The notes under the pieces were generated by a model, which ran no database searches, had not been told where the DNA came from, and saw nothing but the letters and a program-made list of their open reading frames with translations. Positions 1-64,000 of a DNA stretch of 64,000 nucleotides are shown here, piece by piece. Within the stretch, counting starts at the first letter, position 1. The number at the start of each line of letters is the position of its first letter. The stretch spans positions 67,401 to 131,400 of the forward strand of contig JANQJP010000030.1 in assembly GCA_028281575.1 (NCBI GenBank), read 5' to 3'. The DNA is from Cellvibrionaceae bacterium. Lineage in GTDB: Bacteria > Pseudomonadota > Gammaproteobacteria > Pseudomonadales > Cellvibrionaceae. The translations under genes were made by a program, and so were the position numbers.

Positions 1-1151
1 AGCTTAGGGAACTTATCGACATCGATCAAAACCGTTTGAGCCAAATGCGGGACACATATGAGCAATGGTTGGCGTTGAGACAAACGGAGAGTGCAGACCC
101 GATTGCAGAAGAGACTCACAGCGCTGATGGTGATGTCGAAGATATATTGCGCGGTATATGGCAGAAATTGTTAGGCATTGTGCCGGAACGTAATGATAAC
201 TTTTTTGATATCGGTGGTCAGTCGCTCACGGCCGTGCAAATGCTCAACGAAATCGAGCATAAATTTAATAAAAAGCTTCCATTGAATGTATTGCTGAATA
301 CCGGAACTGTTGCTCAACTGGCCAAACTAATTCGGGAAGCCGAACATACACAGCTATGGCCTTTGCTGGTAGATATACGCATAAACGAATTGACGACAGG
401 ATCTCCCGTTTTTGGTGTGCATGGGATTGGCGGAGGCTCGTTATTTTACAAGCAGATTGCTGAGCACATTGATGAGGATGTCCCATTTTACGGTTTACAG
501 TCGTTGGGGATGGATGGTATCCAGCAGCCCTTGGAGCGGGTTGAGGATATGGCGCTGCTCTATCTGGATGAAATACGAAAAGTTCAACCGCAGGGGCCTT
601 ACCGTATTGTCGGTTATTCTTTTGGTGGATTTATTGCGCTTGAAATTGCTCAAATGCTGGTCGCACAAGGACAGCGAGTCAGTTTTCTTGGCATGCTCGA
701 TGTCCCTTCTCCCGCGATTGCGCAACGAAAACCCAATATTTTGGAGGTGCTCTCAGCGCACGTCGTAAATTTATGGAACGAGCCTTTGGCGACAAAATAT
801 GAATATATTGCCAAGAGACTGGCCTGGCTTAAGGTGAAAAAACAACTCCAGGACAAAGAGTACGAAGCAGAGTTAAAGCGTAAAAATCCTGAGTTGCGCA
901 TGTACCAGGTCTTGTCTCCCAACTATAAAGCTGCAGATCGATACAAGGCCCTGGCATATAATGGGCACGTCACCGTGTTTCGCGCGAGAACCCAGTTGTC
1001 CCGATGTGCGCGTTTCCCAAGCCTGGGTTGGGATCGCGTGGCGAGCTCCGTTGACGTACATACCGTTCCCGGTGATCACTACACGATGATTGAATCGCCG
1101 AATGTGCAAAGTGTCGCTGAGAAGTTAAATCAGTGCTTGCGTGACTCGTAA
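1..1151 (+). CDS. NRPS/PKS C-terminal peptidyl carrier protein – thioesterase module; 5' end lies outside the window.
   Basis: The reading frame is open to nt 1. The GGxS phosphopantetheine-attachment motif (DIGGQSLTAV) is followed by an alpha/beta-hydrolase thioesterase with GYSFGG (GxSxG) and a C-terminal HY catalytic His. Confidence 0.8.
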   Translation, partial: LRELIDIDQNRLSQMRDTYEQWLALRQTESADPIAEETHSADGDVEDILRGIWQKLLGIVPERNDNFFDIGGQSLTAVQMLNEIEHKFNKKLPLNVLLNTGTVAQLAKLIREAEHTQLWPLLVDIRINELTTGSPVFGVHGIGGGSLFYKQIAEHIDEDVPFYGLQSLGMDGIQQPLERVEDMALLYLDEIRKVQPQGPYRIVGYSFGGFIALEIAQMLVAQGQRVSFLGMLDVPSPAIAQRKPNILEVLSAHVVNLWNEPLATKYEYIAKRLAWLKVKKQLQDKEYEAELKRKNPELRMYQVLSPNYKAADRYKALAYNGHVTVFRARTQLSRCARFPSLGWDRVASSVDVHTVPGDHYTMIESPNVQSVAEKLNQCLRDS

Positions 1152-1214
1152 TCCATTTAAACCTTCTCCAATGTATTTGACGTTTCATCGCATTGGGCTA
1201 TATCTACATAGTGT

Positions 1215-2015
1215 TTGCTGATGCAAATAAAATTATCGGAAGAGTCTGTGGAATCTCATTTTAGGTATTTGGCGCGAAATCACTTTTGTATCGTGTTTTT
1301 ATACGCGCTGCTCGTTATAGCGCTTAGTTTTTCCAAAGTGGAAGCCTCCGAATTTTCTAAGGCCTACTATCTGAAAAAGACACCCATCATTGATGGTGTT
1401 ATTGATGCTGCGTGGTCGCAGCTACCCAGTCACCCAATGAAGTATCGCATTATCGGCGAGCCAGCGGATGCGCATGATTTTTCCGGTAGCTTTAAATTGG
1501 GGTGGCGTGAAGACGGTCTATACCTGTTGGCGGAGATCGTCGATGACATGTTGATCGATCGCTATGCCAATCCTCTTAATCGCTATTGGGATGATGATGC
1601 ATTGGAGATTTTTGTCGACGCCGACGCATCTGGTGGTGAACATACAACAAATTATAATGCCTTTGCTTATCATGTTTTATTGGATGGGCAGAGTGTTGAT
1701 ATCGATTCAGAAGGAAAACCTCGTCTTTTCAACGAACATGTAGAAAATAAATGGCTGCGCAACAAAGACAATATAGTCTGGGAAGCCAAGGTAAACGTTT
1801 TCCCTGATAGTTTTGATCATCGCGTATCGAATAATCGACCATTAACGTTGCGTGAAGGAAAGGCGCTGGGCTTTATGCTCGCCTACTGCGATAACGATGG
1901 TTCAGCAACACGGGAACATTTTTACGGTTCCACCCTTATACATCGCCAAGATAAAAACGTTGGCTGGAAGGACGCTGATGTTTTTTCCAAAATTATTTTG
2001 ATTAAAAAGAAATAA
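1215..2015 (+). CDS. Secreted CBM9-like / DOMON-like carbohydrate-binding domain protein.
   Basis: N-terminal hydrophobic signal. The motif pattern IDG..D..W...DD.LEIF.D. with Asp-rich sites resembles family 9 carbohydrate-binding modules. Confidence 0.5.
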   Translation: MLMQIKLSEESVESHFRYLARNHFCIVFLYALLVIALSFSKVEASEFSKAYYLKKTPIIDGVIDAAWSQLPSHPMKYRIIGEPADAHDFSGSFKLGWREDGLYLLAEIVDDMLIDRYANPLNRYWDDDALEIFVDADASGGEHTTNYNAFAYHVLLDGQSVDIDSEGKPRLFNEHVENKWLRNKDNIVWEAKVNVFPDSFDHRVSNNRPLTLREGKALGFMLAYCDNDGSATREHFYGSTLIHRQDKNVGWKDADVFSKIILIKKK

Positions 2016-2227
2016 TTTTCATCTGCCAAAAATATCGCTGGTTTATTTCAATAACCAGTGTTTTCTTTTCTCGATAAGCAAAGTACCAGAAAATTCCTTT
2101 AATATTTAATATTGATACTACTTAAGTATTGGTGAATACGTATGCACAAAAAAGTCGGTTCTCATCGAATCTCAGCAGTGGTTGAATAGCGCGCGGTTAA
2201 ATAAAAATAAATTTTTTACTTCTCAAG

Positions 2228-5200
2228 GTGACTTTAATGAATTGTCTCCGCGCACGCTGCTGCCTGTCGTTTAAGCAAGTTATATTTTTCTCGCTAATTA
2301 TTTTCCTCGTATCATGTAAAGATCGTGCTCCGGAAGATGAGGTGGTTTACTTTGTTATGCCCGATCGTTTTGAAAACGGCCGGGAGAGAAATGATACCGG
2401 TGGGATTGACGGTGACCGCACAGTGCACGGTTTTGACGCGTCGGATGAGTCCTATTATCACGGTGGAGATATCAGGGGTTTGCATAAAAAGCTGCCCTAT
2501 CTACGCAAGCTCGGTGTGACCTCTCTATGGTTAACGCCGATATTTAAAAATAGTCCAGTTGCGATCGATGGTAACAGCGCGGCTTATCACGGTTACTGGA
2601 TTCAGGATTACACTCAAGTCGATCCTCATTTGGGCACAAATAGGGAGCTCAAGCGTTTTATTCGTTCGGCGCACCGGTACGGAATCAATGTTTATTTCGA
2701 TATCGTTGTGAATCACACGGCCGATATTATTCGTTACGAAGAGTGTCACAACCCGGACGGCTCTTTTCCTGACAGTGTTAGCGCATGTCCTTACCGCGAT
2801 ACATCTCAAACACCCTACAGTCCATTTGTGCCTTCGGGGCTGGAGGACATTAAACAGCCGGAATGGCTCAATGATTTTGCCAACTACCACAACCGGGGTG
2901 ACTCGAGTTTTTCGGGAGAGTCAGATGAACTCGGTGATTTTTTTGGCTTAGATGATATCAATACAGAAGATCCCGTTGTCGTTCAAGGTATGATCGATAT
3001 TTTTAAATACTGGATTAAAGAATTTGATATCGACGGTTTCAGACTCGACACCGCTAAACATGTAAATATTGAATTTTGGCAGGAGTGGACGCCTGCGATT
3101 AAGCATTTCGCCGCTGCTCAGGGCAAGGAAGATTTTTTAATTTTCGGGGAAATTTTTGATGGTAATCCAAAAAATGTCAGTCGTTATACGACAGAGGGCA
3201 CGCTGCCATCGGCGCTGGATTTTGGTTTGTATTTCGCGATGCGAGATGTATTTGCAACCAATGCCGCGCCGACGCGTATCGCGGATATGTTTGCCCAGGA
3301 TGATTATTATATTGATGCCGATAGCAACGCTTACAATTTGCTTTCGTTTGTCAGTAATCACGACATTGGCCGCCTGGGTCACCAAATTGTTAGCGCCAAT
3401 CCAAACGAATCAGATGAGCAGCATCTAGCGCGTCTACAGCAGGCTTATGCCCTGATGTATTTTGGCCGGGGTATTCCTGTTATTTATTATGGTGATGAAC
3501 AGGGTTTTGTCGGTGGCGATGGCGATAAAGCCAACCGCGAAGACATGATGCCAAGTTTGGTCGAAAGCCAGAATCAAAATAAATTAATGGGTACCGATGC
3601 TACTACTGCCGATGCAAATTTTGATAGACATCACCCGATGTACCAAACTCTGCGCAGCTACAAGAAAGTGTTGGATCTTCACCCAACGTTGCGACGCGGC
3701 AAACAATATGCGCGCTTCGCTAGCGACGCCCCCGGAATTTTGGCAATTTCGCGCGTGGACCCAGAATATCCAAATGATTATTTGGTTGTTTTGAATACCT
3801 CAACGCAGGAACAAAGCGCCCGTATTCCCGCGGCGGCCGACAGTTATATGAGCGTGCACCCCCATCGGTCTTTCGACAGGCTCGAAGCTGTTGGGGGAGA
3901 ACTTGAACTCACCCTGCCTCCGTTATCCACCGTTGTTTATAAGTCGCGCCAACTAGTCGACGGCGCGACGTTGGCGAATGTTGGATTTGGTTTGGCTCAG
4001 GGTTCAAAACGCAAAGGGCGTTTTGAAGTTCCGGCATTAATCACCCTAGTGGATGAAGACCATCCCTTGCCGCTTATTGACGTCGACTTTGAAGTCTCTG
4101 TCGATGATAGTGCCTATACATTTATCGGGACCGATTATAGTGATGATTTTCGTGTCTATTTCGATACTTTGGATTTGCAGGACGGAACAGCGTTACGCTT
4201 TCGCGCAACGGCGAAAGACCGCCACGGCAATGCAATAAGTGCTGAATCTGAAATTGTTGAAGTGGGTGTTCAGCCAGGTATGAACATTATTTTTAAGAAA
4301 CCCGCCACTTGGTCAGACAGCATTAATATTTATTATTGGGATGCGGAGCCCGCTCCCGGGGTTGATTGGCCGGGCGTTTCAATGACGGATATTGGCAATG
4401 GCTTTTTTCAATATCAGTTTCCAGATGATGTGGGTAGCGCCAATATTGTTTTTAATGATGGTGCCAATCAGACATCCGATCTTTATCGTGAGAGCGACGG
4501 TTGCTATATTGACAGCGCGTGGCAAGACAGTTGCGATAGTTCGGGCAGCGCCGGTGGTTTCGTTGTTTATTTCCAGCAGCCTGAGGATTGGTCTGAGTCG
4601 ATAAATATTTATTATTGGCAGGCCGCTCCGCTTCCGGACGCAACGTGGCCTGGCGTTCCGATGCAAGTGTTGGGCGACGGCTGGTTTCGCTACGCGTTTC
4701 CCGAGAGTGTTTCCTCAAGCAACGTAATTTTTAACGACGGTAGCAACCAAACGGCGGACTTGAGCCGCGATAGGGACGGTTGCTATATCGATGGAGCGTG
4801 GGTGGATGTCTGCGATGCGCCAATGTTAGGGCTCTTAGTCACCTTTGTGAAACCTCCTGAATGGGGGGATGCCATTAACGTCTATTACTGGAATGCCGCA
4901 GGGTCGGTTGCGGATGCGGCCTGGCCTGGATTTGCGATGGAAGAGGTCGCTAACGGCTGGTATCAATTCCGTTTGCCGCCCGGTGCAACCAGTGCAAATA
5001 TTATTTTTAACGATGGTCAAGGTAATCAAACAGTGGATTTATTTCGGGAAGGCGATGGCTGCTTTGGCGTCGAAGGTCAGACCTGGAGCGATAGCTGTGA
5101 TATTCCGGTCGACGTTCAGGTCTCAGGTTTTGGCGCGCACTGGTTGGATAGCAGTACAATCGCCTGGCAGCCACGTGCCAGCGATGCGGCGAGCTATCGA

Positions 5201-8200
5201 CTTTATGTCTCCGATGCCGCTGCGCTCGATGTCGATGGCAACCAAATCTTGGGCGCCAGTGGCGATTTTGAACTCAGCCCTGGTGCCAGTCTGAGCCAGG
5301 CTGTAGCCGAGAAATTCCGACACCTTGCAAACTTCCCCGCATTTTCCATTTCGCTCAGTGAGGCAGAGCTCACAGCCGCACTGAAATCTCAGCTCTACGT
5401 GGCAGCTTTTAATGGCAATGGGGTTTTGCGTGAGGTGACGCGGGTGCAGACGCCGGGTGTGATAGACGGACTCTACGCGACTGATGTGCCGCTTGGACTG
5501 CAGCTCAACGATGGTTCGCCGCGCTTGAGTCTATGGGCGCCGACCGCGCAGGAGGTTTTGTTAAACCTCTACGATGCCAACAAAAATCTCCTGGATACTG
5601 TGAATCCAAGCTCAATTGACAACGGGGTTTACAATTTTGACGGCAGCACTTCCTGGTTAGATCTGTTCTACAAGTTTGAGATCACCGTCTATCACCCTGA
5701 AACGGATGCGCTGGAGAGCTATGAGGTCACCGACCCCTACGCATTGAGCCTGAGCACAAACAGCGAATACAGCCAGATCGTCGATCTCGAAAATGATGCC
5801 GCATTGAAGCCCCCCGGTTGGGATGCCCTGGTCAAGTCACTACCGGAAAAGCGCAATATTTCGGTCTACGAAGGTCACGTGAGCGACTTCAGTGACAGCG
5901 ATGAGCTCGTCGCGCTCGAACATCGTGGCAAATATAAAGCCTTCACTTACAACGGTGAAAATGGCCGACCACTGTCACACGGAATGCAGCACCTTAAAGA
6001 CCTTGCAGCGGCCGGGCTGACACATTTTCACCTGCTGCCGGTTAACGATATCGCCACAGTCAATGAAGACCCGACGCGGCATGTGCGCCTCGATGAGCCT
6101 TATACTCGAGCGTGTGAACTTAGTTCTGATGCAGCCGTGCAGGACGGTTGCAGTGAATTTGCGGGTATGACGATTCGCGAAGCGTTTGAACAGTTGAGTG
6201 CAGCTGACCCTGTGAACGAACGGGTTCAAGCCATCGCCAATGCCCTGGCTAACGTCGACCCGGTTAACTGGGGTTACGACCCTTTCCACTTCCTGGCCAT
6301 CGAAGGCAGCTACGCGACAAACAGCGATGGTAAGCCGCGCATATTAGAGTTTCGGGAGATGGTCGCTGCGCTGGATGAGCTTGGCTTAAAGGTGGTCGTC
6401 GATGTGGTGTTCAATCACACCAATGATTCAGGCATTTCCGGCCGCTCTGTGCTCGATAAGGTTGTTCCGGGCTACTATCACCGTCGCAACCCGTTTAGCG
6501 GTTTTGTCGAAAACTCGACCTGTTGTGAGAACACCGCCGCCGAGCATGTGATGATGGAACGCCTGATGATCGACACGGTGGTGCTCTGGGCCGAGCAGTA
6601 CAAAATTGACGCATTCCGCTTTGATCTGATGGGGCACCACCCACGTTCGACAATGTTAAATATCCAGGCTGCGCTGGCCGATCTCAATATCAATGATCAC
6701 GGCGTGGAAGGTGAGAAAATCTACCTATACGGTGAGGGTTGGGATTTTGGTGAAGTAAGTGGTAACCAACGTTTCGATCAAGCCACGCAGTTTAATATGG
6801 GTGGCACCGAAATAGGTACCTTTAATGACCGTTTACGCAGTGCTGTGCGCGGTGGGAATTTCACCGATACCGGCCGTTCGCAGGGCTTCGGTAATGGCAA
6901 TGGCACCTACTGGAACGGGGTCGCCAATGGCGCAGGGTCTGCACAGGACCAGGCCGATCGCATTCGCATCGGTTTAGCGGGTAATTTGCGCGACTATGCG
7001 TTTATTGATAACGCCGGCAATGTTAACTCTGGCGCAGGTTACGTGGGTGTCGGCTATGGCCTGAGCCCACTCGACAACGTGGTTTATGTCGACAAGCACG
7101 ACAACGAAACACTTTGGGATAATACGCAAGCGAAACTACCCGATGGTCTTGGTACAGCAGAACGTGTGCGCATCCACGTGCAGAACCAGTCCTTTGTAAA
7201 CTTTGCGCAGGGTATTCCGTTCCACCAAATGGGCACAGATATTCTGCGTTCCAAGTCAATGGATCGAAACTCCTTCGATTCAGGGCCCTGGGCCAACCGC
7301 GTTGATTTTAGTCTTGCCACATCAAATTGGGCCTCAGGTTTGCCACGTGCATCGGAAAACAGTTCGCGTTGGGACACGATGCGTCAGATTATGAGCAACC
7401 CGAATATCGATCCTCGAACGCCGGAAATCGCACTGGCCAGTGCGCTATTTCAAGAACAGCTGGCAGTTCGCTACTCAAGCGAGTTGTTCCGCCTCGGCAG
7501 CGCTGAGGCGGTCAAACAACGCGTTGCGTTTTGGAATACCGGACCGGCGCAGACCTTGGGTGTGATTGCGATGAGTATTAGCGATGGCAGTTGTGCGGGC
7601 GCCGACTTAGACCCTGAGCTGAATGGGGCAATGCTCATTTTCAACGCCGATGACGATGCGCACACCATAAGTATCCCCGAGTTTGCCGGCGTTGAATTTG
7701 CGTTGCACCCTGTGCAGCAAGCGAGCGCAGATGCAATCGCGAGTAGCTCCAGCTACGCCGCCGCAAATGCTAGCTTCAGTGTTCCGGCACACACCACTGC
7801 GGTATTTGTCAGCCCTCAGTTGGGCGCCCAGGGCGATTTTCCATGCAACCCGCACAATGGCACTTTTGTTGAACCGGGTTTTACAGTGTATTTCCAAAAG
7901 CCGTCGGATTGGAACGAGTTGCGCGTGTACTACTGGAATACCCATCCTGCGACGTCAGACCTCGTGTGGCCCGGTCTTGAAATGCAGCCTTTGGGTGGTG
8001 AGTGGTATAGCTTTACTCTGCCGGATGGTGTGGCCAGTGCGAACCTGATTTTTAATAACAATAATAACGGGCAGCAGACAGCAGATCTTTTCCGGGAAGG
8101 TGATGGGTGTTTCGATATTTCCAGCGGGACATGGTCGGACAACTGTGCGGTTCCAGGTATTGCGCTCAGCTTTGAAAAGCCCGCGGGCTGGGGCGACGAT

Positions 8201-8422
8201 ATGCACCTTTACTTCTGGAATGCCCCGGTGCCTAATCCAGACTGGCCTGGAACTCCAATGACGGATTTAGGCAATGGTTTGTTTTTATTCCAGCTACCCG
8301 ATGGTGTGCGTGCGTCGAACGTTATTTTTAATGATAACGCGGGTAATCAAACCGCAGATTTATATCGGGATGCAGATGGCTGTTATACCTTGGATGGTGG
8401 CTGGGATAGTTGTACACAATAG
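2228..8422 (+). CDS. Multidomain amylopullulanase lipoprotein: GH13 alpha-amylase, 3 CBM-like modules, GH13 pullulanase (with N-terminal CBM41/48-like region), 2 CBM-like modules.
   Basis: Lipobox LVSC. GH13 region I–IV motifs are present twice: amylase (VVNHTAD; GFRLDTAKH; FGEIFD; FVSNHD) and pullulanase (VVFNHTNDS; RFDLMGHHP; YGEGWDFGE; YVDKHDN). There are five ~90-aa tandem modules (YYW..P...WPG..M...G.W....P.......IFN.G..QT.DL.R..DGC). Confidence 0.9.
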   Translation: MTLMNCLRARCCLSFKQVIFFSLIIFLVSCKDRAPEDEVVYFVMPDRFENGRERNDTGGIDGDRTVHGFDASDESYYHGGDIRGLHKKLPYLRKLGVTSLWLTPIFKNSPVAIDGNSAAYHGYWIQDYTQVDPHLGTNRELKRFIRSAHRYGINVYFDIVVNHTADIIRYEECHNPDGSFPDSVSACPYRDTSQTPYSPFVPSGLEDIKQPEWLNDFANYHNRGDSSFSGESDELGDFFGLDDINTEDPVVVQGMIDIFKYWIKEFDIDGFRLDTAKHVNIEFWQEWTPAIKHFAAAQGKEDFLIFGEIFDGNPKNVSRYTTEGTLPSALDFGLYFAMRDVFATNAAPTRIADMFAQDDYYIDADSNAYNLLSFVSNHDIGRLGHQIVSANPNESDEQHLARLQQAYALMYFGRGIPVIYYGDEQGFVGGDGDKANREDMMPSLVESQNQNKLMGTDATTADANFDRHHPMYQTLRSYKKVLDLHPTLRRGKQYARFASDAPGILAISRVDPEYPNDYLVVLNTSTQEQSARIPAAADSYMSVHPHRSFDRLEAVGGELELTLPPLSTVVYKSRQLVDGATLANVGFGLAQGSKRKGRFEVPALITLVDEDHPLPLIDVDFEVSVDDSAYTFIGTDYSDDFRVYFDTLDLQDGTALRFRATAKDRHGNAISAESEIVEVGVQPGMNIIFKKPATWSDSINIYYWDAEPAPGVDWPGVSMTDIGNGFFQYQFPDDVGSANIVFNDGANQTSDLYRESDGCYIDSAWQDSCDSSGSAGGFVVYFQQPEDWSESINIYYWQAAPLPDATWPGVPMQVLGDGWFRYAFPESVSSSNVIFNDGSNQTADLSRDRDGCYIDGAWVDVCDAPMLGLLVTFVKPPEWGDAINVYYWNAAGSVADAAWPGFAMEEVANGWYQFRLPPGATSANIIFNDGQGNQTVDLFREGDGCFGVEGQTWSDSCDIPVDVQVSGFGAHWLDSSTIAWQPRASDAASYRLYVSDAAALDVDGNQILGASGDFELSPGASLSQAVAEKFRHLANFPAFSISLSEAELTAALKSQLYVAAFNGNGVLREVTRVQTPGVIDGLYATDVPLGLQLNDGSPRLSLWAPTAQEVLLNLYDANKNLLDTVNPSSIDNGVYNFDGSTSWLDLFYKFEITVYHPETDALESYEVTDPYALSLSTNSEYSQIVDLENDAALKPPGWDALVKSLPEKRNISVYEGHVSDFSDSDELVALEHRGKYKAFTYNGENGRPLSHGMQHLKDLAAAGLTHFHLLPVNDIATVNEDPTRHVRLDEPYTRACELSSDAAVQDGCSEFAGMTIREAFEQLSAADPVNERVQAIANALANVDPVNWGYDPFHFLAIEGSYATNSDGKPRILEFREMVAALDELGLKVVVDVVFNHTNDSGISGRSVLDKVVPGYYHRRNPFSGFVENSTCCENTAAEHVMMERLMIDTVVLWAEQYKIDAFRFDLMGHHPRSTMLNIQAALADLNINDHGVEGEKIYLYGEGWDFGEVSGNQRFDQATQFNMGGTEIGTFNDRLRSAVRGGNFTDTGRSQGFGNGNGTYWNGVANGAGSAQDQADRIRIGLAGNLRDYAFIDNAGNVNSGAGYVGVGYGLSPLDNVVYVDKHDNETLWDNTQAKLPDGLGTAERVRIHVQNQSFVNFAQGIPFHQMGTDILRSKSMDRNSFDSGPWANRVDFSLATSNWASGLPRASENSSRWDTMRQIMSNPNIDPRTPEIALASALFQEQLAVRYSSELFRLGSAEAVKQRVAFWNTGPAQTLGVIAMSISDGSCAGADLDPELNGAMLIFNADDDAHTISIPEFAGVEFALHPVQQASADAIASSSSYAAANASFSVPAHTTAVFVSPQLGAQGDFPCNPHNGTFVEPGFTVYFQKPSDWNELRVYYWNTHPATSDLVWPGLEMQPLGGEWYSFTLPDGVASANLIFNNNNNGQQTADLFREGDGCFDISSGTWSDNCAVPGIALSFEKPAGWGDDMHLYFWNAPVPNPDWPGTPMTDLGNGLFLFQLPDGVRASNVIFNDNAGNQTADLYRDADGCYTLDGGWDSCTQ

Positions 8423-8671
8423 TTTCCCCCTAAGCTCGTCGCGTTAATACAGGCAGCGGGCGCCTAAAATGCGATGCTTCGATTGTGTTATAGCGGATAG
8501 CCCTGTTTGCCTGGGCTGCGCCAGCCAAAGTGAATCCTTACTCTTAGCCCGCCATTCAGACCTCAAAATCTTGACTATAATTCCTACGATAAGCCATTGA
8601 TTTGCCAGCTGGTTTAATGGGGTTGCTTTGGGCTCTGCCGCTAAAGTCGATGCGATGTAAGTGCTTAATTC

Positions 8672-9571
8672 TTGGAGTTATTTATGCTTTTGGTTTCACA
8701 TGTTCGCAGCCGCAAGACATCTCGTCTGGTTGCGATTCTTACAATGCTTGTATTGTTTGTGTCGCCGCAGTTTTCCCATGCGGCGAAGGTTATTACACAT
8801 GCTTTGGTAGATAATGAAAACGAGGAGTATTCGCTCGGTTTATTAAAGATTGCTCTGAGCTATTATCCGGGCAAGTACAAATTGAGCTCGACGGATGAAG
8901 TCTATAGCCAGGCCAAACAATTGATTGAACTCGAGTCTGGTGGTTTAAGCGTCATTTGGGCAGGTACAACCCGTGAAATGGAAGATTCTCTGCGACCTAT
9001 TCGTATACCGCTATTTAAAGGGCTTTTGGGGCATAGAATTTTTATCATTCGGCGTGACAAGCAGGGTTTGTTTAATTCGGTCAATACCATTGATGATCTG
9101 CGGAGAATTCCGTTAGGGCAGGGCACAACCTGGGGTGATACGCAACTTTTGCGTGGCGCGGGCATGGAAGTTGTAACGACACACAAATATGAAAATTTAT
9201 TTCCAATGCTCGAAGGTGGACGTTTTGATGCTTTTCCAAGAGGCGTACATGAGCCTTGGGCAGAAATTATTAGATATAAGGATCTCGATTTAACCGTGGA
9301 AACGGAGTTAATGGTCGTTTATCCGTTTGCGCTTTATTTTTTCGTCAGCCGGGATAACCCCAGCCTGGGTAGAGATATTGAAAACGGTTTGGAAAAAGCC
9401 ATTGCCGACGGTACATTTGATAAGCATTTTTACGGAAGTACATTGGTTCAAAATGTTATTAAAAATGCGGGCATGGAAAATCGTAAAGTGTTTAGAATTG
9501 GTAACCCTACGATGCATCCGGACACACCGCTCGATCGAAAAGAGCTTTGGTACGATAGTAAGGGGACATAA
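8672..9571 (+). CDS. Periplasmic solute-binding-protein family 3-like protein (orphan substrate-binding protein).
   Basis: Signal peptide (LVAILTMLVLFVSPQFSHA) and a two-lobed SBP_bac_3-like composition. No adjacent permease or ATPase. Confidence 0.4.
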   Translation: MELFMLLVSHVRSRKTSRLVAILTMLVLFVSPQFSHAAKVITHALVDNENEEYSLGLLKIALSYYPGKYKLSSTDEVYSQAKQLIELESGGLSVIWAGTTREMEDSLRPIRIPLFKGLLGHRIFIIRRDKQGLFNSVNTIDDLRRIPLGQGTTWGDTQLLRGAGMEVVTTHKYENLFPMLEGGRFDAFPRGVHEPWAEIIRYKDLDLTVETELMVVYPFALYFFVSRDNPSLGRDIENGLEKAIADGTFDKHFYGSTLVQNVIKNAGMENRKVFRIGNPTMHPDTPLDRKELWYDSKGT

Positions 9572-9769
9572 AAAGTTGTAGTGGGCTGCTAAATGCCCAC
9601 CCAGCTATAACGGTAAAACACTCCAAGATTAATTTCTCTGACTACAATATGGCAAGCTTACTATTTTTTCTGAACCCAATTTTCTATTCTAATCCCTTTA
9701 ACTTTTTCAAATTCTCTTACTGTAGTTGCCACTTGTACTGTCCGTGAAGTTTTTAGGTCAACACAAAAT

Positions 9770-10237
9770 TTACTTAACTGCCAGGTTGTTTTTATCTGCA
9801 CGATCTAGTATCGAAGAATAAAGCTCTTCGTGTGCAGAGTGAAATATACTTAGATTTCTGAAAATCGTATTCTGATTCATATCTGCTACGACACTATCCA
9901 TCGTCAAAACAATTCGTTCTCCATCTATACCAATAGACACATAATTGTATATGGCATTGTACTCAAGTATTTCTCTATAGAATTTTTTGACGTTTTTGCC
10001 AACTATATCAGGAATTAATTCTGCGCCGAAACTGACTGTATCACCATGATCTATGACAGTTAAAGTATATTGGGACTCGTTGTGGGCAAGATCGATTTGC
10101 CAGTGCTTTTCATTTATTTTTCTGATATCTATAGGGTTTCTCAACCAATTCGCAATCTCTGTAGCCTTTTTTTTAACTTCAATATCTTGGGAGGACACAT
10201 CTTCACCTCTACTTGCGTCTAGTAAACATAAGGCCAA
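9770..10237 (-). CDS. Hypothetical protein (YbjN/sensory-transduction-regulator-like fold suspected).
   Basis: 155-aa ORF in the AT-rich island with no recognisable catalytic motif. The fold call is weak. Confidence 0.3.
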   Translation of the reverse strand: MALCLLDASRGEDVSSQDIEVKKKATEIANWLRNPIDIRKINEKHWQIDLAHNESQYTLTVIDHGDTVSFGAELIPDIVGKNVKKFYREILEYNAIYNYVSIGIDGERIVLTMDSVVADMNQNTIFRNLSIFHSAHEELYSSILDRADKNNLAVK

Positions 10238-10246
10238 CTTCCGTCA

Positions 10247-10522
10247 TTACCTTCTGCTCTTAAGCCTGTTCATTATCGCCTGGTTTTTTGGGTTATTTGG
10301 AAGCGTTCTATATTTAGGGTCTAGATCAACCTTATTTTTATAGAGAGTTGGGTATTTTCGGGTATATAAAATAGGTGTCACTTCCAGGTCATTTCGCTTG
10401 TATGTTAAAAGACCAACATTTTTGCGAATGATCTTAGAAAGCTTTGATCTAATATTATGGCCTGTTTTTTTAATTTCTGGTCCTTGTTCACTTTTATCAA
10501 AAAAATCGGAAAATTCTGACAT
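10247..10522 (-). CDS. Hypothetical small basic protein.
   Basis: 91-aa ORF co-oriented with its neighbours. Lys/Arg-rich. Confidence 0.25.
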   Translation of the reverse strand: MSEFSDFFDKSEQGPEIKKTGHNIRSKLSKIIRKNVGLLTYKRNDLEVTPILYTRKYPTLYKNKVDLDPKYRTLPNNPKNQAIMNRLKSRR

Positions 10523-10542
10523 CTTTGTAGTTACCTCTTAGT

Positions 10543-10947
10543 TTATGAATCTACAAATTTTCGGGCTTCAACTTTAATCGAGGGTATTTCAGGTTCGCGT
10601 TTTTGCGCAAATACACTTGGAGCCTCCCCTTCTGAGTCAAAACGTTCCGATATTTTCATATCTCCACTATCAGTACCAGAGCTCCCTTGCCTTATTAAAT
10701 CTTTTGTTATTTCAAGGTGTCCAGCCATTGATTGGTCGAGTATAGGTATAAACTTTTCGTTTAATAAGTTTATTTTCTCGTCCATACTTTTTAGGTTTTC
10801 AGCACTTCTGAGCGAGAAAAATACCCCCACAATCGCAAAAATCAGTGAAATGGTTATGCTTAGTATTGAAAGTGTTACTCCATCACCCATCTCTCTTCCT
10901 CCAGTATTTGGCGTTTTGTTCTTCAATGTCGTGTAGAAAATAGTCAC
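10543..10947 (-). CDS. Hypothetical small membrane protein.
   Basis: One predicted TM helix (LSILSITISLIFAIVGVFFSL). The true start is probably the internal Met near 10888. Confidence 0.3.
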   Translation of the reverse strand: MTIFYTTLKNKTPNTGGREMGDGVTLSILSITISLIFAIVGVFFSLRSAENLKSMDEKINLLNEKFIPILDQSMAGHLEITKDLIRQGSSGTDSGDMKISERFDSEGEAPSVFAQKREPEIPSIKVEARKFVDS

Positions 10948-11760
10948 TTACTTAGATATTCTAGCCATGTACTTTGCTCTTTTTTGGCCGCTTGGCAATA
11001 GTACTTGCTTCACATTCTGAACAATAATGGTAATTAAAGAGCCAAACGCGATTTTAGAGAAATCATATATTAAAGCAGCAAGATACAATTAACCAGACAT
11101 AATATGGACGCTCCCGTTCTGTCAAACAAAGAGATACAAAAAAGCCAATGAAATAGAAATGGCCTTGCTGATAGTACTTTTTCCTCTCTGGTAAACCGTT
11201 CTTTTTTTAAATGAATGGCGGTAACGCTGATATATATCCGGCGTTACCGCCATCTATTTTATAGAAAAAGACGGTTAATCATGGTAGGACGGTGCCAAGT
11301 TTAAAGATCCATACTATGAATTGGGACTTAAGGGACCCTATTCATATTCAATTTCCAATATCTTCATTATTCGAGATAATTTCGCGTTCTGAAGTTTCTA
11401 GATTCAAGCGCCGTACGATTCCATTACCTAAGGTGGAAATAGGTAGAGAGGATGAATATCTATATTCGAACGCCTGACCCTGTCCACTTTCCCATCACTA
11501 ATACTTATTGAAATCGTGCAGAACCGAGGTCAGAAATTTTTGATTATATCGAAGTGTTTTATAATTGTGCTCGCCGGCATCAACATATTAGGAAATGTTA
11601 GTTCAGAGACGTTTGAAGCGACTGCCAAGATGTAGGAACAGTATCCTCAATAGTGTGGAAAGTCCACAATATTCAATTAAAGCAGTACCCGGTCTTGCTT
11701 TTAAGTTAGTGTCTAAAGCTAAGCACTGGACTTGGTACCGCTTTATTTAGTTAAACTTTT

Positions 11761-13763
11761 TTATTGCACTTCTAACGTCAGCGTACCTGTTTTAGCTGGT
11801 TCGCCTTCGGCATTGTAGGCATATTCGAAAGTTATTGTATTAGTGCTTGCGTTAGTGTGGTCGAACATAAACTCGCCTAGGTATTGAGCGTAATAAAAAC
11901 CTTCATCGAGCGAGGTACCACGAAAGTTTGTCGAGTCACCCAAAATAGTTTCGTTTTGGGCAGTAGCGATAAACTGATATTTTTGTGACCACACACTGCC
12001 ATTTTCGACAATTCTGTATAAGTCATCTTCCAGCTCTAGGAAACCGCCACGAGCAACTGACAATTTTCTAATTGTGAAATTTTCAAGAGTTTCTATAGAT
12101 GTTGGCAGAATCAAATAGACTGAATCGTTCCTATTGACCGCCAATGAAGCTTCGCCAGCGGTATTTGTTGGTAATATAGCCTCACCGTTATTGGTAAAAT
12201 TGTCATTGTCCAATACCACGGCGTTTATATCGAAAGCACTGTTAGCGCGAATCCCAAATCTCGACGAGTTATCGTTAAGATCTACGACTGCATCATTCAG
12301 TACATCTGTAATTCCACCAATTTCATAGTGATAGTAATAATTTGGAATAAGGTTCGGTGTTAAATCCACGGACAATAATGTGTCGTTTAGAGAAAGTTGC
12401 GTGGATACGGGAAATCTAAGGTCTGTTCGTTGAATAGATGTTGTTCCAGGCAAAACAATATCGTCTGGAGAGTCATTGCCTTGCGTGACCTGATAGGCGT
12501 CTTCCCTCACCAGGACTACCGTATTTTCCGGTACAGAGACCGCGCGCGAATAGAAGACTCTGTAGCTCGTGTTTTCCGTCGGCAGAGAGGATCTATACAC
12601 CACTTCAAGATCGGTAGAAACAAAATCAATGTGAGGGTCTACAACGATATCAATAACTTCTTGTGTCGCGGGCACGCTATAAGACCAGTTGCTTTGATTG
12701 ACATTGCTGAGTTGGACAAATATTTCTTGATCAGCGCCAGAAAAGTTCGAGCTTAAAAATAACGTAATGGTAGAGCTAGAATAATTTATGCCATCGACAA
12801 CAAATGCGGGAATCATAACTTCGACAGAGCGGTCTATTTGCACGTCTAAAACATATTGCGATGTGGATGCATCAAATGTGGCTAAGCGTGGTCCGGATAT
12901 TATGTCGTCGTGGGAGATGGATAAACCTTCGACTATATTAGCTAAATTATCTAAGACAGTGATTCTCACTTCAGGGAAGATGTTCGCTGGTTTAACTACA
13001 GGTGCTAGAGAAATCACGTTTGAGCCAGCTAAACTATCTACATTTACCCAGAACGCTGTACTACCTACACTTCCGACATTTGGGTCATCAAAATCAGCTT
13101 CGCCGTCGGCGTTATTATCGATCTCCGTAGAAAGACGCACGTTTAAGCCCTGCGGTAATTCCATCGAGTAGGTTTCAGTTTCACTATTGTAGGTGTAGAG
13201 AAGTGCCTTCTCGCTGCTGCTGCTGAGCCTTCACCCAGATGGGATTCGGCACTAAATTGCAGGTTGCCAATGGCTTCCAGCGTGTCTCTATTTACAACGC
13301 TAAAAGTCAGCATTTGTGAGGGGAACAATGAGATTCGCCCTGCATCTTGTACGGCAATGCCGTTAGGCGTATTCACGGTCTGACCGTAAAACGCGCGCCC
13401 TATATAACCGTCAGGGCCTTCAAAGAAAAGCTCGAAATCAGAATTCGAGGGTACTTCGGGGATTTCAAAAAAGCCGTTTTCAATATTGACGGGGTTTCTC
13501 GCGGTTAAACCGATGGTAAGCGTTGCTGTACCGCCATTTATCGGCGCATTTGTAAGTCCGTCTTCGACAAAACCATAAAGCGTAACCGGCGCCGGATCTG
13601 GCTCGGCATCCGCAGTGATAACGTCCAATTGCTCACGAAGAATTTGGTTTTGCTCTTCAAGCGCAGCTAACTCCTCGTCATTCCCATTATCTTCAACTTC
13701 AACACATGCACTTAGCGTGATGACGAAAAACCCGAAAAACAGTAATTTAATAACACGGCTCAT
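11761..13763 (-). pseudogene. Large secreted lipoprotein (~670 aa) interrupted by a frameshift near 13150–13225.
   Basis: ORFs 13143..13763 and 11761..13164 are contiguous parts of one protein. Lipobox LSAC at the N-terminus. The downstream frame opens directly after an in-frame TGA beside a (CAG)4 tract, and the upstream frame ends about 80 nt later. Confidence 0.6.
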
Positions 13764-14189
13764 TGCTTTAATACCTTAATTGAGACAAATAAACTTTCCC
13801 TAACACCCTTATTCACTTGAGCAAGGAGCAAAAAATCTAATCAACTCACGCGGATTCTTTTTCGGCGTGCAGAAGACATAAATAGTCGCGGTGACTTCGA
13901 CATACTTGGAAAACAGAAAATTGATTTGCGCAGATGCGCCGCGAGTATTTTCGAGGTCCATTTACGTCATCTAAATCCGTTTAAGTAGAATGCCTTGCAA
14001 GTAGTGGAGGATTTGTCGCCCAAAACACTATCAATACTAAACCTTAAACACAAGCACAGTTTTATTAAATTTTTACTAAAAATACCTCATGTTTGAACCA
14101 ATACCGATGTCGAATATCTTTGCACCTTATTTGCTATGAAAAATATGCTCACTCGAGTAAGCAGGATATCGTGCAATATCTCTTGGAAA

Positions 14190-14401
14190 GGCTTCTAACG
14201 TGGGTGTCTCGGTTATTGAAACTGAGTTGATGTCGTTTTACGGGTATACGCATGTCGATCAGGCCCAAAAAGATATCGCGCGCTATATCCATAGCTACAA
14301 TTATGACGAGGGCACAGTTACAACAATTATCTTGCTCCTGCTATCGCAGAGGTGGCTTAATATCGCGTAATTTTTGGTGCGAAGTTTTTAGGCCACTACA
14401 C
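14190..14401 (+). mobile_element. IS3-family remnant: 3' fragment of orfB transposase plus right terminal inverted repeat.
   Basis: Translation gives ...[26 protein letters not shown], matching the C-terminus of the intact IS orfB at 32878. The fragment ends in ...gcgaagtttttaggccactacac, which is ~85% identical to that IS terminus. Confidence 0.7.
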
Positions 14402-14446
14402 TCTCGTGTCGATGCTTACCGTTTTTCTCTATTCACCTCTCAATTC

Positions 14447-15358
14447 TTAATTGAAATAGCTGACTATTTCTTCAAAGTTTTCTTTCGCTTCATCAAAACC
14501 AATATTGTCTTCGTCATCCGCATAGGACATTGCCTCAACAAAATGCGCATATTCTCTTTGGTATTCGTCATCTTCGCCTAATGAAGTAATCGCTGATTTC
14601 ATCGAATCAACGAAGCTTCCTTTGGTATCACGTTTTCCTGTTTGCTGATCTTCTTCAAAGGAAGAAAATGCAGTTTCCAGAAAAAGCCCCTTATTTTCAT
14701 CCACAACTATTTTCAATGCGCACAGGTCATGGAGATGCCGGATCATTGCTGAATCATCGTTTTCATCACTACGATCACGCTTTAATATTCTCCAGGTCAA
14801 TGCACTTAACTTATCGGACGCAGTTTCAACAGGAGAAAGATAGAGTATTTTAGTTTCAGAAGAGCCATCAGTGAACTGTGATACAAATGATTGAATTTCT
14901 CGGATCTCCGGCTCAAGACGAGGCTGTGTAAAACTAAACTCGACCTGTAATCCCGCTCGAAGCGAAGCATGTTCAAACTGCTTTTTCTCGTAGGATAAAG
15001 GAAATTTTATGTAGTTACTGGCTTTGGCAATATCTGATTCATCAAGTGAAACAAAGTCACAACTATTTATCTTTTCAATTAGCTGGGTTCGGTATTCAGA
15101 TCTCATTTTTCGAAGTTGATTACCCGAAGTTTCAATTTCATATCGACAACGAAAATCTAAGTCTTCTGAAAACCTTTGGAGAATGCCAAACCCTTTTGAG
15201 AGACTCGTACCACCAGAGAAAATAGTGGTAATATCGGGAGAAGAAAAATCGGCAATCAACGACAGCGCTTGAACTGAATACCAATCTTTTTCGACAAAAG
15301 CTGGATCGACACCGAGCTCCGTCGCGATCTCTAGAACGACGTCTGGATCAAGAGACAT
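14447..15358 (-). CDS. AbiEii/AbiGii-family nucleotidyltransferase toxin (type IV TA).
   Basis: Motifs EKDWY...FSGGTSLSKGFG...RFSEDLDF are typical of the DUF1814/AbiEii nucleotidyltransferase. Confidence 0.8.
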   Translation of the reverse strand: MSLDPDVVLEIATELGVDPAFVEKDWYSVQALSLIADFSSPDITTIFSGGTSLSKGFGILQRFSEDLDFRCRYEIETSGNQLRKMRSEYRTQLIEKINSCDFVSLDESDIAKASNYIKFPLSYEKKQFEHASLRAGLQVEFSFTQPRLEPEIREIQSFVSQFTDGSSETKILYLSPVETASDKLSALTWRILKRDRSDENDDSAMIRHLHDLCALKIVVDENKGLFLETAFSSFEEDQQTGKRDTKGSFVDSMKSAITSLGEDDEYQREYAHFVEAMSYADDEDNIGFDEAKENFEEIVSYFN

Positions 15359-15761
15359 ACTGATACTTTATTGACTTGCCATCGAAGGCCATTTTACGGG
15401 ATACACGCCCCTTCACCGCAATAACACGCCCAGTTGGAACTTGAGTGGTACCGCCTTGGTTATAGCTTGTGGCATCTGTTGATACGACGACTTTCACCTT
15501 CAACTTATCGCTCAAGGCCTCTTTAGCCAGATCAGGTAAAGGCTTCACCGGTATCAACTTACCGGTAAGCTTCGAGCGCTTCGCCTTGGCATACAAACCA
15601 CGACCAAACTTCACTAAAGCGCCTTCGGTAACCAGCTGACGCAGCACCCGGCCCACCTGATCACGATCTGACAGGTCGAAAAAGTCCCCAGGGGTAAAGA
15701 CTGCTGCCTTACTCCTGTTGATTCGGTATTTTATCTTACTTTTCAAGGTCTTAAGGGCCAT
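15348..15761 (-). CDS. AbiEi-like antitoxin (DUF6088-type) partnered with the AbiEii toxin.
   Basis: 137-aa protein directly upstream of, and overlapping, the nucleotidyltransferase gene in the same orientation. Confidence 0.55.
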   Translation of the reverse strand: MALKTLKSKIKYRINRSKAAVFTPGDFFDLSDRDQVGRVLRQLVTEGALVKFGRGLYAKAKRSKLTGKLIPVKPLPDLAKEALSDKLKVKVVVSTDATSYNQGGTTQVPTGRVIAVKGRVSRKMAFDGKSIKYQYVS

Positions 15762-15947
15762 ATCAATCTACAAATATACGACATTACATACTGCAATTAT
15801 ACGACATGTAGAGCATTCCAACAAAATACATATATCTATATAAATCATAGACTTATAACTCCTTCTAAAATCACCTCCAAATTAGTATGCTATACACCTC
15901 GAGACAGGTATTTAGCAGCCCACACCCAAATACAAACTTAAAGCAGC

Positions 15948-16001
15948 GTGTAGTGGCCTAAAAACTTCGTACCAAAAGTTACGTGATAAAGTGAACATAA
16001 C
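15948..16001 (+). mobile_element. Solo left end (IRL plus ~15 bp) of the IS3-family element.
   Basis: 54 nt (gtgtagtggcctaaaaacttcgtaccaaaagttacgtgataaagtgaacataac) are identical to the left end of the intact IS at 33980–34033. Confidence 0.75.
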
Positions 16002-16045
16002 CGGCGCGGGTGGTGAGCTGGTAGCACAAATCTATACCTATGTGA

Positions 16046-16372
16046 GTGTGGAAAATTTACGAGAAATTCATCGGGCAACTTATCCGGCGAAAGCCAGGGC
16101 GGCACAAAGCGAGGAAAGTTGATATGCTTGTAGGCCATTATGTGATCGATAGCGATAGGCTAATCATGAAACAGTCTGACATTGACAGTATGAGCGTCGG
16201 CGAAAAGCTTCAAGCAATAGAGGCTCTTTGGGAGGCGCTGGAAGACAGCGATGTAGAGCCCCCGGCGTGGCATGACGATGTATTAAAAGAACGTGTTGAA
16301 TTGCTCAATAACGGTAAAGCCAAATGGGTTAGCTTGGAAGAGTTGAAACAGCGTAAATTTAATGGGCAGTGA
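16046..16372 (+). CDS. Putative addiction-module antitoxin component (TIGR02574-like).
   Basis: 108 aa (...MSVGEKLQAIEALWEAL...WHDDVLKERVELLNNGKAKWVSLEELK) immediately upstream of a RelE/ParE-like ORF. Confidence 0.55.
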   Translation: MWKIYEKFIGQLIRRKPGRHKARKVDMLVGHYVIDSDRLIMKQSDIDSMSVGEKLQAIEALWEALEDSDVEPPAWHDDVLKERVELLNNGKAKWVSLEELKQRKFNGQ

Positions 16373-16672
16373 TGAAATTGTACTTCTGCAAGAGGCTTCC
16401 CAGGATCTTGATGTTGGTGAAGCGTTTTACGATAGCTGTCAAACAGGCTTAGGCCAATACTTTTTACATTGTCTTATCTCTGATCTGGAATCCTTAAAGG
16501 TTTATCCGGGGTTCATAGCAAGACGCATAATGAGCTTTACTACATGAGAGCAAAACGCTTTCCTTACATGATTTATTACCGTGTTGTGGAGGGTATAGCG
16601 TATGTTGTGGCGATATTGCCGACAAGGCGCAAACCCTCATGGATAATCCGATCTCTAAAGGCAAGGCCATAG
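16362..16672 (+). pseudogene. ParE/RelE-family toxin, frameshifted.
   Basis: The N-terminal 61-aa ORF ends at 16547. The downstream +1 frame encodes ...KRFPYMIYYRVVEGIAYVVAILPTRRKP, the classic ParE/RelE C-terminus. Confidence 0.55.
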
Positions 16673-16780
16673 AATAGAGGCTTAATCCTTTACCCGCCTA
16701 TCACATGCCTTGCTAGAAAAAGCAGCAAGGCAAAGTACCAGGCTCGCATTTTTTGCACATTCAATTCGGCTTGCATAGTA

Positions 16781-17368
16781 TTGCGCGCCATGAATGCGCT
16801 TGTCCTCTACATCGCTTCTTTTGTGCACGCCTACCTCCGTATTATCAAGCCCGGCGGCGTTAAAGCCCTGGCTGCAGAAAATGCCGCGTTAAGGCATCAA
16901 CTGGCCATTATCATACGTGGCAGAAAGCGAGCCCCGAACCTTGAGCTAAGGGATCGCATTCTCTTAGGTCTCATGATCGATCTCATCAAAGATAAGCGAT
17001 TAAACAAGGTTGCCGTATTATTAAAACCTAAAACGCTGCTACGGTGGCAAGCCAGCTTACGTTTGCTTGAGATTGCAGAAATAAAATCGATTCCAGGTAC
17101 GCCAATATCACATCCCTTTATTGAACGATTGATTGGTACTGTACGACGAGAATATTTAGATAATGTGCTTTTTGGGAATGCAACTGACTTGCAGAAAAAG
17201 CTGGACCGTTTCAAACGTTACTACAACACTCATCGAACACACTATTCCCTTAAACATCACACGCCTCAATGTATGATGGAAAATAAAGCGGTGAAACCGT
17301 TAGATATTCACAATTATTCCTGGAAACCTGCTTGTCGAGGTTTGTTTCAAATTTCCATCGCAGCTTAA
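16781..17368 (+). pseudogene. Decayed transposase (integrase-core, DDE-type) remnant of a second IS family.
   Basis: N-terminal ENAALRHQLA coiled-coil typical of IS3/IS481 transposases is joined directly to a C-terminal rve-like segment (PISHPFIERLIGTVRREYLD). The catalytic core is missing. Confidence 0.55.
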
Positions 17369-17560
17369 ATTTAACAATTCGAGCGCTACACTTCCTAATA
17401 CAAATACTCAACCATTGCTCTCGTAATTAATAGCTTAATTGTTGAGGAGCCGTCGGATGCCCGTTTCAATAAAGCATCTGCCTCGTCTAAAGACGAGTAT
17501 TGAGCGAGCTTTTCCTGCTGAGAGATTGCCTTAATGCTAAGAAATATGCTTTTAATCCAA

Positions 17561-20254
17561 TCATTGCGTAATCAATATTTGTAGGAATCCGCCGATAGCC
17601 AATTTAGGACGCCCTTCCGCGTCGATAAACGATGTCGCAGAATTTCTAGGGAAAAGCCAAGCTGCATTAGTTAAAACTTGTCGTTTCCATATCGTCTGCC
17701 CCCAATATACGTTGAAATAGGCAAAAATCTTCGGATTCTGATCTGTAGAACAATCGCGGGCGTTAATATACACATTACCTCCAGGAGAGTTATTCCGAGA
17801 AATAGAAGTAATAATTGTATCGACTAACTCATTTTGACGTTCGACCTGTAATTCCTCATCCATAATATAAATTACAGTATGAACTGAACCACTCGGGCCG
17901 CATAGAACATCACTCTGCTGTTGAAAAATAGCTACAACTTCGAACTGATTGTCATTGTCTACATCTTCAACAAACAGATCGGAGAAACCAAGGGGTAACC
18001 CAATAGGAACACCAAAGAAATGCTCGAGAACTAGCTCATTATTTTCCAACTGAAAGACAAAAAGTCTATCTTTTGTTGCTTCATTAAAACGAGTGCCAGC
18101 CAAAATCAATTCAACATTTGAATCTTTGTCCAAATCAGTAACAACCAAAGCATGCCCAGAACTCAAATCAAAGTCTTCTTCAGTAAGATTCAGTAAAAGT
18201 TCAGGTTGAGACGCCCCTGGCGTATAAGAATAAATACCGCCAGCAGCATCTGAGCCATCTGCTAAAAACAAGCGCATTGTTAACAGAAAAACAAACTCTT
18301 TGTTACCATCCCCGTCAATATCAACGAAGTGTATATCGCGAATCTCACCTTCACCGATTGAAGACTGCCTGCTCAAAAATATCTGTTCGTCCAATAGAAC
18401 TGATTCGTTTTCCATATCGTAGACAATAAGATTTCGGCCGCGATTGGATGAGTCATCAAACCCATATCTTCTAATCGCGACTAAATCTTTAACCTGATCC
18501 GAATTCCAATCCACATAATTTAAAACGCGAGTGCTTTCTTCGTTAGATGGCAGGGTCAATGAAAAATTCGGATCATCTTCAATTATTGTGCGAAAATCAT
18601 TCGTAGATTTACTGTACTTAATAACCTCTGTACCTGAGTTTTGACGAAAGAAAACAATATCCCCAGCCGTATTCTCTGGTTCCAAATCCACAGCGCCGTA
18701 AAATGTACGTGGCAGTAAAGGTAATTCTGACTCAATCGGGTCCACATAATTCTCAAAAGTCAATGTGCTAGAAAAGCTCTGATATACCGATCTATCGTTT
18801 GTTATTGATAAACCAAAATTGAGGTCAAGTGTATTACTAACACGAGGAATATATGAGCCATCCCAAGTCAAAACACCGCTACCATCTGCAGATGTCCCCG
18901 AAGGGCCAAACGCAACGGCATAATCAAAAGGACCATCTTCTGGATTGTTTTCCAAAGCAGAGACAGAAAATTGGACACCTTCTTCAATAGATTCTGGGGG
19001 AGACACAAGTTGAACGTCCGGCAAATCACGTTGAAAGAAGACTTGTACTTCTACTAACTCGCTATTTAGGCTATTAGAAACCTCTGCGCCGACTAACAAT
19101 GTTCCTGAACACTCAAGTGCTAACGTAATTTGCAGTAGCCCATCGACAGTAAAATCTGGTTGGCAATCACCATCTTCAAGCGTTACCGACCAGTCGACTG
19201 CAAAAAAGTCACTACCACTCTCAACATCTAAGGTGAGAGTAGTAGGCGTTCCATTCTCGGTTGCAGTATCTCCCAAAACATCAATAATTAGTGTAGAGTT
19301 TTGATCAGTTGAAAAACTCAATAACTGCTGAACTGATAAAGTAATTTCCTGGTCTGCAATGCTATTTCCATCAGAATTCAGCGCGATAGCATAATCTGTT
19401 ACAGAAAAACCACTAACCTCTGATCTGTAATTTCCGGGAGTAAACTGCGCGTCTAGACTTGAGCCATTGCCACTCAATGCGAGAATAGAATCAGAAGTAT
19501 CAATATCAAGTTGCACCAAACCGAAAACAGAGTGGAGAATTTGGCCACTAATTCGATAATTATCCCAGGACAACCCTGTTCTAACCAGGTCTCGCGCATA
19601 GACTTGAATTCCGCTACTCATATGCTCGATGATGAGGCTTCCAGACCAAGTAATCGAATTAAAAAAAGAGGCAGGACTTATTAAAGATTGCTCAATTTCT
19701 CCATTTATCACTACATCCAAGTTATCGGCGGAACTAATCAACCGCAACCCATCGATATTCATATTTATATCAACAAGATTATCTTGTGTTGAAAGCTCAA
19801 TTGCTATTACGCCGTCGATGAAATCAGCCCCAAGAAAACAATCATTAAAAGTGATAGAAATAACACCAACACCATCTGAGTTCGTATTATCTTCAGTGGA
19901 AGCGTCTCCTGACTGGCAAACAGTATCTTGTCCAATAGGTTCTCCATCTAACACTTCATCTTCAGGAAGGCCTAGATATATACGATCAAAAATATCTCCA
20001 AGAGAAATAAAAACAAACTGTTCGATCAAATCTACGACTTCTATGGTGGACAAAAGCATATGGTTTGCGTTCGTCGGACTCACAACGGCTCGTAATCTAT
20101 TCCCTTCAAAAAGACTATCTATTGAGGAATTTTGAAGATTACCACTGCTACCTCCACGCCCATCTCTACCATCATTCTCACTACCGCCACCGCAGGAAGA
20201 AAGGATAAGAACATAAGCAACAATAAGTATTAAAGTATTCTTGTATGGAAACAC
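17561..20254 (-). CDS. Large secreted lipoprotein (897 aa) with FG-GAP/VCBS-like repeats.
   Basis: Lipobox ILSSCGGG. Motifs DIDGDGNKEFV and VTDLDKDSNVELILAG match FG-GAP-type calcium-binding repeats. Confidence 0.55.
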   Translation of the reverse strand: MFPYKNTLILIVAYVLILSSCGGGSENDGRDGRGGSSGNLQNSSIDSLFEGNRLRAVVSPTNANHMLLSTIEVVDLIEQFVFISLGDIFDRIYLGLPEDEVLDGEPIGQDTVCQSGDASTEDNTNSDGVGVISITFNDCFLGADFIDGVIAIELSTQDNLVDINMNIDGLRLISSADNLDVVINGEIEQSLISPASFFNSITWSGSLIIEHMSSGIQVYARDLVRTGLSWDNYRISGQILHSVFGLVQLDIDTSDSILALSGNGSSLDAQFTPGNYRSEVSGFSVTDYAIALNSDGNSIADQEITLSVQQLLSFSTDQNSTLIIDVLGDTATENGTPTTLTLDVESGSDFFAVDWSVTLEDGDCQPDFTVDGLLQITLALECSGTLLVGAEVSNSLNSELVEVQVFFQRDLPDVQLVSPPESIEEGVQFSVSALENNPEDGPFDYAVAFGPSGTSADGSGVLTWDGSYIPRVSNTLDLNFGLSITNDRSVYQSFSSTLTFENYVDPIESELPLLPRTFYGAVDLEPENTAGDIVFFRQNSGTEVIKYSKSTNDFRTIIEDDPNFSLTLPSNEESTRVLNYVDWNSDQVKDLVAIRRYGFDDSSNRGRNLIVYDMENESVLLDEQIFLSRQSSIGEGEIRDIHFVDIDGDGNKEFVFLLTMRLFLADGSDAAGGIYSYTPGASQPELLLNLTEEDFDLSSGHALVVTDLDKDSNVELILAGTRFNEATKDRLFVFQLENNELVLEHFFGVPIGLPLGFSDLFVEDVDNDNQFEVVAIFQQQSDVLCGPSGSVHTVIYIMDEELQVERQNELVDTIITSISRNNSPGGNVYINARDCSTDQNPKIFAYFNVYWGQTIWKRQVLTNAAWLFPRNSATSFIDAEGRPKLAIGGFLQILITQ

Positions 20255-20452
20255 GTGTTGTCCTCAAATCAATATCTTTTTCAAACAAAATAGTAACGAA
20301 TGCAAATTAACAATTCAAATCAACTTCATCGGCTACGTAAAAAACCGACACCCATGTAACACCTTACATAGGTCAGACCAGACGATCAGAAAAACTTCAC
20401 TTGGGCAGTGCACGTTAAGAGCGCAGCGCAATATTATTATAATTTGTACAAA

Positions 20453-21481
20453 TTATTGTTTTATTTCGAATATAAATCGATTGCGAACACCGGGAACCTC
20501 AACTCTTTCTCCGTCTACTTCCTTGGGTTTGTACACGAACTTGGCAGCGGTCTTCAAACTTGTCTCAATAAATATTTCATTACTGCACTCAACCACTTTT
20601 AAATCAGTAGTTTTTCCATTCGTCAGTACCGTATACTCGACAGTGCAAAAGCCTTGAATATTATCTAATATCGCCTGCTTAGGATAACTGGGTGCGACCT
20701 TCACAATTGGAAGATAGTCGCCGTTAGGCTTTTCTAGCTCAGCTATTTTTTCTTCAACAACGGCTTTCATACCTCCCATATCAACCTTGTTCAAAATATC
20801 TAGCTTTAACTGATAAAGCTCCTTTGAATTCAAAGGCTTTCCTGATTTTGAAATGCTGATATCAACTAATTTCAAAGCTTCATCATATTTTTCTTCATAG
20901 TGCAGCACCACCGCTCTTAAACTTGTGAGCTCCTGATACCGTTTTGGGGATAGCGCCTTTATTTTTTCCAAATACGGCTTAACTTCTTGTGGTCGCCCTA
21001 GGCGATATTCAATCGCTGCGGAAAGGACTAAAGCGTTAAGCTCAGTAGCCACAGGTATTTTTGGAGAAAAGGTCACCACCCTGTCATTCATATCTTTTGA
21101 AACTTGTAGATCACCTTCTTGATAAAAGATATAAGCGTAGTAAAGGTAGATATGTGACTTTTCGTACTCATTACAGCTCGTTTCACAAAAAAGCTCCATA
21201 TCTTTTAATTTGGCCTTGGCCAGCACATAATCTGGCTCAACATAGCCAAGCGTTGCATAATCTGGAGAAAGTAAATCTGATACTTCCTTCATTTTTTTGA
21301 AGAACGATTCGCTAATGCCTTGAATTGGTCTTCGGTGCGATGTTGCATTAGACTTGCTGTTCATCTGAGGGTCAGTGTGAGTTTTTGTCGGTGCGCACGC
21401 AACCAGATAAGTAGTCAAGACCACTAGAAAAGATCTAGAAATCAGAAAGGAAAGAAAATGTTTTTTATTCAACAAATACAT
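20453..21481 (-). CDS. TPR-containing lipoprotein with a TonB C-terminal domain.
   Basis: Lipobox LVACAP. The C-terminal ~90 aa (YPKQAILDNIQGFCTVEYTV...VECSNEIF...AAKFVYKP) match the TonB_C fold. Confidence 0.6.
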   Translation of the reverse strand: MYLLNKKHFLSFLISRSFLVVLTTYLVACAPTKTHTDPQMNSKSNATSHRRPIQGISESFFKKMKEVSDLLSPDYATLGYVEPDYVLAKAKLKDMELFCETSCNEYEKSHIYLYYAYIFYQEGDLQVSKDMNDRVVTFSPKIPVATELNALVLSAAIEYRLGRPQEVKPYLEKIKALSPKRYQELTSLRAVVLHYEEKYDEALKLVDISISKSGKPLNSKELYQLKLDILNKVDMGGMKAVVEEKIAELEKPNGDYLPIVKVAPSYPKQAILDNIQGFCTVEYTVLTNGKTTDLKVVECSNEIFIETSLKTAAKFVYKPKEVDGERVEVPGVRNRFIFEIKQ

Positions 21482-21939
21482 ATGTCACTGCCCAAAAGTT
21501 AATACGGTAGCTCCAGTTATCCACTTAATCTATTCTATTTTTCACAAGCATTTCGGTTAATTCGTAAGGGTATATAGTCTCTCTTCCTGGATATGAGCTT
21601 TTCACCCAAGGAGTAAAGCCGTACAGTTTTAAGAGGTTATTTCAGGTATTTTTATAGAATCAAAAAGTGATAATTTAATTATCGCTATAGTAACTATCGG
21701 TTTTATCTAGCTGACTATAAGGTTGATCAATACATGACTTCGTTGGTTTTAGAGGCACAGATTTTATGATTCCGTGCAGTGTTTTGAAAGTAATTCTATC
21801 GCAAGTTTCTTTAGAGGTAGGTATAAGATGTTGAGCCTGAACCTCATTGTTAAACGTACTTCGTGACGCCCAGGCCTGATCACCTTGCAAATCATCTAAT
21901 CTACCTCCTAAAGCAGTTCCATTCCCACTAACATTTACA

Positions 21940-22629
21940 CTATCCACAACTAATGACTCCTTGGCCAGGTTTTCTCGCAACTTCAGAATATGTTTGAATT
22001 CCAGAAACATTTTCACTTCGCAGCAGGGACAATAATTCTTCGTTAAAATAAACTATGTTTCTTTGTCCCCAAATTCGCCACAGCGGTATCTTCGCCAATT
22101 CATTTTTCAAAAAATCATTATTTTGAATTGCTGACAACATCTTTCTTTCCTTCGGACTTACATCGTAAGATTTTCTAGGAGCAAAAAAATTCTCATCGTA
22201 ATGGTCAAAGCTTAAGAATTTCCTAACGTTTAGGCGGAAGTACTGTTGCTCATTCAATACAGCACCTTTTTTATCTGTAAAGTCGCTCTCTACAAACTGA
22301 TGTTCAAAGCTATCAAGTTCCAGAATTATTTTTTTAACTTTCGACGAAACAGCAACAAACGAACCTGAAGTTCGCACATCAGGAAGATCCACCCCTTTCT
22401 TAAGGCTTATCATCGTATCGATTGAAGCCCATTTTTCATCAACGCAAGGCGCACGATAGACTTTCACATTATAATTTGAAAGGTCGGAATCTAATTCATC
22501 AAAACACCACTCAAACTCTTGAGGCGGAACATCATGACCCGCCATAACTCTAGGAGACCGCCCCACAGATTTGTGGAATTTAATTTTTGTGCCGCCATAA
22601 ACCGTTAAAAATCTATAAAATGTCGCCAT
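21940..22629 (-). CDS. Hypothetical protein (possible immunity-protein-like).
   Basis: 229-aa ORF in the AT-rich island with no known catalytic motif. Confidence 0.3.
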   Translation of the reverse strand: MATFYRFLTVYGGTKIKFHKSVGRSPRVMAGHDVPPQEFEWCFDELDSDLSNYNVKVYRAPCVDEKWASIDTMISLKKGVDLPDVRTSGSFVAVSSKVKKIILELDSFEHQFVESDFTDKKGAVLNEQQYFRLNVRKFLSFDHYDENFFAPRKSYDVSPKERKMLSAIQNNDFLKNELAKIPLWRIWGQRNIVYFNEELLSLLRSENVSGIQTYSEVARKPGQGVISCG

Positions 22630-22636
22630 AATGTAT

Positions 22637-22972
22637 TTATTCGTTGTTATGAGATAAACGTAGGAACGCAGGATAATTATTTGATGCCGTAATATTTTTT
22701 ACAGTAAATTTCGAACCATAATTTGTTGTAATATTCTCATTGTCTTTTAATGCAGCTCCACTACAAACGATATACGCAGCCGTATTAAAAGCGTGTTCCG
22801 AAATTTTCGCTGGTGTTAAATCACACGAAGAAACTTCAATCTCAAACCCCAAAAACGGCGCAATACCCTTTGTTACAACACCAACCTTTGAGTTATTTTC
22901 AGGCTGAAAAAAGTGAATACTGGCCCAATAAGTAACAGGCAGTTGAAACGCTGCGGTTGGGTCGTTATTCAA
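22637..22972 (-). CDS. Hypothetical protein.
   Basis: 111-aa ORF co-oriented with its neighbours. Confidence 0.25.
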   Translation of the reverse strand: MNNDPTAAFQLPVTYWASIHFFQPENNSKVGVVTKGIAPFLGFEIEVSSCDLTPAKISEHAFNTAAYIVCSGAALKDNENITTNYGSKFTVKNITASNNYPAFLRLSHNNE

Positions 22973-23324
22973 TAGGAACTAAGCTATTTCCCGAGTTGAC
23001 CTCAGATAAATCAAACGAATAAACTACCGCTCCAATCTGTACGGAATATTGAATATACCCACCTTCTCCTAAGGCACTGGACATATCACTAATTGTTTGA
23101 GATCTTGAAAAATTTATATCAGTCTCGATTGAACTTAACAGTGATTCATCAAAAACTCCACCATTATCAGCTATTAGTTGCTCAAGTGGATGAAAGTAAA
23201 TTGACTTAGTCCAATGGTAAGTAAGCTCTACATCAGGATGAAAAGGGCTAAACTCTCCAAAAGCTTCAATCTCATATTCCTCTCCAGCTCTAACAGTAAA
23301 GTCATTTGGTAGCTCAACAGACAC
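22965..23324 (-). CDS. Hypothetical protein.
   Basis: 119-aa ORF overlapping the start of the downstream ORF by 8 nt, suggesting an operon. Confidence 0.25.
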   Translation of the reverse strand: MSVELPNDFTVRAGEEYEIEAFGEFSPFHPDVELTYHWTKSIYFHPLEQLIADNGGVFDESLLSSIETDINFSRSQTISDMSSALGEGGYIQYSVQIGAVVYSFDLSEVNSGNSLVPIE

Positions 23325-23384
23325 CGAAATGCTTTCAGATCTTGCAATTTACTCTGACACCCACTGTACCACTTGCCCGCCCTT

Positions 23385-23470
23385 TCACCCCAGATTTTGA
23401 GGCTTCTAACATGGGTGTCTAGGTAAGCATCTACGAAGGCTTTGTACCATTAGATACCCACACGAATGCC
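23385..23470 (+). mobile_element. IS3-family transposase fragment (third remnant).
   Basis: gaggcttctaacatgggtgtct matches the remnant at 14190 in 20 of 21 nt, and is followed by a stop-interrupted transposase-like segment. Confidence 0.5.
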
Positions 23471-23822
23471 TTCCACCAGGCACGCTTTCTGGCGATAACC
23501 TTAGTACTACTTACAGCGTATAAAGAGTTAAAAACTGTTGGATGCTATGGAAACACTGAATTAAAAATGTCAATTTAGATAGAAAATGACACAAATTACA
23601 CGAGCGGAATACGTCCGCCTAAATCAGGGCTCCAGTTACTTGCGCCTGAACCAGGAGGAGCAAAAATCGCCATAGATCTGATCGCAGCAACGGTAGCTCT
23701 TGCGGCAAGAATTCCAACTATCGAAGTAGCCCTTAGAGCGCCACCAAGAGAAACAAAGTTCCCTTTATTGATTTATATAGACAACCTCTCCATACGCATC
23801 CACTAACTATCACACTTGGCTA

Positions 23823-23913
23823 AACTTCTCAAAAATCTAAAATATTGAGAAGATAGCTGTTAAACTTCTCAAATTTCGCTATTATTGAGAATTAAAGACC
23901 AAAACTTCTCAAA
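23823..23913 (+). promoter_or_regulatory. Repeated operator-like sites upstream of fic.
   Basis: Three direct copies of aacttctcaaa, two of them within cttctcaa-N12-ttgagaag palindromes, lie within 110 bp of the fic start. Confidence 0.45.
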
Positions 23914-23932
23914 AAACCGGGTATTTTGAAGC

Positions 23933-24991
23933 ATGAGCAGCGTCAAATTGAATAAATTACCACCAACTCAAGAACTGGAAACACCAGCTATTCTGAGAGC
24001 ACTGGTTGACGCACATAGGCACTTGGCTGAACTCAAAGGTGTCGCCAAAACTATCCCGAACGAAGGCATTTTAATATCGACGCTTTCACTTCAGGAAGCT
24101 CAAAGCAGCTCTGAAATTGAAAATATTATCACCACTCAAGATGCGCTTTATAAACAAGAGCTGCAGACGAGCGTATCTGATCCCGTGGCGAAAGAAGTTG
24201 CCTATTACGCTGCCGCATTACGATCAGGCTTCGACAAAGTGAAGCAACAAGACGCGCTTACTTTAAATACCATCATGGAAGTTCAGCAAACGCTTGAAGG
24301 AAACAGAGCAGGCTTCAGAAAAATACCCGGCACTGTGCTTAAAAATGACCGAACAGGCGAAGTTGTATTTGAACCTCCTTCACCCGAGTTAGTGCCTCAA
24401 TATATGTCAGACCTCGAGTCGTTTATTAACGCGGAGCAAAACCTCGACCCGTTAGTTTGCATGGCACTTATACATCATCAGTTTGAAACTATTCATCCTT
24501 TTTACGATGGCAATGGTCGCTCTGGCCGTATCGTTAATATCCTTTACTTACTGCTGAAAGGTCTCTTAGACACACCGATCCTATATTTGAGCCGGTACAT
24601 CAACCAAACCAAAGATGAGTACTACACAGAACTTCAAAACGTTCGTGACACAAATGAGTGGGAAGCTTGGCTTCTCTATATGCTTAGAGGTGTGAGCTCA
24701 ACAGCGATACACACCATCGATCTAGTTCAAAAGATCCAGAAGCTGTTACTCGAAATAAAGCAAGAAATCCGTGACAAACACAAATTTTACAGCCAAGACC
24801 TCATAAATAATTTATTTCGCCACCCATACACTAAAGTCGCTTTTCTAGAAAAAGACCTTGGCGTATCTCGTGCAACAGCCACTCGATACTTAGATGCTCT
24901 CTCAGATGATGGAACTCTCCAAAAGCATAAGCTCGGTAGAGAAAGCTTCTATATGAATCAAAGGCTCATCGGTGTGCTGTTTAATATGTAA
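23933..24991 (+). CDS. Fic/DOC family protein (class II, with internal inhibitory motif).
   Basis: Canonical HPFYDGNGRSGR (HPFx[D/E]GNGR). N-terminal SSEIEN matches the SxxxE[G/N] inhibitory helix. C-terminal winged-helix region. Confidence 0.85.
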   Translation: MSSVKLNKLPPTQELETPAILRALVDAHRHLAELKGVAKTIPNEGILISTLSLQEAQSSSEIENIITTQDALYKQELQTSVSDPVAKEVAYYAAALRSGFDKVKQQDALTLNTIMEVQQTLEGNRAGFRKIPGTVLKNDRTGEVVFEPPSPELVPQYMSDLESFINAEQNLDPLVCMALIHHQFETIHPFYDGNGRSGRIVNILYLLLKGLLDTPILYLSRYINQTKDEYYTELQNVRDTNEWEAWLLYMLRGVSSTAIHTIDLVQKIQKLLLEIKQEIRDKHKFYSQDLINNLFRHPYTKVAFLEKDLGVSRATATRYLDALSDDGTLQKHKLGRESFYMNQRLIGVLFNM

Positions 24992-25287
24992 GCACAAGAC
25001 TCCCAACAGGTATTTGAGATGCACGGATCTTTGAGCCTAACGGTACCTAATATAAGCCTCTCATAAGAAATCGCTTGACTTTAATACCTCGACTCATACA
25101 ATCCGCGCAAACTTAATTTGAGGTTGTAATGACTTTACTACGTTCGAAGCACGGCAGTTTTTATATCTGGACGCCCGGGATGATATGTAATCCACAGGAG
25201 GATCTCGCACGTCCACACGTTGCCTGCTAGACGAAGATTCTGGTAGGCAATACGCCTTCCAGCTTTAGTTTAAGTATTCAAACAATA

Positions 25288-25329
25288 AACCCGGAAGGCG
25301 AAATACGCTTTTCGGGTTTTTTTTCGCCT
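25288..25329 (+). terminator. Rho-independent terminator-like hairpin.
   Basis: aaacccg...cgggttt stem followed by a T8 run. Confidence 0.5.
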
Positions 25330-25354
25330 GAAGGAAATGAAAATTTAAAAATAT

Positions 25355-25429
25355 GGGCCGTTAGTTCAACGGTTAGAACCCTGGCCTCATAAGCCAGTTA
25401 CGAGAGTTCGACTCTCTCACGGCCCACCA
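25355..25429 (+). tRNA. tRNA-Met or Ile2 (anticodon CAT).
   Basis: Acceptor gggccgt/acggccc, anticodon arm ctggc-ctcataa-gccag, T-loop gttcgac, encoded CCA. Confidence 0.75.
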
Positions 25430-25789
25430 AATTTAGGAAATCAACAGGAAAAAGAGATTTATTTTAATTGAGGCTTAGAACATTTTTTTATAGATGAATA
25501 GTGTGATTTAACCGGTAGGGAAATTTTGAATTTTAATCAATTTTTCTCCGATGTCCCCTTCCCGAAATTTTGCCATATGCTGCAATAGGGAATTGCTCAC
25601 CCTAAAGAAAAATAACGCTATATAATATTCGGGAATACACCCAAAAAATCACCAAAAATTAAATTTGAAAAGAAAAAAAACAGCGCGTATCGTTTAAAAC
25701 AGATTCGCAACACGAACAAAAAACAGTAAGTAAAAAATTATGAAATTTAACTATCAGCAACATAGCAAGCATTTTTATTTATTGGGCTG

Positions 25790-25950
25790 GCCCACACCAT
25801 CCATAGATACAAATGTACTCCGTAGTGGGCTAGAACGTCCCTGCGTAACTTTTGGTGATAGCAAACTAATGTAAGCAGCTTTCGATAACGGAAGGCTGTG
25901 CCTTCCGGTGAATTAGAGAAACCCCGGTTGGCAACAATCGGGGTTTTTTT
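25790..25950 (+). ncRNA. Candidate small RNA with intrinsic terminator.
   Basis: Several stable hairpins (gcccac/gtgggc, ggaagg/ccttcc) end in ccccg-N-cgggg plus T7. No ORF. Confidence 0.3.
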
Positions 25951-26289
25951 ATGCCCACGGATGGGCGGTATAACGCAAGAGCCATGGATGGCGTTAGCGT
26001 ACGTTTTAGGAAGAACGAATTCGCGAAAGCTGGATGCTAAGTAGCGGAATTTTATGGAGTAGTACTCGCACGGATTGCGATTTTTGTTTCTAGCAATCGG
26101 AATTGCTAAACGCGCAATGGATGTGCGGAAACAATTTTATTTAGGTGTGATACCCACCGACACGGTATCGGTTTTTTAACAATGTGGTCGCTTTTTTTGG
26201 CAGGTAGCTGCTTTCCCCTTTTAATAAGGGCAAAGCCCTCGGCGTCTAACTGATTAGACATAGGTGCCTTTCCTATTCTGCCAACCAAT

Positions 26290-26364
26290 GTCCCTATGGT
26301 CTAGTGGTGAGGACTCCTGACTTTCTATCAGGCAGCGCCGGTTCGAGTCCGGCTAGGGATACCA
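26290..26364 (+). tRNA. tRNA-Glu (TTC).
   Basis: Anticodon arm cctga-ctttcta-tcagg, T-arm gccggttcgagtccggc, CCA. Confidence 0.7.
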
Positions 26365-26371
26365 AATTTTT

Positions 26372-26596
26372 GGGCATGCAGGCGAGAATGGAGAACCACT
26401 ACCAAAAACGATTAGGTTAAGGGTAGCCGGGTAAAACCGGAGGTTACTGAAATAAGCTATTACGCATGGTTGAGGATGCAGGCTCGATGCTCTACGGCGG
26501 GTGTCAGCTGGCGCGCGTTTTCCAAGTAATTAGCTTGGCTGAGAGTAATGCCTCAGTTGTTTCCTTTCGCGGGTTCGAATCCCGCCATGTCCACCA
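26372..26596 (+). ncRNA. Interrupted tRNA-like gene: canonical T-arm/acceptor/CCA with the cognate 5' acceptor strand 215 nt upstream.
   Basis: 3' end is gcgggttcgaatcccgc-catgtcc-a-cca. The only complementary 5' strand is gggcatg at 26372 (one G-U pair). About 150 nt of extra structured sequence lies between them. Confidence 0.4.
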
Positions 26597-26602
26597 ATTG
26601 TT

Positions 26603-26677
26603 ACGTCGATAGCTTAATGGAAAAGCGTTGGTCTCCAAAACCAGAAGATGTGGGTTCAAATCCTACTCGGTGTGCCA
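26603..26677 (+). tRNA. tRNA-Trp (CCA).
   Basis: Anticodon loop ctccaaa, T-arm gtgggttcaaatcctac, acceptor with two G-U pairs, CCA. Confidence 0.65.
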
Positions 26678-26728
26678 AATAAAAGCGGGATAGTGAAGCA
26701 GAAAGGAGGGGCTCCCGCAACCAAATTT

Positions 26729-26804
26729 GTAGAGATAGCTCAAATGGCGAGAGCGCCTGATTGAAGCCCAGGAGATCCCGGTTCAATTCCGGTTCTCTAC
26801 ACCA
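26729..26804 (+). tRNA. tRNA-Phe (GAA).
   Basis: Acceptor gtagaga/tctctac, anticodon loop ttgaagc (A31·C39 mismatch), CCA. Confidence 0.6.
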
Positions 26805-26810
26805 ATTTAC

Positions 26811-26886
26811 TGCTACATAGCTTAACTGGTAAAGCGCCCGGCTGTTAACCGGGAGGATGCAGGTTCGAAGCCAGCTGTAGCAGCCA
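26811..26886 (+). tRNA. tRNA-Asn (GTT).
   Basis: Anticodon arm cccgg-ctgttaa-ccggg, CCA. Confidence 0.7.
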
Positions 26887-26891
26887 AATTA

Positions 26892-26975
26892 GGGGAAGTA
26901 CCCAAGTGGCAAAGGGATCGCACTGTAAATGCGAAATATGTTGAGACGTAGGTTCGAGTCCTACCTTCCCCACCA
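26892..26975 (+). tRNA. tRNA-Tyr (GTA), class II.
   Basis: 84 nt. Anticodon arm tcgca-ctgtaaa-tgcga, long variable arm, T-arm gtaggttcgagtcctac, CCA. Confidence 0.75.
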
Positions 26976-26982
26976 AAAACCA

Positions 26983-27073
26983 GGAAGTGTGGCCGAGCGG
27001 TGAAGGCACCGGTTTGCTAAACCGGCAAGTGACGAAAGTTGCTTCAAGAGTTCGAATCTCTTCGCTTCCGCCA
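26983..27073 (+). tRNA. tRNA-Ser (GCT), class II.
   Basis: 91 nt. ggaagtgtggccgagcgg... is Ser-like. Anticodon arm ccggt-ttgctaa-accgg, CCA. Confidence 0.8.
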
Positions 27074-27085
27074 ATTTGATTACTT

Positions 27086-27175
27086 GGAAGGTGCGGTCCA
27101 TTGGCGGACAACCGGTCTTGAAAACCGGCGAGTTGTAGAGATACGGCTGGGGTTCAACTCCTCCACCTTCTTCCA
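27086..27175 (+). tRNA. tRNA-Ser (TGA), class II, with non-canonical D- and T-stems.
   Basis: Anticodon arm ccggt-cttgaaa-accgg is identical to E. coli Ser-TGA. Discriminator U, CCA. Confidence 0.55.
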
Positions 27176-27188
27176 ACTTTTTAATAAT

Positions 27189-27265
27189 GTGCCGGTGGTG
27201 GAACTGGAATACACAACAGGTTTAAGCCCTGTTCGCTGAGGGTTCGAGTCCCTCTCGGCACACCA
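27189..27265 (+). tRNA. tRNA-Leu-like (TAA) with short variable arm.
   Basis: Anticodon arm acagg-tttaagc-cctgt. 77 nt with a 5-nt variable loop, A73, CCA. Confidence 0.5.
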
Positions 27266-27270
27266 ATAAT

Positions 27271-27347
27271 GGCCAGCTGATGGAATTGGCATACATGCGT
27301 GCCTTAGAAGCACGATTTTCCGAGTTCGAATCTCGGGCTGGCTACCA
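27271..27347 (+). tRNA. tRNA-Leu-like (TAG) with short variable arm.
   Basis: Leu-type D-arm (tggaattggcatacatgcg), anticodon arm cgtgc-cttagaa-gcacg, 77 nt, A73, CCA. Confidence 0.5.
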
Positions 27348-27353
27348 ATTTAA

Positions 27354-27430
27354 GCAGGTGTGGCGCAATAGGCAGACGCGCTGGATTCAAATCCCAGATG
27401 TTGTGAGTTCGACTCTCACCACCTGCACCA
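27354..27430 (+). tRNA. tRNA-Leu-like (CAA) with short variable arm.
   Basis: D-arm gtggcgcaataggcagacgcg is nearly identical to the bacterial Leu D-arm. Anticodon loop ttcaaat, variable loop only 5 nt, A73, CCA. Confidence 0.55.
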
Positions 27431-27435
27431 AAACT

Positions 27436-27634
27436 CGTGGAGTAGTTTAATCGTTTGCAGTTTTTTGCTCCTGCAAAAACTGCATTTCCACCATCCTTGG
27501 TGGTCAATGCGATTTTCATAAAATTGGTGTTGGTGGTTCACAAATTTTTCAGGAAAAAATTTGGGCGTCTGTATAGACGGTTGCGAAGCAACTGACTACA
27601 TGGATGTAGTCATCAACCCCACCCTCCACGACCA
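27436..27634 (+). tRNA. tRNA(CAT)-like gene carrying a D-region insertion and a T-arm insertion (199 nt).
   Basis: Acceptor cgtggag/ctccacg + A + CCA. Anticodon arm cgatt-ttcataa-aattg. T-stem ggtgg/ccacc and T-loop ttcacaa are followed by a ~75-nt insert. A ~70-nt insert lies between the acceptor and the anticodon arm. Confidence 0.45.
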
Positions 27635-27643
27635 ATTAAAAAT

Positions 27644-27718
27644 AGCAGTGTGGTGTAACTGGCAACACACGTGACTTTGACTCACGTATTTCAGGTTCGA
27701 ATCCTGGCGCTGCTGCCA
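27644..27718 (+). tRNA. tRNA-Gln (TTG).
   Basis: Anticodon arm cgtga-ctttgac-tcacg, G73, CCA. Confidence 0.7.
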
Positions 27719-27730
27719 AATAAAAACTAT

Positions 27731-27881
27731 GCACGAGTGGCAGAGAGGGTATGCGCGGGATTGCAAACCCCGTATTACGCCGGTTAGACAAAATTGTAGG
27801 AACAATTTTGGGATGCGCTTTGCACAGGTTGCGAAGCAACTTAACACACGGATGTGTTAACCAATCCGGCCTCGTGCTCCA
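27731..27881 (+). tRNA. tRNA-Cys (GCA) with an ~80-nt insertion after the T-loop (151 nt).
   Basis: Acceptor gcacgag/ctcgtgc + U73 (Cys identity) + CCA. Anticodon loop ttgcaaa. T-stem gccgg/ccggc is split by the structured insert. Confidence 0.55.
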
Positions 27882-27886
27882 ATTTC

Positions 27887-27962
27887 GGGGGCCCATGTAC
27901 CAAGGGGGCGACGATGCTTTGCAAGCATTGTGTGGTCGGTTCGATTCCGACGGTCTCCACCA
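27887..27962 (+). tRNA. tRNA-Ala (TGC).
   Basis: G3·U70 identity pair is present. Anticodon loop tttgcaa, T-arm gtcggttcgattccgac, A73, CCA. The D-arm is non-canonical. Confidence 0.6.
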
Positions 27963-28419
27963 GAACTAAACCTTTTAGGTTTATTGGGTATGGCCAAGAT
28001 AGCACGGTGTAAATCGTGTAAAGGGGGGACGCCTGCGTAACTCCGCCAGAGCAATCTGGTCAATCCATGCAAGCCGAGCCTGCAGAGGCTTCATCACAAG
28101 ATGGAGATATCAGCAATGATGTAGAGCGTCTGAATGAGTTTAAGCACCTTTGAGTAAAAAACTTGGAGGAAATGCAAGCTCATAAATCAGCAAGTGGTGT
28201 TGGATCACGCTCAAACCAATACATTTACCTGAGACAGGCAAAGGGTAGCGCAAAGGTGCGATCCGCAAGAGAGTGCATTTGTGCAGTTGATAAGTGTCGG
28301 AAGAAAAACCGTCGCTTTGAAAACCGTTAAGTAAGCGGTAGCTGAAAGACATGTGGCGAGTGGCATTTTGTCGATCAAAAGTCGATAAAACCACAGGACG
28401 TGCTCGCTGCAGCAGGTTG

Positions 28420-28492
28420 TTGAAATTAGCTCAACTGGTAGAGCAATTGACTCGTAATCAATAGGCTGCTGGTTCAATCCCAGCATTTCAAA
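28420..28492 (+). tRNA. tRNA-Thr (CGT).
   Basis: Acceptor ttgaaat/atttcaa (all A/T), D-arm tagctcaactggtagagc, anticodon arm attga-ctcgtaa-tcaat. No encoded CCA. Confidence 0.65.
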
Positions 28493-28846
28493 CCCAAACA
28501 GAAAAATGCAAAGACACGTCCGGTGTTTTGTGAAAATGGCTTAATGCCTTGCTACGCAAGTAGAACAAGGCTGATTAACCGGCCGCAAGCTGGAAGATCA
28601 TCTGTCACAACGTGCACGTTGGTCGCAAACCTTTAGAGCTCGCAAGGCTCGCGGTAACGAAAGGGCAGAAAAACAAAACACGACAAGTGAATCGCCACAC
28701 TTTTAAAAAAAGGCAGCCATGTCGAATTACATCCTTGTCCCCTGCGGGAAATGATGTGGATACGAAATTAACTTGTGGTCGCAAGCCACAAGGTAAGGTT
28801 TCAAAAGGTTCGACGCAAACGCTGTAGTCTCAAGCGTTTAATTTTC

Positions 28847-28925
28847 GGTTCGTTAGCTTAGCCTGATTTAAAGCACTCGGTAGTCAGCCGAGGGATCACG
28901 GGTTTAAATCCCGTACGAACCGCCA
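28847..28925 (+). tRNA. tRNA-Asp (GTC).
   Basis: Acceptor ggttcgt/acgaacc, anticodon arm ctcgg-tagtcag-ccgag (A33 is unusual), G73, CCA. Confidence 0.6.
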
Positions 28926-28926
28926 A

Positions 28927-29000
28927 GCGGCATTGACCGAATGGCGAGGTACCTGCCTTCCAAGCAGAGGAACAGGGTTCGATTCCCTGATGCCGCTCCA
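28927..29000 (+). tRNA. tRNA-Gly (TCC).
   Basis: Acceptor gcggcat/atgccgc, anticodon loop cttccaa, U73, CCA. Confidence 0.7.
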
Positions 29001-29031
29001 ATTTATTTTTCATCTATTAAAAATTTTCTTT

Positions 29032-29109
29032 CCGGGTTTAGCTCAGTTTGCGAAGAGCGCTTGCTTTGGGAGCAAGAGGCCCTAGGTTCGAATCCTAGTA
29101 CCCGGACCA
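29032..29109 (+). tRNA. tRNA-Pro (TGG).
   Basis: D-arm tagctcagtt..., anticodon arm cttgc-tttggga-gcaag, A73, CCA. Confidence 0.7.
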
Positions 29110-29116
29110 AATTAAT

Positions 29117-29330
29117 GGACGTGTAGCTCAATGCCCTCGGGTGCAACTGGGTGGCAAATTTTTGCTCCTGCAAAGTTTTCATTTCCGCCATCCATGGCGG
29201 TCAGCACCTGTTTTACACACAGGATACGGTGGTTCACAACTTTGCAGGAGTAAGAGTTGGACGCCCAAACGGGCGGTCGCGAAGCGATTATTTACAGGGA
29301 TGTAAATAACAATTCCATTCACGTCTACCA
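29117..29330 (+). tRNA. tRNA-Val(TAC)-like gene with D-region and T-arm insertions (214 nt).
   Basis: Acceptor ggacgtg/cacgtct + A + CCA. Anticodon arm cctgt-tttacac-acagg. T-loop ttcacaa is followed by a ~75-nt insert. A D-region insert shares ttttgctcctgcaaa and a covarying hairpin with the gene at 27436. Confidence 0.45.
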
Positions 29331-29349
29331 CTTCAAATTTTAAAAAAAT

Positions 29350-29502
29350 GCTCACGTCGCTTAACGGCAAAGCACTTCCCTTGTAAGGAAGATGATGACG
29401 GTTCAAATAATTTGACAGGATCAAATTAAGGCGTCCTTTAGGGCGGTTACGAAGTAACTGTTTTACATGGATGTAAAACATCAATCCAGTCCGTGAGCTC
29501 CA
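29350..29502 (+). tRNA. tRNA-Thr(TGT)-like with an ~80-nt insertion after the T-loop (153 nt).
   Basis: Acceptor gctcacg/cgtgagc + U + CCA. D-stem gctt/aagc. Anticodon arm cttcc-cttgtaa-ggaag. T-loop ttcaaat, then the insert. Confidence 0.5.
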
Positions 29503-29506
29503 ATTT

Positions 29507-29582
29507 GCTCGATTAGTTTAATTGAAGAAAACGCTGGCGTGCGAAGCCGGTAATGCAGGTTTGAATCCTGCATCGAGCGCCA
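29507..29582 (+). tRNA. tRNA-Arg (GCG; unusual anticodon).
   Basis: Acceptor gctcgat/atcgagc, anticodon arm ctggc-gtgcgaa-gccgg, G73, CCA. Confidence 0.55.
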
Positions 29583-29594
29583 ATTTATTTTTTT

Positions 29595-29669
29595 CCGCTC
29601 GTGGCGTAATGGTAGCGCATCGGCCTTTTAAGCCGACAGGTGTAGGTTCAAGTCCTACCGGGCGGACCA
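29595..29669 (+). tRNA. tRNA-Lys (TTT).
   Basis: Anticodon arm tcggc-cttttaa-gccga, A73, CCA. Confidence 0.75.
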
Positions 29670-29676
29670 ATTCTTT

Positions 29677-29752
29677 GCTCCCGTAGCTCAATGAATAGAG
29701 CACTTGTCTTCGAAACAAGTTGATGCTGGTTTGAATCCAGCCGGGAGTGCCA
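29677..29752 (+). tRNA. tRNA-Arg (TCG).
   Basis: D-arm tagctcaatgaatagagc, anticodon arm cttgt-cttcgaa-acaag, G73, CCA. Confidence 0.65.
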
Positions 29753-29776
29753 ATTAACGATAAGAGAATACTTAGG

Positions 29777-29849
29777 GGTGGCTATAGCATAGTGCCAATG
29801 CCCCTGGTTGTGATCCAGGTTGACATGGGTTCGAATCCCATTAGTCACC
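29777..29849 (+). tRNA. tRNA-His (GTG) with G-1:C73, embedded in a 13-bp inverted-repeat extension.
   Basis: Extra 5' G pairs with C73 (His identity). Anticodon arm cctgg-ttgtgat-ccagg. Flanks gagaatacttagg / cctaagtattctc are perfect inverted repeats. No CCA. Confidence 0.7.
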
Positions 29850-29886
29850 CCTAAGTATTCTCAATTACTCAATCAAGGAGAGCATC

Positions 29887-30180
29887 ATGCGCATAGCACT
29901 AAGTAAACGCGAGTGTTATCACGCAGATATTTATTGCAGTGATAGCAACTCCGCGAAAAAAATACTAAGAGAAAATCCGATTTCCATATTAGCCGTGGAT
30001 TTTTATTTGTATGGCCGTGAAAACGGTACTCATGTCTTAGCATGGGCTAGGACAAAAAAACTACTTCCACATTATGTAGTGGTAACAGAAAGCGACCGCA
30101 ATAAACGTGTTCTATTAGCTGAAGAGCTCACGAAAGGAGGTTACAACTCTGCTGATGGAACAACATTTATAAAACATTAA
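29887..30180 (+). CDS. Hypothetical small protein inside the tRNA array.
   Basis: Strong SD (aaggaga) 8 nt upstream of ATG. 97 aa. Fold unknown; weak resemblance to receiver-like domains. Confidence 0.45.
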   Translation: MRIALSKRECYHADIYCSDSNSAKKILRENPISILAVDFYLYGRENGTHVLAWARTKKLLPHYVVVTESDRNKRVLLAEELTKGGYNSADGTTFIKH

Positions 30181-30181
30181 T

Positions 30182-30258
30182 GTCCTCGTGGCTCAACTGG
30201 AGAGCGCAACGGATTTCTACTCCGTAGGTTGTGGGTTCGAATCCTACCGGGGACGCCA
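30182..30258 (+). tRNA. tRNA-Arg (TCT).
   Basis: D-arm tggctcaactggagagc, anticodon arm acgga-tttctac-tccgt, G73, CCA. Confidence 0.65.
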
Positions 30259-30284
30259 GTATAGCAACCAGTAGGAGCAACGAG

Positions 30285-30842
30285 ATGGGCAGAGTATTGC
30301 GCTTAGATATTTCCGGAACGCCAACTTCTTGGCTTTCGCGGAAAGAAGCGGCCGTTTTATATGTTAAAAATTTAGTGCAGTGGGAACTTGGAGATAAAAG
30401 TTTAGTTATCTTCGGAGGAACAAACCGATTAACCGGAAAACAATCTTCGTTGGAAATCAGCCCAGTTATTGCAACTCGAGGTGATACTCATCGAAGAAAA
30501 TTGGTTTCCGGATTTAATAATCGAATGCTATTCCGTCGAGACAATTATCACTGCATGTACTGTGGTGGAAAATTTAGTCACGTAGAATTGACACGAGATC
30601 ACGTAGTACCGCGTGCACAAGGAGGATTAGATATTTGGGAAAATGTTGTGGCAGCCTGTGGAAGGTGCAATCACTTTAAAGCGGACCGCACACCTGAACA
30701 AGCGGGTATGAAGTTATTAGCCATACCTTTTAGACCAAATATATTTGAATCCATGTACTTAGCACAACACAAAGTACTAGCAGATCAAATGGAATACTTG
30801 GAAAAACAATTTTCAGGTAAAAGAACTTGGAAAGCGGCGTAA
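30285..30842 (+). CDS. HNH endonuclease.
   Basis: DHVVPRAQGG...WENVVAACGRCNHFK HNH/ββα-Me motif with a Cys zinc knuckle (CMYCGG). SD aggag upstream of the ATG at 30285. The longer ORF annotated from 30231 would overlap the tRNA. Confidence 0.8.
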   Translation: MGRVLRLDISGTPTSWLSRKEAAVLYVKNLVQWELGDKSLVIFGGTNRLTGKQSSLEISPVIATRGDTHRRKLVSGFNNRMLFRRDNYHCMYCGGKFSHVELTRDHVVPRAQGGLDIWENVVAACGRCNHFKADRTPEQAGMKLLAIPFRPNIFESMYLAQHKVLADQMEYLEKQFSGKRTWKAA

Positions 30843-30975
30843 ATTACTTACGTCGTATTCCATACAGAAGTTTATATCTTCGCCGAGAGTTAGCGGAACT
30901 GGTTCTGTACGCCAGTCTGGCACAAGCGTTGTTAACGTGCTGTGTACCAATTCGAAAGCGGGAATAAATTGGATG

Positions 30976-31052
30976 GTTTTTGTAGCTCATTCGGGTAGAG
31001 CAATAGACTCATAATCTATCGGTAGCGGGTTCGATTCCCGTCAAAAACACCA
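30976..31052 (+). tRNA. tRNA-Met or Ile2 (CAT), second copy.
   Basis: Acceptor gtttttg/caaaaac, D-arm tagctcattcgggtagagc, anticodon arm ataga-ctcataa-tctat, A73, CCA. Confidence 0.65.
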
Positions 31053-31421
31053 CGTCGTCTCCAAAACGACTCTATGGGAAGGCCGAGAGGCTTGAGGTTC
31101 GAGTCCTCACAAGACTTTCACTCTTGTTTAAAATCTACGAGAGGTCCATGATCTTGAATTGGGTAGGTCAGTAGCGAAAGCCATTGGCTGATCACAATTC
31201 AGGGTGCCGACAATATAGCCGGGTTAGATGGGTCGAATTGGCACGATGACATTCTATGAATGTGATGCGTTTATACACCACCTCAATATAAAAGGATGAT
31301 TGTTGGGTGAGTGATAAATAAATCCACTCCTCTAGAATGAACTCCTGCCGATTCCAAATGTGATCCCCCTGTATTCGAGGGTGGGCCTCGCCATTAATTT
31401 TTTAAGGCAAAAGGAAATACG

Positions 31422-32579
31422 ATGTTCTTTTTAAAAACAGTTGATATTGCCGATAACGAACGAGCGTTGCTCTTTGATCGAGATCGGCTACAAAAAGTAC
31501 TTGGCCCAGGGCGACACCGCTTGTCTACTTTTGGGCGAAAGTTAACAGTAGAAAAGTTTGACATTACTTCAGTGCGCTTTGAGCACCCAAAGCTCAAGTT
31601 TTTGGTGCGTCAGTACCAAGCGCTTCTTGAAGACTATGTAGATGTGTTTGAGCTAAATGATAGTGAGGTCGGTGTTATCTACCGCGATCAAAAAATCTCG
31701 GATATTCTACCTCCAAGTAATTTATTGGTTACTTGGAAAGGTGCTGAGGACGTTCGAGTAGATATCGTCGATATCACTAAAAACTATGAAATCAAAGATG
31801 AACTAGTTGCACTTTTAGGTCGAGGCGTAAAAATCGGTACAAGCCGACAAGTTGTGAATGCCATTAGCTATGCAGAGGTACCAGATGAACATGTGGGGCT
31901 TCTACAAGTTAACGGTAAGTTAGAGCGTGTACTTGAGACCGGCGCTTACGCCTTCTGGAAATACAACCGGTCAATTGTAGTAAAGCTGCTTGATTTACGT
32001 GTACAGACCATTGATGTAAGCGGCCAAGAAATCTTGACTAAAGATCGTGTGAGCTTGCGTATTAACTTGTCAGCGAGCTACAACATTGTCGATCCAGAAA
32101 GCGTTGCACTAAAACTGAAAGATTACGCGAACTTTCTGTACTTAGAGCTTCAATTGCGATTGCGAGAAGCCGTGGGCACAAAACTATTAGATGAATTACT
32201 TGAAGATAAGGATGCCCTCAACTCAGTGATCGCGAATGGCGTTAGTGAGAAACTAGCCGAGTTTGGTATAAAGTTGCGAAGTGTGGGTGTAAAAGACATT
32301 ATTCTACCCGGTGATATGAAAGTGATCCTAAATCAAGTTGTCGAAGCTCAAAAAGAAGCCGAAGCTAACGTGATTAAACGACGAGAAGAAACTCAAGCAA
32401 TGCGATCACTACATAACACCGCAAAAGTAATGGAAAACAACCCAGTGCTATTGCGATTGAAGGAGCTTGAAGCGCTAGAACGAATCACTGCAAAAATCGA
32501 TAAGATTTCTGTATATGGTGGTTTAGATAGTGTACTCAATGACATGGTCAAACTAGCTCCTTCCAAACCGGCTCAATAA
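31422..32579 (+). CDS. SPFH/band-7 (stomatin/prohibitin/flotillin/HflK-C-like) domain protein.
   Basis: Central SPFH-like region followed by a long coiled-coil Ala/Glu-rich segment. SD aaggaaa upstream. Confidence 0.75.
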   Translation: MFFLKTVDIADNERALLFDRDRLQKVLGPGRHRLSTFGRKLTVEKFDITSVRFEHPKLKFLVRQYQALLEDYVDVFELNDSEVGVIYRDQKISDILPPSNLLVTWKGAEDVRVDIVDITKNYEIKDELVALLGRGVKIGTSRQVVNAISYAEVPDEHVGLLQVNGKLERVLETGAYAFWKYNRSIVVKLLDLRVQTIDVSGQEILTKDRVSLRINLSASYNIVDPESVALKLKDYANFLYLELQLRLREAVGTKLLDELLEDKDALNSVIANGVSEKLAEFGIKLRSVGVKDIILPGDMKVILNQVVEAQKEAEANVIKRREETQAMRSLHNTAKVMENNPVLLRLKELEALERITAKIDKISVYGGLDSVLNDMVKLAPSKPAQ

Positions 32580-32785
32580 CACCTCCCACTCGTAAGAGTG
32601 GGAGTTTTGAGGAAAGAACAATTAAGACAATTACTTTGTATCGGCCAACAGGCCCGGAAGAGCTAAAACTCGTAGAGGAAAGTGGTTTTAAAAAGTGGCC
32701 TCCTCGGTTACCCGAACAGCCAATTTTTTATCCCGTAACAACCAGTGCTTACGCGGAGAAAATCGCAAGGGACTGGAACGTTAAG

Positions 32786-34033
<1,248 letters not shown>

Positions 34034-34307
34034 AACTAACTGGACGCTTATAACCAGATTCTCTGGGTGAAGCATCGAAGACGTGACATTTTGTTAATGA
34101 TACTGTCTGCGTAGCTCCGTTTTACGGGAAAGGGTTGCATGTCAAAGTAGCAAATACACACGTTTGATATGCCTGCTGGGAGTGGGGGAGCGCAGCATTA
34201 TGATGTGACAAGGCCTGAATCCCTTTACTGCCAATGCCATTTCACAATGGCCATTGTATCAGGAGGGATTCAGGCTTTTTTATGTCAGTTATGTTTTATC
34301 TGTTTTG

Positions 34308-36428
34308 CTAGGGCAGAGCGATAAGGCTGGTTTTTTTGTCGCCGGCCAGGTTGTCGACGGTTACTCTTAATTTACGCTGTTCTTCATGTGTGAACTTGGT
34401 TTTTTCGATGTAAGCAGAATAGGGTTCTGTGTAATCGTGGGCGGCTACCTGCCATTCGCCATTCTCATCGAGATATTCGGTAGTCACTTTTCTCAGCGCT
34501 ATGGGTAAAGCACTTTCGATACTGTATTGGACGTGCCATAAGTGCTCTGCATCTTTGCCTGTCTCTACCTTTTTCAATTGTATGTCTGTGCTCGATGCAG
34601 CGAGTGCTTGTTCGGCTTTAAACACAGCGAAACTAAGACCGGCTAATTCGACTTTTACATTTCCACTCTCGATGTTTATATCAGCATCGCCATAAATATT
34701 TTTATAGGTATCGGCGCTTGCCTTGAGTTCAACGCTTTGCGTCTGAGTGTCAGAATTAAATACCACAAGATATTCCGTTCGCTCTTCAATATCTACGCGC
34801 GAGAAAGCGAACGCCTTGGTGTGAGTATCAAAAAACCTGTTGATCTGGATGCCGCGTCTCAAGGTTGGATGATCGAAGCGAAGTTGGGCAAACTCTTTGA
34901 GTGCACGGTAAATAGGGTGCTCGCTGTTAAAATTATCCTCTGCCGTTGTTTGGGTGCTGCCGAGAAGAATATTATCGTTGTAACTTGCTACTTGTGACGC
35001 GAACATATTTTCGCGTGCGTCTACATCATTTCCATCGCCGGTAAAGCCCTGCTCGTCTCCGTAGTAAACGACAGGAATGCCTCTCGTCATATACATTAAT
35101 GCGTGCGATAAAATGCTGCGCTGGAGTTTCTCTTCACTCGAAGCATCCACAACACCCTGGTTAATAAAATAACCTGTTCTTCCCATATCGTGGTTGCCCA
35201 GGAAAGTGAGTAATAAATCGGCCTGGCTGTCGGCGTCGTTGTAATAATCGTCGTTGTCGATAAGTGTTTTCATCACTTCCGGATTTTGATCCTGATAAAA
35301 GATTTTTGCGGCTGCATCCTGAAAACCAAAATCTAATACCGCAGGCAGTTTTCCGATTGTCGTAAAGCGACTAAGGCTTGCCGGGCTCGGGTCGTATACT
35401 TCACCAAAAATATGGAAATTTGGAATGCCCTCTTTTTTTGCGTGATCCATGATTGCCGGTCCGAATTCCTGCCAGAAGGGGAGTTGTACATGGCGCACAG
35501 TATCGATTCTAAAACCGTCCGGTTTAAATTCACTGATAATGTTTTGGTAAATTTCGATCATGCCTTCGACGACTCGGGGATGCTCTGTGTTGATATCATC
35601 CAAGCCAAAAAAGTCTCCGTAAAGCGAGTTTTCGCCTTCGAAGGTGGTATCTCCCTGATTGTGATAATACTGAGGGTCGTTTAACCATTCGGGGAATTTT
35701 TGGCCTTGTTCTTTCTCTGGGACAAACGGTGTGTAGGTGTCTCCGGCTGCAATTTGCGCGAGGCTCTTATACTCACACCGGTCCAGGCCTTCTTTGAATT
35801 TGCCAGTCTCATCGTGGCACTCCCGATATTTAATTACGTCAGCGGTATGGTTGGTAATAATGTCAAAAAAGATTTTTATACCTTTGGCGTGGGCTGCATT
35901 AATGAGACTTTTTAAATCATCGTTAGTGCCGAAGTGAGAATCTATTTCGGTAAAGTCGACAATCCAGTAACCGTGATGGGCAAAGCCGTCTTTTTGCACG
36001 GCTTTGTTGCGCAATATCGGCGTCATCCATATCGCTGTTATGCCCATGTCTTTTAAATAATCCAGCTTTTCCTCAATGCCCTGCATGTCGCCGCCGTGGA
36101 AGGCCCATTTTGAGCTTCGATCCAAACCGCCACTGGAAATCGCAATTTCCTTTGAGCCATTGTCATTATCTGGGTTCGCATTATTAAACCTGTCGGGCAT
36201 AACAAAATAAAAAACATCGTCCCGCACATCACGATTTAGATAGTCATCGTAAATTGAAGCGGGGCTGGCTTCCGGGCCAGGTGTATTTGCCGGAGTATCT
36301 TCTTTAGAAGCGTCATTCGATTTAGAACAGGCTGTGCCGATGAGGATGGCGCATGCAATAGCGAAAAAAGTACGTATTTTTATAGAGCTCTTCATTACCT
36401 CGGTCTCCTTAATATTCAAATGTGGCAA
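34308..36428 (-). CDS. Secreted GH13 alpha-amylase lipoprotein (paralogue of the amylase domain at 2228).
   Basis: Lipobox IGTACS. GH13 motifs DIITNHTAD, GFRIDTVRHV, FGEVYD, FLGNHD. The first ~500 aa are collinear with the 2228 gene. Confidence 0.85.
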   Translation of the reverse strand: MPHLNIKETEVMKSSIKIRTFFAIACAILIGTACSKSNDASKEDTPANTPGPEASPASIYDDYLNRDVRDDVFYFVMPDRFNNANPDNDNGSKEIAISSGGLDRSSKWAFHGGDMQGIEEKLDYLKDMGITAIWMTPILRNKAVQKDGFAHHGYWIVDFTEIDSHFGTNDDLKSLINAAHAKGIKIFFDIITNHTADVIKYRECHDETGKFKEGLDRCEYKSLAQIAAGDTYTPFVPEKEQGQKFPEWLNDPQYYHNQGDTTFEGENSLYGDFFGLDDINTEHPRVVEGMIEIYQNIISEFKPDGFRIDTVRHVQLPFWQEFGPAIMDHAKKEGIPNFHIFGEVYDPSPASLSRFTTIGKLPAVLDFGFQDAAAKIFYQDQNPEVMKTLIDNDDYYNDADSQADLLLTFLGNHDMGRTGYFINQGVVDASSEEKLQRSILSHALMYMTRGIPVVYYGDEQGFTGDGNDVDARENMFASQVASYNDNILLGSTQTTAEDNFNSEHPIYRALKEFAQLRFDHPTLRRGIQINRFFDTHTKAFAFSRVDIEERTEYLVVFNSDTQTQSVELKASADTYKNIYGDADINIESGNVKVELAGLSFAVFKAEQALAASSTDIQLKKVETGKDAEHLWHVQYSIESALPIALRKVTTEYLDENGEWQVAAHDYTEPYSAYIEKTKFTHEEQRKLRVTVDNLAGDKKTSLIALP

Positions 36429-36798
36429 GTTGTTGTGCCAGTCTTTCGTCTTCTGCCTCGCTGAGTCCGCTTATGCCAACGGCACCAATTACGCGATCGC
36501 TCTTATAAATTGGCACGCCACCGGCAATTCCGGTAATTCTCGCGTCGGTCCAATAACTCATATCCTTGCCTGTCGCTTGTGCCCAGCTGCCGAGCTGGCC
36601 AGAGTTTTGACGGTCTCGAGCGGCCGTATAAGCTTTATTTTGCGCAAGCACCTTTGCCTGCGGGCTCACTTCATCGGTGCGCGCAAAACAAACAAGTTCT
36701 CCGTGCGCATCGGTAACAGCAATAGCTATTTGAAGATCCTTATCTTCTGCGTTTTTAAGCGCATGTGTAACAATAGATTGAGCGGACTTTAAATGCAT
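36409..36798 (-). CDS. GlcG/HbpS-like (DUF336) haem-binding/degrading-domain protein.
   Basis: Central GGVPI...GAVGISG motif typical of the GlcG family. Confidence 0.65.
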   Translation of the reverse strand: MHLKSAQSIVTHALKNAEDKDLQIAIAVTDAHGELVCFARTDEVSPQAKVLAQNKAYTAARDRQNSGQLGSWAQATGKDMSYWTDARITGIAGGVPIYKSDRVIGAVGISGLSEAEDERLAQQLATFEY

Positions 36799-36864
36799 CG
36801 TTGTGTCCCTCCTTTTCAGTATTTATACGTATGTCAGTGTGTGCTTTGTGTTTGCCTGTTGACG

Positions 36865-37836
36865 TTAAGGCAGTGATTCGCCGCGTGCCAGTTGGTAAAG
36901 CTCGTACCATTCACCGCGTGTCAAAGTAATTTCTGTTGCTTTTGAGCACGCCGTTATGCGCGTTGGAGAACTTGTACCGATAATCGGCTGTACCTTTATC
37001 GGGTGGCGCATTAGCCAGGCAAGCACGATGGCTTCGCGGCTGGTGGTGTATGTTTCGGCGAGTTCGGCAACGCGGTTTGCTGTAGCGATGATGGCTTCGG
37101 ATTGGCCGGTCAGGTCGCGCCCGGAAAACAGCCCCTGGCATAAGCTTCCCCAGGACTGAATCTGAATGTGCTGTCTGGTGCAGTATTGCAACGTTCCAGG
37201 GGTGAAATTGATCGCACGGCTGCTGGAATTGCCAACCAAAACGCCTTCGTCGAGCCACGCGAGTCTCTGCAAGCTAATCTCAATTTGGTTTGCGACCAGC
37301 GGCATACTTAATACGCTTTGGAGGTGGGCCAGTTGATGCAGGTGCATATTGGACGCCCCGAAAAATCTTACCTTACCGGCACTTTTAAGTTGGCAGAAGG
37401 CGTCGGCGATTTCTTCGACTTCCATTAATGGGTCGGGTCGATGCAATAACAATACGTCGAGGTAGTCGGTATTCAGGCGCGTTAAGATGTTATCAACTGA
37501 GCCCAATAGCCATTCTTTAGAAAAGTCGTAACGCTTCGGTCCGTTGGCGTCTTCAAAGCGAATGCCGCATTTGGATTGGATAAAGATTTCCTCACGCAAG
37601 TTGGGACGTTCGGCCAGTACCTTGCCGAATGCCTGTTCAGCTTTGCCAAACGTGTAGATATCTGCGTGATCAAAAAAATTGATGCCGCCCTCGAGTGCGG
37701 CGTCCACTGCTTCGCGAAGCAGCCTAAGGTCTTCAGCTGCGAGCGGTGTATTGTCCCAGCCGCCACCAAAACTCATGCAGCCAAGTGAGATTCGGCTTAT
37801 GCCAGGCAGATGTTTATGCAAGGGATGATCTGTCAT
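36865..37836 (-). CDS. Aldo/keto reductase (NADP-dependent oxidoreductase).
   Basis: AKR (beta/alpha)8 signatures: IDTADIY-like DHADIYTFGKAE and LGTSSP C-terminal region. Confidence 0.8.
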   Translation of the reverse strand: MTDHPLHKHLPGISRISLGCMSFGGGWDNTPLAAEDLRLLREAVDAALEGGINFFDHADIYTFGKAEQAFGKVLAERPNLREEIFIQSKCGIRFEDANGPKRYDFSKEWLLGSVDNILTRLNTDYLDVLLLHRPDPLMEVEEIADAFCQLKSAGKVRFFGASNMHLHQLAHLQSVLSMPLVANQIEISLQRLAWLDEGVLVGNSSSRAINFTPGTLQYCTRQHIQIQSWGSLCQGLFSGRDLTGQSEAIIATANRVAELAETYTTSREAIVLAWLMRHPIKVQPIIGTSSPTRITACSKATEITLTRGEWYELYQLARGESLP

Positions 37837-37976
37837 ATAGGTCGCTCTTGGTAGGCCAATCGAGCGTCAATTTTAAGTAGCTGGCGAGGCAAAAGAAGTG
37901 TACATTCGAGAAATCATTGTTCGTTATATAAAATAATCAGATTTAAAGTTTGTTATAGCGTTTTGTTGGAGTAAGG

Positions 37977-38858
37977 GTGAATCGGGAACATAAGAAATTT
38001 GAACGGCTGATATTGTTTAGCGAAGTCGCGCGTTTGCTTAGCTTTACCAGCGCAGCAGAAAACCTGGGTATATCCCGAGGCTACTTGTCAGATCAGGTCA
38101 AACAACTGGAAACCGAGCTGGGAACTGCACTGCTGGTGCGCTCGACCCGCAGCGTGAAACTCACCAAGGCTGGAGAGAATCTGTTGCAGGGCGCGCAAGG
38201 CTTGCGGCGCTCTCTGTTGTCGTTAGAGCGAAACCTGCAACAAGATAGGGATGCTGTGGAAGGCGAGCTTAAAATTACCTCGCCGACACTGTTTTTGCAG
38301 CGCTTTCTTGCCGACATATGCGCGGCGTTTCGTCGGCAGCACCCGGATATTTGTTTTAACATCGATGCGAGTTATACAAGCCATGACTTGATGGCGAGCA
38401 ACTTCGACATCGCTTTTCGTTCGACCAGCGCACCGCCGCAAAATATGGTTGCTAAACCGGTTTTGCGTTATCGGCACCTCTGCTGCGCTGCGCCTGCCTA
38501 TATTGAAAAATTCGGTAAACCTGAAACGCCTGCCGATATAAGCGCTCATCAGTGTTTGACTGCGAGTCAACAGGAAGTGTGGCGATTCTCGCGGGAAACA
38601 GTTGTTGCCGATGGCTGGGTTGTGCTGAATGACAGCCGCTTACTGCGCGAATATGCCTTGGCGGGCGAAGGAATCGTGCGTTTGCCGGAATATGCCCTGG
38701 ACGCCGATATGCGCAGCGGTGAGTTGATTGCCGTGTTGAGCGATGTGCCGACTGACGAACATAGCATTTACATGATTTATCCCCAACTGGTTTATCCGCC
38801 GGTCCGTATAAAGGCGTTTATCGACTTTGTACAGGCGCAGTTTCGCGGATCAAATTAG
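37977..38858 (+). CDS. LysR-family transcriptional regulator, divergent from the aldo/keto reductase gene.
   Basis: N-terminal wHTH (FSEVARLLSFTSAAENLGISRGYLSDQVKQLE) plus a LysR substrate-binding domain. Confidence 0.85.
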   Translation: MNREHKKFERLILFSEVARLLSFTSAAENLGISRGYLSDQVKQLETELGTALLVRSTRSVKLTKAGENLLQGAQGLRRSLLSLERNLQQDRDAVEGELKITSPTLFLQRFLADICAAFRRQHPDICFNIDASYTSHDLMASNFDIAFRSTSAPPQNMVAKPVLRYRHLCCAAPAYIEKFGKPETPADISAHQCLTASQQEVWRFSRETVVADGWVVLNDSRLLREYALAGEGIVRLPEYALDADMRSGELIAVLSDVPTDEHSIYMIYPQLVYPPVRIKAFIDFVQAQFRGSN

Positions 38859-38971
38859 CGGCCATGCCTTGTCTATGGTACTAAGTGCTATTAAATTAGC
38901 CTTAGGCCCCAGGTTAAACGCGAAAATGATTCAGCGACTTGGGTGAAGCTTACGCAGAGGTAAAAATAACA

Positions 38972-40441
38972 ATGAAGCAACCAAAGTTGTCGTTTTGGCA
39001 GGTGTGGAACGTAAGTTTCGGTTTTCTTGGTGTTCAGTTCGGTTTTGCCTTACAAAACGCCAACGTCAGTAGAATTTTGTCGGACTTGGGCGCCGACCTC
39101 CATGCCTTATCCCTTTTTTGGTTAGCTGCGCCGGTGATGGGGCTTATTGTTCAGCCCATTGTTGGCTCTGCATCTGATCGCACCTGGAACCGCCTCGGCC
39201 GACGCAACCCGTTTATTTTAGCTGGTGCTTTTGCCGCAGCGATTGGTATGTTCCTAATGCCAAATGCGCCGCTATTTGTCGCGATTATGGCGCCGATGAT
39301 TTTTGGTGGTCTGATGCTGGCCTTAATGGACGGCGCATTTAATGTAACCATGCAACCGTTTCGCGCCTTGGTTTCGGATATGGTGCCTGAAGAACAGCGC
39401 ACACTTGGATACTCGGTTCAGTCATTTTTAATTAACATCGGTGCGCTTGTCGGTTCCATTTTACCTTTTGTGCTCACCAACGTTATCGGTTTGGACAATG
39501 TGGCAAAGGCGGGGGAAGTCGCGCCGTCGGTCACCTGGGCATTTTATATCGGTGCCTCCGCGCTGCTCGGCGCGGTTTTATGGACGGTGATTCGCACCAA
39601 AGAATATCCGCCCGAACAATATAATGCGTTTAAAGGCCTGGATGCCGCCGAGCTTGAAAAAGAGCGCCGTGAGAAAAAAAGTTTTGGTGAAAAAATGGGT
39701 GGCTTTTTTTCACTATTGGTAAATATGCCCACGACGATGAAACAACTCGCTTTCGTGCAGTTTTTTTCCTGGTTTTCTCTTTACCTTATGTGGGTCTATA
39801 CCATGCCAGCCATCACGCAAAATTCCTGGCAGGTGGAAACTAAGTGGTTTGATTCCGACTATTTGCATTCGCTGGAAAAAATTCCAGAAGCGGTTGGAGT
39901 AGCTAAAGGTACTGCGGGTGATTGGGTGGGTATTTTATTTGCTGCTTACTCACTGTTCGGTGCGTTATTCTCGATCGTATTAACAAAGCTTGCGCAATCT
40001 ATTGGCCGTAAGCTGACGTATTCGCTGTCTTTGCTTGCCGGTGGTATCGGCTTTATTTGCTTCCAGTTATTTCAGGACCCGACATTGGTAAATGTCGATT
40101 TGTTTATTACTCAAATTGTTATCCCAAAGGGCGCATTAGGCCTGGTAATTCCTATGATTGGTGTTGGTATCGCCTGGGCGGCAATTTTGGCCATGCCCTA
40201 CGCCATTCTGGCGGGCTCGCTGCCGGCAAATAAGACCGGTGTTTATATGGGGATATTTAATTTTACCATTGCTGTACCGCAAATTATTGCGGGTCTCGTC
40301 GGCGGACAAATTTTGCGATTTGTTTTTGATAACCATGCCATTCATATATTGACGATGGCGGGTGTATCGATGGTGCTCGGTGCTCTAGCCGTCTACTTTG
40401 TTAAAGAGAACACCGAATCTGAAGCGGCAGGCTCCAGCTAA
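38972..40441 (+). CDS. MFS-type sugar:cation symporter (GPH/SLC45-like; probably maltodextrin or another glycoside).
   Basis: 12 predicted TM segments, R-RRNPF-like loop motif. Lies between the amylase and the LacI/PTS genes. Confidence 0.7.
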   Translation: MKQPKLSFWQVWNVSFGFLGVQFGFALQNANVSRILSDLGADLHALSLFWLAAPVMGLIVQPIVGSASDRTWNRLGRRNPFILAGAFAAAIGMFLMPNAPLFVAIMAPMIFGGLMLALMDGAFNVTMQPFRALVSDMVPEEQRTLGYSVQSFLINIGALVGSILPFVLTNVIGLDNVAKAGEVAPSVTWAFYIGASALLGAVLWTVIRTKEYPPEQYNAFKGLDAAELEKERREKKSFGEKMGGFFSLLVNMPTTMKQLAFVQFFSWFSLYLMWVYTMPAITQNSWQVETKWFDSDYLHSLEKIPEAVGVAKGTAGDWVGILFAAYSLFGALFSIVLTKLAQSIGRKLTYSLSLLAGGIGFICFQLFQDPTLVNVDLFITQIVIPKGALGLVIPMIGVGIAWAAILAMPYAILAGSLPANKTGVYMGIFNFTIAVPQIIAGLVGGQILRFVFDNHAIHILTMAGVSMVLGALAVYFVKENTESEAAGSS

Positions 40442-40462
40442 TTAAACTGAAGCTGCTTTTTT

Positions 40463-42562
40463 TTACTCGTTTTCAGTGTGTTGAGTCACGATAGACGCAG
40501 CTGCGGTAACAGTAGAGAATGGCGGAATATCGGCATCGACTACAGCGTTCGGGCCGATCACGCTATAGCGTCCAACGCGGATTCTGCCGACAATGACCGC
40601 ACCGGTGCCCACGTTTACGCCCTGTTCCAAGGTAGGTTTTCCCTCTAAGTCACTTAAATCCCGAATGCCGAGCGTCGTGTTTTGACGCAGCGTTACGTCA
40701 TCTCCAATTTCTGTAGCGCCGATAATCATGCCGCCAAAGTGTTCTAACTTTACACGCCTGCCCAGTTTTACGGTGTAATCAAGTTTAATTCCGCAAAATA
40801 TTTGCACGCATTTTTTGTGAGCGAAATATAGTAGTGTCAGTGGCGCACGCAAGATTTTGGCGCTAACACTCATGCGCCAGTTGCCAAAACGATGATTAAA
40901 GATGGCCCAAAACCCCTGACTGAAAAAGTCGCGCTCGTGGGTAATAAAATCTTCTTTTATCAGAGACCAAAAGCTGAGGTCAGTAGGGTTTTCGTTGTCG
41001 GCACCTTTTACTCGTTCTCGTCGGCCTGACTTGTCGGAAATATTTTTATCAGCTGTCTTTTCCAATTGCGCTAATTCGGCAATGCTTAAACTGCGAAAAT
41101 TATTGGGAATGTAGCCAGCACGTTTTTCGATTTCGATACTGATACTGACAACCGAAATGGAATCCAGTCCCAGGGATTCTACGCTGTCTTCTGCGCTTAC
41201 CTTTTTTGTCGGGCCACTTTTTTTACGGAAAAGTGTCAGTAGTGTTGCCAGGGGATCGCCAGAGGTATTTTCGCTGTCTGGTTTGTGTAAATTTACTTTT
41301 TCGTTCGTACTTTTTTGAAACATGGAGACGAGCGCTTTGCGTTGCACTTTTCCCGTGTCCGTTACTGGCAGGGATGCTAAGTTCATCATTAATACTGCAC
41401 TGCTCGCGTCGACGCCATGTCGCGATAGTACTTCGTTGACAAATTCTTCCAATGCCTGATCGCTCACGTCCAATGCGGATGTTTTTGCGACAAGCACGCC
41501 CTCGCCATAGTCGGTATTTGGTACGCGCGATGCAGCTACGCCGCCAGAGAGGCCGAAATGTGCAAAAATTTCTTTTTCAATGGTTTCTGCTGCAATTTTT
41601 TGACCGCCACAGTTAATCATATTGTCTGCGCGACCTTCAAAAAATAGAAACCCGTTTTCCAATCGGCCGAGATCGCTCGTTTCAAACCACCCATCGCTAT
41701 TCGTGAGTGGGTGAATCTCTCCATCAATCAATAGACCGCTGGCGAGGTGGGAACCCCGAATGCGGATACGACCCGTATCACTGATAGTCATTTCCGTGTC
41801 GCCGTAAGCTTTGCCAACACTTTCGAGTTCTGCTGGTTTTGCGCCGTCAATGCGCAATAGACTTGTGCGCGAAGCCTCTGTGAGTCCGTAGTGTTGCACA
41901 ATACACGCTTCGGGAAATACATCGCGCAATGCTGATTTTTCGTCACCACTCATTGGCTGGCTGCCAATTTCAATCCAGCGGAGAGCGTGGCGTTCGTCTC
42001 CAAACACATCTTTGTGTTCGAGTAACACACGCAATAAACTTGGCACAGCGGATAAAGAATTTATCGATTGCTCGCGCAGCATTTGTGCGATTTCGCTGGG
42101 GTTAAAACCCTTGGGTGGGATGTAGGCCTGACCGCCAACGGTACCTAATAAACGGCAGCGGCCATAGCCAAAGGAATGGTAAACCGGAACGCCGATATAT
42201 TCACGTGCGCTCGCGTCAATACCAGAGATGGCGATGAGCCTTTCGATAACGTTGTGGAGGGCCTTGTGGCTCAGAATAACGCCTTTGGGTGTTCCCTCCG
42301 TGCCAGATGTAAAGGAAATTTGTGCCGCTGTTGCGATTGTCTGGGGGTTAAACCGGGGTGAAAACCAGCCTGTTTTGGCGTTGGGTGTAATGAGTTCTTT
42401 CAGGCCAGTCGCATTAATTCGCGCTTCGTCTTCGGCAGTGCGCAACGGCACAACAATTCGGCCGGATGCGAGTGCGTCGAAGATAGATTCGATATAGGTG
42501 GGAGAGTTTGAGGCCACCAGACCCAGCAATTTTTTGTTGTCCAATTCGATGTCGCTCGACAC
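40463..42562 (-). CDS. Tri-domain fusion: acyl/aryl-AMP ligase, acyl carrier (phosphopantetheine) domain, hexapeptide-repeat acyltransferase.
   Basis: AMP-binding motifs SGTEGTPKGV and YGLTE. Carrier motif LGLDSISV. C-terminal left-handed beta-helix repeats similar to serine O-acetyltransferase (GATEIGDDVTLRQNTTLG). Confidence 0.7.
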   Translation of the reverse strand: MSSDIELDNKKLLGLVASNSPTYIESIFDALASGRIVVPLRTAEDEARINATGLKELITPNAKTGWFSPRFNPQTIATAAQISFTSGTEGTPKGVILSHKALHNVIERLIAISGIDASAREYIGVPVYHSFGYGRCRLLGTVGGQAYIPPKGFNPSEIAQMLREQSINSLSAVPSLLRVLLEHKDVFGDERHALRWIEIGSQPMSGDEKSALRDVFPEACIVQHYGLTEASRTSLLRIDGAKPAELESVGKAYGDTEMTISDTGRIRIRGSHLASGLLIDGEIHPLTNSDGWFETSDLGRLENGFLFFEGRADNMINCGGQKIAAETIEKEIFAHFGLSGGVAASRVPNTDYGEGVLVAKTSALDVSDQALEEFVNEVLSRHGVDASSAVLMMNLASLPVTDTGKVQRKALVSMFQKSTNEKVNLHKPDSENTSGDPLATLLTLFRKKSGPTKKVSAEDSVESLGLDSISVVSISIEIEKRAGYIPNNFRSLSIAELAQLEKTADKNISDKSGRRERVKGADNENPTDLSFWSLIKEDFITHERDFFSQGFWAIFNHRFGNWRMSVSAKILRAPLTLLYFAHKKCVQIFCGIKLDYTVKLGRRVKLEHFGGMIIGATEIGDDVTLRQNTTLGIRDLSDLEGKPTLEQGVNVGTGAVIVGRIRVGRYSVIGPNAVVDADIPPFSTVTAAASIVTQHTENE

Positions 42563-42695
42563 GCATGACCCTCAATCAGTATTAACCCGCTCTTGGATTA
42601 TAGAAGTCGCTGAGCCTGCGCGAAAGCGTTAACGGAGAAAATTGCAGAGCAGAGAAATACGAGCAACGCTTTTTTTTGTTGCGTATTTCTTTTCA

Positions 42696-43691
42696 TTATT
42701 TAGGTCGATAGCGTGCCGTGCTCTCGCGCACAATAAATTGGGTTGGCAATACGGAATGATTATTATCGCGGGTCTCGTTAGTCAATAAATCGCATAAATA
42801 ATTCATCGCTGTTCTTCCCAGGTCCTCCATCGGTTGGGATATTGTTGTCAGCGGTGGTTCGCAGTATTTCGCAAATTCGATATCGTCGAACCCTATAACT
42901 GACATATCCTGAGGAACTAAAAGGCCTGCGTTGGTAATGCCGCGAATAAGGCCGATGGCCATTTCGTCGTTCATACAAAAAGTGGCGGAAGGCGATTCTT
43001 CTAACTGCAATAATTTCGATGCCGCGTGAAAGCCGGAATTCATCGAAAAGTCACCCGCAACAATAAGGTCCGGATCAAATTCAATATTGGCGTTGGCAAG
43101 TGCGAGTTCATAGCCCTTAAGGCGGTCATGTGTGAGCGGGCTGGTTTCCGGTCCAAGTATACAGGCGATACGTCTGTGCCCCATATCGATAAAGTGTTCA
43201 GTGGCTTTTTGCGCAGCGGCGATATTGTCGACTTTGACTGTCGGGTATTTATTGCTCTCGATACATTCGCACGCCTGCACAAACCTTCCGAGGAGGGAAT
43301 CCAAATCGCGGGGAACGTTGTAGCTTAGCTGAATGATACCGTCGGCCTGGCGTGTACTCACTAAATTAATGTATGCACGTTCCCGTTCTTCAGAATAGCG
43401 CGTATTTCCCAGTAATACGGAATAACCTTTTTGTTGTCCAGCATCTTCCATACCGCGAATAATTCTGGAAAAAAACGGGTTGGCAATATCGGGAACCAGC
43501 ACCAGCACAGAATAGGATCGCGACTTATTGAAGTTTCTGGCGAGCAGGTTCGGAGTGTAATTCAACGACTCAATGGCATTGCGAACTTTTTCTGCACTTT
43601 TAGGGGAGAGTTTTGCCGGGTTGCTAAAATAACGCGACACCGTGGCTGTGGATACACCAGCTTGTTTGGCGACGTCTCTTATGTTTGACAT
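42696..43691 (-). CDS. LacI-family transcriptional regulator.
   Basis: N-terminal HTH IRDVAKQAGVSTATVSRY plus a periplasmic-binding-protein-like sugar-binding core. Confidence 0.85.
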   Translation of the reverse strand: MSNIRDVAKQAGVSTATVSRYFSNPAKLSPKSAEKVRNAIESLNYTPNLLARNFNKSRSYSVLVLVPDIANPFFSRIIRGMEDAGQQKGYSVLLGNTRYSEERERAYINLVSTRQADGIIQLSYNVPRDLDSLLGRFVQACECIESNKYPTVKVDNIAAAQKATEHFIDMGHRRIACILGPETSPLTHDRLKGYELALANANIEFDPDLIVAGDFSMNSGFHAASKLLQLEESPSATFCMNDEMAIGLIRGITNAGLLVPQDMSVIGFDDIEFAKYCEPPLTTISQPMEDLGRTAMNYLCDLLTNETRDNNHSVLPTQFIVRESTARYRPK

Positions 43692-43921
43692 TGATGTAGC
43701 TTCTTGCTGCGCAATTATTATTAGAATTCTTATTTAGCGAGCGCGTGTGCTTGCTAGCGCGTTAAATGTAACGTCTGAGCGGACAAGAGACAAATTAAAT
43801 TTTTGTTGATGTAGATAAAAGAGGGTTTTTGGCAGTGACATTGTCAAAACTGCAGGCACCCACAACTGCTTTTGCTGTTGTGGGAATCATATGCTGGAAA
43901 GTCGTTTTACACGGGTTCCGT

Positions 43922-45697
43922 TTAGTTCTCTAATTCCACTGTGAGGAATTTGGCGTAGCCCGGTGCATTTGGGCCGACTATCAGGTGAACCACACCTCCA
44001 GCGAGTTTCATTAACCCCGATACACCGGCCGATTCAAGCGCCGCTTCATTGACTTTTTCTGCATCCCTGAGTTCCATGCGGACCCTGGTGTTTGCAAAAT
44101 CGTCTACGCGGAGAACGTTGGCGGGGCCCCCGACGGCCTTAAGCATGCTATGCATTTTGCCGAGCTCTTCCTGATTCAGCGCTTTTGTTTCCTCGATGTT
44201 GGTCGGGGCTGATGTGCTTTGATTTGTCGGCGCTTCGATCAATTCAGCTTCGTCGCCTGCGCTTTGCAGATAGATTTCCATATCTGTTTTGAGGTTTTCC
44301 GATGCGGGACCAAAAATCGCCTGTAAATTGTTGCCGACAACGACAACACCGCTTGCACCGAGTGTTTTTAGTTGATCCTGATTGACCTGGGCGATGTTCG
44401 CAACAGAAACGCGCAAGCGTGTTATGCACGCGTCCAGGTTTTCGATATTGCTGCGACCACCGAAGGCGAGCACAAGTTGATGGGCCATTAAACCCTCTAC
44501 TTGATTTGTTTCCACTTCGGCACTTGAATCCTCTCGGCCAGGTGTTAAAAGGTTAAAGGTCTGGATCGCAAATCGGAAAATTACGTAGTACATCAATGCC
44601 CAACAAGGACCGATAACCAAAAGCCACCATGCGTTTTTGGCCTGTGGCATAAGTGTGAGGTAGTCGATTAAACCGTGTGAAAATGTGGTTCCATGACGTA
44701 TGCCGAACTCTGCGCAAAAGGCGAATGCAGCGGAGGCGAGTACTGCATGAATGACATAAAGTACTGGCGCAACAAACATAAATGCGAATTCAATGGGCTC
44801 GGTAATACCAGTAAGAAATGATGTGATTGCGCCGGATATCATAATGCCACCGACTTTGGCGCGATTTTCGGGTTTTGCTGTATGCCAGATGGCAATGGCC
44901 GCCGCGGGGAGTCCCCACATTTTGAACAGATAGCCGCCCGCTAGATAGCCTGCCGTTGGATCGCCTGCTGGAAAGCGTTGTAGCTCGCCGCGAAAAACCT
45001 CCCCAGTACTGGGGTCCGTGTAGCTTCCCACTTCAAAAAAGAAGGGTGTATTCCATACGTGATGCAGCCCAAATGGGATGAGCAAACGTTCCACAAAGCC
45101 GTAGATACTAAACGCGAGCAAGGGGTTTTCGTAAGCGGCCCAATCGGAAAAAACCTCGATGCGCTCGCCGATGGGCGGCCAAATAAAACTCATCAAAATA
45201 CCGACGAAAATCGCCACTAATGCGGATACGATAGGCACAAAGCGCTTGCCGGCGAAAAAGCCGAGATAGGTTGGCAGCTGAATGCGGTAGTACTTGTTAA
45301 ATAGTGCGGCGCCGCAGATGCCACTGATGATACCGCCGAAAACACCGGTTTCGAGGGTTTTAATACCGAGGATGACTTTGGTCTCTATGCCTCTGGCGTC
45401 GGCGCAAATGCCCATGGTCGCCAGCAATACGCCGTAAAATACAACGGCGGCAAGTGCTGATACACCGTCATTTTTGGTAAAGCCCAATGCAACGCCAATG
45501 GCAAAAATGATAGGCAGGTTGGCGAAAACAGCGTTGCCGGCCGCTTTCATCAATTGCGAGACAATCATTGGCAGGATATCGAATTCCGCCGAGCCGACCG
45601 CGAGTAAAATACCCGCGGCTGGCAGCACGGCAACAGGCAGCATCAGCGATTTCCCCACCTGCTGTAAGATGCCAAATGTTGAGTGAAAAAGTTTCAT
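43922..45697 (-). CDS. PTS glucose/N-acetylglucosamine-family EIICB component (with an extra degenerate EIIB-like C-terminal domain).
   Basis: EIIC membrane domain and an EIIB active-site Cys in [11 protein letters not shown]. The C-terminal ~80 aa repeat the EIIB fold without the Cys. Confidence 0.8.
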
Positions 45698-45725
45698 GAA
45701 TCGCTCCTATAGCGCTTCTTATTGT

Positions 45726-48260
45726 TTAAATGAGGTCTGGATAATGCTGTGCGACCAGCGCGCGGACATCGCTTGCGGTGCCGGCGAGCAGGGCTTGTTC
45801 AGCGATCTCTTTACAGCGGTCTAACTCACAGCTGCGCACAGTCGCTTTAATCTCGGGAATACTCGGCACGCTGACACTGAGTTCATCGACGCCGAGCCCC
45901 AGGAGAATGGGCACGGCGACCGCATCGCTGGCGATGCCACCGCAGATGCCGACCCAGGCTTTGTGTTTGTGCGCGCCTTTTACTGTATTGGCGATAAGTG
46001 CGAGTACGCCGGGGTTGAGTCCGTCGGCCTGTGCGGCGAGTGCCGGGTGACCGCGATCAATGGCCAGGGTATATTGTGTAAGATCATTGGTTCCTATGGA
46101 GAAGAAGTCCACTTCCTCTGCGAATTGGTCAGACATAATCGCCGTGGTAGGCACCTCGACCATGATACCGACTGGAATCTCTGCCGCGGCCAATTTTTTG
46201 CGTTCTTCCTCGAGCATCCGTTTCGCTTGCCTGAGGTCCTCCAGTGTCGTCACCATCGGAAACATCACCATGATATTGGCGCCATTGCTGCGGCTACTTT
46301 CAGCCGCCCGCAAAATGGCGCGCAATTGCGTTCTAAAAATAGACGGGCGTTGCAAACATACGCGAATCCCCCTCAGGCCGAGAAAAGGGTTCTCCTCTTC
46401 TTCGATTGGCAAGTAGGGCAGCGGTTTGTCGCCACCTACATCCAAGGTGCGAATGATAAGTGGTTGGCCGGGTGCGAGCCTATTCGCCATGGCACTATAG
46501 ATCGCAAACTGTTCGTCCTCATTTGGCGCGTTGGCACGGTTCATAAATAAAAACTCTGAACGGCATAGGCCCGCGCCTTCGCCGCCCTTCGACACCGTAG
46601 CAGCCGCGTCTTCTTCACCTGCGATGTTGGCGACGACCTCGACGTGGTGGCCGTCTATGGTGGTTGCAGCGAATTTAGCATTGGCGAGATCTTCCTCCCG
46701 CTTTTTTTCGAGCGCCGCACGCGCCCGCTCAATTTTTTCAATGGCGTCATCACTCGGATTCAGCGTCAACCTGGCATGGCTGGCGTCGAGAATCACGCGG
46801 CTGCCGTTGGCAATATCCAGGGCGCGGTGTTCTATCCCCGCTATTGCCGGCAAGTTCAGTGAGCGCGCCAGGATAGCGACATGGGAAGAGGCGCCGCCTG
46901 TAACGGTGCAAAATCCAAGCACTTTAGTTCGATCAATGTTTGCGGTGTCTGACGGTGTGAGATCTTCAGCAATTAAAATGGAGCCTGCTGGAACTTCGTC
47001 CTCGCTCGGGTCGAGGCCGAGGATAAGCTGCAGGACTCTGCGGCCCACATCCCGCAGGTCATTTGCGCGTGCAGCAAGCAGTTCATTTTTGAGTTTTGAC
47101 AGGGCATTTGACTGCGCCATATAAGCATTGCGCCAGGCAAACGCGGCGGTCTTGCCATCGGCAATTTGTTCGCGGCTGCTGTCCAAAAGCTCGGGGTCTT
47201 GCAGTAGCGCCTGATGGGCTGCGAAGATCGCAGCTTTATCTTTATCTTCGATTTTTGCCTGCAAGCTGTCGAGTTGTCTGTGAGCGTTTATCAGCGCATC
47301 GTCTAACTTCTTGAGTTCAACTGCGTCATTTTTTGCCAGTTCTGGAACGTCGAGCTCTTCACGTTTCAACTGAAAAACCTGCCCAATCGCCAAGCCCGGT
47401 GAGGCGGTTACACCTAAAACGATATTTGGGTCGGATGATCGCGGCGCTTCCTCCTCAATCTCTTCGTGGGCAACAGCGTCAACGGTTGAGCAGTCTTCGC
47501 CCAAACCACTGCGCACCGCGGCTTCGAGTGCTGCGACAGCCTGTTCAGCGTCGTCTCCTGTGGCGACAATACTGACTTCGTCACCACAATTGACTTCGAG
47601 GCCCATAATGGAGACAAGGCTCTTGGCATTGGCTTGTTCGCCGCCTTTGTACAGATGAATCACGGATGTGAACTTTTTAGCCTCGTTGACCAGCATTGCC
47701 GTCGGGCGGGCGTGTAACCCGGTAGGGTTCGGAATGGCAATCGGAGACGAGGTGATGTGTTTACCGCCTGCCGCTGAACGCACAGATTCTGCCGCTTTTG
47801 CCTCCAGGCGCAAAATGACGTGGGTTCCAGCCTCTGCGCTGCCTGACCCATAATCGAAACTGGCGACACGATCACTGTTTGTAACTATGATTTGTGTCAA
47901 TAAGCTCTTGGCTTTTGTTGCGATAAAGTCCGCGTCGAACCGAATCAGTGCATCGCCTTGATTAACGTTGTCGCCGAGCTTGACTTGAGGCAGGAAACCC
48001 ACGCCTTTTAAGCCGACGGTGTCGATACCAATATGCATCATGATTTCGAGGCCGCTGTCGGTTTCCAGTGTAACCGCGTGATTGGCTCGGTGAAGCTGGA
48101 CAATCTTGCCGTCGCAGGGTGCAAACAGCGTCTCATTAATTGGATCGATACTGATGCCGTCACCGACCATTTTTTGCGAAAAAACGGGATCGGGGACATC
48201 TTCAAGGGCGACTATGGGGCCGGATAGGGGCGCTTTTAGCTCAAGCGTCACATCTGTCAT
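45726..48260 (-). CDS. PTS multiphosphoryl-transfer protein EIIA(Glc)–HPr–Enzyme I.
   Basis: EIIA-Glc N-terminus (GDGISIDP...HIGIDTV), HPr His region (GLHARPTAMLV) and a PEP-utilising Enzyme I C-terminus. Confidence 0.85.
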   Translation of the reverse strand: MTDVTLELKAPLSGPIVALEDVPDPVFSQKMVGDGISIDPINETLFAPCDGKIVQLHRANHAVTLETDSGLEIMMHIGIDTVGLKGVGFLPQVKLGDNVNQGDALIRFDADFIATKAKSLLTQIIVTNSDRVASFDYGSGSAEAGTHVILRLEAKAAESVRSAAGGKHITSSPIAIPNPTGLHARPTAMLVNEAKKFTSVIHLYKGGEQANAKSLVSIMGLEVNCGDEVSIVATGDDAEQAVAALEAAVRSGLGEDCSTVDAVAHEEIEEEAPRSSDPNIVLGVTASPGLAIGQVFQLKREELDVPELAKNDAVELKKLDDALINAHRQLDSLQAKIEDKDKAAIFAAHQALLQDPELLDSSREQIADGKTAAFAWRNAYMAQSNALSKLKNELLAARANDLRDVGRRVLQLILGLDPSEDEVPAGSILIAEDLTPSDTANIDRTKVLGFCTVTGGASSHVAILARSLNLPAIAGIEHRALDIANGSRVILDASHARLTLNPSDDAIEKIERARAALEKKREEDLANAKFAATTIDGHHVEVVANIAGEEDAAATVSKGGEGAGLCRSEFLFMNRANAPNEDEQFAIYSAMANRLAPGQPLIIRTLDVGGDKPLPYLPIEEEENPFLGLRGIRVCLQRPSIFRTQLRAILRAAESSRSNGANIMVMFPMVTTLEDLRQAKRMLEEERKKLAAAEIPVGIMVEVPTTAIMSDQFAEEVDFFSIGTNDLTQYTLAIDRGHPALAAQADGLNPGVLALIANTVKGAHKHKAWVGICGGIASDAVAVPILLGLGVDELSVSVPSIPEIKATVRSCELDRCKEIAEQALLAGTASDVRALVAQHYPDLI

Positions 48261-48514
48261 TCGTTTCTCACTAATTATTGTTATATCTCAGTGGGCCTAC
48301 TATCAGGCTGCAACATTACCCCGAAGGGCGTTTTTGGACAAGCCTTTGCGTCTTGCTTTGACTGGTAGTAGGTTCGCCTGTGGGATTTTTGGTTGAGCCT
48401 TTATTTCGCTGTGGGCCCTCTATAGAATTCGCAACGCTATCGGTATAACTGGTCAAAAAGCTTCCCTTAAAGCTGAGTGAGAGATATTGCTTTCAATAAT
48501 GTGATGAACGAATA

Positions 48515-50938
48515 ATGGGTTTAATAAAAAAGATAGTAGTTGTATTGGCCCTAGTGGTGTTTGCTCTGTGGTCCCTTGTTTGGGTCGCATCACCTGCGGT
48601 TGCACGGTATTTTATCGGTGAGGCATTAGCTCCACAAAATATAAGCGTAGTAAATAAAAGTTCCTTCAGGCTCAATTTATTTCGTTCAAAAATTGTTGTG
48701 GACAACCTGGTCTTAATAAAGGATAACGAGCAGGTTTTACAGCTTGAGCGTTTGGAGTTGCGCTATAGTCTGGCTCGCTTTTTTTTTAGAGAAATCTATA
48801 TATCCAGTTTGAAAGTTGATGGCGTTGATATATCTGCAAGCCGTAAAGATGGTTTGATTAGTGTTGCAGGTTTTGATGCAGCAGATCAGCAGGCTTCAGA
48901 AAAACCACCTGCCGATGAAGAAAATAAAAAAGTTTTTTCTATCCCGATAAACGTTCAACTTGTTAAATTTGAAAACATCAAACTTGGTTTAATAGATGGT
49001 GAGCACAAGCACCGTGTTGTTATTAAAAATCTCACCTTAAAAAAAACAGCATTCGTGCATGATAAATTCAATACGATTATTGATGTCGCGTTAGATGCTA
49101 ACGGTGCTGATCTAAACTTAAATGGTGAGTTTCAATATAACGCCGGAAATGCCTCAACCAGATTGAATCTGGGGATTGCCGGGTTCGATCCGGGCCCATA
49201 TGCATATTTGCTTCCGTCGACGGTAGCGGCGGTTTCAGCAGACGTTACTTTAAAAATGAATACGTATGCTCGTTTGGAGGCGGGAACCTTAGCTATTTCT
49301 GATACGCTACTAGATTTAAATATCGCAGCACTGGATTATCAGGGAACTGCTGAGCATATCAGCGTGTCATCACTCGATATTAATCTCGATAATAGTGCAG
49401 CAACTATCGCAGGAGGTAAAGCGACGTTTGTCAGCGGTATGTCGGCGGCGTTAGAAGGCTTGGCCATCGACTATGTTAACCCGAAGGGCGAGAGAGAAGG
49501 TTCGCTGCTGGCAATGGACAGGTTCAGCTTTGATGACGCTACATTTGGTCTGAGCGGAGAACATCTTCAATTTTCGAGTGATCATTTGGGGCTCGATGGT
49601 ATTGCTTTTTCAACACGTGCAGGTGTCGAAGCGTCGGATGAGCGGCCTTCGCTGGTCCGCATTTCTTCTATGACAATAGATAACGTTGTGGCTTCTAATG
49701 ATGCTGTCAGTATTGGTGAAATCACACTGGGTAAAGTTCTGTCTCACGTGGTTGTTTCCAGTGATGGTCGATTGATGACGTTGGTGGCCGAAGGGCAAAA
49801 CGCGAATGCCAGCGGTGAACAGGGGTACTCCGACGCACGGGTTTCCCAGAATGCCTCCACGTCTGCGCATACCGTGTCTGATTCAACAGGTAGTTCGGAG
49901 TCTGAGCCTGCATTTAATATTGCCTTAGGTGCGTTTCAGCTTGATCAAGCTGCTGAAATACATATTCTCGATCATAGTGTTACCCCAAAATTTGAGCATC
50001 GCTTTTTTGTCGAACGTTTAACGTTGAAAAACGTTGATAGTAAAAATAAAAAACAGCGGGCCAAGTTTGCGCTTGATATAAATGACGGGGCGTATTTTTC
50101 CATGCAAAGTTCCGGTTCGATAAGGCCCTTTACGGCGCTTATGAATATGGAGGTAAATGCAAAAATTAAGGAATTTTCGTTGCATGAAATCTCACCTTAT
50201 GTCGAGCAAAGTCTCGCGTTCCAGGTAAAGTCTGGGCAACTCGATATGGATTTTGACGGCGTCGTTACAGATTCAATATTGGATGGTAAGGCGCAGGTCA
50301 CAATTCGTGGTTCCAAATTTTCTGCCGCTGATAAACAGGACGAACTCAATGTTATAGGCCAAACGGCAATACCGTTAAACGTTGCCTTAAATATGCTCAA
50401 AGACGGCGACGGAAATATTCATTTGACTGTTCCTGTCGATGGTGATGTCAATGATCCCAGTTTTGGCCTGCATTACCTGCTCGGCCTGGTTGTAAAAAAG
50501 GCCGTTATGAGCCAGACCAAAAAACACTTAGTGAATACATTTGTACCCTACGGCCAGGTGCTTAGCGTTGCCTTGTCGGCAGGCTCATTTGCACTTAAGG
50601 TTCGGTTTGAGGATTTGGACTACGAACTGCGTCAAACTGAGTTACGTGAAGCTCAACACATTTTCGCACAGCAATTTATTGCATTGATGAACAAGAAGGA
50701 GGACCTGCAGGTACGTCTGTGTCCTGTAGCCACATCTGCAGAAATTGGTTTAACTGCTGATCTGGTTTTGAGTAGTGAGCAGCTGAACGAACTGAATGCA
50801 ATCGCGCAGCAGCGGTCCGCGAATTTTAAGCGGTATGTGGTTGAGCACGGTGGTATTGAGTCATCCCGCTTGTTGATTTGCGCTCCTGAAATTGAGCGCA
50901 AACCGGATGCAGCACCGCGTTTAAAACTTGCGATATAA
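48515..50938 (+). CDS. AsmA-like / DUF748-family large envelope protein.
   Basis: Single N-terminal TM anchor followed by ~780 aa of beta-rich repetitive sequence. The call is by architecture only. Confidence 0.4.
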   Translation: MGLIKKIVVVLALVVFALWSLVWVASPAVARYFIGEALAPQNISVVNKSSFRLNLFRSKIVVDNLVLIKDNEQVLQLERLELRYSLARFFFREIYISSLKVDGVDISASRKDGLISVAGFDAADQQASEKPPADEENKKVFSIPINVQLVKFENIKLGLIDGEHKHRVVIKNLTLKKTAFVHDKFNTIIDVALDANGADLNLNGEFQYNAGNASTRLNLGIAGFDPGPYAYLLPSTVAAVSADVTLKMNTYARLEAGTLAISDTLLDLNIAALDYQGTAEHISVSSLDINLDNSAATIAGGKATFVSGMSAALEGLAIDYVNPKGEREGSLLAMDRFSFDDATFGLSGEHLQFSSDHLGLDGIAFSTRAGVEASDERPSLVRISSMTIDNVVASNDAVSIGEITLGKVLSHVVVSSDGRLMTLVAEGQNANASGEQGYSDARVSQNASTSAHTVSDSTGSSESEPAFNIALGAFQLDQAAEIHILDHSVTPKFEHRFFVERLTLKNVDSKNKKQRAKFALDINDGAYFSMQSSGSIRPFTALMNMEVNAKIKEFSLHEISPYVEQSLAFQVKSGQLDMDFDGVVTDSILDGKAQVTIRGSKFSAADKQDELNVIGQTAIPLNVALNMLKDGDGNIHLTVPVDGDVNDPSFGLHYLLGLVVKKAVMSQTKKHLVNTFVPYGQVLSVALSAGSFALKVRFEDLDYELRQTELREAQHIFAQQFIALMNKKEDLQVRLCPVATSAEIGLTADLVLSSEQLNELNAIAQQRSANFKRYVVEHGGIESSRLLICAPEIERKPDAAPRLKLAI

Positions 50939-51031
50939 ATACAGGCCCTAAATATAAAGGTGAACCAAACTCGTTCCGCTATTGACCGCGAGCCGCAATT
51001 GTCGAAGCAACGAGCATCAGTTTTAGTTCGC

Positions 51032-52540
51032 TTAATGTGGTGCAGTTAATTCTTCTAAAAGCTCGTTGTGGGGTTTGAAATTAGCCGAACAGCGCTTGAT
51101 AAAGTCGTCGATGTCCGCAAGGTTAAATCGTTTAACATCAGCTGTTGCAGCCTGTAATTGCTGACCCTCGGGGTAAATGCCATAACCTGAAAACAGACAG
51201 TACCAGGAGACAGCGGTATAAGACGTGGGAATTTTTTGTTTTTCGATCTCTTGACCCAGGTTCAAGCCACTGTACCAACAATGCAATATGGCTTTGAGCG
51301 ATTCTGAAATATTTTTGTTTTCGCCATTTGCACGCCAGTAATCGGTGTCGCTGCGGGAATTTAATATGTAGTGAGCGACAATGTAGTCCCGGATAGTTTC
51401 AAAACCTGAGTTGACGCGTTGATTGAATGCCGCCTGGTGCTTGTTACTAAATTCTCCAGCTTCATATGAATGAATAAAATCGTCTATCGTGTTGGCAACG
51501 AGGTTCAGTGCCGTTGCTTCGAGCGGTTCGATAAACCCCTGGGACAGCCCTATGGCGACACAGTTGCGATACCAGTGGTGCGCTACCCGGCCAACCTTCA
51601 AGCGTAAATGGCGCGCTTCTTCCTCGCTGTCGAGTAGACCTAAGTGGGTTCTTAACTCCTTTTCGGCCTGATCTTTATCGCAAAAAGATGAACTGTAGAC
51701 ATAGCCATTTCCGGTGCGGTTTTGCAGTGGAATATTCCACGCCCAGCCGGCTTTTAATGCCGTTGAAAGGGTTTGCGAGTTCAATTGTTCTTGCGCGGGC
51801 GTCGGCAGTACCACTGCCGCGTCATTAAAGAGATTATTGTCGAAGCTGATAAAGGGAACTTTCAGCGTGTTTTGAATGAGTTCGCCACGAAAGCCGCTAC
51901 AATCAACAAAAAAGTCGCCATTAACATACGCTGAGGTTTCCAGTTCCAAGCCCGCGATATCACCATTTTCGTGCTGTTTCACTTGTGTTACACGCGCATC
52001 AATATGTCTGACTCCGCGTTTTATTGCAGCCTCTCGCAGAAAGTTTCCTAAAAGGTGCGAGTCAAAGTGATAGCCGTAGTCGACTTCGAAAGGAAAGTTG
52101 TAGTCGGGAATAGGGCCGAGTTTTTTTTCGGAAAGATAGGCTGTCAAAAAATACCTGTTGGGATGGGCGTGAACATCAAAACCCTTCCGTCGGGCAAAGC
52201 TATTATAAAAAAATGCGGATTGTGTCTTTCTGTCGGTATATGAGATAAACGGATGGAAATAGCTTTCAAACCCAGGTTTATGCGACCAGTCGATGAATGA
52301 GATACCGTTTTTATAGCTGGCATTGCAGCGTGGCATCCACTCAGACTCTGCGATGCCCAGCGTATCAAAAAACTGTTTCAAGCGAGGCGTAGAACCTTCT
52401 CCCACGCCGATGATCCCTATTTCTGAGGATTCTATTAGCGTAATGTCAATCTTTTCTTTCGACCATTTGCTCGCCATAGCGTTTGCCGCCATCCATCCGG
52501 CTGTGCCCCCGCCAAAAATGACTACTTGTTGTTTTTTCAT
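51032..52540 (-). CDS. Tryptophan-halogenase-family FAD-dependent protein.
   Basis: N-terminal GGGTAGW dinucleotide-binding motif, IGVGEGSTP, and the WxWxIP-like region (GWAWNIPL). Confidence 0.8.
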   Translation of the reverse strand: MKKQQVVIFGGGTAGWMAANAMASKWSKEKIDITLIESSEIGIIGVGEGSTPRLKQFFDTLGIAESEWMPRCNASYKNGISFIDWSHKPGFESYFHPFISYTDRKTQSAFFYNSFARRKGFDVHAHPNRYFLTAYLSEKKLGPIPDYNFPFEVDYGYHFDSHLLGNFLREAAIKRGVRHIDARVTQVKQHENGDIAGLELETSAYVNGDFFVDCSGFRGELIQNTLKVPFISFDNNLFNDAAVVLPTPAQEQLNSQTLSTALKAGWAWNIPLQNRTGNGYVYSSSFCDKDQAEKELRTHLGLLDSEEEARHLRLKVGRVAHHWYRNCVAIGLSQGFIEPLEATALNLVANTIDDFIHSYEAGEFSNKHQAAFNQRVNSGFETIRDYIVAHYILNSRSDTDYWRANGENKNISESLKAILHCWYSGLNLGQEIEKQKIPTSYTAVSWYCLFSGYGIYPEGQQLQAATADVKRFNLADIDDFIKRCSANFKPHNELLEELTAPH

Positions 52541-52731
52541 CTGAGTTTTTACTTCCAGTATTGGAATTACGGTGCTCGAAAAGTTTCTTTTGTGTATCTG
52601 CTATTTGTTGGCTGAACGATAGAGAATATACACCTGGTTCGGTAAAAGCTAGATTTGGGTATGTTGTGCAGGCTTGTTAGTAATAGGGTGTATAGGATTT
52701 AGTTTTTTTGTTATGTGAAGCCATAAGGGGC

Positions 52732-53122
52732 TGCATACGTATGCATTTTGTCTGCCTTTCTAAAAGGCGCGTTCGATTTCTCTTTTTTGGTGATATTATG
52801 GAAATCGTTTTCACGTGTTTCTATTTTGCAGATTTGCTTAAACTTTTGCTCAATTAACTCAGTTAGAGCGTTCCTTTTTTATTCGTAAAAGCTTTCAAAG
52901 CTGCCTCCATACTTTCGTATATTTTGATGAATACGTATTCAAGTTTGTGATAATTTTTTTAGCCTGCTACTTTTTATTTCCCGTGTTTTATTTGTTTTTT
53001 TATTTTTCGTTAAGTTTTTGTTTTTATTGAAAAAAAACAAATAAGTCGGTATTTTTTTAAAATAAAAAAATATGGAAAATTTTCTCTACAAAAAATGTCT
53101 CGCGTAAATGCATACGTATGCA
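52732..53122. promoter_or_regulatory. Two copies of the 14-bp perfect palindrome tgcatacgtatgca in the AT-rich region upstream of the TonB-dependent receptor gene.
   Basis: Copies at 52732–52745 and 53109–53122 in a 790-bp intergenic region. Confidence 0.5.
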
Positions 53123-53332
53123 CTTTGTATTATTTTTTTGTCTTCCTGGTTTTTGTTGTTTTTGCGATGAAACTGCATTAAAAATACGCTTGCACGTGCA
53201 GGCAAATTAATAATAGAGTGCCGCACCTGGTGGCGGGCTCGGCCGACGTAGTATTAAAAAATTAAATAAAAGTTTTTTTCTTAAGAACGAATTATTCACA
53301 ATAATCTAAATAAGTACGATGGGAGCACATTC

Positions 53333-56257
53333 ATGAAAAAATCTTACTTGTCGCAATGCGTGGCAGCGATCACTGCAGTGACTGCAACTTCGCTGGCAGC
53401 GACTACTGTTCAAGCGCAGGAAACTGAGGTCGATCCGAACGAAGAAGTCATGGTTGTTGCTGGCTTTCGTAGTTCGATACTTAATTCAATTGATGTTAAG
53501 CGCAATGCAGACACGATTGTTGAAGCTGTCGATGCGGGTGATATGGCTTCGCTGCCAGATGCATCAATTGCTGATTCACTTGGTCGTCTGCCAGGCGTAA
53601 CAACTGTCCGTGATTCGGGGCAATCGTCACAGTTAAACATCCGGGGTATGAACGGTGACTTTATTCAAACGACGCTAAACGGTCGTGAACAGGCGACAAC
53701 ATCAGCGGAAACAGAAAGCAGCCGCTGGATGGCCTTTGATCAATATCCCGCGGAGCTCATTACTCAAGCTGCGGTTTATAAATCGCCAAAAGCTTCGTTA
53801 ATCGAAGGTGGCGTTGCCGGTTCGGTTGAACTCAAGACGATTAACCCGCTTGAACAGGAAAAAGAACACACTTTTACCATTAATACGCGTTATTCCTATA
53901 ACGACCGCGCTGCAGATGTCGGCGCAGATGAAAACGGCAATCGTTTTACTGCGTCATACTCAGGCAAGTTTTTAGAAGATACGCTCGGTTTTAGCATCGG
54001 TTATTCTCACCTTGAGCAACCCAACAGTTTTATTCGTGGTCGCGCATCTGCAGATGACCAGCTTGGCTACGCAGCAGTAAATGTTGGCAGTGAAACCATA
54101 CAGGTACCTCGGGCCTACCAATTCCAAGCGGGTTCGGGTAAAGACACACGCGATAGTTTAGCCTCGACAATTGTTTGGGAACCCAGCGACAGCTTGTCAA
54201 TTAAAGCGGATTACTTTGCCACTGAATTTGAATCTGAAGATATTCGCCACGGTGTTGTCATAGGTAGTCTTACTACTGCTCCGGCGGGGTTTGACGTAGA
54301 CCCTGCAAATATCGGTTCCGATGGCGTATTTCAGGAATTTGGATTTACGATTAATGACCCTCATTTTGATAGCAAACAAGCGCCCTGGATTGAATCGCGC
54401 ACTGAAGACCAATCGACTCAGGCGGATTCTACCGCGTTCGGTTTGAATGTTGAGTGGGCAATTAATGACGCTGCGACATTAACCTTCGATTACTCCGACA
54501 GCACCGGTGAAAAAACGCGTAGAGACCGTTTGGCCACCATGCACGCTTATGATAATTACAATGAAGGTGACCCAACATGGAGCGAGCGCGCTAACCAGGG
54601 CTTTAACTTTGTTGGCAATGGCGACGAAATTCCAACCGTAACGTTGACGAACGGTTTGGATTTAGCTGATTTTGAGCAAATGCGTCTCGGTCGCTATGAG
54701 GAATATCCGCATCTTTATACTGATGACGTAACAAGTTTCCGTGTCGACTTTAAATATGAGTTGGACGCACCGGTTATCTCATCTATTGAAGTAGGTATCC
54801 GCCAATCCGAGCGTATTTTTGATTCCGAGCGCGGTACTTTCCTTTGGGGAAGCCGGGACGGTGTCTTTAATAACGCTTCCGGTGAGTGGTGTGATGACAA
54901 CGTATCGGGCGGTGGTGATGAAACCAGCCCGAATTACGTTGAATGTTCGCCAGTTCGCATAGACGATTTTGCCTCCGTAGGCTCTACCGAAGGCGCGCCT
55001 GATCACTTAGTGGTTGATATCAACGGTTTGGCCGATTCAATCTTTGGTCCCGGTAATTACGACGGTGTTAAGCTTTGGAGCCGCGATTGGACTTTTGTTG
55101 AGTCAGGTGAACTCGAAGAAGAGACATTTGCCTATTACTTGATGGCCAATATCTCGACAGAGATTGGCAATATTCCTGTCACTGGTAACGTCGGTGTGCG
55201 TGTTGTTGAGAGCGATGTAAAAGCGCGCGGTGTAGCGTTTGTCGGTAATAACGCAGGTGACGTAATCACCGATGGCGTTGGGGTGACCAACGACAACTAC
55301 GCTTTCCTTGAAATTGGTCCTGAATTCACCGATACCTTGCCGTCATTAAACCTGAGCTTCGAACTAACCGAAAACGATTATTTACGTTTTGCAGCAGCGA
55401 AGGTGATGGCGCGTCCTCCTGTGGGTCAGATGAAAGGCGGTGCCGGCGGTTGGTTTGATAACACCGGCGATCTCAATGGTGATGGTGATACGGATGACGA
55501 AGGCGAAGGCTTACCTCGCTACAATGTTTGGACCAAAGGTACGCCATTCCTCGATCCTTTCCGCGCCGATCAGATCGATATCTCGTACGAACATTATTTT
55601 GAAGACGAAGGTGCTTTCTCAATCGCGTTGTTCTACAAAGATATTGAAACCTTGGTGCAAGCGAAAAATTATGCGCCTGGCGAAGTTGATTTTACGACTT
55701 TGGGTTTCCAAATTCCCGAATCGGCGCCTGCTGACACTGTGACGGGTGCATTCAATACTTTCGAAAACTCTGAAGGTGGTTATATTCAGGGTATTGAAAT
55801 CGCAGGTACGAAAACCTTTACTAATCTGCCGGGTATTTTCGGTGGTTTGGGTGCGAGCGCGAGTTACTCTTACACGGAAAGTCAAACTGGAGTTACGGGT
55901 GGAGTCTTTGCAGATGAAGGAGAAGATTTGAGTTTGCCGGGCCTCTCTGAAAATGTGTGGAGTGCCACAGGTTTCTGGGACATCGGCAACTTTAGTACCC
56001 ACTTGAATGTGCGTTCGCGCGACGAGTATGTGTTGAATCTGGCTATTCCGGGAAGCACAACGCCGGTACTTGCAAAAGAATACACCACGGTTGATTGGCA
56101 GATGTCCTATTCATTCGATATGGGTATCGAACTCGTACTCCAGGCGAACAATTTAACGGACGAAGCCAATAAGCAGGACTATGGTGTGAGCTCTGCGCTG
56201 GGTGAATTCAACCAGTACGGTCGTCAGTTCTACGTCGGTTTGAATTACACGTTCTAA
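53333..56257 (+). CDS. TonB-dependent outer-membrane receptor.
   Basis: Signal peptide, plug domain (DASIADSLGRLPGV), 22-strand barrel region and a terminal aromatic residue (...YTF). Confidence 0.9.
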   Translation: MKKSYLSQCVAAITAVTATSLAATTVQAQETEVDPNEEVMVVAGFRSSILNSIDVKRNADTIVEAVDAGDMASLPDASIADSLGRLPGVTTVRDSGQSSQLNIRGMNGDFIQTTLNGREQATTSAETESSRWMAFDQYPAELITQAAVYKSPKASLIEGGVAGSVELKTINPLEQEKEHTFTINTRYSYNDRAADVGADENGNRFTASYSGKFLEDTLGFSIGYSHLEQPNSFIRGRASADDQLGYAAVNVGSETIQVPRAYQFQAGSGKDTRDSLASTIVWEPSDSLSIKADYFATEFESEDIRHGVVIGSLTTAPAGFDVDPANIGSDGVFQEFGFTINDPHFDSKQAPWIESRTEDQSTQADSTAFGLNVEWAINDAATLTFDYSDSTGEKTRRDRLATMHAYDNYNEGDPTWSERANQGFNFVGNGDEIPTVTLTNGLDLADFEQMRLGRYEEYPHLYTDDVTSFRVDFKYELDAPVISSIEVGIRQSERIFDSERGTFLWGSRDGVFNNASGEWCDDNVSGGGDETSPNYVECSPVRIDDFASVGSTEGAPDHLVVDINGLADSIFGPGNYDGVKLWSRDWTFVESGELEEETFAYYLMANISTEIGNIPVTGNVGVRVVESDVKARGVAFVGNNAGDVITDGVGVTNDNYAFLEIGPEFTDTLPSLNLSFELTENDYLRFAAAKVMARPPVGQMKGGAGGWFDNTGDLNGDGDTDDEGEGLPRYNVWTKGTPFLDPFRADQIDISYEHYFEDEGAFSIALFYKDIETLVQAKNYAPGEVDFTTLGFQIPESAPADTVTGAFNTFENSEGGYIQGIEIAGTKTFTNLPGIFGGLGASASYSYTESQTGVTGGVFADEGEDLSLPGLSENVWSATGFWDIGNFSTHLNVRSRDEYVLNLAIPGSTTPVLAKEYTTVDWQMSYSFDMGIELVLQANNLTDEANKQDYGVSSALGEFNQYGRQFYVGLNYTF

Positions 56258-56382
56258 GCACAAATTCCTAGGCTTGTTTCTGGGAATATCCTTGACACCG
56301 CCCGCGCACCTGTGAGTTGCGGGCGGTTTTTTTTTAAATGTATTGGTGTAATATTCCAACAAAATAAACTGAGAGATGTCGT

Positions 56383-57897
56383 ATGAGCAGTGGCAATAAA
56401 CGAGTCGTAATTTTGGGCGGCGGCACTGCTGGCTGGATTGCGGCGAACCTAATGGCGAAACACTGGGAGCAAGCAGGTTTCGATATTACCTTGGTCGAAT
56501 CTCCAAATATCGGCATCATTGGTGTTGGTGAAGGCTCGACGCCTCCGCTAAAAGAGTTTATGGATGTTATCGATGTTAAGGAAGAAGAGTGGATGCACGA
56601 GTGCAATGCCACTTACAAGGTGGGCATTCGTTTTAACGACTGGTCGGTAAAACCAGGATTTAATACGTATTTTCATCCGTTTTATTCCAAGTGTGACGAC
56701 CACACCATCCCCGCTTTTTTTCACAACAGTTTTTTAATTCGTAAAGGTGTTGATCTCGAAGGTCTTCCCGATCATTTCTTTTTAGGCGCGCAGCTCGCAG
56801 AAAAAAAACTGGCGCCGTTGCCTCCGGAAAATTTTCCGTTTGAAACCAGTTATGGCTATCACTTCGATTCTGGTTTACTCGGCAAATTTTTGGCGAAAGT
56901 TGCAGCGAGACGTGGCGTTAAATACGTGCAAGCGACGGTTAATCAGGTTTTGCTTGATGACGTCGGCAACGTTGATTGTTTAAAAACGGAAGAGGGCGAA
57001 ACAATCAAAGCCGATTTGTATGTCGATTCTACTGGTTTTAAAGGCCAGATAATGCAGCAGACCTTAAAGGTGCCATTTTTGGATTTCGGTCAAAGTCTTT
57101 TTAACGACGCTGCCGTCGTGTTACCAACGCCTCAGGGAGATAACCCTCGCTGTCAGACAACATCCACGGCGATGAAATATGGTTGGCGCTGGGATATTCC
57201 TCTCACGCATAGGGTCGGTAACGGCTACGTATACAGCTCGCGTTTTTGCGATGCTGATAAAGCGGAAACTGAACTGAGGGAAACCTTGGGTTTGCTCGAT
57301 TCAGATGTTGAAGCCCGGCATTTGAAATTTAAAGTTGGCCGCGTTGAAAATCATTGGGTGAAGAATTGTCTTGCCGTTGGGCTTTCGCAGGGATTTATTG
57401 AACCTCTCGAAGCAACGGCACTCGACATGGTGCAAGAGACCGTTGTGCGTTTTATCGAAGCGTACAATAAAGGGGACTATAGCCAAGCGGATCGCGATGC
57501 CTTTAACGAAAGAATCAGTGGTCGCTTTGATGCGGTGAGAGATTATATTGTTGCTCACTTTAGAATTGTCTCGCGTACCGATACAGATTATTGGCGCGCT
57601 TGCGGCAGCAATGAAAAAATTTCTGATTCGCTTAGGCAAATTTTAACTTCTTGGGTGCAGGGCAGGAATATTACGCAGGAATTGGAAAGCCAAAAACTCG
57701 ACGTGTATTTCCCCAATATTTCCTGGAACTGTTTGCTTACAGGCAAGGGTATTTATCCCGAAAAATCTCAATTGCGCCCCGGCAATGAAAAAGCACATAA
57801 ATATAAGATGGCGGATATCAAGAAGTTTATTCACGGTTGCAGCTTAAATTATCCATCGCACAAAGCCCGATTAGCTGAATTGGCGAAAGCTTCGTAA
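56383..57897 (+). CDS. Tryptophan-halogenase-family FAD-dependent protein (second paralogue).
   Basis: GGGTAGW, IGVGEGSTP and GWRWDIPL motifs. About 45% identical to the protein at 51032. Confidence 0.8.
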   Translation: MSSGNKRVVILGGGTAGWIAANLMAKHWEQAGFDITLVESPNIGIIGVGEGSTPPLKEFMDVIDVKEEEWMHECNATYKVGIRFNDWSVKPGFNTYFHPFYSKCDDHTIPAFFHNSFLIRKGVDLEGLPDHFFLGAQLAEKKLAPLPPENFPFETSYGYHFDSGLLGKFLAKVAARRGVKYVQATVNQVLLDDVGNVDCLKTEEGETIKADLYVDSTGFKGQIMQQTLKVPFLDFGQSLFNDAAVVLPTPQGDNPRCQTTSTAMKYGWRWDIPLTHRVGNGYVYSSRFCDADKAETELRETLGLLDSDVEARHLKFKVGRVENHWVKNCLAVGLSQGFIEPLEATALDMVQETVVRFIEAYNKGDYSQADRDAFNERISGRFDAVRDYIVAHFRIVSRTDTDYWRACGSNEKISDSLRQILTSWVQGRNITQELESQKLDVYFPNISWNCLLTGKGIYPEKSQLRPGNEKAHKYKMADIKKFIHGCSLNYPSHKARLAELAKAS

Positions 57898-57912
57898 AAG
57901 CCAACGTCAACT

Positions 57913-58581
57913 TTAGTCGATTGCCAGAGAAGCGATTACGCGATCTATCACCGGTTCGAGGTCACTCAATGATTTTCCACCGCGCGTTAATGCCGCTGTT
58001 CCGTGCAAGAATGTGACAATAAATAGTGCAAGTTCGCCTGGACTCTGTTTGCGATCAATGTGCTGAAGCGCGATCTCGTTCTTGAAAAAATCACGCAGAT
58101 AGTATTCCGAAAAATCGCGGGCTTCTTCAATTACTGACATGGCTTTTGAAGGTATTGTTTCGCCAGCCGATTCCGATACGCATAGCGAGATGTAGCAGCC
58201 TCGCGGTTGCTCCGGTGCACACTGCACGGCGAGTACCGACATCAAATAATTCTTGAGCCGTTGTTGCAGTGGTACGCCCTGTTCGTGTAAATGACGGATA
58301 TGGGCTTGCGCGTAATTGTGCAGATAATATTCCGTCGCTTGAATAAACAGCTGCTCTTTGTTGCCAAAGGTCGCATACATGCTCGGTTTGTTAATGCCCA
58401 TGGCGTCCGTTAGCTCCGAGAGCGCCGCGCCGACGTAGCCTTTTTTCCAAAAGACCCGCATGGCGGCGTCAAGTGCTTCGCGTTTGTCAAATTCGCGCTG
58501 TCGGCCACCGGCCATAGTTGCTCCAAAAAAACTGGCAGAAGTAATTGACAGAATTGTACCTGTCGGTACAATATACCGCAA
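57913..58581 (-). CDS. TetR/AcrR-family transcriptional regulator.
   Basis: N-terminal TetR HTH (ALDAAMRVFWKKGYVGAALSELTDAMGINKPSMYATFGNKEQLF). Confidence 0.8.
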   Translation of the reverse strand: MRYIVPTGTILSITSASFFGATMAGGRQREFDKREALDAAMRVFWKKGYVGAALSELTDAMGINKPSMYATFGNKEQLFIQATEYYLHNYAQAHIRHLHEQGVPLQQRLKNYLMSVLAVQCAPEQPRGCYISLCVSESAGETIPSKAMSVIEEARDFSEYYLRDFFKNEIALQHIDRKQSPGELALFIVTFLHGTAALTRGGKSLSDLEPVIDRVIASLAID

Positions 58582-58639
58582 ATGTACCGATCGGTATAGA
58601 CTTTAACCCCCCATCCCTAATCCCGATAAGGAGAGCAGT

Positions 58640-59383
58640 ATGAGTGTTGATGTAAGTAACAAAGTCACCTTGGTTACCGGTGCAAACCGCGGTATTGGCA
58701 AGGCCATCGTAGAGTCATTTATTGAACATGGCGCCAAAAAGGTGTATCTCGCAGTGAGAAACCCCGAATCCACCACAGCATTGGCTGAAAAATATGGTGA
58801 CAAAGTCGTTACGCTACAGGCAGATGTATCTGATAAGGCTTCAATTGATGCGTTAGCAGCGAGTGCGGCGGATGTTCAAATTGTTGTTAATAATGCAGGG
58901 GTACTCGAGGCCGCAGATCCGTTAAGTGAGCATGTGGAAGAGGCCTTTAATCGAGAACTAAATGTAAATACCTTCGGCCTTATTCGAATGGCGCAGGCGT
59001 TTACGCCAATATTAGAGGCAAATCGTGATGGTGCTTTTGTTCAGCTCAACTCAGTTGCTTCCATTAAAAGTTTTTCTGCTTTTGCGACTTACTCTGCTTC
59101 TAAGGCCGCTTCTTATTCAATTACTCAGGCCTTAAGAGAATTACTTTTACCAAAAGGTATTCATGTGCTCAGTGTCCATCCCGGACCCATTGCTACTGAT
59201 ATGGCGGACAGTGCTGGCTTGCAGGAAATGGCGGAACCGACGACGCTGGTTTCTGAAGGAATTGTGTCCGCACTCAAAGCCGCACAGTTCCATCTATTTC
59301 CTGATACGATGGCGAAACAATTTGAAGAAGCTTACAAGCACTATGCCGAGAGCTTCGTTGAGGCCGACTTAATGGAGGCATAG
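58640..59383 (+). CDS. Short-chain dehydrogenase/reductase (SDR).
   Basis: TGANRGIGKA cofactor-binding motif and YSASK catalytic motif. Divergent from the TetR gene. Confidence 0.8.
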   Translation: MSVDVSNKVTLVTGANRGIGKAIVESFIEHGAKKVYLAVRNPESTTALAEKYGDKVVTLQADVSDKASIDALAASAADVQIVVNNAGVLEAADPLSEHVEEAFNRELNVNTFGLIRMAQAFTPILEANRDGAFVQLNSVASIKSFSAFATYSASKAASYSITQALRELLLPKGIHVLSVHPGPIATDMADSAGLQEMAEPTTLVSEGIVSALKAAQFHLFPDTMAKQFEEAYKHYAESFVEADLMEA

Positions 59384-59432
59384 CGTCGCCAGACTTTTGT
59401 TGAGGTTTAAGGGTATCGACCGATACCCTTTT

Positions 59433-61271
59433 TTATTCGTTTTCAGATTCCGCTTCTACGTTGTTGACAACGTAAACTTTGTTACGGCCACCGGTTTTAG
59501 CCAAATAAAGCGCTTTGTCGGCGTGCAATAAAACTGAGGTTGGACTCAATTTTTCGGTATTGTGTTCAGCCTTTAAGGTATAGAGGCCACAGCTAAGCGT
59601 AATAAAATCTGCGACATCGGAATAGTGATGTTCCAGTTGTTCGCCGCGTATTTTTTCTAAAGCATGATCTGCGATGGCGAGCGCTTCGTCACTATTGGCG
59701 TTATTGATAATTGCGACAAATTCCTCTCCGCCATAGCGCGCGACGAAGTCTGATTTTCGCGTAAACACATGTTTTAGTATTTTTGCTACACGTTGTAGGC
59801 ATTCATCTCCTGCAATATGTCCATAGTTATCGTTGTAATTTTTAAAGAAATCCACGTCGAACATGGCGAGCGAAAGTGTTTCTGCATTACTTCGCGCGTC
59901 TTTTAGAAGTTTTATTAGTGCTGTATCAAAATACCGGCGGTTGTAGACTTTGGTCAGAGAATCTTCAAACGCGATTTTCTTCATCTGAAGGGCGGTTTCG
60001 GAGAGTTCCTCGGTGCGCTCCGCGACGGCACGTTCAAATGATTCGCGAAAATTTTCGGAAGAGAATGCTTCAATGTTTTCCCCGTCTGTATTACATAGTA
60101 TGCAGACAAAGTGATCGCCGTCGCGCCGGCGGTCTCGGTTAACTGTCACCTGTAAGGGTAGAATTTTTCCGTCTTTGTGTTGGAAGTGAAACGACTGAAT
60201 GATACCTTGACTTTTTTTGTCAAAATAATTTTTGATGTTGAAATCAACATTGAGTTTTCCTTTATATAATTGTTGATCCGGCATAATGTAATCGAAATCA
60301 TTTCCGATGAGCTCCTGTAGGGTATAGCCCAGAATTTTTTCGGTATTTTTATCTGCGAAGTCGATCATGCCATTTTCTCTCAGCATAATTTTTCCACGAG
60401 AATCTTTGTTCGGCGTACATGAACCGCGCACAACTAATTTAACGCCTAGGCGTAAAGATTTTGTTTTGCCGTGGACGATGACGTTTGCGAGTCTTCCGAC
60501 GAGTTCGCGCGCACCAAAGTTCACATCTTGAGTCACTGTCGTGAGTTGTGGCTCGCAAAGCCGGGCGATGGTTTGGTCGTCAAAGCCTATGACCGAAACA
60601 TCGTCTGGAACTGATAGGCCGAGACCGCCGAGGATATCGATCGCGTCTACAGCAACGACGTCATCAGGTGCAAAAATCGCGTCGAAATCGACGTTTGCTT
60701 CGATTAATTGATGGTTTATCGCAGCAAATGTTGGATGGTGTTGTTCTTTTTGAGGCTTTAATATCAATTTGTCATTGACCGCAATTTCATATTCAGCTAG
60801 GGCTTTGCTATAGCCCTGATAGCGTTCGAGTAATTCGGGGTGGTCAACATGGCGATAGCCTAAAAAAACAATGCGGCGGCGTCCAAGTTCCAGTAGATGG
60901 CGCGTGGCGATATAACCTCCGCGGAAATTATCACTGCCAACGACATAATGCGCGTTTGATCGAGACGTGCCACCCCAGACCACAAACGGCGCCCGATTGC
61001 GTTCTAACATTCCAATGCTCTCAGCGAAGTGCCCTTCACCCAAGACAAGTATTCCTTCAGCACGGCCAGAGTCTATATAACGGGCTTTCCAGTCGTGTAC
61101 ACCCGGAGGGAAGCTGCCGATAAGCAATTCACAACCTGCTTGCGCAACGACGTCTCCAATCTGGCCGATAAGAACGAGTAGGAATGGGTCGGATGTCGCA
61201 ATCCCTGGTTTTTTGTGTGTGGGGCACACCAGTGCAATCGTCTTGCCTCGTAACTTCTCTAAGGCGTTCAT
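59433..61271 (-). CDS. Diguanylate cyclase (GGDEF) with an N-terminal periplasmic-binding-protein-like (LacI-type sugar-binding) sensor domain and a PAS region.
   Basis: RYGGEEF active site. The first ~280 aa show the Peripla_BP fold with no signal peptide or HTH. PAS-like segment (ILGYTLQELIGNDFDYIMP). Confidence 0.75.
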   Translation of the reverse strand: MNALEKLRGKTIALVCPTHKKPGIATSDPFLLVLIGQIGDVVAQAGCELLIGSFPPGVHDWKARYIDSGRAEGILVLGEGHFAESIGMLERNRAPFVVWGGTSRSNAHYVVGSDNFRGGYIATRHLLELGRRRIVFLGYRHVDHPELLERYQGYSKALAEYEIAVNDKLILKPQKEQHHPTFAAINHQLIEANVDFDAIFAPDDVVAVDAIDILGGLGLSVPDDVSVIGFDDQTIARLCEPQLTTVTQDVNFGARELVGRLANVIVHGKTKSLRLGVKLVVRGSCTPNKDSRGKIMLRENGMIDFADKNTEKILGYTLQELIGNDFDYIMPDQQLYKGKLNVDFNIKNYFDKKSQGIIQSFHFQHKDGKILPLQVTVNRDRRRDGDHFVCILCNTDGENIEAFSSENFRESFERAVAERTEELSETALQMKKIAFEDSLTKVYNRRYFDTALIKLLKDARSNAETLSLAMFDVDFFKNYNDNYGHIAGDECLQRVAKILKHVFTRKSDFVARYGGEEFVAIINNANSDEALAIADHALEKIRGEQLEHHYSDVADFITLSCGLYTLKAEHNTEKLSPTSVLLHADKALYLAKTGGRNKVYVVNNVEAESENE

Positions 61272-61319
61272 TGTGATTTGCGTCCTTTCGCGCAGTTGTG
61301 GTGCAAGTATCGCTTATTA

Positions 61320-61585
61320 GGGCCTGTTAACACTAATTGAATTGTCACTGTTGTGTCTGAAAACGCGCTAGTTTAGGCGCGAGGAGAGTAGTTTGGTGAA
61401 CCTTACCGTTTCCTGCTCTCGCCCCTTGCCCACATCCGTGTGGCCAACGACGGATAGCGTGTTTTCAGACACAACCCGAATTCCTACATGGATGTAGGTT
61501 ATTAGAGCGACGCAGGATGCCAAAGCCGAGCTGGACAAAAAAATAGCCTCCAGCAGTGATGATTCAATTAGTGTTAACAGGCCCT
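61320..61585. mobile_element. MITE-like element bounded by 23-bp perfect terminal inverted repeats.
   Basis: gggcctgttaacactaattgaat ... attcaattagtgttaacaggccc, with nested internal inverted repeats (gtgtctgaaaacgc / gcgtgttttcagacac). No ORF. Confidence 0.6.
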
Positions 61586-61726
61586 AGATTAAGTTTAGTC
61601 GTTGCAATAAAAATTGCGTGTGCATTTAAGGTATGTAAGGTGCGTACTTTTTCAATTAACGCCTGGAGTTTTTTATCGTATAGGGCAGCGTCTAATAAAT
61701 GATTACTAGGATTAACGCGCGAGATA

Positions 61727-62272
61727 TTAATTCGGTCTGAGGACCATTAAAAAGAAAATCGCTATTAGGCAGCCAACGACCGGGCAGCCGAGGAAAAACC
61801 AATTGCTAAATTGGCGAAAGTAACGCTCGGGAAGCTCTGATTCACTTTTAACGCATTGAGCGAGAATCTTTTCTATCCGAATCTGGATGCGCACTGTACG
61901 GACCCAGAAAATGACTGCTGCAATATAGAGGATATAGCTCATTGCGAGCCAGAGGTCTTTCCAGTTGTAGTTTGCATTCCACAATAGCCATAGCCCACTT
62001 GCTGGCTGAGCAATGATGGCGGGTAATATTAATATAAAACTGGCGAGCACGGCGGTGCGCGCGGCGTAGTATTTTTCCGGGATGGTGCCGCTAAAATGTG
62101 CGCGAAGCATGGAAAAAGCAGTACCGATACCTGCTCCGAATAAAATGGCTGAGCTGAGAATGTGCGCCGCTTTCATCAGTAAGTAGGTATTCATAAGACC
62201 TGCCTTACGTCCCGCTTTAAGGACTCGCGCTGTATGTAACATAAATTCGCAATAAGCGAACTGTGTATACAC
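61727..62272 (-). CDS. Integral membrane protein (DUF2269-like; four TM helices).
   Basis: Hydrophobic segments. The probable start is the internal Met (MNTYLL...). Confidence 0.35.
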   Translation of the reverse strand: MYTQFAYCEFMLHTARVLKAGRKAGLMNTYLLMKAAHILSSAILFGAGIGTAFSMLRAHFSGTIPEKYYAARTAVLASFILILPAIIAQPASGLWLLWNANYNWKDLWLAMSYILYIAAVIFWVRTVRIQIRIEKILAQCVKSESELPERYFRQFSNWFFLGCPVVGCLIAIFFLMVLRPN

Positions 62273-62565
62273 TGTGGCCAGTTAATGACGTCGCTAATAA
62301 GAGGGAGTTGTTGTTGCATTTTTTAACTATTATCGTTGTTTTCCCCGCCTGGTCATATAATAAGGCGTATCGTGAAAAGGTCCACCGTCAATGTGACTTT
62401 ATTCAACATGATGAATCAGATGCCAGTCAGTTTCAAGTAGATCAACCCCTCTTACGTAATAAATCTGATATTGTCTCGCGAATAGGGACGCTTTCAGTAT
62501 GCAGTGCTAGTCGTGGCGGATCGTTTCAATACGGTTTGACCATCGATAAGCGCTTTAGTGCGGAT

Positions 62566-63954
62566 TTATTGCTTACTCAGTACCATTGCCTTTAGTTGCA
62601 AAAAAGTCTGATTGGTGGGGTCTTTGTCGAGAACTGCGTCGATGATGCCAAGCGCCCGTTTGGGCTTACCCAGTGCGTCGAGCGTGAGGCTATACGCGTA
62701 TTGGTACTGCAGGTTATCGGGAACCGCCTGAGCTGCTCGGTTTAGGTGGTGTTCTGCACTGTCCAGGTCTTCGAGGCGCACGTATAAAAGCCCCAGAGAG
62801 TAGTGGACTGTTGCGTTTTCCGGAGATGCCCTTAGCGCTTTTTTTAGCAATGCCTCGCTTAGATAATCGCGTTCTGACATTCGGTACAGATCGGCTAAAT
62901 TTAACATCCCGAGAACCAGTCTATCGTCGATTTTTAACGCCGTTTTAAGTGATTCTTCTGCTTTATCAAATTCGCCAAGTTCAAGGTAAAAGTTACTTAG
63001 ATTTACATGATTTTCAGCGATATCGCTGTTTGCCATTAACAGCGCGATATAATCTCGTTGCGCATGGTCGATTTCCGATTGCTGCTCTGGCGTTAAGCCG
63101 GATACAGGCATTCCTGCCAGTATCCGGCCTGCCTCGCTGCGAACGCGAATAGATTTATTCGTGAGAAGTGGGCGTGCGAATGGATAGCGTGCTTTGACGG
63201 GCAGCGTTTGTAGAACAGCCAATGCGGCGATTCTGATGTCAATTGAGGGGGCGTTGAGGTTTTTAATGGCGCTATTCAGAGCTTCCTGGCTCGGAAAATC
63301 CTGCAGTAATTTAAATGCTGCAACGCGCGCAATCTCGGGTTCGGCCTTGGACTCTGCCAATACGATCAACTGTTCCAGCGCGTCGGCTTTTCTACTTTGC
63401 CCAGCGGAGATCGCATGGCCAAAATGGGGTTTCCTCAATGTCGAGTTCGGGTACCAGTTGAGCACCGCGGTATTTGCCCACTGCGGGTCTTTGTCTTTAT
63501 GGCACTGCGTGCAAGCATTTGGCACACCGAGCTCTAATGTTAAGTCAGGGCGCGGAATGCGTATGCTGTGGTCTCTGCGGTCATCTACCACCATGTAGGT
63601 GGTGGCCGGCATATGGCAGTTCGCGCACATGGCACCAGTACTGTTATGCGGGTGTTTATGGTGTTTGCTTGTGTCAAAGGTTTCGGGTTTATGGCACTGT
63701 GCGCATACCTGATTTTCTGGAAAGCGTAACTTCAGACTGTGGGGTTCATGACAATTACTGCACTCGACACCATGTTGGTACATTTTGCTTTGTAAAAAAG
63801 AACCGTACACGTAGTTCTCTTCTAAAATCTGCCCATCTGCGTGGTAGATGCCTTCATCGAGTGACTGCAGCGCGTGGGTTTCCGCAAAAGGTCGAGCAAA
63901 AGAATCTTCATCGATTTTCATGCGGCGACTGTGGCAACTTGCACAGGTATCCAT
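62566..63954 (-). CDS. Penta-haem c-type cytochrome with C-terminal TPR repeats (the N-terminus may extend beyond the window).
   Basis: Five CxxCH motifs (CASCH, CSNCH, CAQCH, CANCH, CTQCH) followed by a TPR-like Ala/Leu-rich helical repeat region. Confidence 0.7.
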   Translation of the reverse strand: MDTCASCHSRRMKIDEDSFARPFAETHALQSLDEGIYHADGQILEENYVYGSFLQSKMYQHGVECSNCHEPHSLKLRFPENQVCAQCHKPETFDTSKHHKHPHNSTGAMCANCHMPATTYMVVDDRRDHSIRIPRPDLTLELGVPNACTQCHKDKDPQWANTAVLNWYPNSTLRKPHFGHAISAGQSRKADALEQLIVLAESKAEPEIARVAAFKLLQDFPSQEALNSAIKNLNAPSIDIRIAALAVLQTLPVKARYPFARPLLTNKSIRVRSEAGRILAGMPVSGLTPEQQSEIDHAQRDYIALLMANSDIAENHVNLSNFYLELGEFDKAEESLKTALKIDDRLVLGMLNLADLYRMSERDYLSEALLKKALRASPENATVHYSLGLLYVRLEDLDSAEHHLNRAAQAVPDNLQYQYAYSLTLDALGKPKRALGIIDAVLDKDPTNQTFLQLKAMVLSKQ

Positions 63955-64000
63955 TTGTTTAAGGTTCGTATTGCCATAGCTATGCGTATTTTGGGAAGTT

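Follow-up and report, generated by a model that had tools for sequence, protein, structure and literature searches.

The window analyzed here, a stretch of 64,000 nucleotides from a contig of a Cellvibrionaceae bacterium (JANQJP010000030.1, assembly GCA_028281575.1), carries an accessory, horizontally mobile tRNA array. When this island was submitted to ARAGORN, 23 tRNAs were called and four gaps were left. Each gap holds a tRNA with acceptor stem, anticodon arm (CAT, GCA, TAC and TGT, respectively), discriminator and CCA, but its T-arm is interrupted. Going by the ARAGORN calls, the array has no genes for Cys, Val, Thr-UGU or a CAT species other than the four interrupted ones. All four were missed by standard tRNA finders, which calls for caution in annotation. 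Every element of the island is located on the plus strand, and CCA is encoded in all tRNAs. The features are as follows:

25355–31052, plus strand: accessory tRNA-array island with 23 ARAGORN tRNAs, four interrupted tRNA genes, a GOLLD RNA, a tmRNA-like RNA and an Rsm-like sRNA candidate
25950–26182, plus strand: candidate Csr/Rsm-like sRNA, seven NGGA-loop hairpins followed by an intrinsic terminator
27436–27634, plus strand: tRNA(CAT) gene, Met/Ile2-like, D-loop and T-loop both interrupted
27454–27505, plus strand: D-loop insert of the CAT gene, 52 nt, with UCC-loop hairpins
27541–27615, plus strand: T-loop element of the CAT gene, 75 nt, TTCA|CAAATTT...GTCATCA|ACC, covariance-model scores of 102.7 and 86.4 bits
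27731–27881, plus strand: tRNA-Cys(GCA) gene, T-loop interrupted
27789–27863, plus strand: T-loop element of the Cys gene, 75 nt, TTAGA|CAAAATTG...TTAACCA|AT, matched by the covariance model
29117–29330, plus strand: tRNA-Val(TAC) gene, D-loop and T-loop both interrupted
29134–29202, plus strand: D-loop insert of the Val gene, 69 nt, including a CCGCCA-UCCA-UGGCGG hairpin
29237–29311, plus strand: T-loop element of the Val gene, 75 nt, TTCA|CAACTTTG...AATAACA|ATT, matched by the covariance model
29350–29502, plus strand: tRNA-Thr(TGT) gene, T-loop interrupted
29406–29482, plus strand: T-loop element of the Thr gene, 77 nt, TTCA|AATAATTTG...AACATC|AAT, matched by the covariance model

The neighborhood of the island is chromosomal (amylases, TonB, LysR, PTS and IS fragments in Pfam). 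The window resembled a phage tRNA cluster, but a phage origin was rejected, since Pfam pointed to a bacterial chromosome and blastn searches against phages retrieved generic tRNAs only. The array also involves a 97-aa open reading frame, the relatives of which adjoin an RNA ligase (L087) and Tpt1 (L085).

The initial annotation had proposed that four tRNA genes carry structured T-arm inserts. This was borne out by our analysis, and each insert (75–77 nt) folds into four covarying hairpins (P1–P4). In contrast, the proposed insertion point between nucleotides 60 and 61 had to be rejected. Empty orthologous alleles place the seamless junction inside the T-loop (Val TTCA|ATT, Thr TTCA|AAT, Cys TTTGA|AT, Met TTCGA|CT), and with these corrected junctions the coordinates of all four inserts shift to those listed above. 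The sequences TTCACAA and TTAGACA, which had been read as intact 7-nt T-loops, are really part T-loop and part element. The inserts follow TTCRA or TTCA at T-loop nucleotides 57|58 to 58|59; there is an ambiguity of 1–3 nt, and 57|58 alone fits all events. When the inserts were deleted at 60|61, ARAGORN accepted two of the four genes, whereas deletion at the corrected junction yielded four canonical tRNAs. The flanking halves read as tRNAs, and joining them restores canonical T-loops of seven nucleotides.

In an alignment of the four inserts, column identity is 75%, and 11 of the 27 base pairs predicted by RNAalifold show double compensatory changes. The hairpin sequences quoted in the initial annotation are correct. 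Among 25 family members, 90.8% of the cells pair and 20 of the 26 pairs are changed on both sides (slid controls 32–40%). The copies score 65–103 bits with the covariance model. GGA is invariant in the loops of P1 (cAGGA) and P4 (ACA-NGGA-UGU), while the base preceding GGA varies among the 25 copies. GGAC follows P1 in most of these family members, and among the window copies it is present in the Val insert only. P3 is a non-GGA hairpin with a C-GAA-G loop and contains GCGAAGC, an exceptionally stable DNA mini-hairpin. For the CAT element, the hairpins read P1 with loop cAGGA, P3 with loop GAA and P4 gactaca-TGGA-tgtagtc. The motif CGAAGYRAY-N3-12-ACANGGATGT occurs four times in the window but 0.00 times in shuffled sequences. 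When the array was searched with filters off, no copies beyond these four were detected, and marginal antisense signals were seen at the D-loop inserts. The covariation had previously been interpreted as the signature of a functional RNA. That the hairpins are under selection holds true, but covariation alone cannot separate an RNA function from hairpins that serve DNA mobility.

The D-loop inserts of the CAT and Val genes had been overlooked, and as judged from their sequences they are related to the element family in antisense orientation. The reverse complement of the CAT D-insert begins with GACCACCAAGGATGGTGG, which is identical in 17 of 18 positions to the P4 region of the unit L074:7885–7974, and continues with the P1-like sequence TTTTTGC-AGGA-GCAAAAA. 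The covariance model gave a weak antisense match for this insert. In the Val D-insert, CTCCTGCAAAGT is complementary to the first stretch of the T-insert, ACTTTGCAGGAG, and RNAfold predicted a 21-bp helix. In both genes, such pairing could mask the GGA loops.

To compare filled and empty alleles, we inspected orthologous arrays of other assemblies (76–97% identical), in which the same genes are empty or different genes are filled. Seamless presence/absence of the element was found at Met, tRNA(CAT), Cys, Val, Thr, Arg-TCG and, as a remnant, Arg-GCG. Over 27912–29236, the window shares 96.5% identity with the array L089, and the BLAST alignment breaks exactly at the T-inserts of Val (ending at 29236 and restarting at 29310) and Thr (breaking at 29408 and restarting at 29483). 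The Val ortholog (L089:1196–1334) carries a D-insert only, and its T-loop TTCAATT is intact. The Thr gene has two empty orthologs (L089:1354–1429, L092:1474–1549; T-loop TTCAAAT in both), and so does the Cys gene (L082:1788–1863, L092:874–948; T-loop TTTGAAT in both). The CAT gene is filled in the window and in L082 (ortholog 91% identical) but empty in L092:704–779, which lacks both the D- and the T-insert; the junction of the CAT T-insert was read from this allele. Conversely, tRNA-Met is empty in the window and filled in L082. In this array, the D-loop of Arg-TCG is also filled, and in L091 an Arg-GCG remnant is fused to Val. At the orthologous site that follows tRNA-Ser-GGA, a simple copy is present in L109, and L054 and L115 have a second copy, inserted in inverse orientation at GTCCA|AAT. 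Fusion or destruction of host genes is seen in L082 and L091, many such genes in related arrays are plainly destroyed, and some copies have lost the GGA motif (AGGT in P1 of the L082 Met copy, GAGA in L091). The element was only found in accessory or fragmentary tRNA copies and never in a sole-copy tRNA gene.

The element is not confined to T-arms. It is also present in a D-loop (AATGA|ATA) and, in inverted orientation, within another copy (GTCCA|AAT), and its target is therefore a short DNA motif, which happens to be part of the T-loop consensus. The left flanks of the insertions are TTCGA, TTTGA, TTCA, TTCAA, AATGA and GTCCA, and the target is a motif of roughly T-Y-R-A|A-T. The T-loop position recurs because this motif sits within the T-loop consensus GTTCRAAT. 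A short DNA motif embedded in the most conserved loop of tRNAs thus accounts for the interruption of unrelated tRNA genes at one structural position, and no RNA-level mechanism is required. All eight T-loop insertions are sense-oriented although the short motif is nearly palindromic, and RNA-level selection or a replication-strand bias could account for this.

The element family was found in more than 40 independent assemblies. It is present at low copy in Alteromonadaceae and Rheinheimera, adjoining tRNA genes or tRNA fragments, with 1–3 syntenic loci per genome. In several species of Aliiglaciecola and Paraglaciecola, an acceptor-like stem encloses the units, the last bases of which are GCCA. 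Some copies are antisense, lie within non-tRNA sequence or reside in tRNA fragments that lack the anticodon arm. When region 27300–29700 was scanned with Rfam models (cmscan, E ≤ 10), no family was assigned to the element; the sole match was RsmV (9.9 bits, E 8.9) on one P4 hairpin. Searches at permissive thresholds over the remaining array and over the loci of Rheinheimera likewise left the element unmatched. A scan of IMG/VR with the P3–P4 pattern retrieved 53 loci, all of which were judged to be chance by the covariance model. One partial match (L013) lies in a TnpB coding region and was considered coincidental, since other partial matches are located outside TnpB. The plasmid database contained no match to the Aliiglaciecola tandem unit, and in the literature on tRNA-like CsrA sponges, T-loop insertions in bacterial tRNA genes and GOLLD tRNA arrays we found no description of the element. 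Taken together, these data indicate a previously undescribed and structurally well-supported family that is absent from Rfam.

The loops of the element had not been recognized as GGA sites of the CsrA/RsmA type, nor had the sRNA-like loci of its relatives. The published CsrA SELEX consensus is RUACARGGAUGU, and the element loops (cAGGA, ACA-NGGA-UGU) match it at 10–11 of 12 positions. Each copy offers two hairpin-loop GGA motifs that fit this high-affinity consensus, one in P1 and one in P4, and judging from these sequences the element RNA probably binds CsrA. In Rheinheimera, the loci contain 12 or more GGA motifs together with a terminator. A single-unit locus with terminator is about 97–98% conserved between two Rheinheimera species, compared with 81–92% for the flanking coding sequence. 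Intrinsic terminators follow the Rheinheimera units but not the window copies, which sit inside tRNA genes. Upstream of the Rheinheimera locus L071, no GacA/UvrY box (TGTAAG-N6-CTTACA) was seen by eye. The sRNA candidate of the island has hairpins of the same kind (GCCCA-CGGA-UGGGC, GCCA-UGGA-UGGC, GCGCA-AUGGA-UGUGC), and Rfam yielded no match for it.

Like the Csr/Rsm decoys (CsrB/CsrC, RsmX/Y/Z and the tandem CsrB-like sRNAs Aln1a-c of Alteromonas macleodii; PMC5864184), the element presents GGA hairpin loops in a CA-N-GGA-UG context, occurs in tandem units, ends in an intrinsic terminator in some copies, and is found in Gammaproteobacteria possessing CsrA. However, beyond the RsmV score given above it has no match among the Csr/Rsm families of Rfam (CsrB, CsrC, RsmX/Y/Z/V/W, TwoAYGGAY; Aln1a-c were compared by description only). 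Its four hairpins, a non-GGA hairpin (C-GAA-G loop) among them, form a constant unit that acts like a mobile insertion and resides within tRNA genes or tRNA-like minihelices. Another relevant system is 3'ETS-leuZ of E. coli, a tRNA-transcript-borne sponge in which a spacer base-pairs with sRNAs. As in that system, the candidate decoy described here would be co-transcribed with tRNAs and released through, or in dependence on, tRNA processing. It differs in lying within the tRNA itself, and its binding partner would be a protein.

The option of a tRNA-targeting mobile element, which had been raised before, is supported by the seamless filled and empty alleles and by the short target motif. The element is best read as a small (75–78 bp), non-coding, hairpin-rich and site-specific mobile DNA. 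As a whole, we favor with moderate confidence a new family of small mobile elements that would inactivate tRNAs, be mobilized in trans and bind CsrA. It inserts seamlessly at about T-Y-R-A|A-T, with neither terminal inverted repeats nor a target-site duplication. Since this motif is the core of the universal T-loop (GTTCRA|AT), independent insertions land at nucleotides 57–59 in many tRNA genes, and in the window four genes of the accessory island have been struck. The insert would stay in the RNA, and the affected tRNAs would probably be inactive in translation. The mobilizing enzyme would act in trans and would probably be of the single-strand, hairpin-recognizing HUH type (IS200-IS605-like "peel-and-paste"). 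When transcribed, the element may bind CsrA/RsmA, so that interrupted tRNAs would act as tRNA-framed decoys, either through exaptation or incidentally.

At the seven junctions read, there is neither a target-site duplication of the kind expected for a known DNA transposon, which the initial annotation had considered, nor a terminal inverted repeat; a classical MITE, with fixed-length duplications and terminal inverted repeats, is excluded on these grounds. The element starts with CAAA and ends with NCA, and the empty alleles equal the filled flanks with a variable overlap of 1–3 nt. Lack of terminal inverted repeats and of target duplications as well as seamless filled and empty sites are shared with the IS200/IS605-derived PATE. 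The hairpins at both ends (P1, P4) and the insertion 3' of a short specific sequence also resemble PATE/HUH elements, and as in HUH hairpin elements (PATE, REP/REPIN) one copy can be nested or inverted in another. On the other hand, no associated TnpA, RAYT or TnpB was found in the window and the locus fragments, there is neither a left-end guide-tetranucleotide spacing nor a GTAG motif, and the target lies in tRNA loops. P1 starts at the first base of the element, which leaves no room for a guide tetranucleotide of the IS608 type. MITE, REP and PATE families typically have much higher copy numbers. Probing with IS200 TnpA and CsrA sequences in tblastn retrieved nothing relevant from the window or from the loci of relatives, which are genome fragments only. 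The window copies are about 70–75% identical to each other, and two of them were gained (or lost in L089) within about 3.5% divergence. This low identity despite the small divergence implies that the donors are unseen. Alternatively to insertion in the window, the relatives may have lost the element by precise excision.

That there is no element at all and that chance likeness among decaying pseudo-tRNAs or an assembly artefact explains the data is so improbable that it can be set aside. The general decay of some related arrays is all that speaks for it, but the motif count (four observed, none expected), the covariance-model scores and the recurrence of the family with exact junctions in independent assemblies argue against it. 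The initial annotation had also considered an intron-like or ribozyme-like element. In such a scenario, the pre-tRNA would lose the insert either through self-cleavage followed by ligation or through an endonuclease acting together with an RNA ligase or RtcB, and all four tRNAs would remain functional. In Clostridium botulinum, the tmRNA gene has a group I intron in its T-loop, the four genes are canonical after precise deletion and complete the amino-acid set of the array, seamless gain and loss resemble intron mobility or loss, and an RNA ligase and Tpt1 adjoin relatives of the 97-aa reading frame. As in group I and archaeal BHB introns of tRNA and tmRNA genes, a fixed structural position is seamlessly interrupted with plus and minus alleles. 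However, group I and group II introns have a catalytic core (P3–P9 or domains I–VI) of at least about 200 nt and occupy the anticodon loop of tRNAs, as bacterial group I tRNA introns do, and archaeal non-canonical introns are of the BHB type and depend on the EndA endonuclease. The inserts are 75–77 nt long, lie in T- or D-loops and match no intron model in Rfam (E ≤ 10), which rules out a group I or group II tRNA intron. For small self-cleaving ribozymes (hammerhead, twister, pistol, hatchet, HDV-like, hairpin), cmscan gave no match at E ≤ 10 either, and features of group I introns, group II introns or self-cleavers were not observed. To our knowledge, 75 nt is far below every known self-splicing core, and we know of neither EndA in Gammaproteobacteria nor any splicing machinery in these bacteria. 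In the RNAfold and RNAalifold structures, neither a closing helix nor a bulge-helix-bulge motif joining the element ends was apparent. Moreover, the antisense copies, those in non-tRNA sequence or in fragments lacking an anticodon arm, the absence from sole-copy tRNA genes and the visible decay of neighboring genes in related arrays speak against splicing, and we consider an intron very unlikely.

A purely selfish DNA element without RNA function, in which the NGGA loops and the GCGAAGC-type hairpin of P3 would serve enzyme recognition on single-stranded DNA and the CsrA likeness would be coincidental, appears unlikely. The end hairpins P1 and P4 do share a loop motif as paired IS200/IS605 end hairpins do, the element inserts into its own kind in either orientation, and some copies are decaying. 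Against it stand the 10–11 matching consensus positions, the extra GGA hairpins outside the element architecture and the terminators in Rheinheimera, the single-unit locus conserved above its flanking coding sequence, and the low copy number. Another explanation is a selected tRNA-framed CsrA/RsmA sponge that was a Csr/Rsm-type sRNA module first and spread between T-arms by recombination or copy-choice via the conserved GGTTCRA/ATCC flanks, with no dedicated transposase; the tRNA or tRNA-like minihelix would provide RNase P and 3'-end processing as well as stability. Such a sponge would fit the GGA loops that match the CsrA consensus, the Rheinheimera unit with terminator that is conserved above the neighboring coding sequence, the low copy number and syntenic loci, the acceptor-like stems with GCCA ends, the second GGA-hairpin sRNA candidate in the island and the sense orientation of every T-loop copy. 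It remains doubtful, since insertions outside the T-arm, in the D-loop (AATGA|ATA) and as an inverted copy (GTCCA|AAT), share only about 3–5 nt with the T-loop, so that flank homology offers no explanation, some copies have no GGA, D-loop inserts would mask the GGA loops in two genes, and the Rfam models of CsrB/RsmX/RsmY/RsmZ are unmatched.

Returning to the mobile element family, we put forward tentatively that it is a mobile CsrA/RsmA-decoy cassette, a self-propagating regulatory RNA module landing on T-loop sequence, or, in a further variant, an insert excised from the pre-tRNA by a novel bacterial pathway. If the cassette is real, accessory tRNA genes and tRNA fragments beside core tRNA genes would be converted to tRNA-processed sponge RNAs, and a mobile island could retune the global Csr regulon of its host. 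More generally, if the CsrA link is true, tRNA arrays and mobile islands could carry portable sponges of a global regulator. The excision variant would constitute the first bacterial T-loop intron of such size. The family joins miniature site-specific mobile elements with Csr/Rsm decoy RNAs, two fields that are seldom in contact. Should the CsrA link fail, it is still a compact model of seamless, hairpin-dependent insertion. Finally, one orthologous pair of inserts shows a compensatory change in P2, which hints at in-situ selection that a purely selfish element would not need.

Between positions 25355 and 31052, the window carries a dense cluster of co-oriented tRNA genes with encoded CCA, in which ARAGORN called 23 tRNAs. 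The genes on either side (amylase/pullulanase, TonB, LysR, MFS, PTS, TonB-dependent receptors, tryptophan halogenases, IS fragments) belong to a chromosome and form a set typical of marine gammaproteobacteria that degrade polysaccharides. The cluster is thus a bacterial chromosomal island with an accessory tRNA array, and a phage origin was ruled out by these flanking genes. For one chromosomal protein, the closest homologue besides itself was only 67% identical, which indicates that the host lineage is poorly sampled. The array also involves the following features:

25950-26182, candidate Csr/Rsm-like decoy sRNA between tRNA-Met and tRNA-Glu, with seven NGGA hairpins followed by an intrinsic terminator
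26367-26600, tmRNA-like RNA of 234 nt (acceptor gggcatg/catgtcc, G3:U70 pair, T-arm gcgggttcgaatcccgc, ACCA)
26683-26721, 39-nt minihelix (gcggga...tcccgc-a-acca) between tRNA-Trp and tRNA-Phe
28351-28836, probably from about 27963, GOLLD RNA (RF02032; Rfam, 199 bits)
29887-30180, 97-aa ORF inside the array with a weak cREC_REC match

Each of four gaps in the ARAGORN calls is filled by a tRNA gene that has its 7-bp acceptor stem, anticodon arm (CAT, GCA, TAC or TGT), discriminator and CCA, and direct reading confirmed that the T-arm is broken by about 75 nt. The observation of the initial annotation is therefore real and unusual. The inserts have the motif CGAAGYRAY-N(3-12)-ACANGGATGT in common, which occurs exactly four times in the 64 kb (0.00 expected). 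They align at 75% column identity, and RNAalifold yielded 27 pairs, 11 of them with compensatory double changes; the hairpin sequences originally reported were accurate. In contrast, the insertion site had been misplaced at 60|61, since empty alleles locate it at 57|58, the sole T-loop position fitting all five T-loop events. When the inserts were removed at the corrected junction, the flanking halves formed 7-nt loops (TTCAACC, TTCAATT, TTCAATC, TTAGAAT) and ARAGORN accepted all four genes, compared with two of four at 60|61. Two of the T-loops described as intact (TTCACAA and TTAGACA) are in fact hybrids of T-loop and element. Additional D-loop inserts of 52 nt in the CAT gene and 69 nt in the TAC gene had been overlooked.

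Empty alleles were obtained from related islands (loci L082, L084 and L087-L092 of other assemblies), which were found via homologues of the 97-aa ORF and are orthologous to the window array. L089 shares 96.5% identity with the window over 27912-29236, and the other islands 76-90%.

Occupation of tRNA genes in the window and in related islands (filled, with element; empty, without)
tRNA-Met (25355): window empty (TTCGACT); L082 filled (TTCGA[77 nt]CT)
tRNA(CAT): window with D-loop and T-loop inserts; L082 with both; L092 with neither (T-loop TTCAAGA)
Cys: window filled; L082 and L092 empty (TTTGAAT)
Val: window with D-loop and T-loop inserts; L089 with D-loop insert only, T-loop TTCAATT intact
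Thr-TGT: window filled; L089 and L092 empty (TTCAAAT)
Arg-TCG: window empty; L082 with a sense copy in the D-loop (AATGA|...|ATA)

It can be seen that a structured element of 75-78 nt is gained or lost seamlessly within a few per cent of sequence divergence, and the BLAST alignment between window and L089 breaks and resumes exactly at the Val and Thr inserts. In L091, a fusion joins the Val 5' end, through the 3' portion of an element, to the tRNA-Arg-GCG 3' end, which implies that an element once also resided in the Arg-GCG T-loop and that recombination between copies deletes intervening genes. The CAT inserts of the window and L082 are 91% identical, with a compensatory change in hairpin P2 and decay elsewhere. 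Since the window copies share only 70-75% identity with each other, either their donors may be unseen or the L089 and L092 copies may have been lost by precise excision. L082 carries further lesions: its tRNA-Arg-TCG (1985-2216) has, besides the D-loop element, an unrelated T-arm insertion of about 95 nt (gcccttcgggtccgg...), and its tRNA-Asp (1867-1985) is disrupted by an antisense P4-like piece, so that these arrays are colonised by more than one type of small insertion.

Insertion takes place at a specific short motif. The element (CAAA...NCA) is preceded by TTCRA or TTCA and followed by AT; its ends lack terminal inverted repeats, and the junction ambiguity of 1-3 nt is variable in length, which rules out a true target duplication. 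Target-site duplications, as of a known transposon, are thus absent from the junctions. Downstream of tRNA-Ser-GGA, L109 carries a simple copy, and at the same site of L054 and L115 a second, inverted copy lies between P1 and GGAC, where the opposite strand reads GTCCA|AAT. This event and the D-loop copy show that insertion is directed by a short DNA motif (approximately T-Y-R-A|A-T) rather than by the tRNA fold. Since this motif is part of the T-loop consensus GTTCRAAT, T-loops are targeted repeatedly, and so the shared T-arm position has a simple DNA-target explanation. GGTTCGAATCC is a predicted insertion target. All eight T-loop copies are in sense orientation despite the nearly palindromic motif, which may reflect RNA-level selection or a replication-strand bias in co-oriented genes.

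To define the family, we built a covariance model (R1) from the four window copies. A pattern scan over one genome per GTDB species yielded 27 loci with 38 model hits, nearly all in Alteromonadaceae (Paraglaciecola, Aliiglaciecola, Glaciecola, Lacimicrobium, Fluctibacter) or Rheinheimera, and a metagenome scan added 23 loci of the same kinds. Genomes carry few copies (1-3 loci each), which also holds for a 4.7-Mb genome in a single contig. All 53 IMG/VR pattern matches were rejected by R1; the only partial P3-P4 match there (L013, 7111-7143) lies in a TnpB zinc-finger/RuvC-III coding region (..CQSCEATHDRDVLAAQNI..) and was judged coincidental because other partial matches lie outside TnpB, although a TnpB location is noteworthy for an element that behaves like IS200/IS605. 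In a 25-sequence MAFFT alignment fitted to no structure, hairpins P1-P4 were supported: 90.8% of cells pair and 20 of 26 pairs are changed on both sides, whereas pairing falls to 32-40% when the partner columns are slid. The GGA of the P1 loop, the C-GAA-G loop of P3 and ACA-NGGA-UGU in P4 are invariant. GGAC directly follows P1 in most copies, but within the window only in the Val insert. A description of the element was absent from Rfam 15 and from the literature searched.

The relatives occupy various settings. Aliiglaciecola and Paraglaciecola carry tandem units of about 185 nt after tRNA-Arg-CCG, each ending with a copy of its T-stem 3' strand, acceptor 3' strand and GCCA; the units have an acceptor-like closing stem, and an anticodon arm was found in none of them. 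Other copies lie after tRNA-Ser-GGA or near tRNA-Phe, within fragments resembling the T-arm of the adjacent tRNA. In Rheinheimera, the units reside in sRNA-like loci ending with intrinsic terminators; one of these converges with tRNA-Leu-CAG and contains 12 or more GGA motifs within about 430 nt. A single-unit locus downstream of a CDS is about 97-98% identical between two Rheinheimera species, compared with 81-92% for the adjacent CDS. Multi-GGA-hairpin regions ending with a terminator were also seen in Lysobacteraceae-like contigs (L055, 250-800, minus strand; L103; L110). They probably represent an unannotated Rsm-type sRNA and share the P3-P4 pair of the element (GGTCGC-GAA-GCGACC, ACACA-UGGA-UGUG).

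These settings bear on a putative function at the RNA level. In P4, 10-11 of 12 positions agree with RUACARGGAUGU, the SELEX consensus of CsrA, and the P1 loop shows (N)NGGA with a variable base preceding GGA. The Rheinheimera loci resemble decoys of the CsrB/Rsm type and are conserved, the Lysobacteraceae locus has the P3-P4 pair, and the candidate at 25950-26182 carries its seven NGGA hairpins against about 0.4 expected from the window background; Rfam returned no match for this candidate. Moreover, tandem CsrB-like sRNAs (Aln1a-c) have been described in Alteromonas (PMC5864184). Based on these likenesses, the transcribed element would probably bind CsrA/RsmA. The ortholog of the 25950-26182 candidate in L082 is partly deleted.

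How the element moves was considered together with the fate of the interrupted tRNAs. Lack of inverted repeats and of duplication, end hairpins with the same loop, a specific left flank of 4-5 nt and self-nesting all resemble single-strand peel-and-paste, so that the element is probably mobilised like IS200/IS605-type elements (PATEs) or other HUH-mobilised hairpin elements. However, a transposase was not found in the window or in the collected loci, which are genome fragments, no IS608-like guide is present at the left end, and the copy number is unusually low for such elements. We therefore suggest that it works like a PATE without assigning membership. Among the three options originally offered, the mobile element is supported by the filled and empty alleles, and the intron and ribozyme are not: Rfam returned no ribozyme, intron or other family match for the inserts even at E<=10, and the predicted folds of interrupted genes and inserts contain neither a closing helix nor a BHB. 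Element copies also occur in antisense orientation and in non-tRNA sequence, and related arrays contain adjacent genes that are clearly destroyed. The element is confined to accessory array tRNAs, redundant copies and tRNA fragments. Since there is no sign of insert removal, the four interrupted genes are most likely inactivated for translation, a loss that an accessory array can tolerate. As DNA, the element behaves like a miniature element of the PATE type, and as RNA it resembles a Csr/Rsm decoy unit; it corresponds to no curated family model and qualifies neither as a classical MITE nor as a group I or group II intron or a small self-cleaving ribozyme. In our view, it is rather doubtful that the element is a mobile cassette carrying a CsrA decoy, and less likely still that it is a true T-loop intron.

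The D-loop inserts appear to be related to the element family in antisense. Those of CAT and TAC share TTTTTGCTCCTGCAAA and CATTTCCRCCATCCWTGGYGGTC, and the reverse complement of the CAT insert starts with GACCACCAAGGATGGTGG, identical at 17 of 18 positions to the P4 region of a relative (L074:7885-7974), and continues with the P1-like TTTTTGC-AGGA-GCAAAAA. On the tRNA strand, their UCC loops are complementary to the GGA loops of the T-loop inserts. The two Val inserts are perfectly complementary over 12 nt, and a 21-bp helix was predicted by RNAfold; such pairing might, for example, mask CsrA sites or rebuild the elbow. The Val gene of L089, with its D-loop insert only, indicates that both insertions are independent events.

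Several other constituents of the island were observed. tRNA-Thr-CGT (28420-28494) is embedded inside the GOLLD RNA; the 390 nt without ORF upstream of the GOLLD match are probably its variable 5' half, and this region is nearly identical in L089. The RNA at 26367-26600 gave a weak full-length match to the Rfam tmRNA model (25.3 bits, under the gathering score of 47) and no ARAGORN call; it may represent a tmRNA-like RNA of reduced size carried by the island. In L092 (1-170), the minihelix carries an insertion of about 125 nt with an antisense element copy (54 bits). IS3-type integrase-core (rve) fragments (16781-17368, 32878-33657) border the island region, which also has an AbiEii toxin-like gene and a Fic gene (14447-15358; 23933-24991), consistent with a mobile or defence-island context; a Fic gene also lies upstream of the array in L084. 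At the 3' end of most related arrays, the 97-aa ORF forms a module with genes for an HNH endonuclease and for a Band_7/SPFH protein (window 29887-32579; seen in L082, L084 and L087-L091, some loci lacking one or more of the three genes). Its homologues adjoin an RNA ligase (PF09414) in Zooshikella and Tpt1 (PTS_2-RNA), NUDIX, PARG and NADAR in Agarilytica (L085), which points to an RNA-repair or ADP-ribose context. As listed mechanically, the HNH ORF (30231-30842, GTG at 30231) overlaps tRNA-Arg-TCT (30182-30258); as its homologues comprise 185 aa, the true start is probably near 30285.

Follow-up and report, generated by a model that had tools for sequence, protein, structure and literature searches.

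Two tRNA genes of the window (the whole stretch of 64,000 nucleotides that was analysed) are interrupted in both the D- and the T-loop. The question raised by this locus is whether the inserts pair to form one composite domain emerging from the tRNA elbow, as was suggested in the initial annotation, or have a different origin.

Insert-bearing tRNA genes of the array

Both genes are members of a 23-tRNA array and are located on the + strand. As they stand, neither is called as a tRNA by ARAGORN or by the Rfam model RF00005. In-silico excision of ~74 nt from the T-loop and ~50 nt from the D-loop of the first gene (27436..27634), which is tRNA-Met/Ile2-like with the anticodon CAT, led to an ARAGORN call of tRNA-Met(CAT). 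Removal of ~74 nt from the T-loop and ~61–65 nt from the composite insert in the D-loop of the second gene (29117..29330) led to a call of tRNA-Val(TAC). Thus, both insert-bearing genes are real, and D-region inserts are present in both as initially described. The exon parts of the two genes are intact and near-identical to the uninterrupted orthologues in the related array L323 (L323:6533-6608 for the CAT gene, L323:7057-7130 for the Val gene; a second uninterrupted Val orthologue is found at L459:4492-4565), with the D-stem down to ~3 pairs. Based on the uninterrupted orthologues of the related array, the site of the D-insert lies between D-loop nucleotides 16/17 and G18G19.

Two more genes on the + strand carry an insert in the T-loop only, namely tRNA-Cys(GCA) (27731..27881; insert at ~27789-27860) and tRNA-Thr(TGT) (29350..29502; insert at ~29406-29480), from which tRNA-Cys and tRNA-Thr are obtained after excision of 73–76 nt and 76–79 nt, respectively. 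All array copies of Val(TAC), Cys(GCA) and Thr(TGT) are decorated, with no plain copy in the array of the window, and these three were missed because insert-bearing genes evade tRNA finders. Consequently, tRNA arrays may seem incomplete when they are complete.

The window also contains genes for HNH and Band-7 proteins and a 97-aa ORF with a weak cREC match below the family cut-off, while related arrays adjoin RtcB, RtcA, an Rnl-type RNA ligase or RlaP. A phage origin of the window was rejected, as the flanking genes are chromosomal (TonB, pullulanase, PTS). The sole transposase gene near the array is of the IS3 type (32878-33657).

The two-hairpin module of the D-loop and its distribution

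Sequence comparison revealed that both D-inserts are copies of one module of ~50 nt, hereafter the UCC module, which consists of two hairpins and follows the pattern GCNG-N-TGCTCCTGCA-N-CNGC-AY-TTCC-RCCATCCNTGGYGG-TC. Hairpin A has a variable, covarying stem and the conserved loop GCUCCUGC, the linker reads A(C/U)UUCC, and hairpin B reads CCRCCAUCCNUGGYGG with one extra covarying Y-R closing pair. Each module therefore holds three UCC motifs (in both loops and in the linker) and no GGA. In the CAT gene, the module occupies 27453..27507 on the + strand (also seen as an inverted repeat), with hairpin A at 27457-27483 (loop UCCU), the linker AUUUCC at 27484-27489 and hairpin B at 27488-27503 (loop UCCU), followed by UCA. 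The copy of the Val gene (29150..29204, + strand) has hairpin A at 29154-29180, the same linker AUUUCC and hairpin B at 29185-29200 (loop UCCA), again followed by UCA. It is preceded in the Val D-loop by an extra small hairpin, GCCCTCGGGTGCAACTGGGTGGC (29133..29155, + strand), which is also present in the Val gene of the related array L453; in L459 and L461, a hairpin akin to it is found by itself in the D-loop of tRNA-Phe.

Within the 64-kb window, there are exactly two occurrences of the 15-mer TTTTGCTCCTGCAAA (27463 and 29160), and hairpin B of the two genes differs by one compensatory pair (A-T vs G-C). These data bear out the earlier observation of a covarying hairpin common to both D-inserts and show that there are two such hairpins. 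The R1 covariance model matches only these two inserts in the window (E~1e-12), with 67.5 bits (E 2.6e-12) for the CAT copy and 66.8 bits (E 3.7e-12) for the Val copy.

The search for more members, proposed with the initial annotation, was productive: at least 120 metagenome contigs with the module were found in one pattern scan (TTCCRCCATCCNTGGYGGTC). Hairpin A was not part of this pattern, yet among the matches listed nearly all also have it at a fixed spacing. In an alignment of 110 distinct copies (the two of the window and 108 others), all 11 pairs of hairpin A are changed on both sides, and the unselected pair in columns 35/56 is CG in 56 copies, UA in 45, UG in 8 and CA in 1. The covariation score is 0.328 vs 0.165 for shuffled alignments, and none of 500 shuffles reached it. 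The loops keep their sequence even though the GC content of the hosts varies widely.

When the UCC module was compared by BLAST with 50,697 phage records and 5,426 E. coli genomes, nothing was matched. One of 72,556 plasmids was matched, a 1.8-Mb Halomonas replicon with the module in two places, compared with two copies in the 64-kb window. In Halomonas, the module lies in sense orientation between the co-directional genes miaB and phoH, and this element is retained with compensatory changes in eight divergent metagenome copies on Halomonadaceae-like contigs. At E<=10, no Rfam family matched the module in the region of the array, and at gathering scores none matched it on the whole window or on 20 module-bearing metagenome loci. 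In IMG/VR, pattern scans for the D-insert (GCTCCTGCAAAN{3,14}CATTTCC) or the T-insert gave chance or coding matches only, and a distant BLAST search of the region against phages returned ordinary tRNAs only. A literature search by topic and by sequence string turned up no account of the UCC module or of the T-loop module described below. The D-insert is thus a copy of a widespread, structurally conserved and unannotated RNA/DNA module, which is not private to the two tRNA genes.

Read as its reverse complement, the UCC module forms two GGA hairpins of the CsrA type. Many of the examined copies sit within the loop of a GGA hairpin (CAKGG^AUG) in GGA-rich RNAs, on the same strand; examples of loops split in this way are found at L339, L342, L351, L371, L380, L389, L398 and L446, and in the marine sRNAs L368 and L415 the module is placed amid GGA hairpins, likewise on the same strand. 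All array matches of the module are on the tRNA strand. Base-pair statistics point in both directions: the variable pair of hairpin B (A.C 19–21 vs G.U 3–4) favours the GGA strand, whereas the pair 35-56 (U.G 8 vs C.A 1) favours the UCC strand. Terminators are divided 3 vs 7 between the strands among 109 loci, and the stop-to-stop ORF context of the metagenome loci is uninformative in GC-rich DNA.

T-loop inserts and their complementarity to the D-loop inserts

The T-inserts belong to another family, the GGA module, which is composed of four hairpins. In the CAT gene, it spans 27541..27612 (+ strand), with HP1 at 27541-27563 (loop CAGGA), HP2 at 27564-27580, HP3 at 27581-27591 (GCGAAGC) and HP4 at 27593-27612 (ACAUGGAUGU). 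In the Val gene, it spans 29237..29309 (+ strand; HP1 29237-29259, HP2 29260-29278, HP3 29277-29287, HP4 29288-29309) and shares 81% identity with the T-insert of the L206 tRNA-Phe gene. Over 13 copies of the GGA module, HP3 and HP4 covary; MAFFT alignment followed by RNAalifold recovered these two only, as HP1 and HP2 aligned poorly. Each T-insert has two GGA hairpins, and HP4, ACA(N)GGAUGU, fits the CsrA SELEX consensus RUACARGGAUGU (e.g. PMC4347634).

Directly upstream of the main block of the array, a candidate CsrB/RsmZ-like sRNA rich in GGA hairpins was found (25935..26177, + strand; intrinsic terminator at 26156-26172). It has seven GGA-in-loop hairpins per 250 nt vs a window mean of 0.38, has a syntenic counterpart in L206 and L453, and contains a hairpin, GCCATGGATGGCG, that is the exact complement of hairpin B of the Val gene over 13 nt. 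The CsrB, CsrC and Rsm covariance models gave no match at E<=10 in 25000-31500, and the related loci had no Csr/Rsm match that reached gathering scores. The multiple GGA hairpins that characterize CsrB/Rsm-type RNAs are present in the T-inserts and the upstream sRNA and lacking in the D-insert. Judged by these motifs, the T-inserts, the sRNA and the UCC module may be connected with CsrA.

In the Val gene, 29157..29177 of the D-insert and 29238..29258 of the T-insert (both + strand) are predicted by RNAfold to form a duplex of 21 bp when G.U pairs are allowed (pair probabilities 0.69–1.0), which is thermodynamically dominant (probability ~1) and is also detected as a 30-nt inverted repeat of 80% complementarity. 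The pairing noted earlier as an exact 14-nt complement is therefore real, but it is made up of 13 Watson-Crick pairs and a terminal G.U. The fold of the full Val gene thus agrees with the original proposal, but that of the CAT gene does not: zero D:T pairs are expected, the complementarity amounts to 6 nt (Watson-Crick), the lowest value among all pairs tested, or 9 nt at 89%, and of the T-inserts tested against the CAT D-insert its own is the least complementary. The Val D-insert, in turn, matches the T-insert of the L206 tRNA-Phe over 19 nt, better than its own (13 nt), and its complementarity to the neighbouring sRNA is of the same length (13 nt) as that to its own T-insert. D:T complementarity is generic: the T-module consists of GGA hairpins, to which the D-module is antisense. 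The match between the two inserts stems from two repeat families and not from a purpose-built tRNA domain. The UCC module as a simple inverted copy of the T-insert of its own gene was rejected, since its hairpins come in another order and copies without T-modules occur worldwide.

Comparison of related arrays demonstrated that either insert can occur without the other. In L453, the closest related array (HNH 98% identical), the Val gene has the D-insert and an intact T-loop; both inserts are present in the window and neither in L323 and L459. The CAT gene has both in the window and L321, the D-insert and an intact T-loop in L461, and neither in L323, L453, L459 and L462. The UCC module is also found in tRNA-Arg(TCT) of L321, L322 and L461, the T-arm of which is without a GGA module, while T-inserts without a D-insert occur in the Cys and Thr genes, tRNA-Phe of L206 and tRNA-Met of L321. 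An excision test of 153 module sites yielded a tRNA from the L453 Val gene only and placed none of the metagenome copies in a tRNA; the only other intact tRNA hosts observed are the two genes of the window, after double excision.

A domain in which the D- and T-insert of one tRNA pair, protrude from the elbow and co-evolve could draw on the Val duplex, on the presence of T-inserts in both D-bearing genes of the window, and on the fact that D- and T-loops are adjacent in the three-dimensional fold of tRNA. Moreover, hairpin A of the Val gene differs from that of L453 (caaaAtttG -> caaaGtttT) in a way that weakens the hairpin itself and gives a longer perfect match to the T-insert (13 nt instead of 10). 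This explanation nevertheless appears most improbable in view of the unpaired CAT gene, the better match of the Val D-insert to the T-insert of another genome, the genes with only one of the two inserts and the small number of intact tRNA hosts. A composite elbow domain that is conserved is thus not supported, as the CAT gene is without pairing and related arrays have the D-insert alone or lack both. It does not pass the refutation test set out with the initial annotation, being largely refuted by the homologues.

Origin and possible role of the inserts

The positions of the inserts (D-loop, T-loop, anticodon loop 37/38 and position 26) and their polymorphism resemble those of noncanonical introns in archaeal multi-intron tRNAs. 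By analogy, the inserts might be cut from the pre-tRNA at structured junctions and the exons religated by an RtcB-type ligase, resulting in normal tRNAs; the ligase and repair genes beside the related arrays, the 97-aa ORF and the occurrence of Val(TAC), Cys(GCA) and Thr(TGT) only as decorated genes would suit such a scheme. Like archaeal bulge-helix-bulge introns, including those subject to intron transposition in Thermoproteales, the inserts are short, may be several per gene, are common to different tRNA genes and vary between close relatives. Unlike them, they occur in a bacterial host, show no such motif and belong to families that are also found outside tRNA genes, in sRNAs and untranslated regions, where splicing would be senseless. 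The four nucleotides past a 3-nt bulge behind the 5' strand of the T-stem (ACAA, GACA, AAAT) do not pair with the four before the 3' strand of the T-stem, and the would-be 4-bp helix is not complementary in 4/4 T-inserts and is absent from the D-insert junctions (MFE folds). No splicing endonuclease, EndA included, was identified. Known ribozymes and introns of group I or II were rejected as well, since cmscan gave no Rfam match at E<=10 in 27440-27620 and 29130-29320, and 50–75 nt is too short for group I or II. Excision as introns is accordingly a highly unlikely explanation.

More weight, although clearly less than one half, is given to neutral or selfish insertion, according to which both modules, UCC and GGA, are small repeats that move or recombine, either as REP/MITE/PATE-type elements or through gene conversion driven by microhomology. 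They would have colonised a redundant accessory array, where the decorated genes are turning into pseudogenes and the inserts do nothing at the RNA level in the tRNA context. Dispersed copies with presence/absence at orthologous sites, a feature of REP, MITE and PATE repeats, were observed here: the Val, CAT, Arg-TCT and Ser genes are polymorphic in related arrays, and orthologous sites differ between arrays whose HNH proteins are 85–98% identical. The inserts occupy many positions (D-loop, position 26, anticodon loop, variable region, T-loop) and cluster, as both D-bearing genes of the window are also T-bearing (~0.017, hypergeometric from gene counts). Insertion is always after GG, with no clear target duplication seen at the UCC module sites, and the breakpoints of chimeric and truncated genes fall at the module. 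Such genes in relatives (L321 Arg-TCT with T-arm sequence lost, the L321 Trp-CAT fusion and the L461 Ser-CAT fusion), together with the GGA module within the anticodon loop of the L453 tRNA-Ser(TGA), which has three inserts in all, fit neutral or selfish insertion better than function. On the other side stand the compensatory changes by which divergent copies in one array retain their hairpins, the sense orientation throughout the tRNA genes, the intact exon parts of the decorated genes of the window and the stability of the miaB-phoH element, as well as the low copy number, the near-absence from plasmids and the absence from the phage and E. coli collections noted above.

Low copy number and scarcity in these collections also separate the UCC module from REP/REPIN, MITE and IS200/IS605-type palindrome-associated elements, with which it shares small dispersed hairpins, insertion beside a fixed short GG, presence/absence polymorphism and a covarying pair flanking hairpin B that resembles a guide/cleavage-site pair. 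In addition, no linked transposase is apparent, loops are conserved across hosts of varied GC content, and the UCC module is associated with GGA hairpins of the same strand.

The best explanation, with a probability of about 0.5, is that the D-insert represents an anti-GGA RNA module which spreads by copy-and-paste and has been grafted into tRNA genes of an accessory array, with a putative function there. The UCC module would have been copied into D-loops beside the G18G19 dinucleotide in an accessory array linked to RNA repair, probably by DNA-level copy-and-paste or recombination, and four-hairpin GGA modules would have been separately copied into T-loops. Within the pre-tRNA, the module would be transcribed in the UCC orientation and its loops may pair with the GGA hairpins of the own T-insert (Val), of other T-inserts and of the neighbouring Csr-type sRNA. 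D:T pairing inside one gene would then occur because the two families are complementary. The likeliest activity may be the masking of GGA sites in competition with a CsrA-type protein.

A more far-reaching and rather unlikely version regards the UCC module as a dedicated anti-GGA element, which by pairing with the GGA hairpins bound by CsrA/RsmA would gate the CsrA load of a sponge RNA, a 5'UTR or a tRNA-scaffolded decoy. The decorated tRNAs of the RNA-repair-linked array would be stable, tRNA-bodied Csr regulators coupling tRNA supply or damage to the Csr regulon, and both families would be copied and pasted into hairpin loops next to GG. 

If the findings at this locus as a whole are confirmed, they would provide the Csr/Rsm field with an unannotated, widespread structured RNA module that is located within sponge RNAs and is antisense to the CsrA site. 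They would also show how Csr sponge RNAs may arise from copy-and-paste hairpin units, and would bear on the evolution of accessory tRNA arrays and their roles beyond tRNA supply. To our knowledge, bacterial tRNA genes with structured regulatory modules in the D- and T-loops would then be without precedent, and we know of no Csr sRNA with an antisense module or a tRNA scaffold.

Among known systems, the CsrB/CsrC/RsmX/RsmY/RsmZ sponge sRNAs are similar in that both the T-insert and the upstream sRNA display GGA in hairpin loops and that the UCC module is most often embedded in GGA-hairpin RNAs. They differ in that the D-insert has UCC, the complement of GGA, and so cannot be a CsrA site, and no Rfam Csr/Rsm family scores at the array. 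3'ETS-leuZ is a sponge RNA derived from a tRNA operon, and rrA/rrB/rrF sRNAs from rRNA operons bind CsrA (PMC8144298). In these RNAs and in engineered tRNA scaffolds, as would be the case here, a regulatory RNA rides a housekeeping transcript or a tRNA body that gives processing and stability; however, their regulatory parts are spacer or trailer sequences or take the place of the anticodon arm, whereas here the D- and T-loops themselves house the inserts and the tRNA genes are otherwise intact. A GOLLD RNA (RF02032) with an embedded tRNA was matched by Rfam in the same array (28351-28836). It has no overlap with either UCC module (27453-27507, 29150-29204), and the inserts are not part of it. 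GOLLD likewise combines an ornate RNA with tRNA genes in an accessory tRNA array, but the inserts share no sequence with it, and it holds the tRNA inside a large RNA, which is the reverse of the arrangement described here.

Interrupted tRNA genes in a variable island

As the window encodes a pullulanase/amylase, TonB, PTS enzyme I and an MFS transporter, a phage identity was rejected, and the window is part of a bacterial chromosome. It harbors a variable island with AbiEii, Fic and IS3-type transposase genes as well as a tRNA array, in which ARAGORN called 23 tRNAs (25355–31052), all on the + strand. The variability of the island is indicated by locus L453, a close relative (HNH 98%), where the flanking genes are different. 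The flanks of the array in the window contain an AbiEii toxin gene, IS3-type integrase-core ORFs and a Fic/DOC gene (14447–15358 (−), 16781–17368 (+), 23933–24991 (+) and 32878–33657 (−)). The downstream part of the array carries a conserved trio of genes on the + strand: a 97-aa ORF (29887–30180), weakly matching cREC_REC at a score under the family cut-off and located between tRNA-His and tRNA-Arg(TCT), an HNH endonuclease gene (30285–30842) and a gene for a Band-7/SPFH protein (31422–32579). In relatives, the same HNH gene adjoins RtcB/RtcA/RtcR, an Rnl-type RNA ligase or RlaP; thus, the array is an accessory tRNA array with a link to RNA repair, and this neighborhood suggests an RNA-repair or conflict island.

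Rfam analysis identified a GOLLD RNA (28351–28836, +), which encloses tRNA-Thr(CGT). In L453, the closest relative, the GOLLD RNA (about 5840–6710) contains tRNA-Gln(CTG) at this position instead; hence, the tRNA embedded in GOLLD is exchangeable. Another tRNA-like gene (26372–26596, +), not called by ARAGORN, combines a normal T-arm with the acceptor GGGCATG/CATGTCC-A-CCA and an interior of about 150 nt, and gives a weak tmRNA match (25.3 bits, below the family cut-off). Read by eye, an apparently identical copy is found in L453 (4238–4470).

Four gaps of the array contain tRNA-like genes that were not called by ARAGORN, all on the + strand. Deletion of the T-loop insert (T-insert) together with part of the D-loop restored tRNA-Met(CAT) from the CAT gene (27436–27634; about 50 nt of D-loop) and tRNA-Val(TAC) from the Val gene (29117–29330; 61–65 nt), while T-loop deletions in the range of 73–79 nt restored tRNA-Cys and tRNA-Thr from the Cys(GCA) (27731–27881) and Thr(TGT) (29350–29502) genes. 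All four are present as uninterrupted orthologues in the array of L323 (HNH 85% identical), and alignment to these shows that the D-loop insert (D-insert) interrupts the D-loop between nt 16/17 and G18G19 and that the T-insert follows TTCA. The initial annotation of related D-region inserts with a covarying hairpin in the CAT and Val genes was borne out: the two share a 15-mer that is found at no other place in the window, and their second hairpins are distinguished by a single compensatory pair. The Val gene has a third, small D-loop insert, a hairpin GCCCTCGGGTGCAAC... (29133–29155) located 5′ of the larger one, and a related hairpin occurs alone in the tRNA-Phe D-loops of L459 (about 3225–3260) and L461 (about 150–185).

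A widespread UCC module

The pattern of the second hairpin of the D-insert, hairpin B (TTCCRCCATCCNTGGYGGTC), matches at least 120 metagenome loci, and in nearly all of the matches listed hairpin A is found at a fixed spacing, though it is absent from the search pattern. In an alignment of 110 distinct copies, with pairs counted on our own proposed structure, two-sided changes were observed in 11 out of 11 hairpin-A pairs. An extra pair joins the nucleotides immediately 5′ of TTCC and 3′ of GGTC, both of which lie outside the search pattern; it is CG in 56 copies, UA in 45, UG in 8 and CA in one. The covariation score (0.328) exceeds that of every slid register, and compares with 0.165 in shuffles, none of which (0/500) scored as high. 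The stems track the GC content of the host, with conserved loops GCUCCUGC (UCC nearly invariant) and AUCCNU and a conserved linker UUCC. The covariance model of this UCC module finds only two copies in the window, the two D-inserts (E-value, about 1e-12).

Rfam contained no family matching the inserts at E ≤ 10 in the array region, nor any for the module at gathering score in the whole window and 20 module-bearing metagenome loci, and literature searches gave no description of the module. Thus, the D-insert belongs to a module that is widespread, under structural constraint and so far unannotated. Its copy number is low, and BLAST gave no match in phage or E. coli collections.

Often, the module is lodged in a same-strand GGA hairpin, within its loop (stem-CAKGG^[module]^AUG-stem), as in L339, L342, L351, L371, L380, L389, L398 and L446. 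In a marine sRNA family (L368, L375, L415), it lies 3′ of a GGACGG linker. In Halomonas, the module is found in the sense direction between the co-directional miaB and phoH (L458 1440–1570; Halomonas sp. PA16-9, NZ_CP040452.1), within a conserved element absent from Rfam, in which a long closing stem surrounds a GGA hairpin that the UCC module interrupts, with a second GGA hairpin coming after it; this closed structure is seen again in eight divergent metagenome copies (L336, L337, L362, L371, L407, L429, L432, L438). The insertion point is always 3′ of GG, be it the D-loop G18G19 region, a GGA loop or the GGACGG linker. In all cases with an inferable host transcript (tRNA arrays, GGA-rich sRNAs and the miaB–phoH spacer) the module has the UCC (sense) orientation. 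Counts of wobbles versus mismatches favor different strands at different pairs, a strand test based on terminators gave 3 against 7 of 109, and we do not claim that every copy acts as RNA of the UCC strand. On an IMG/VR viral contig (L326), a module (1288–1342, +) immediately precedes a C4 antisense RNA (RF01695, 1418–1499).

GGA modules and D:T complementarity

The T-inserts represent a separate module of four hairpins with the loop (C/U)AGGA in HP1, a GC-rich HP2, GYGAAGC in HP3 and ACA-N-GGAUGU in HP4, the latter in agreement with the SELEX consensus RUACARGGAUGU; HP3 and HP4 covary across 13 copies. The module is also found in the tRNA-Phe T-loop of a syntenic Cellvibrionaceae genome (L206), in tandem arrays of Rheinheimera and Chromatiaceae genomes, and in a short tRNA-like 3′ element of Pseudoalteromonas, AGGGTTCGA[four-hairpin GGA module]TAATCCCTCCTTCTCCACCA, directly 3′ of a terminator (L207 90–190; L248 4380–4490 (−)), which places it in a T-loop outside tRNA arrays too. 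The main block of the array is directly preceded by a CsrB/RsmZ-like, as yet unannotated sRNA candidate (25935–26177, +), which ends in an intrinsic terminator and has seven GGA-loop hairpins in 250 nt (window mean, 0.38). Syntenic candidates occur in L206, L453, L321 and L462, with gains or losses of hairpin units from strain to strain.

CsrA/RsmA sites are typified by hairpins that present GGA, and two such hairpins are formed by the reverse complement of the UCC module, CCGCCAUGGAUGGCGG-AAAUG-...UGCAGGAGCA.... Thus, the module is antisense to CsrA-type GGA hairpins, the putative link to CsrA being one of motif similarity.

The longest Watson–Crick run of the Val D-insert is 13 nt with its own T-insert, 19 nt with the T-insert of L206 tRNA-Phe and 13 nt with the upstream sRNA, while that of the CAT D-insert with its own T-insert (6 nt) is the lowest among all partners. 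The 14-nt complement in the Val gene, initially described as exact, consists of 13 Watson–Crick pairs and one G·U, and it extends to 21 bp with wobbles allowed. RNAfold predicted this 21-bp D:T duplex in the Val gene (probability near 1) and none in the CAT gene. The Val D-insert in L453 and the CAT D-insert in L461 reside in genes with intact T-loops (the CAT, Cys and Thr genes of L453 are intact), and tRNA-Arg(TCT) of L321, L322 and L461 has a UCC module and a T-arm without the GGA module; hence, the D-insert is independent of the T-insert. All of these inserts are missing from L323 and L459. The conserved composite domain at the tRNA elbow, suggested in the initial annotation, is therefore not supported, and D:T pairing is a consequence of the two families being mutually antisense. 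The idea is kept slightly open by a single case: compared with L453, hairpin A of the window Val gene has two changes that weaken its own stem and extend the perfect T-insert match from 10 to 13 nt.

Putative role and mobility of the inserts

We consider that the UCC module, copied into D-loops of accessory tRNA genes, most likely base-pairs with GGA hairpins and so masks them, either in cis or in trans. A strong competing explanation is that the inserts in the tRNA context are neutral or selfish. Insert content varies between very close arrays, and many insertion positions are used. The tRNA-Ser(TGA) gene of L453 (4990–5262) has three inserts: a UCC-type module at position 26, the four-hairpin GGA module, placed 3′ of TCTTGA within the anticodon loop, and, before the T-stem, a GGA module that is also present in the upstream sRNA of L453 but absent from that of the window. 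In its present form, this tRNA cannot decode. L321 and L461 have a GGA module in the Arg(TCG) D-loop, and truncated T-arms are also present. Even so, copies are few, and in-silico excision at 153 module sites restored a tRNA only at the Val gene of L453; therefore, the tRNA location is special to these arrays. In chimeric genes of L321 (about 1500–1690) and L461 (about 425–560), the 5′ half of Trp or Ser is joined to CAT with the UCC module as the breakpoint, which suggests recombination between module copies of different tRNA genes.
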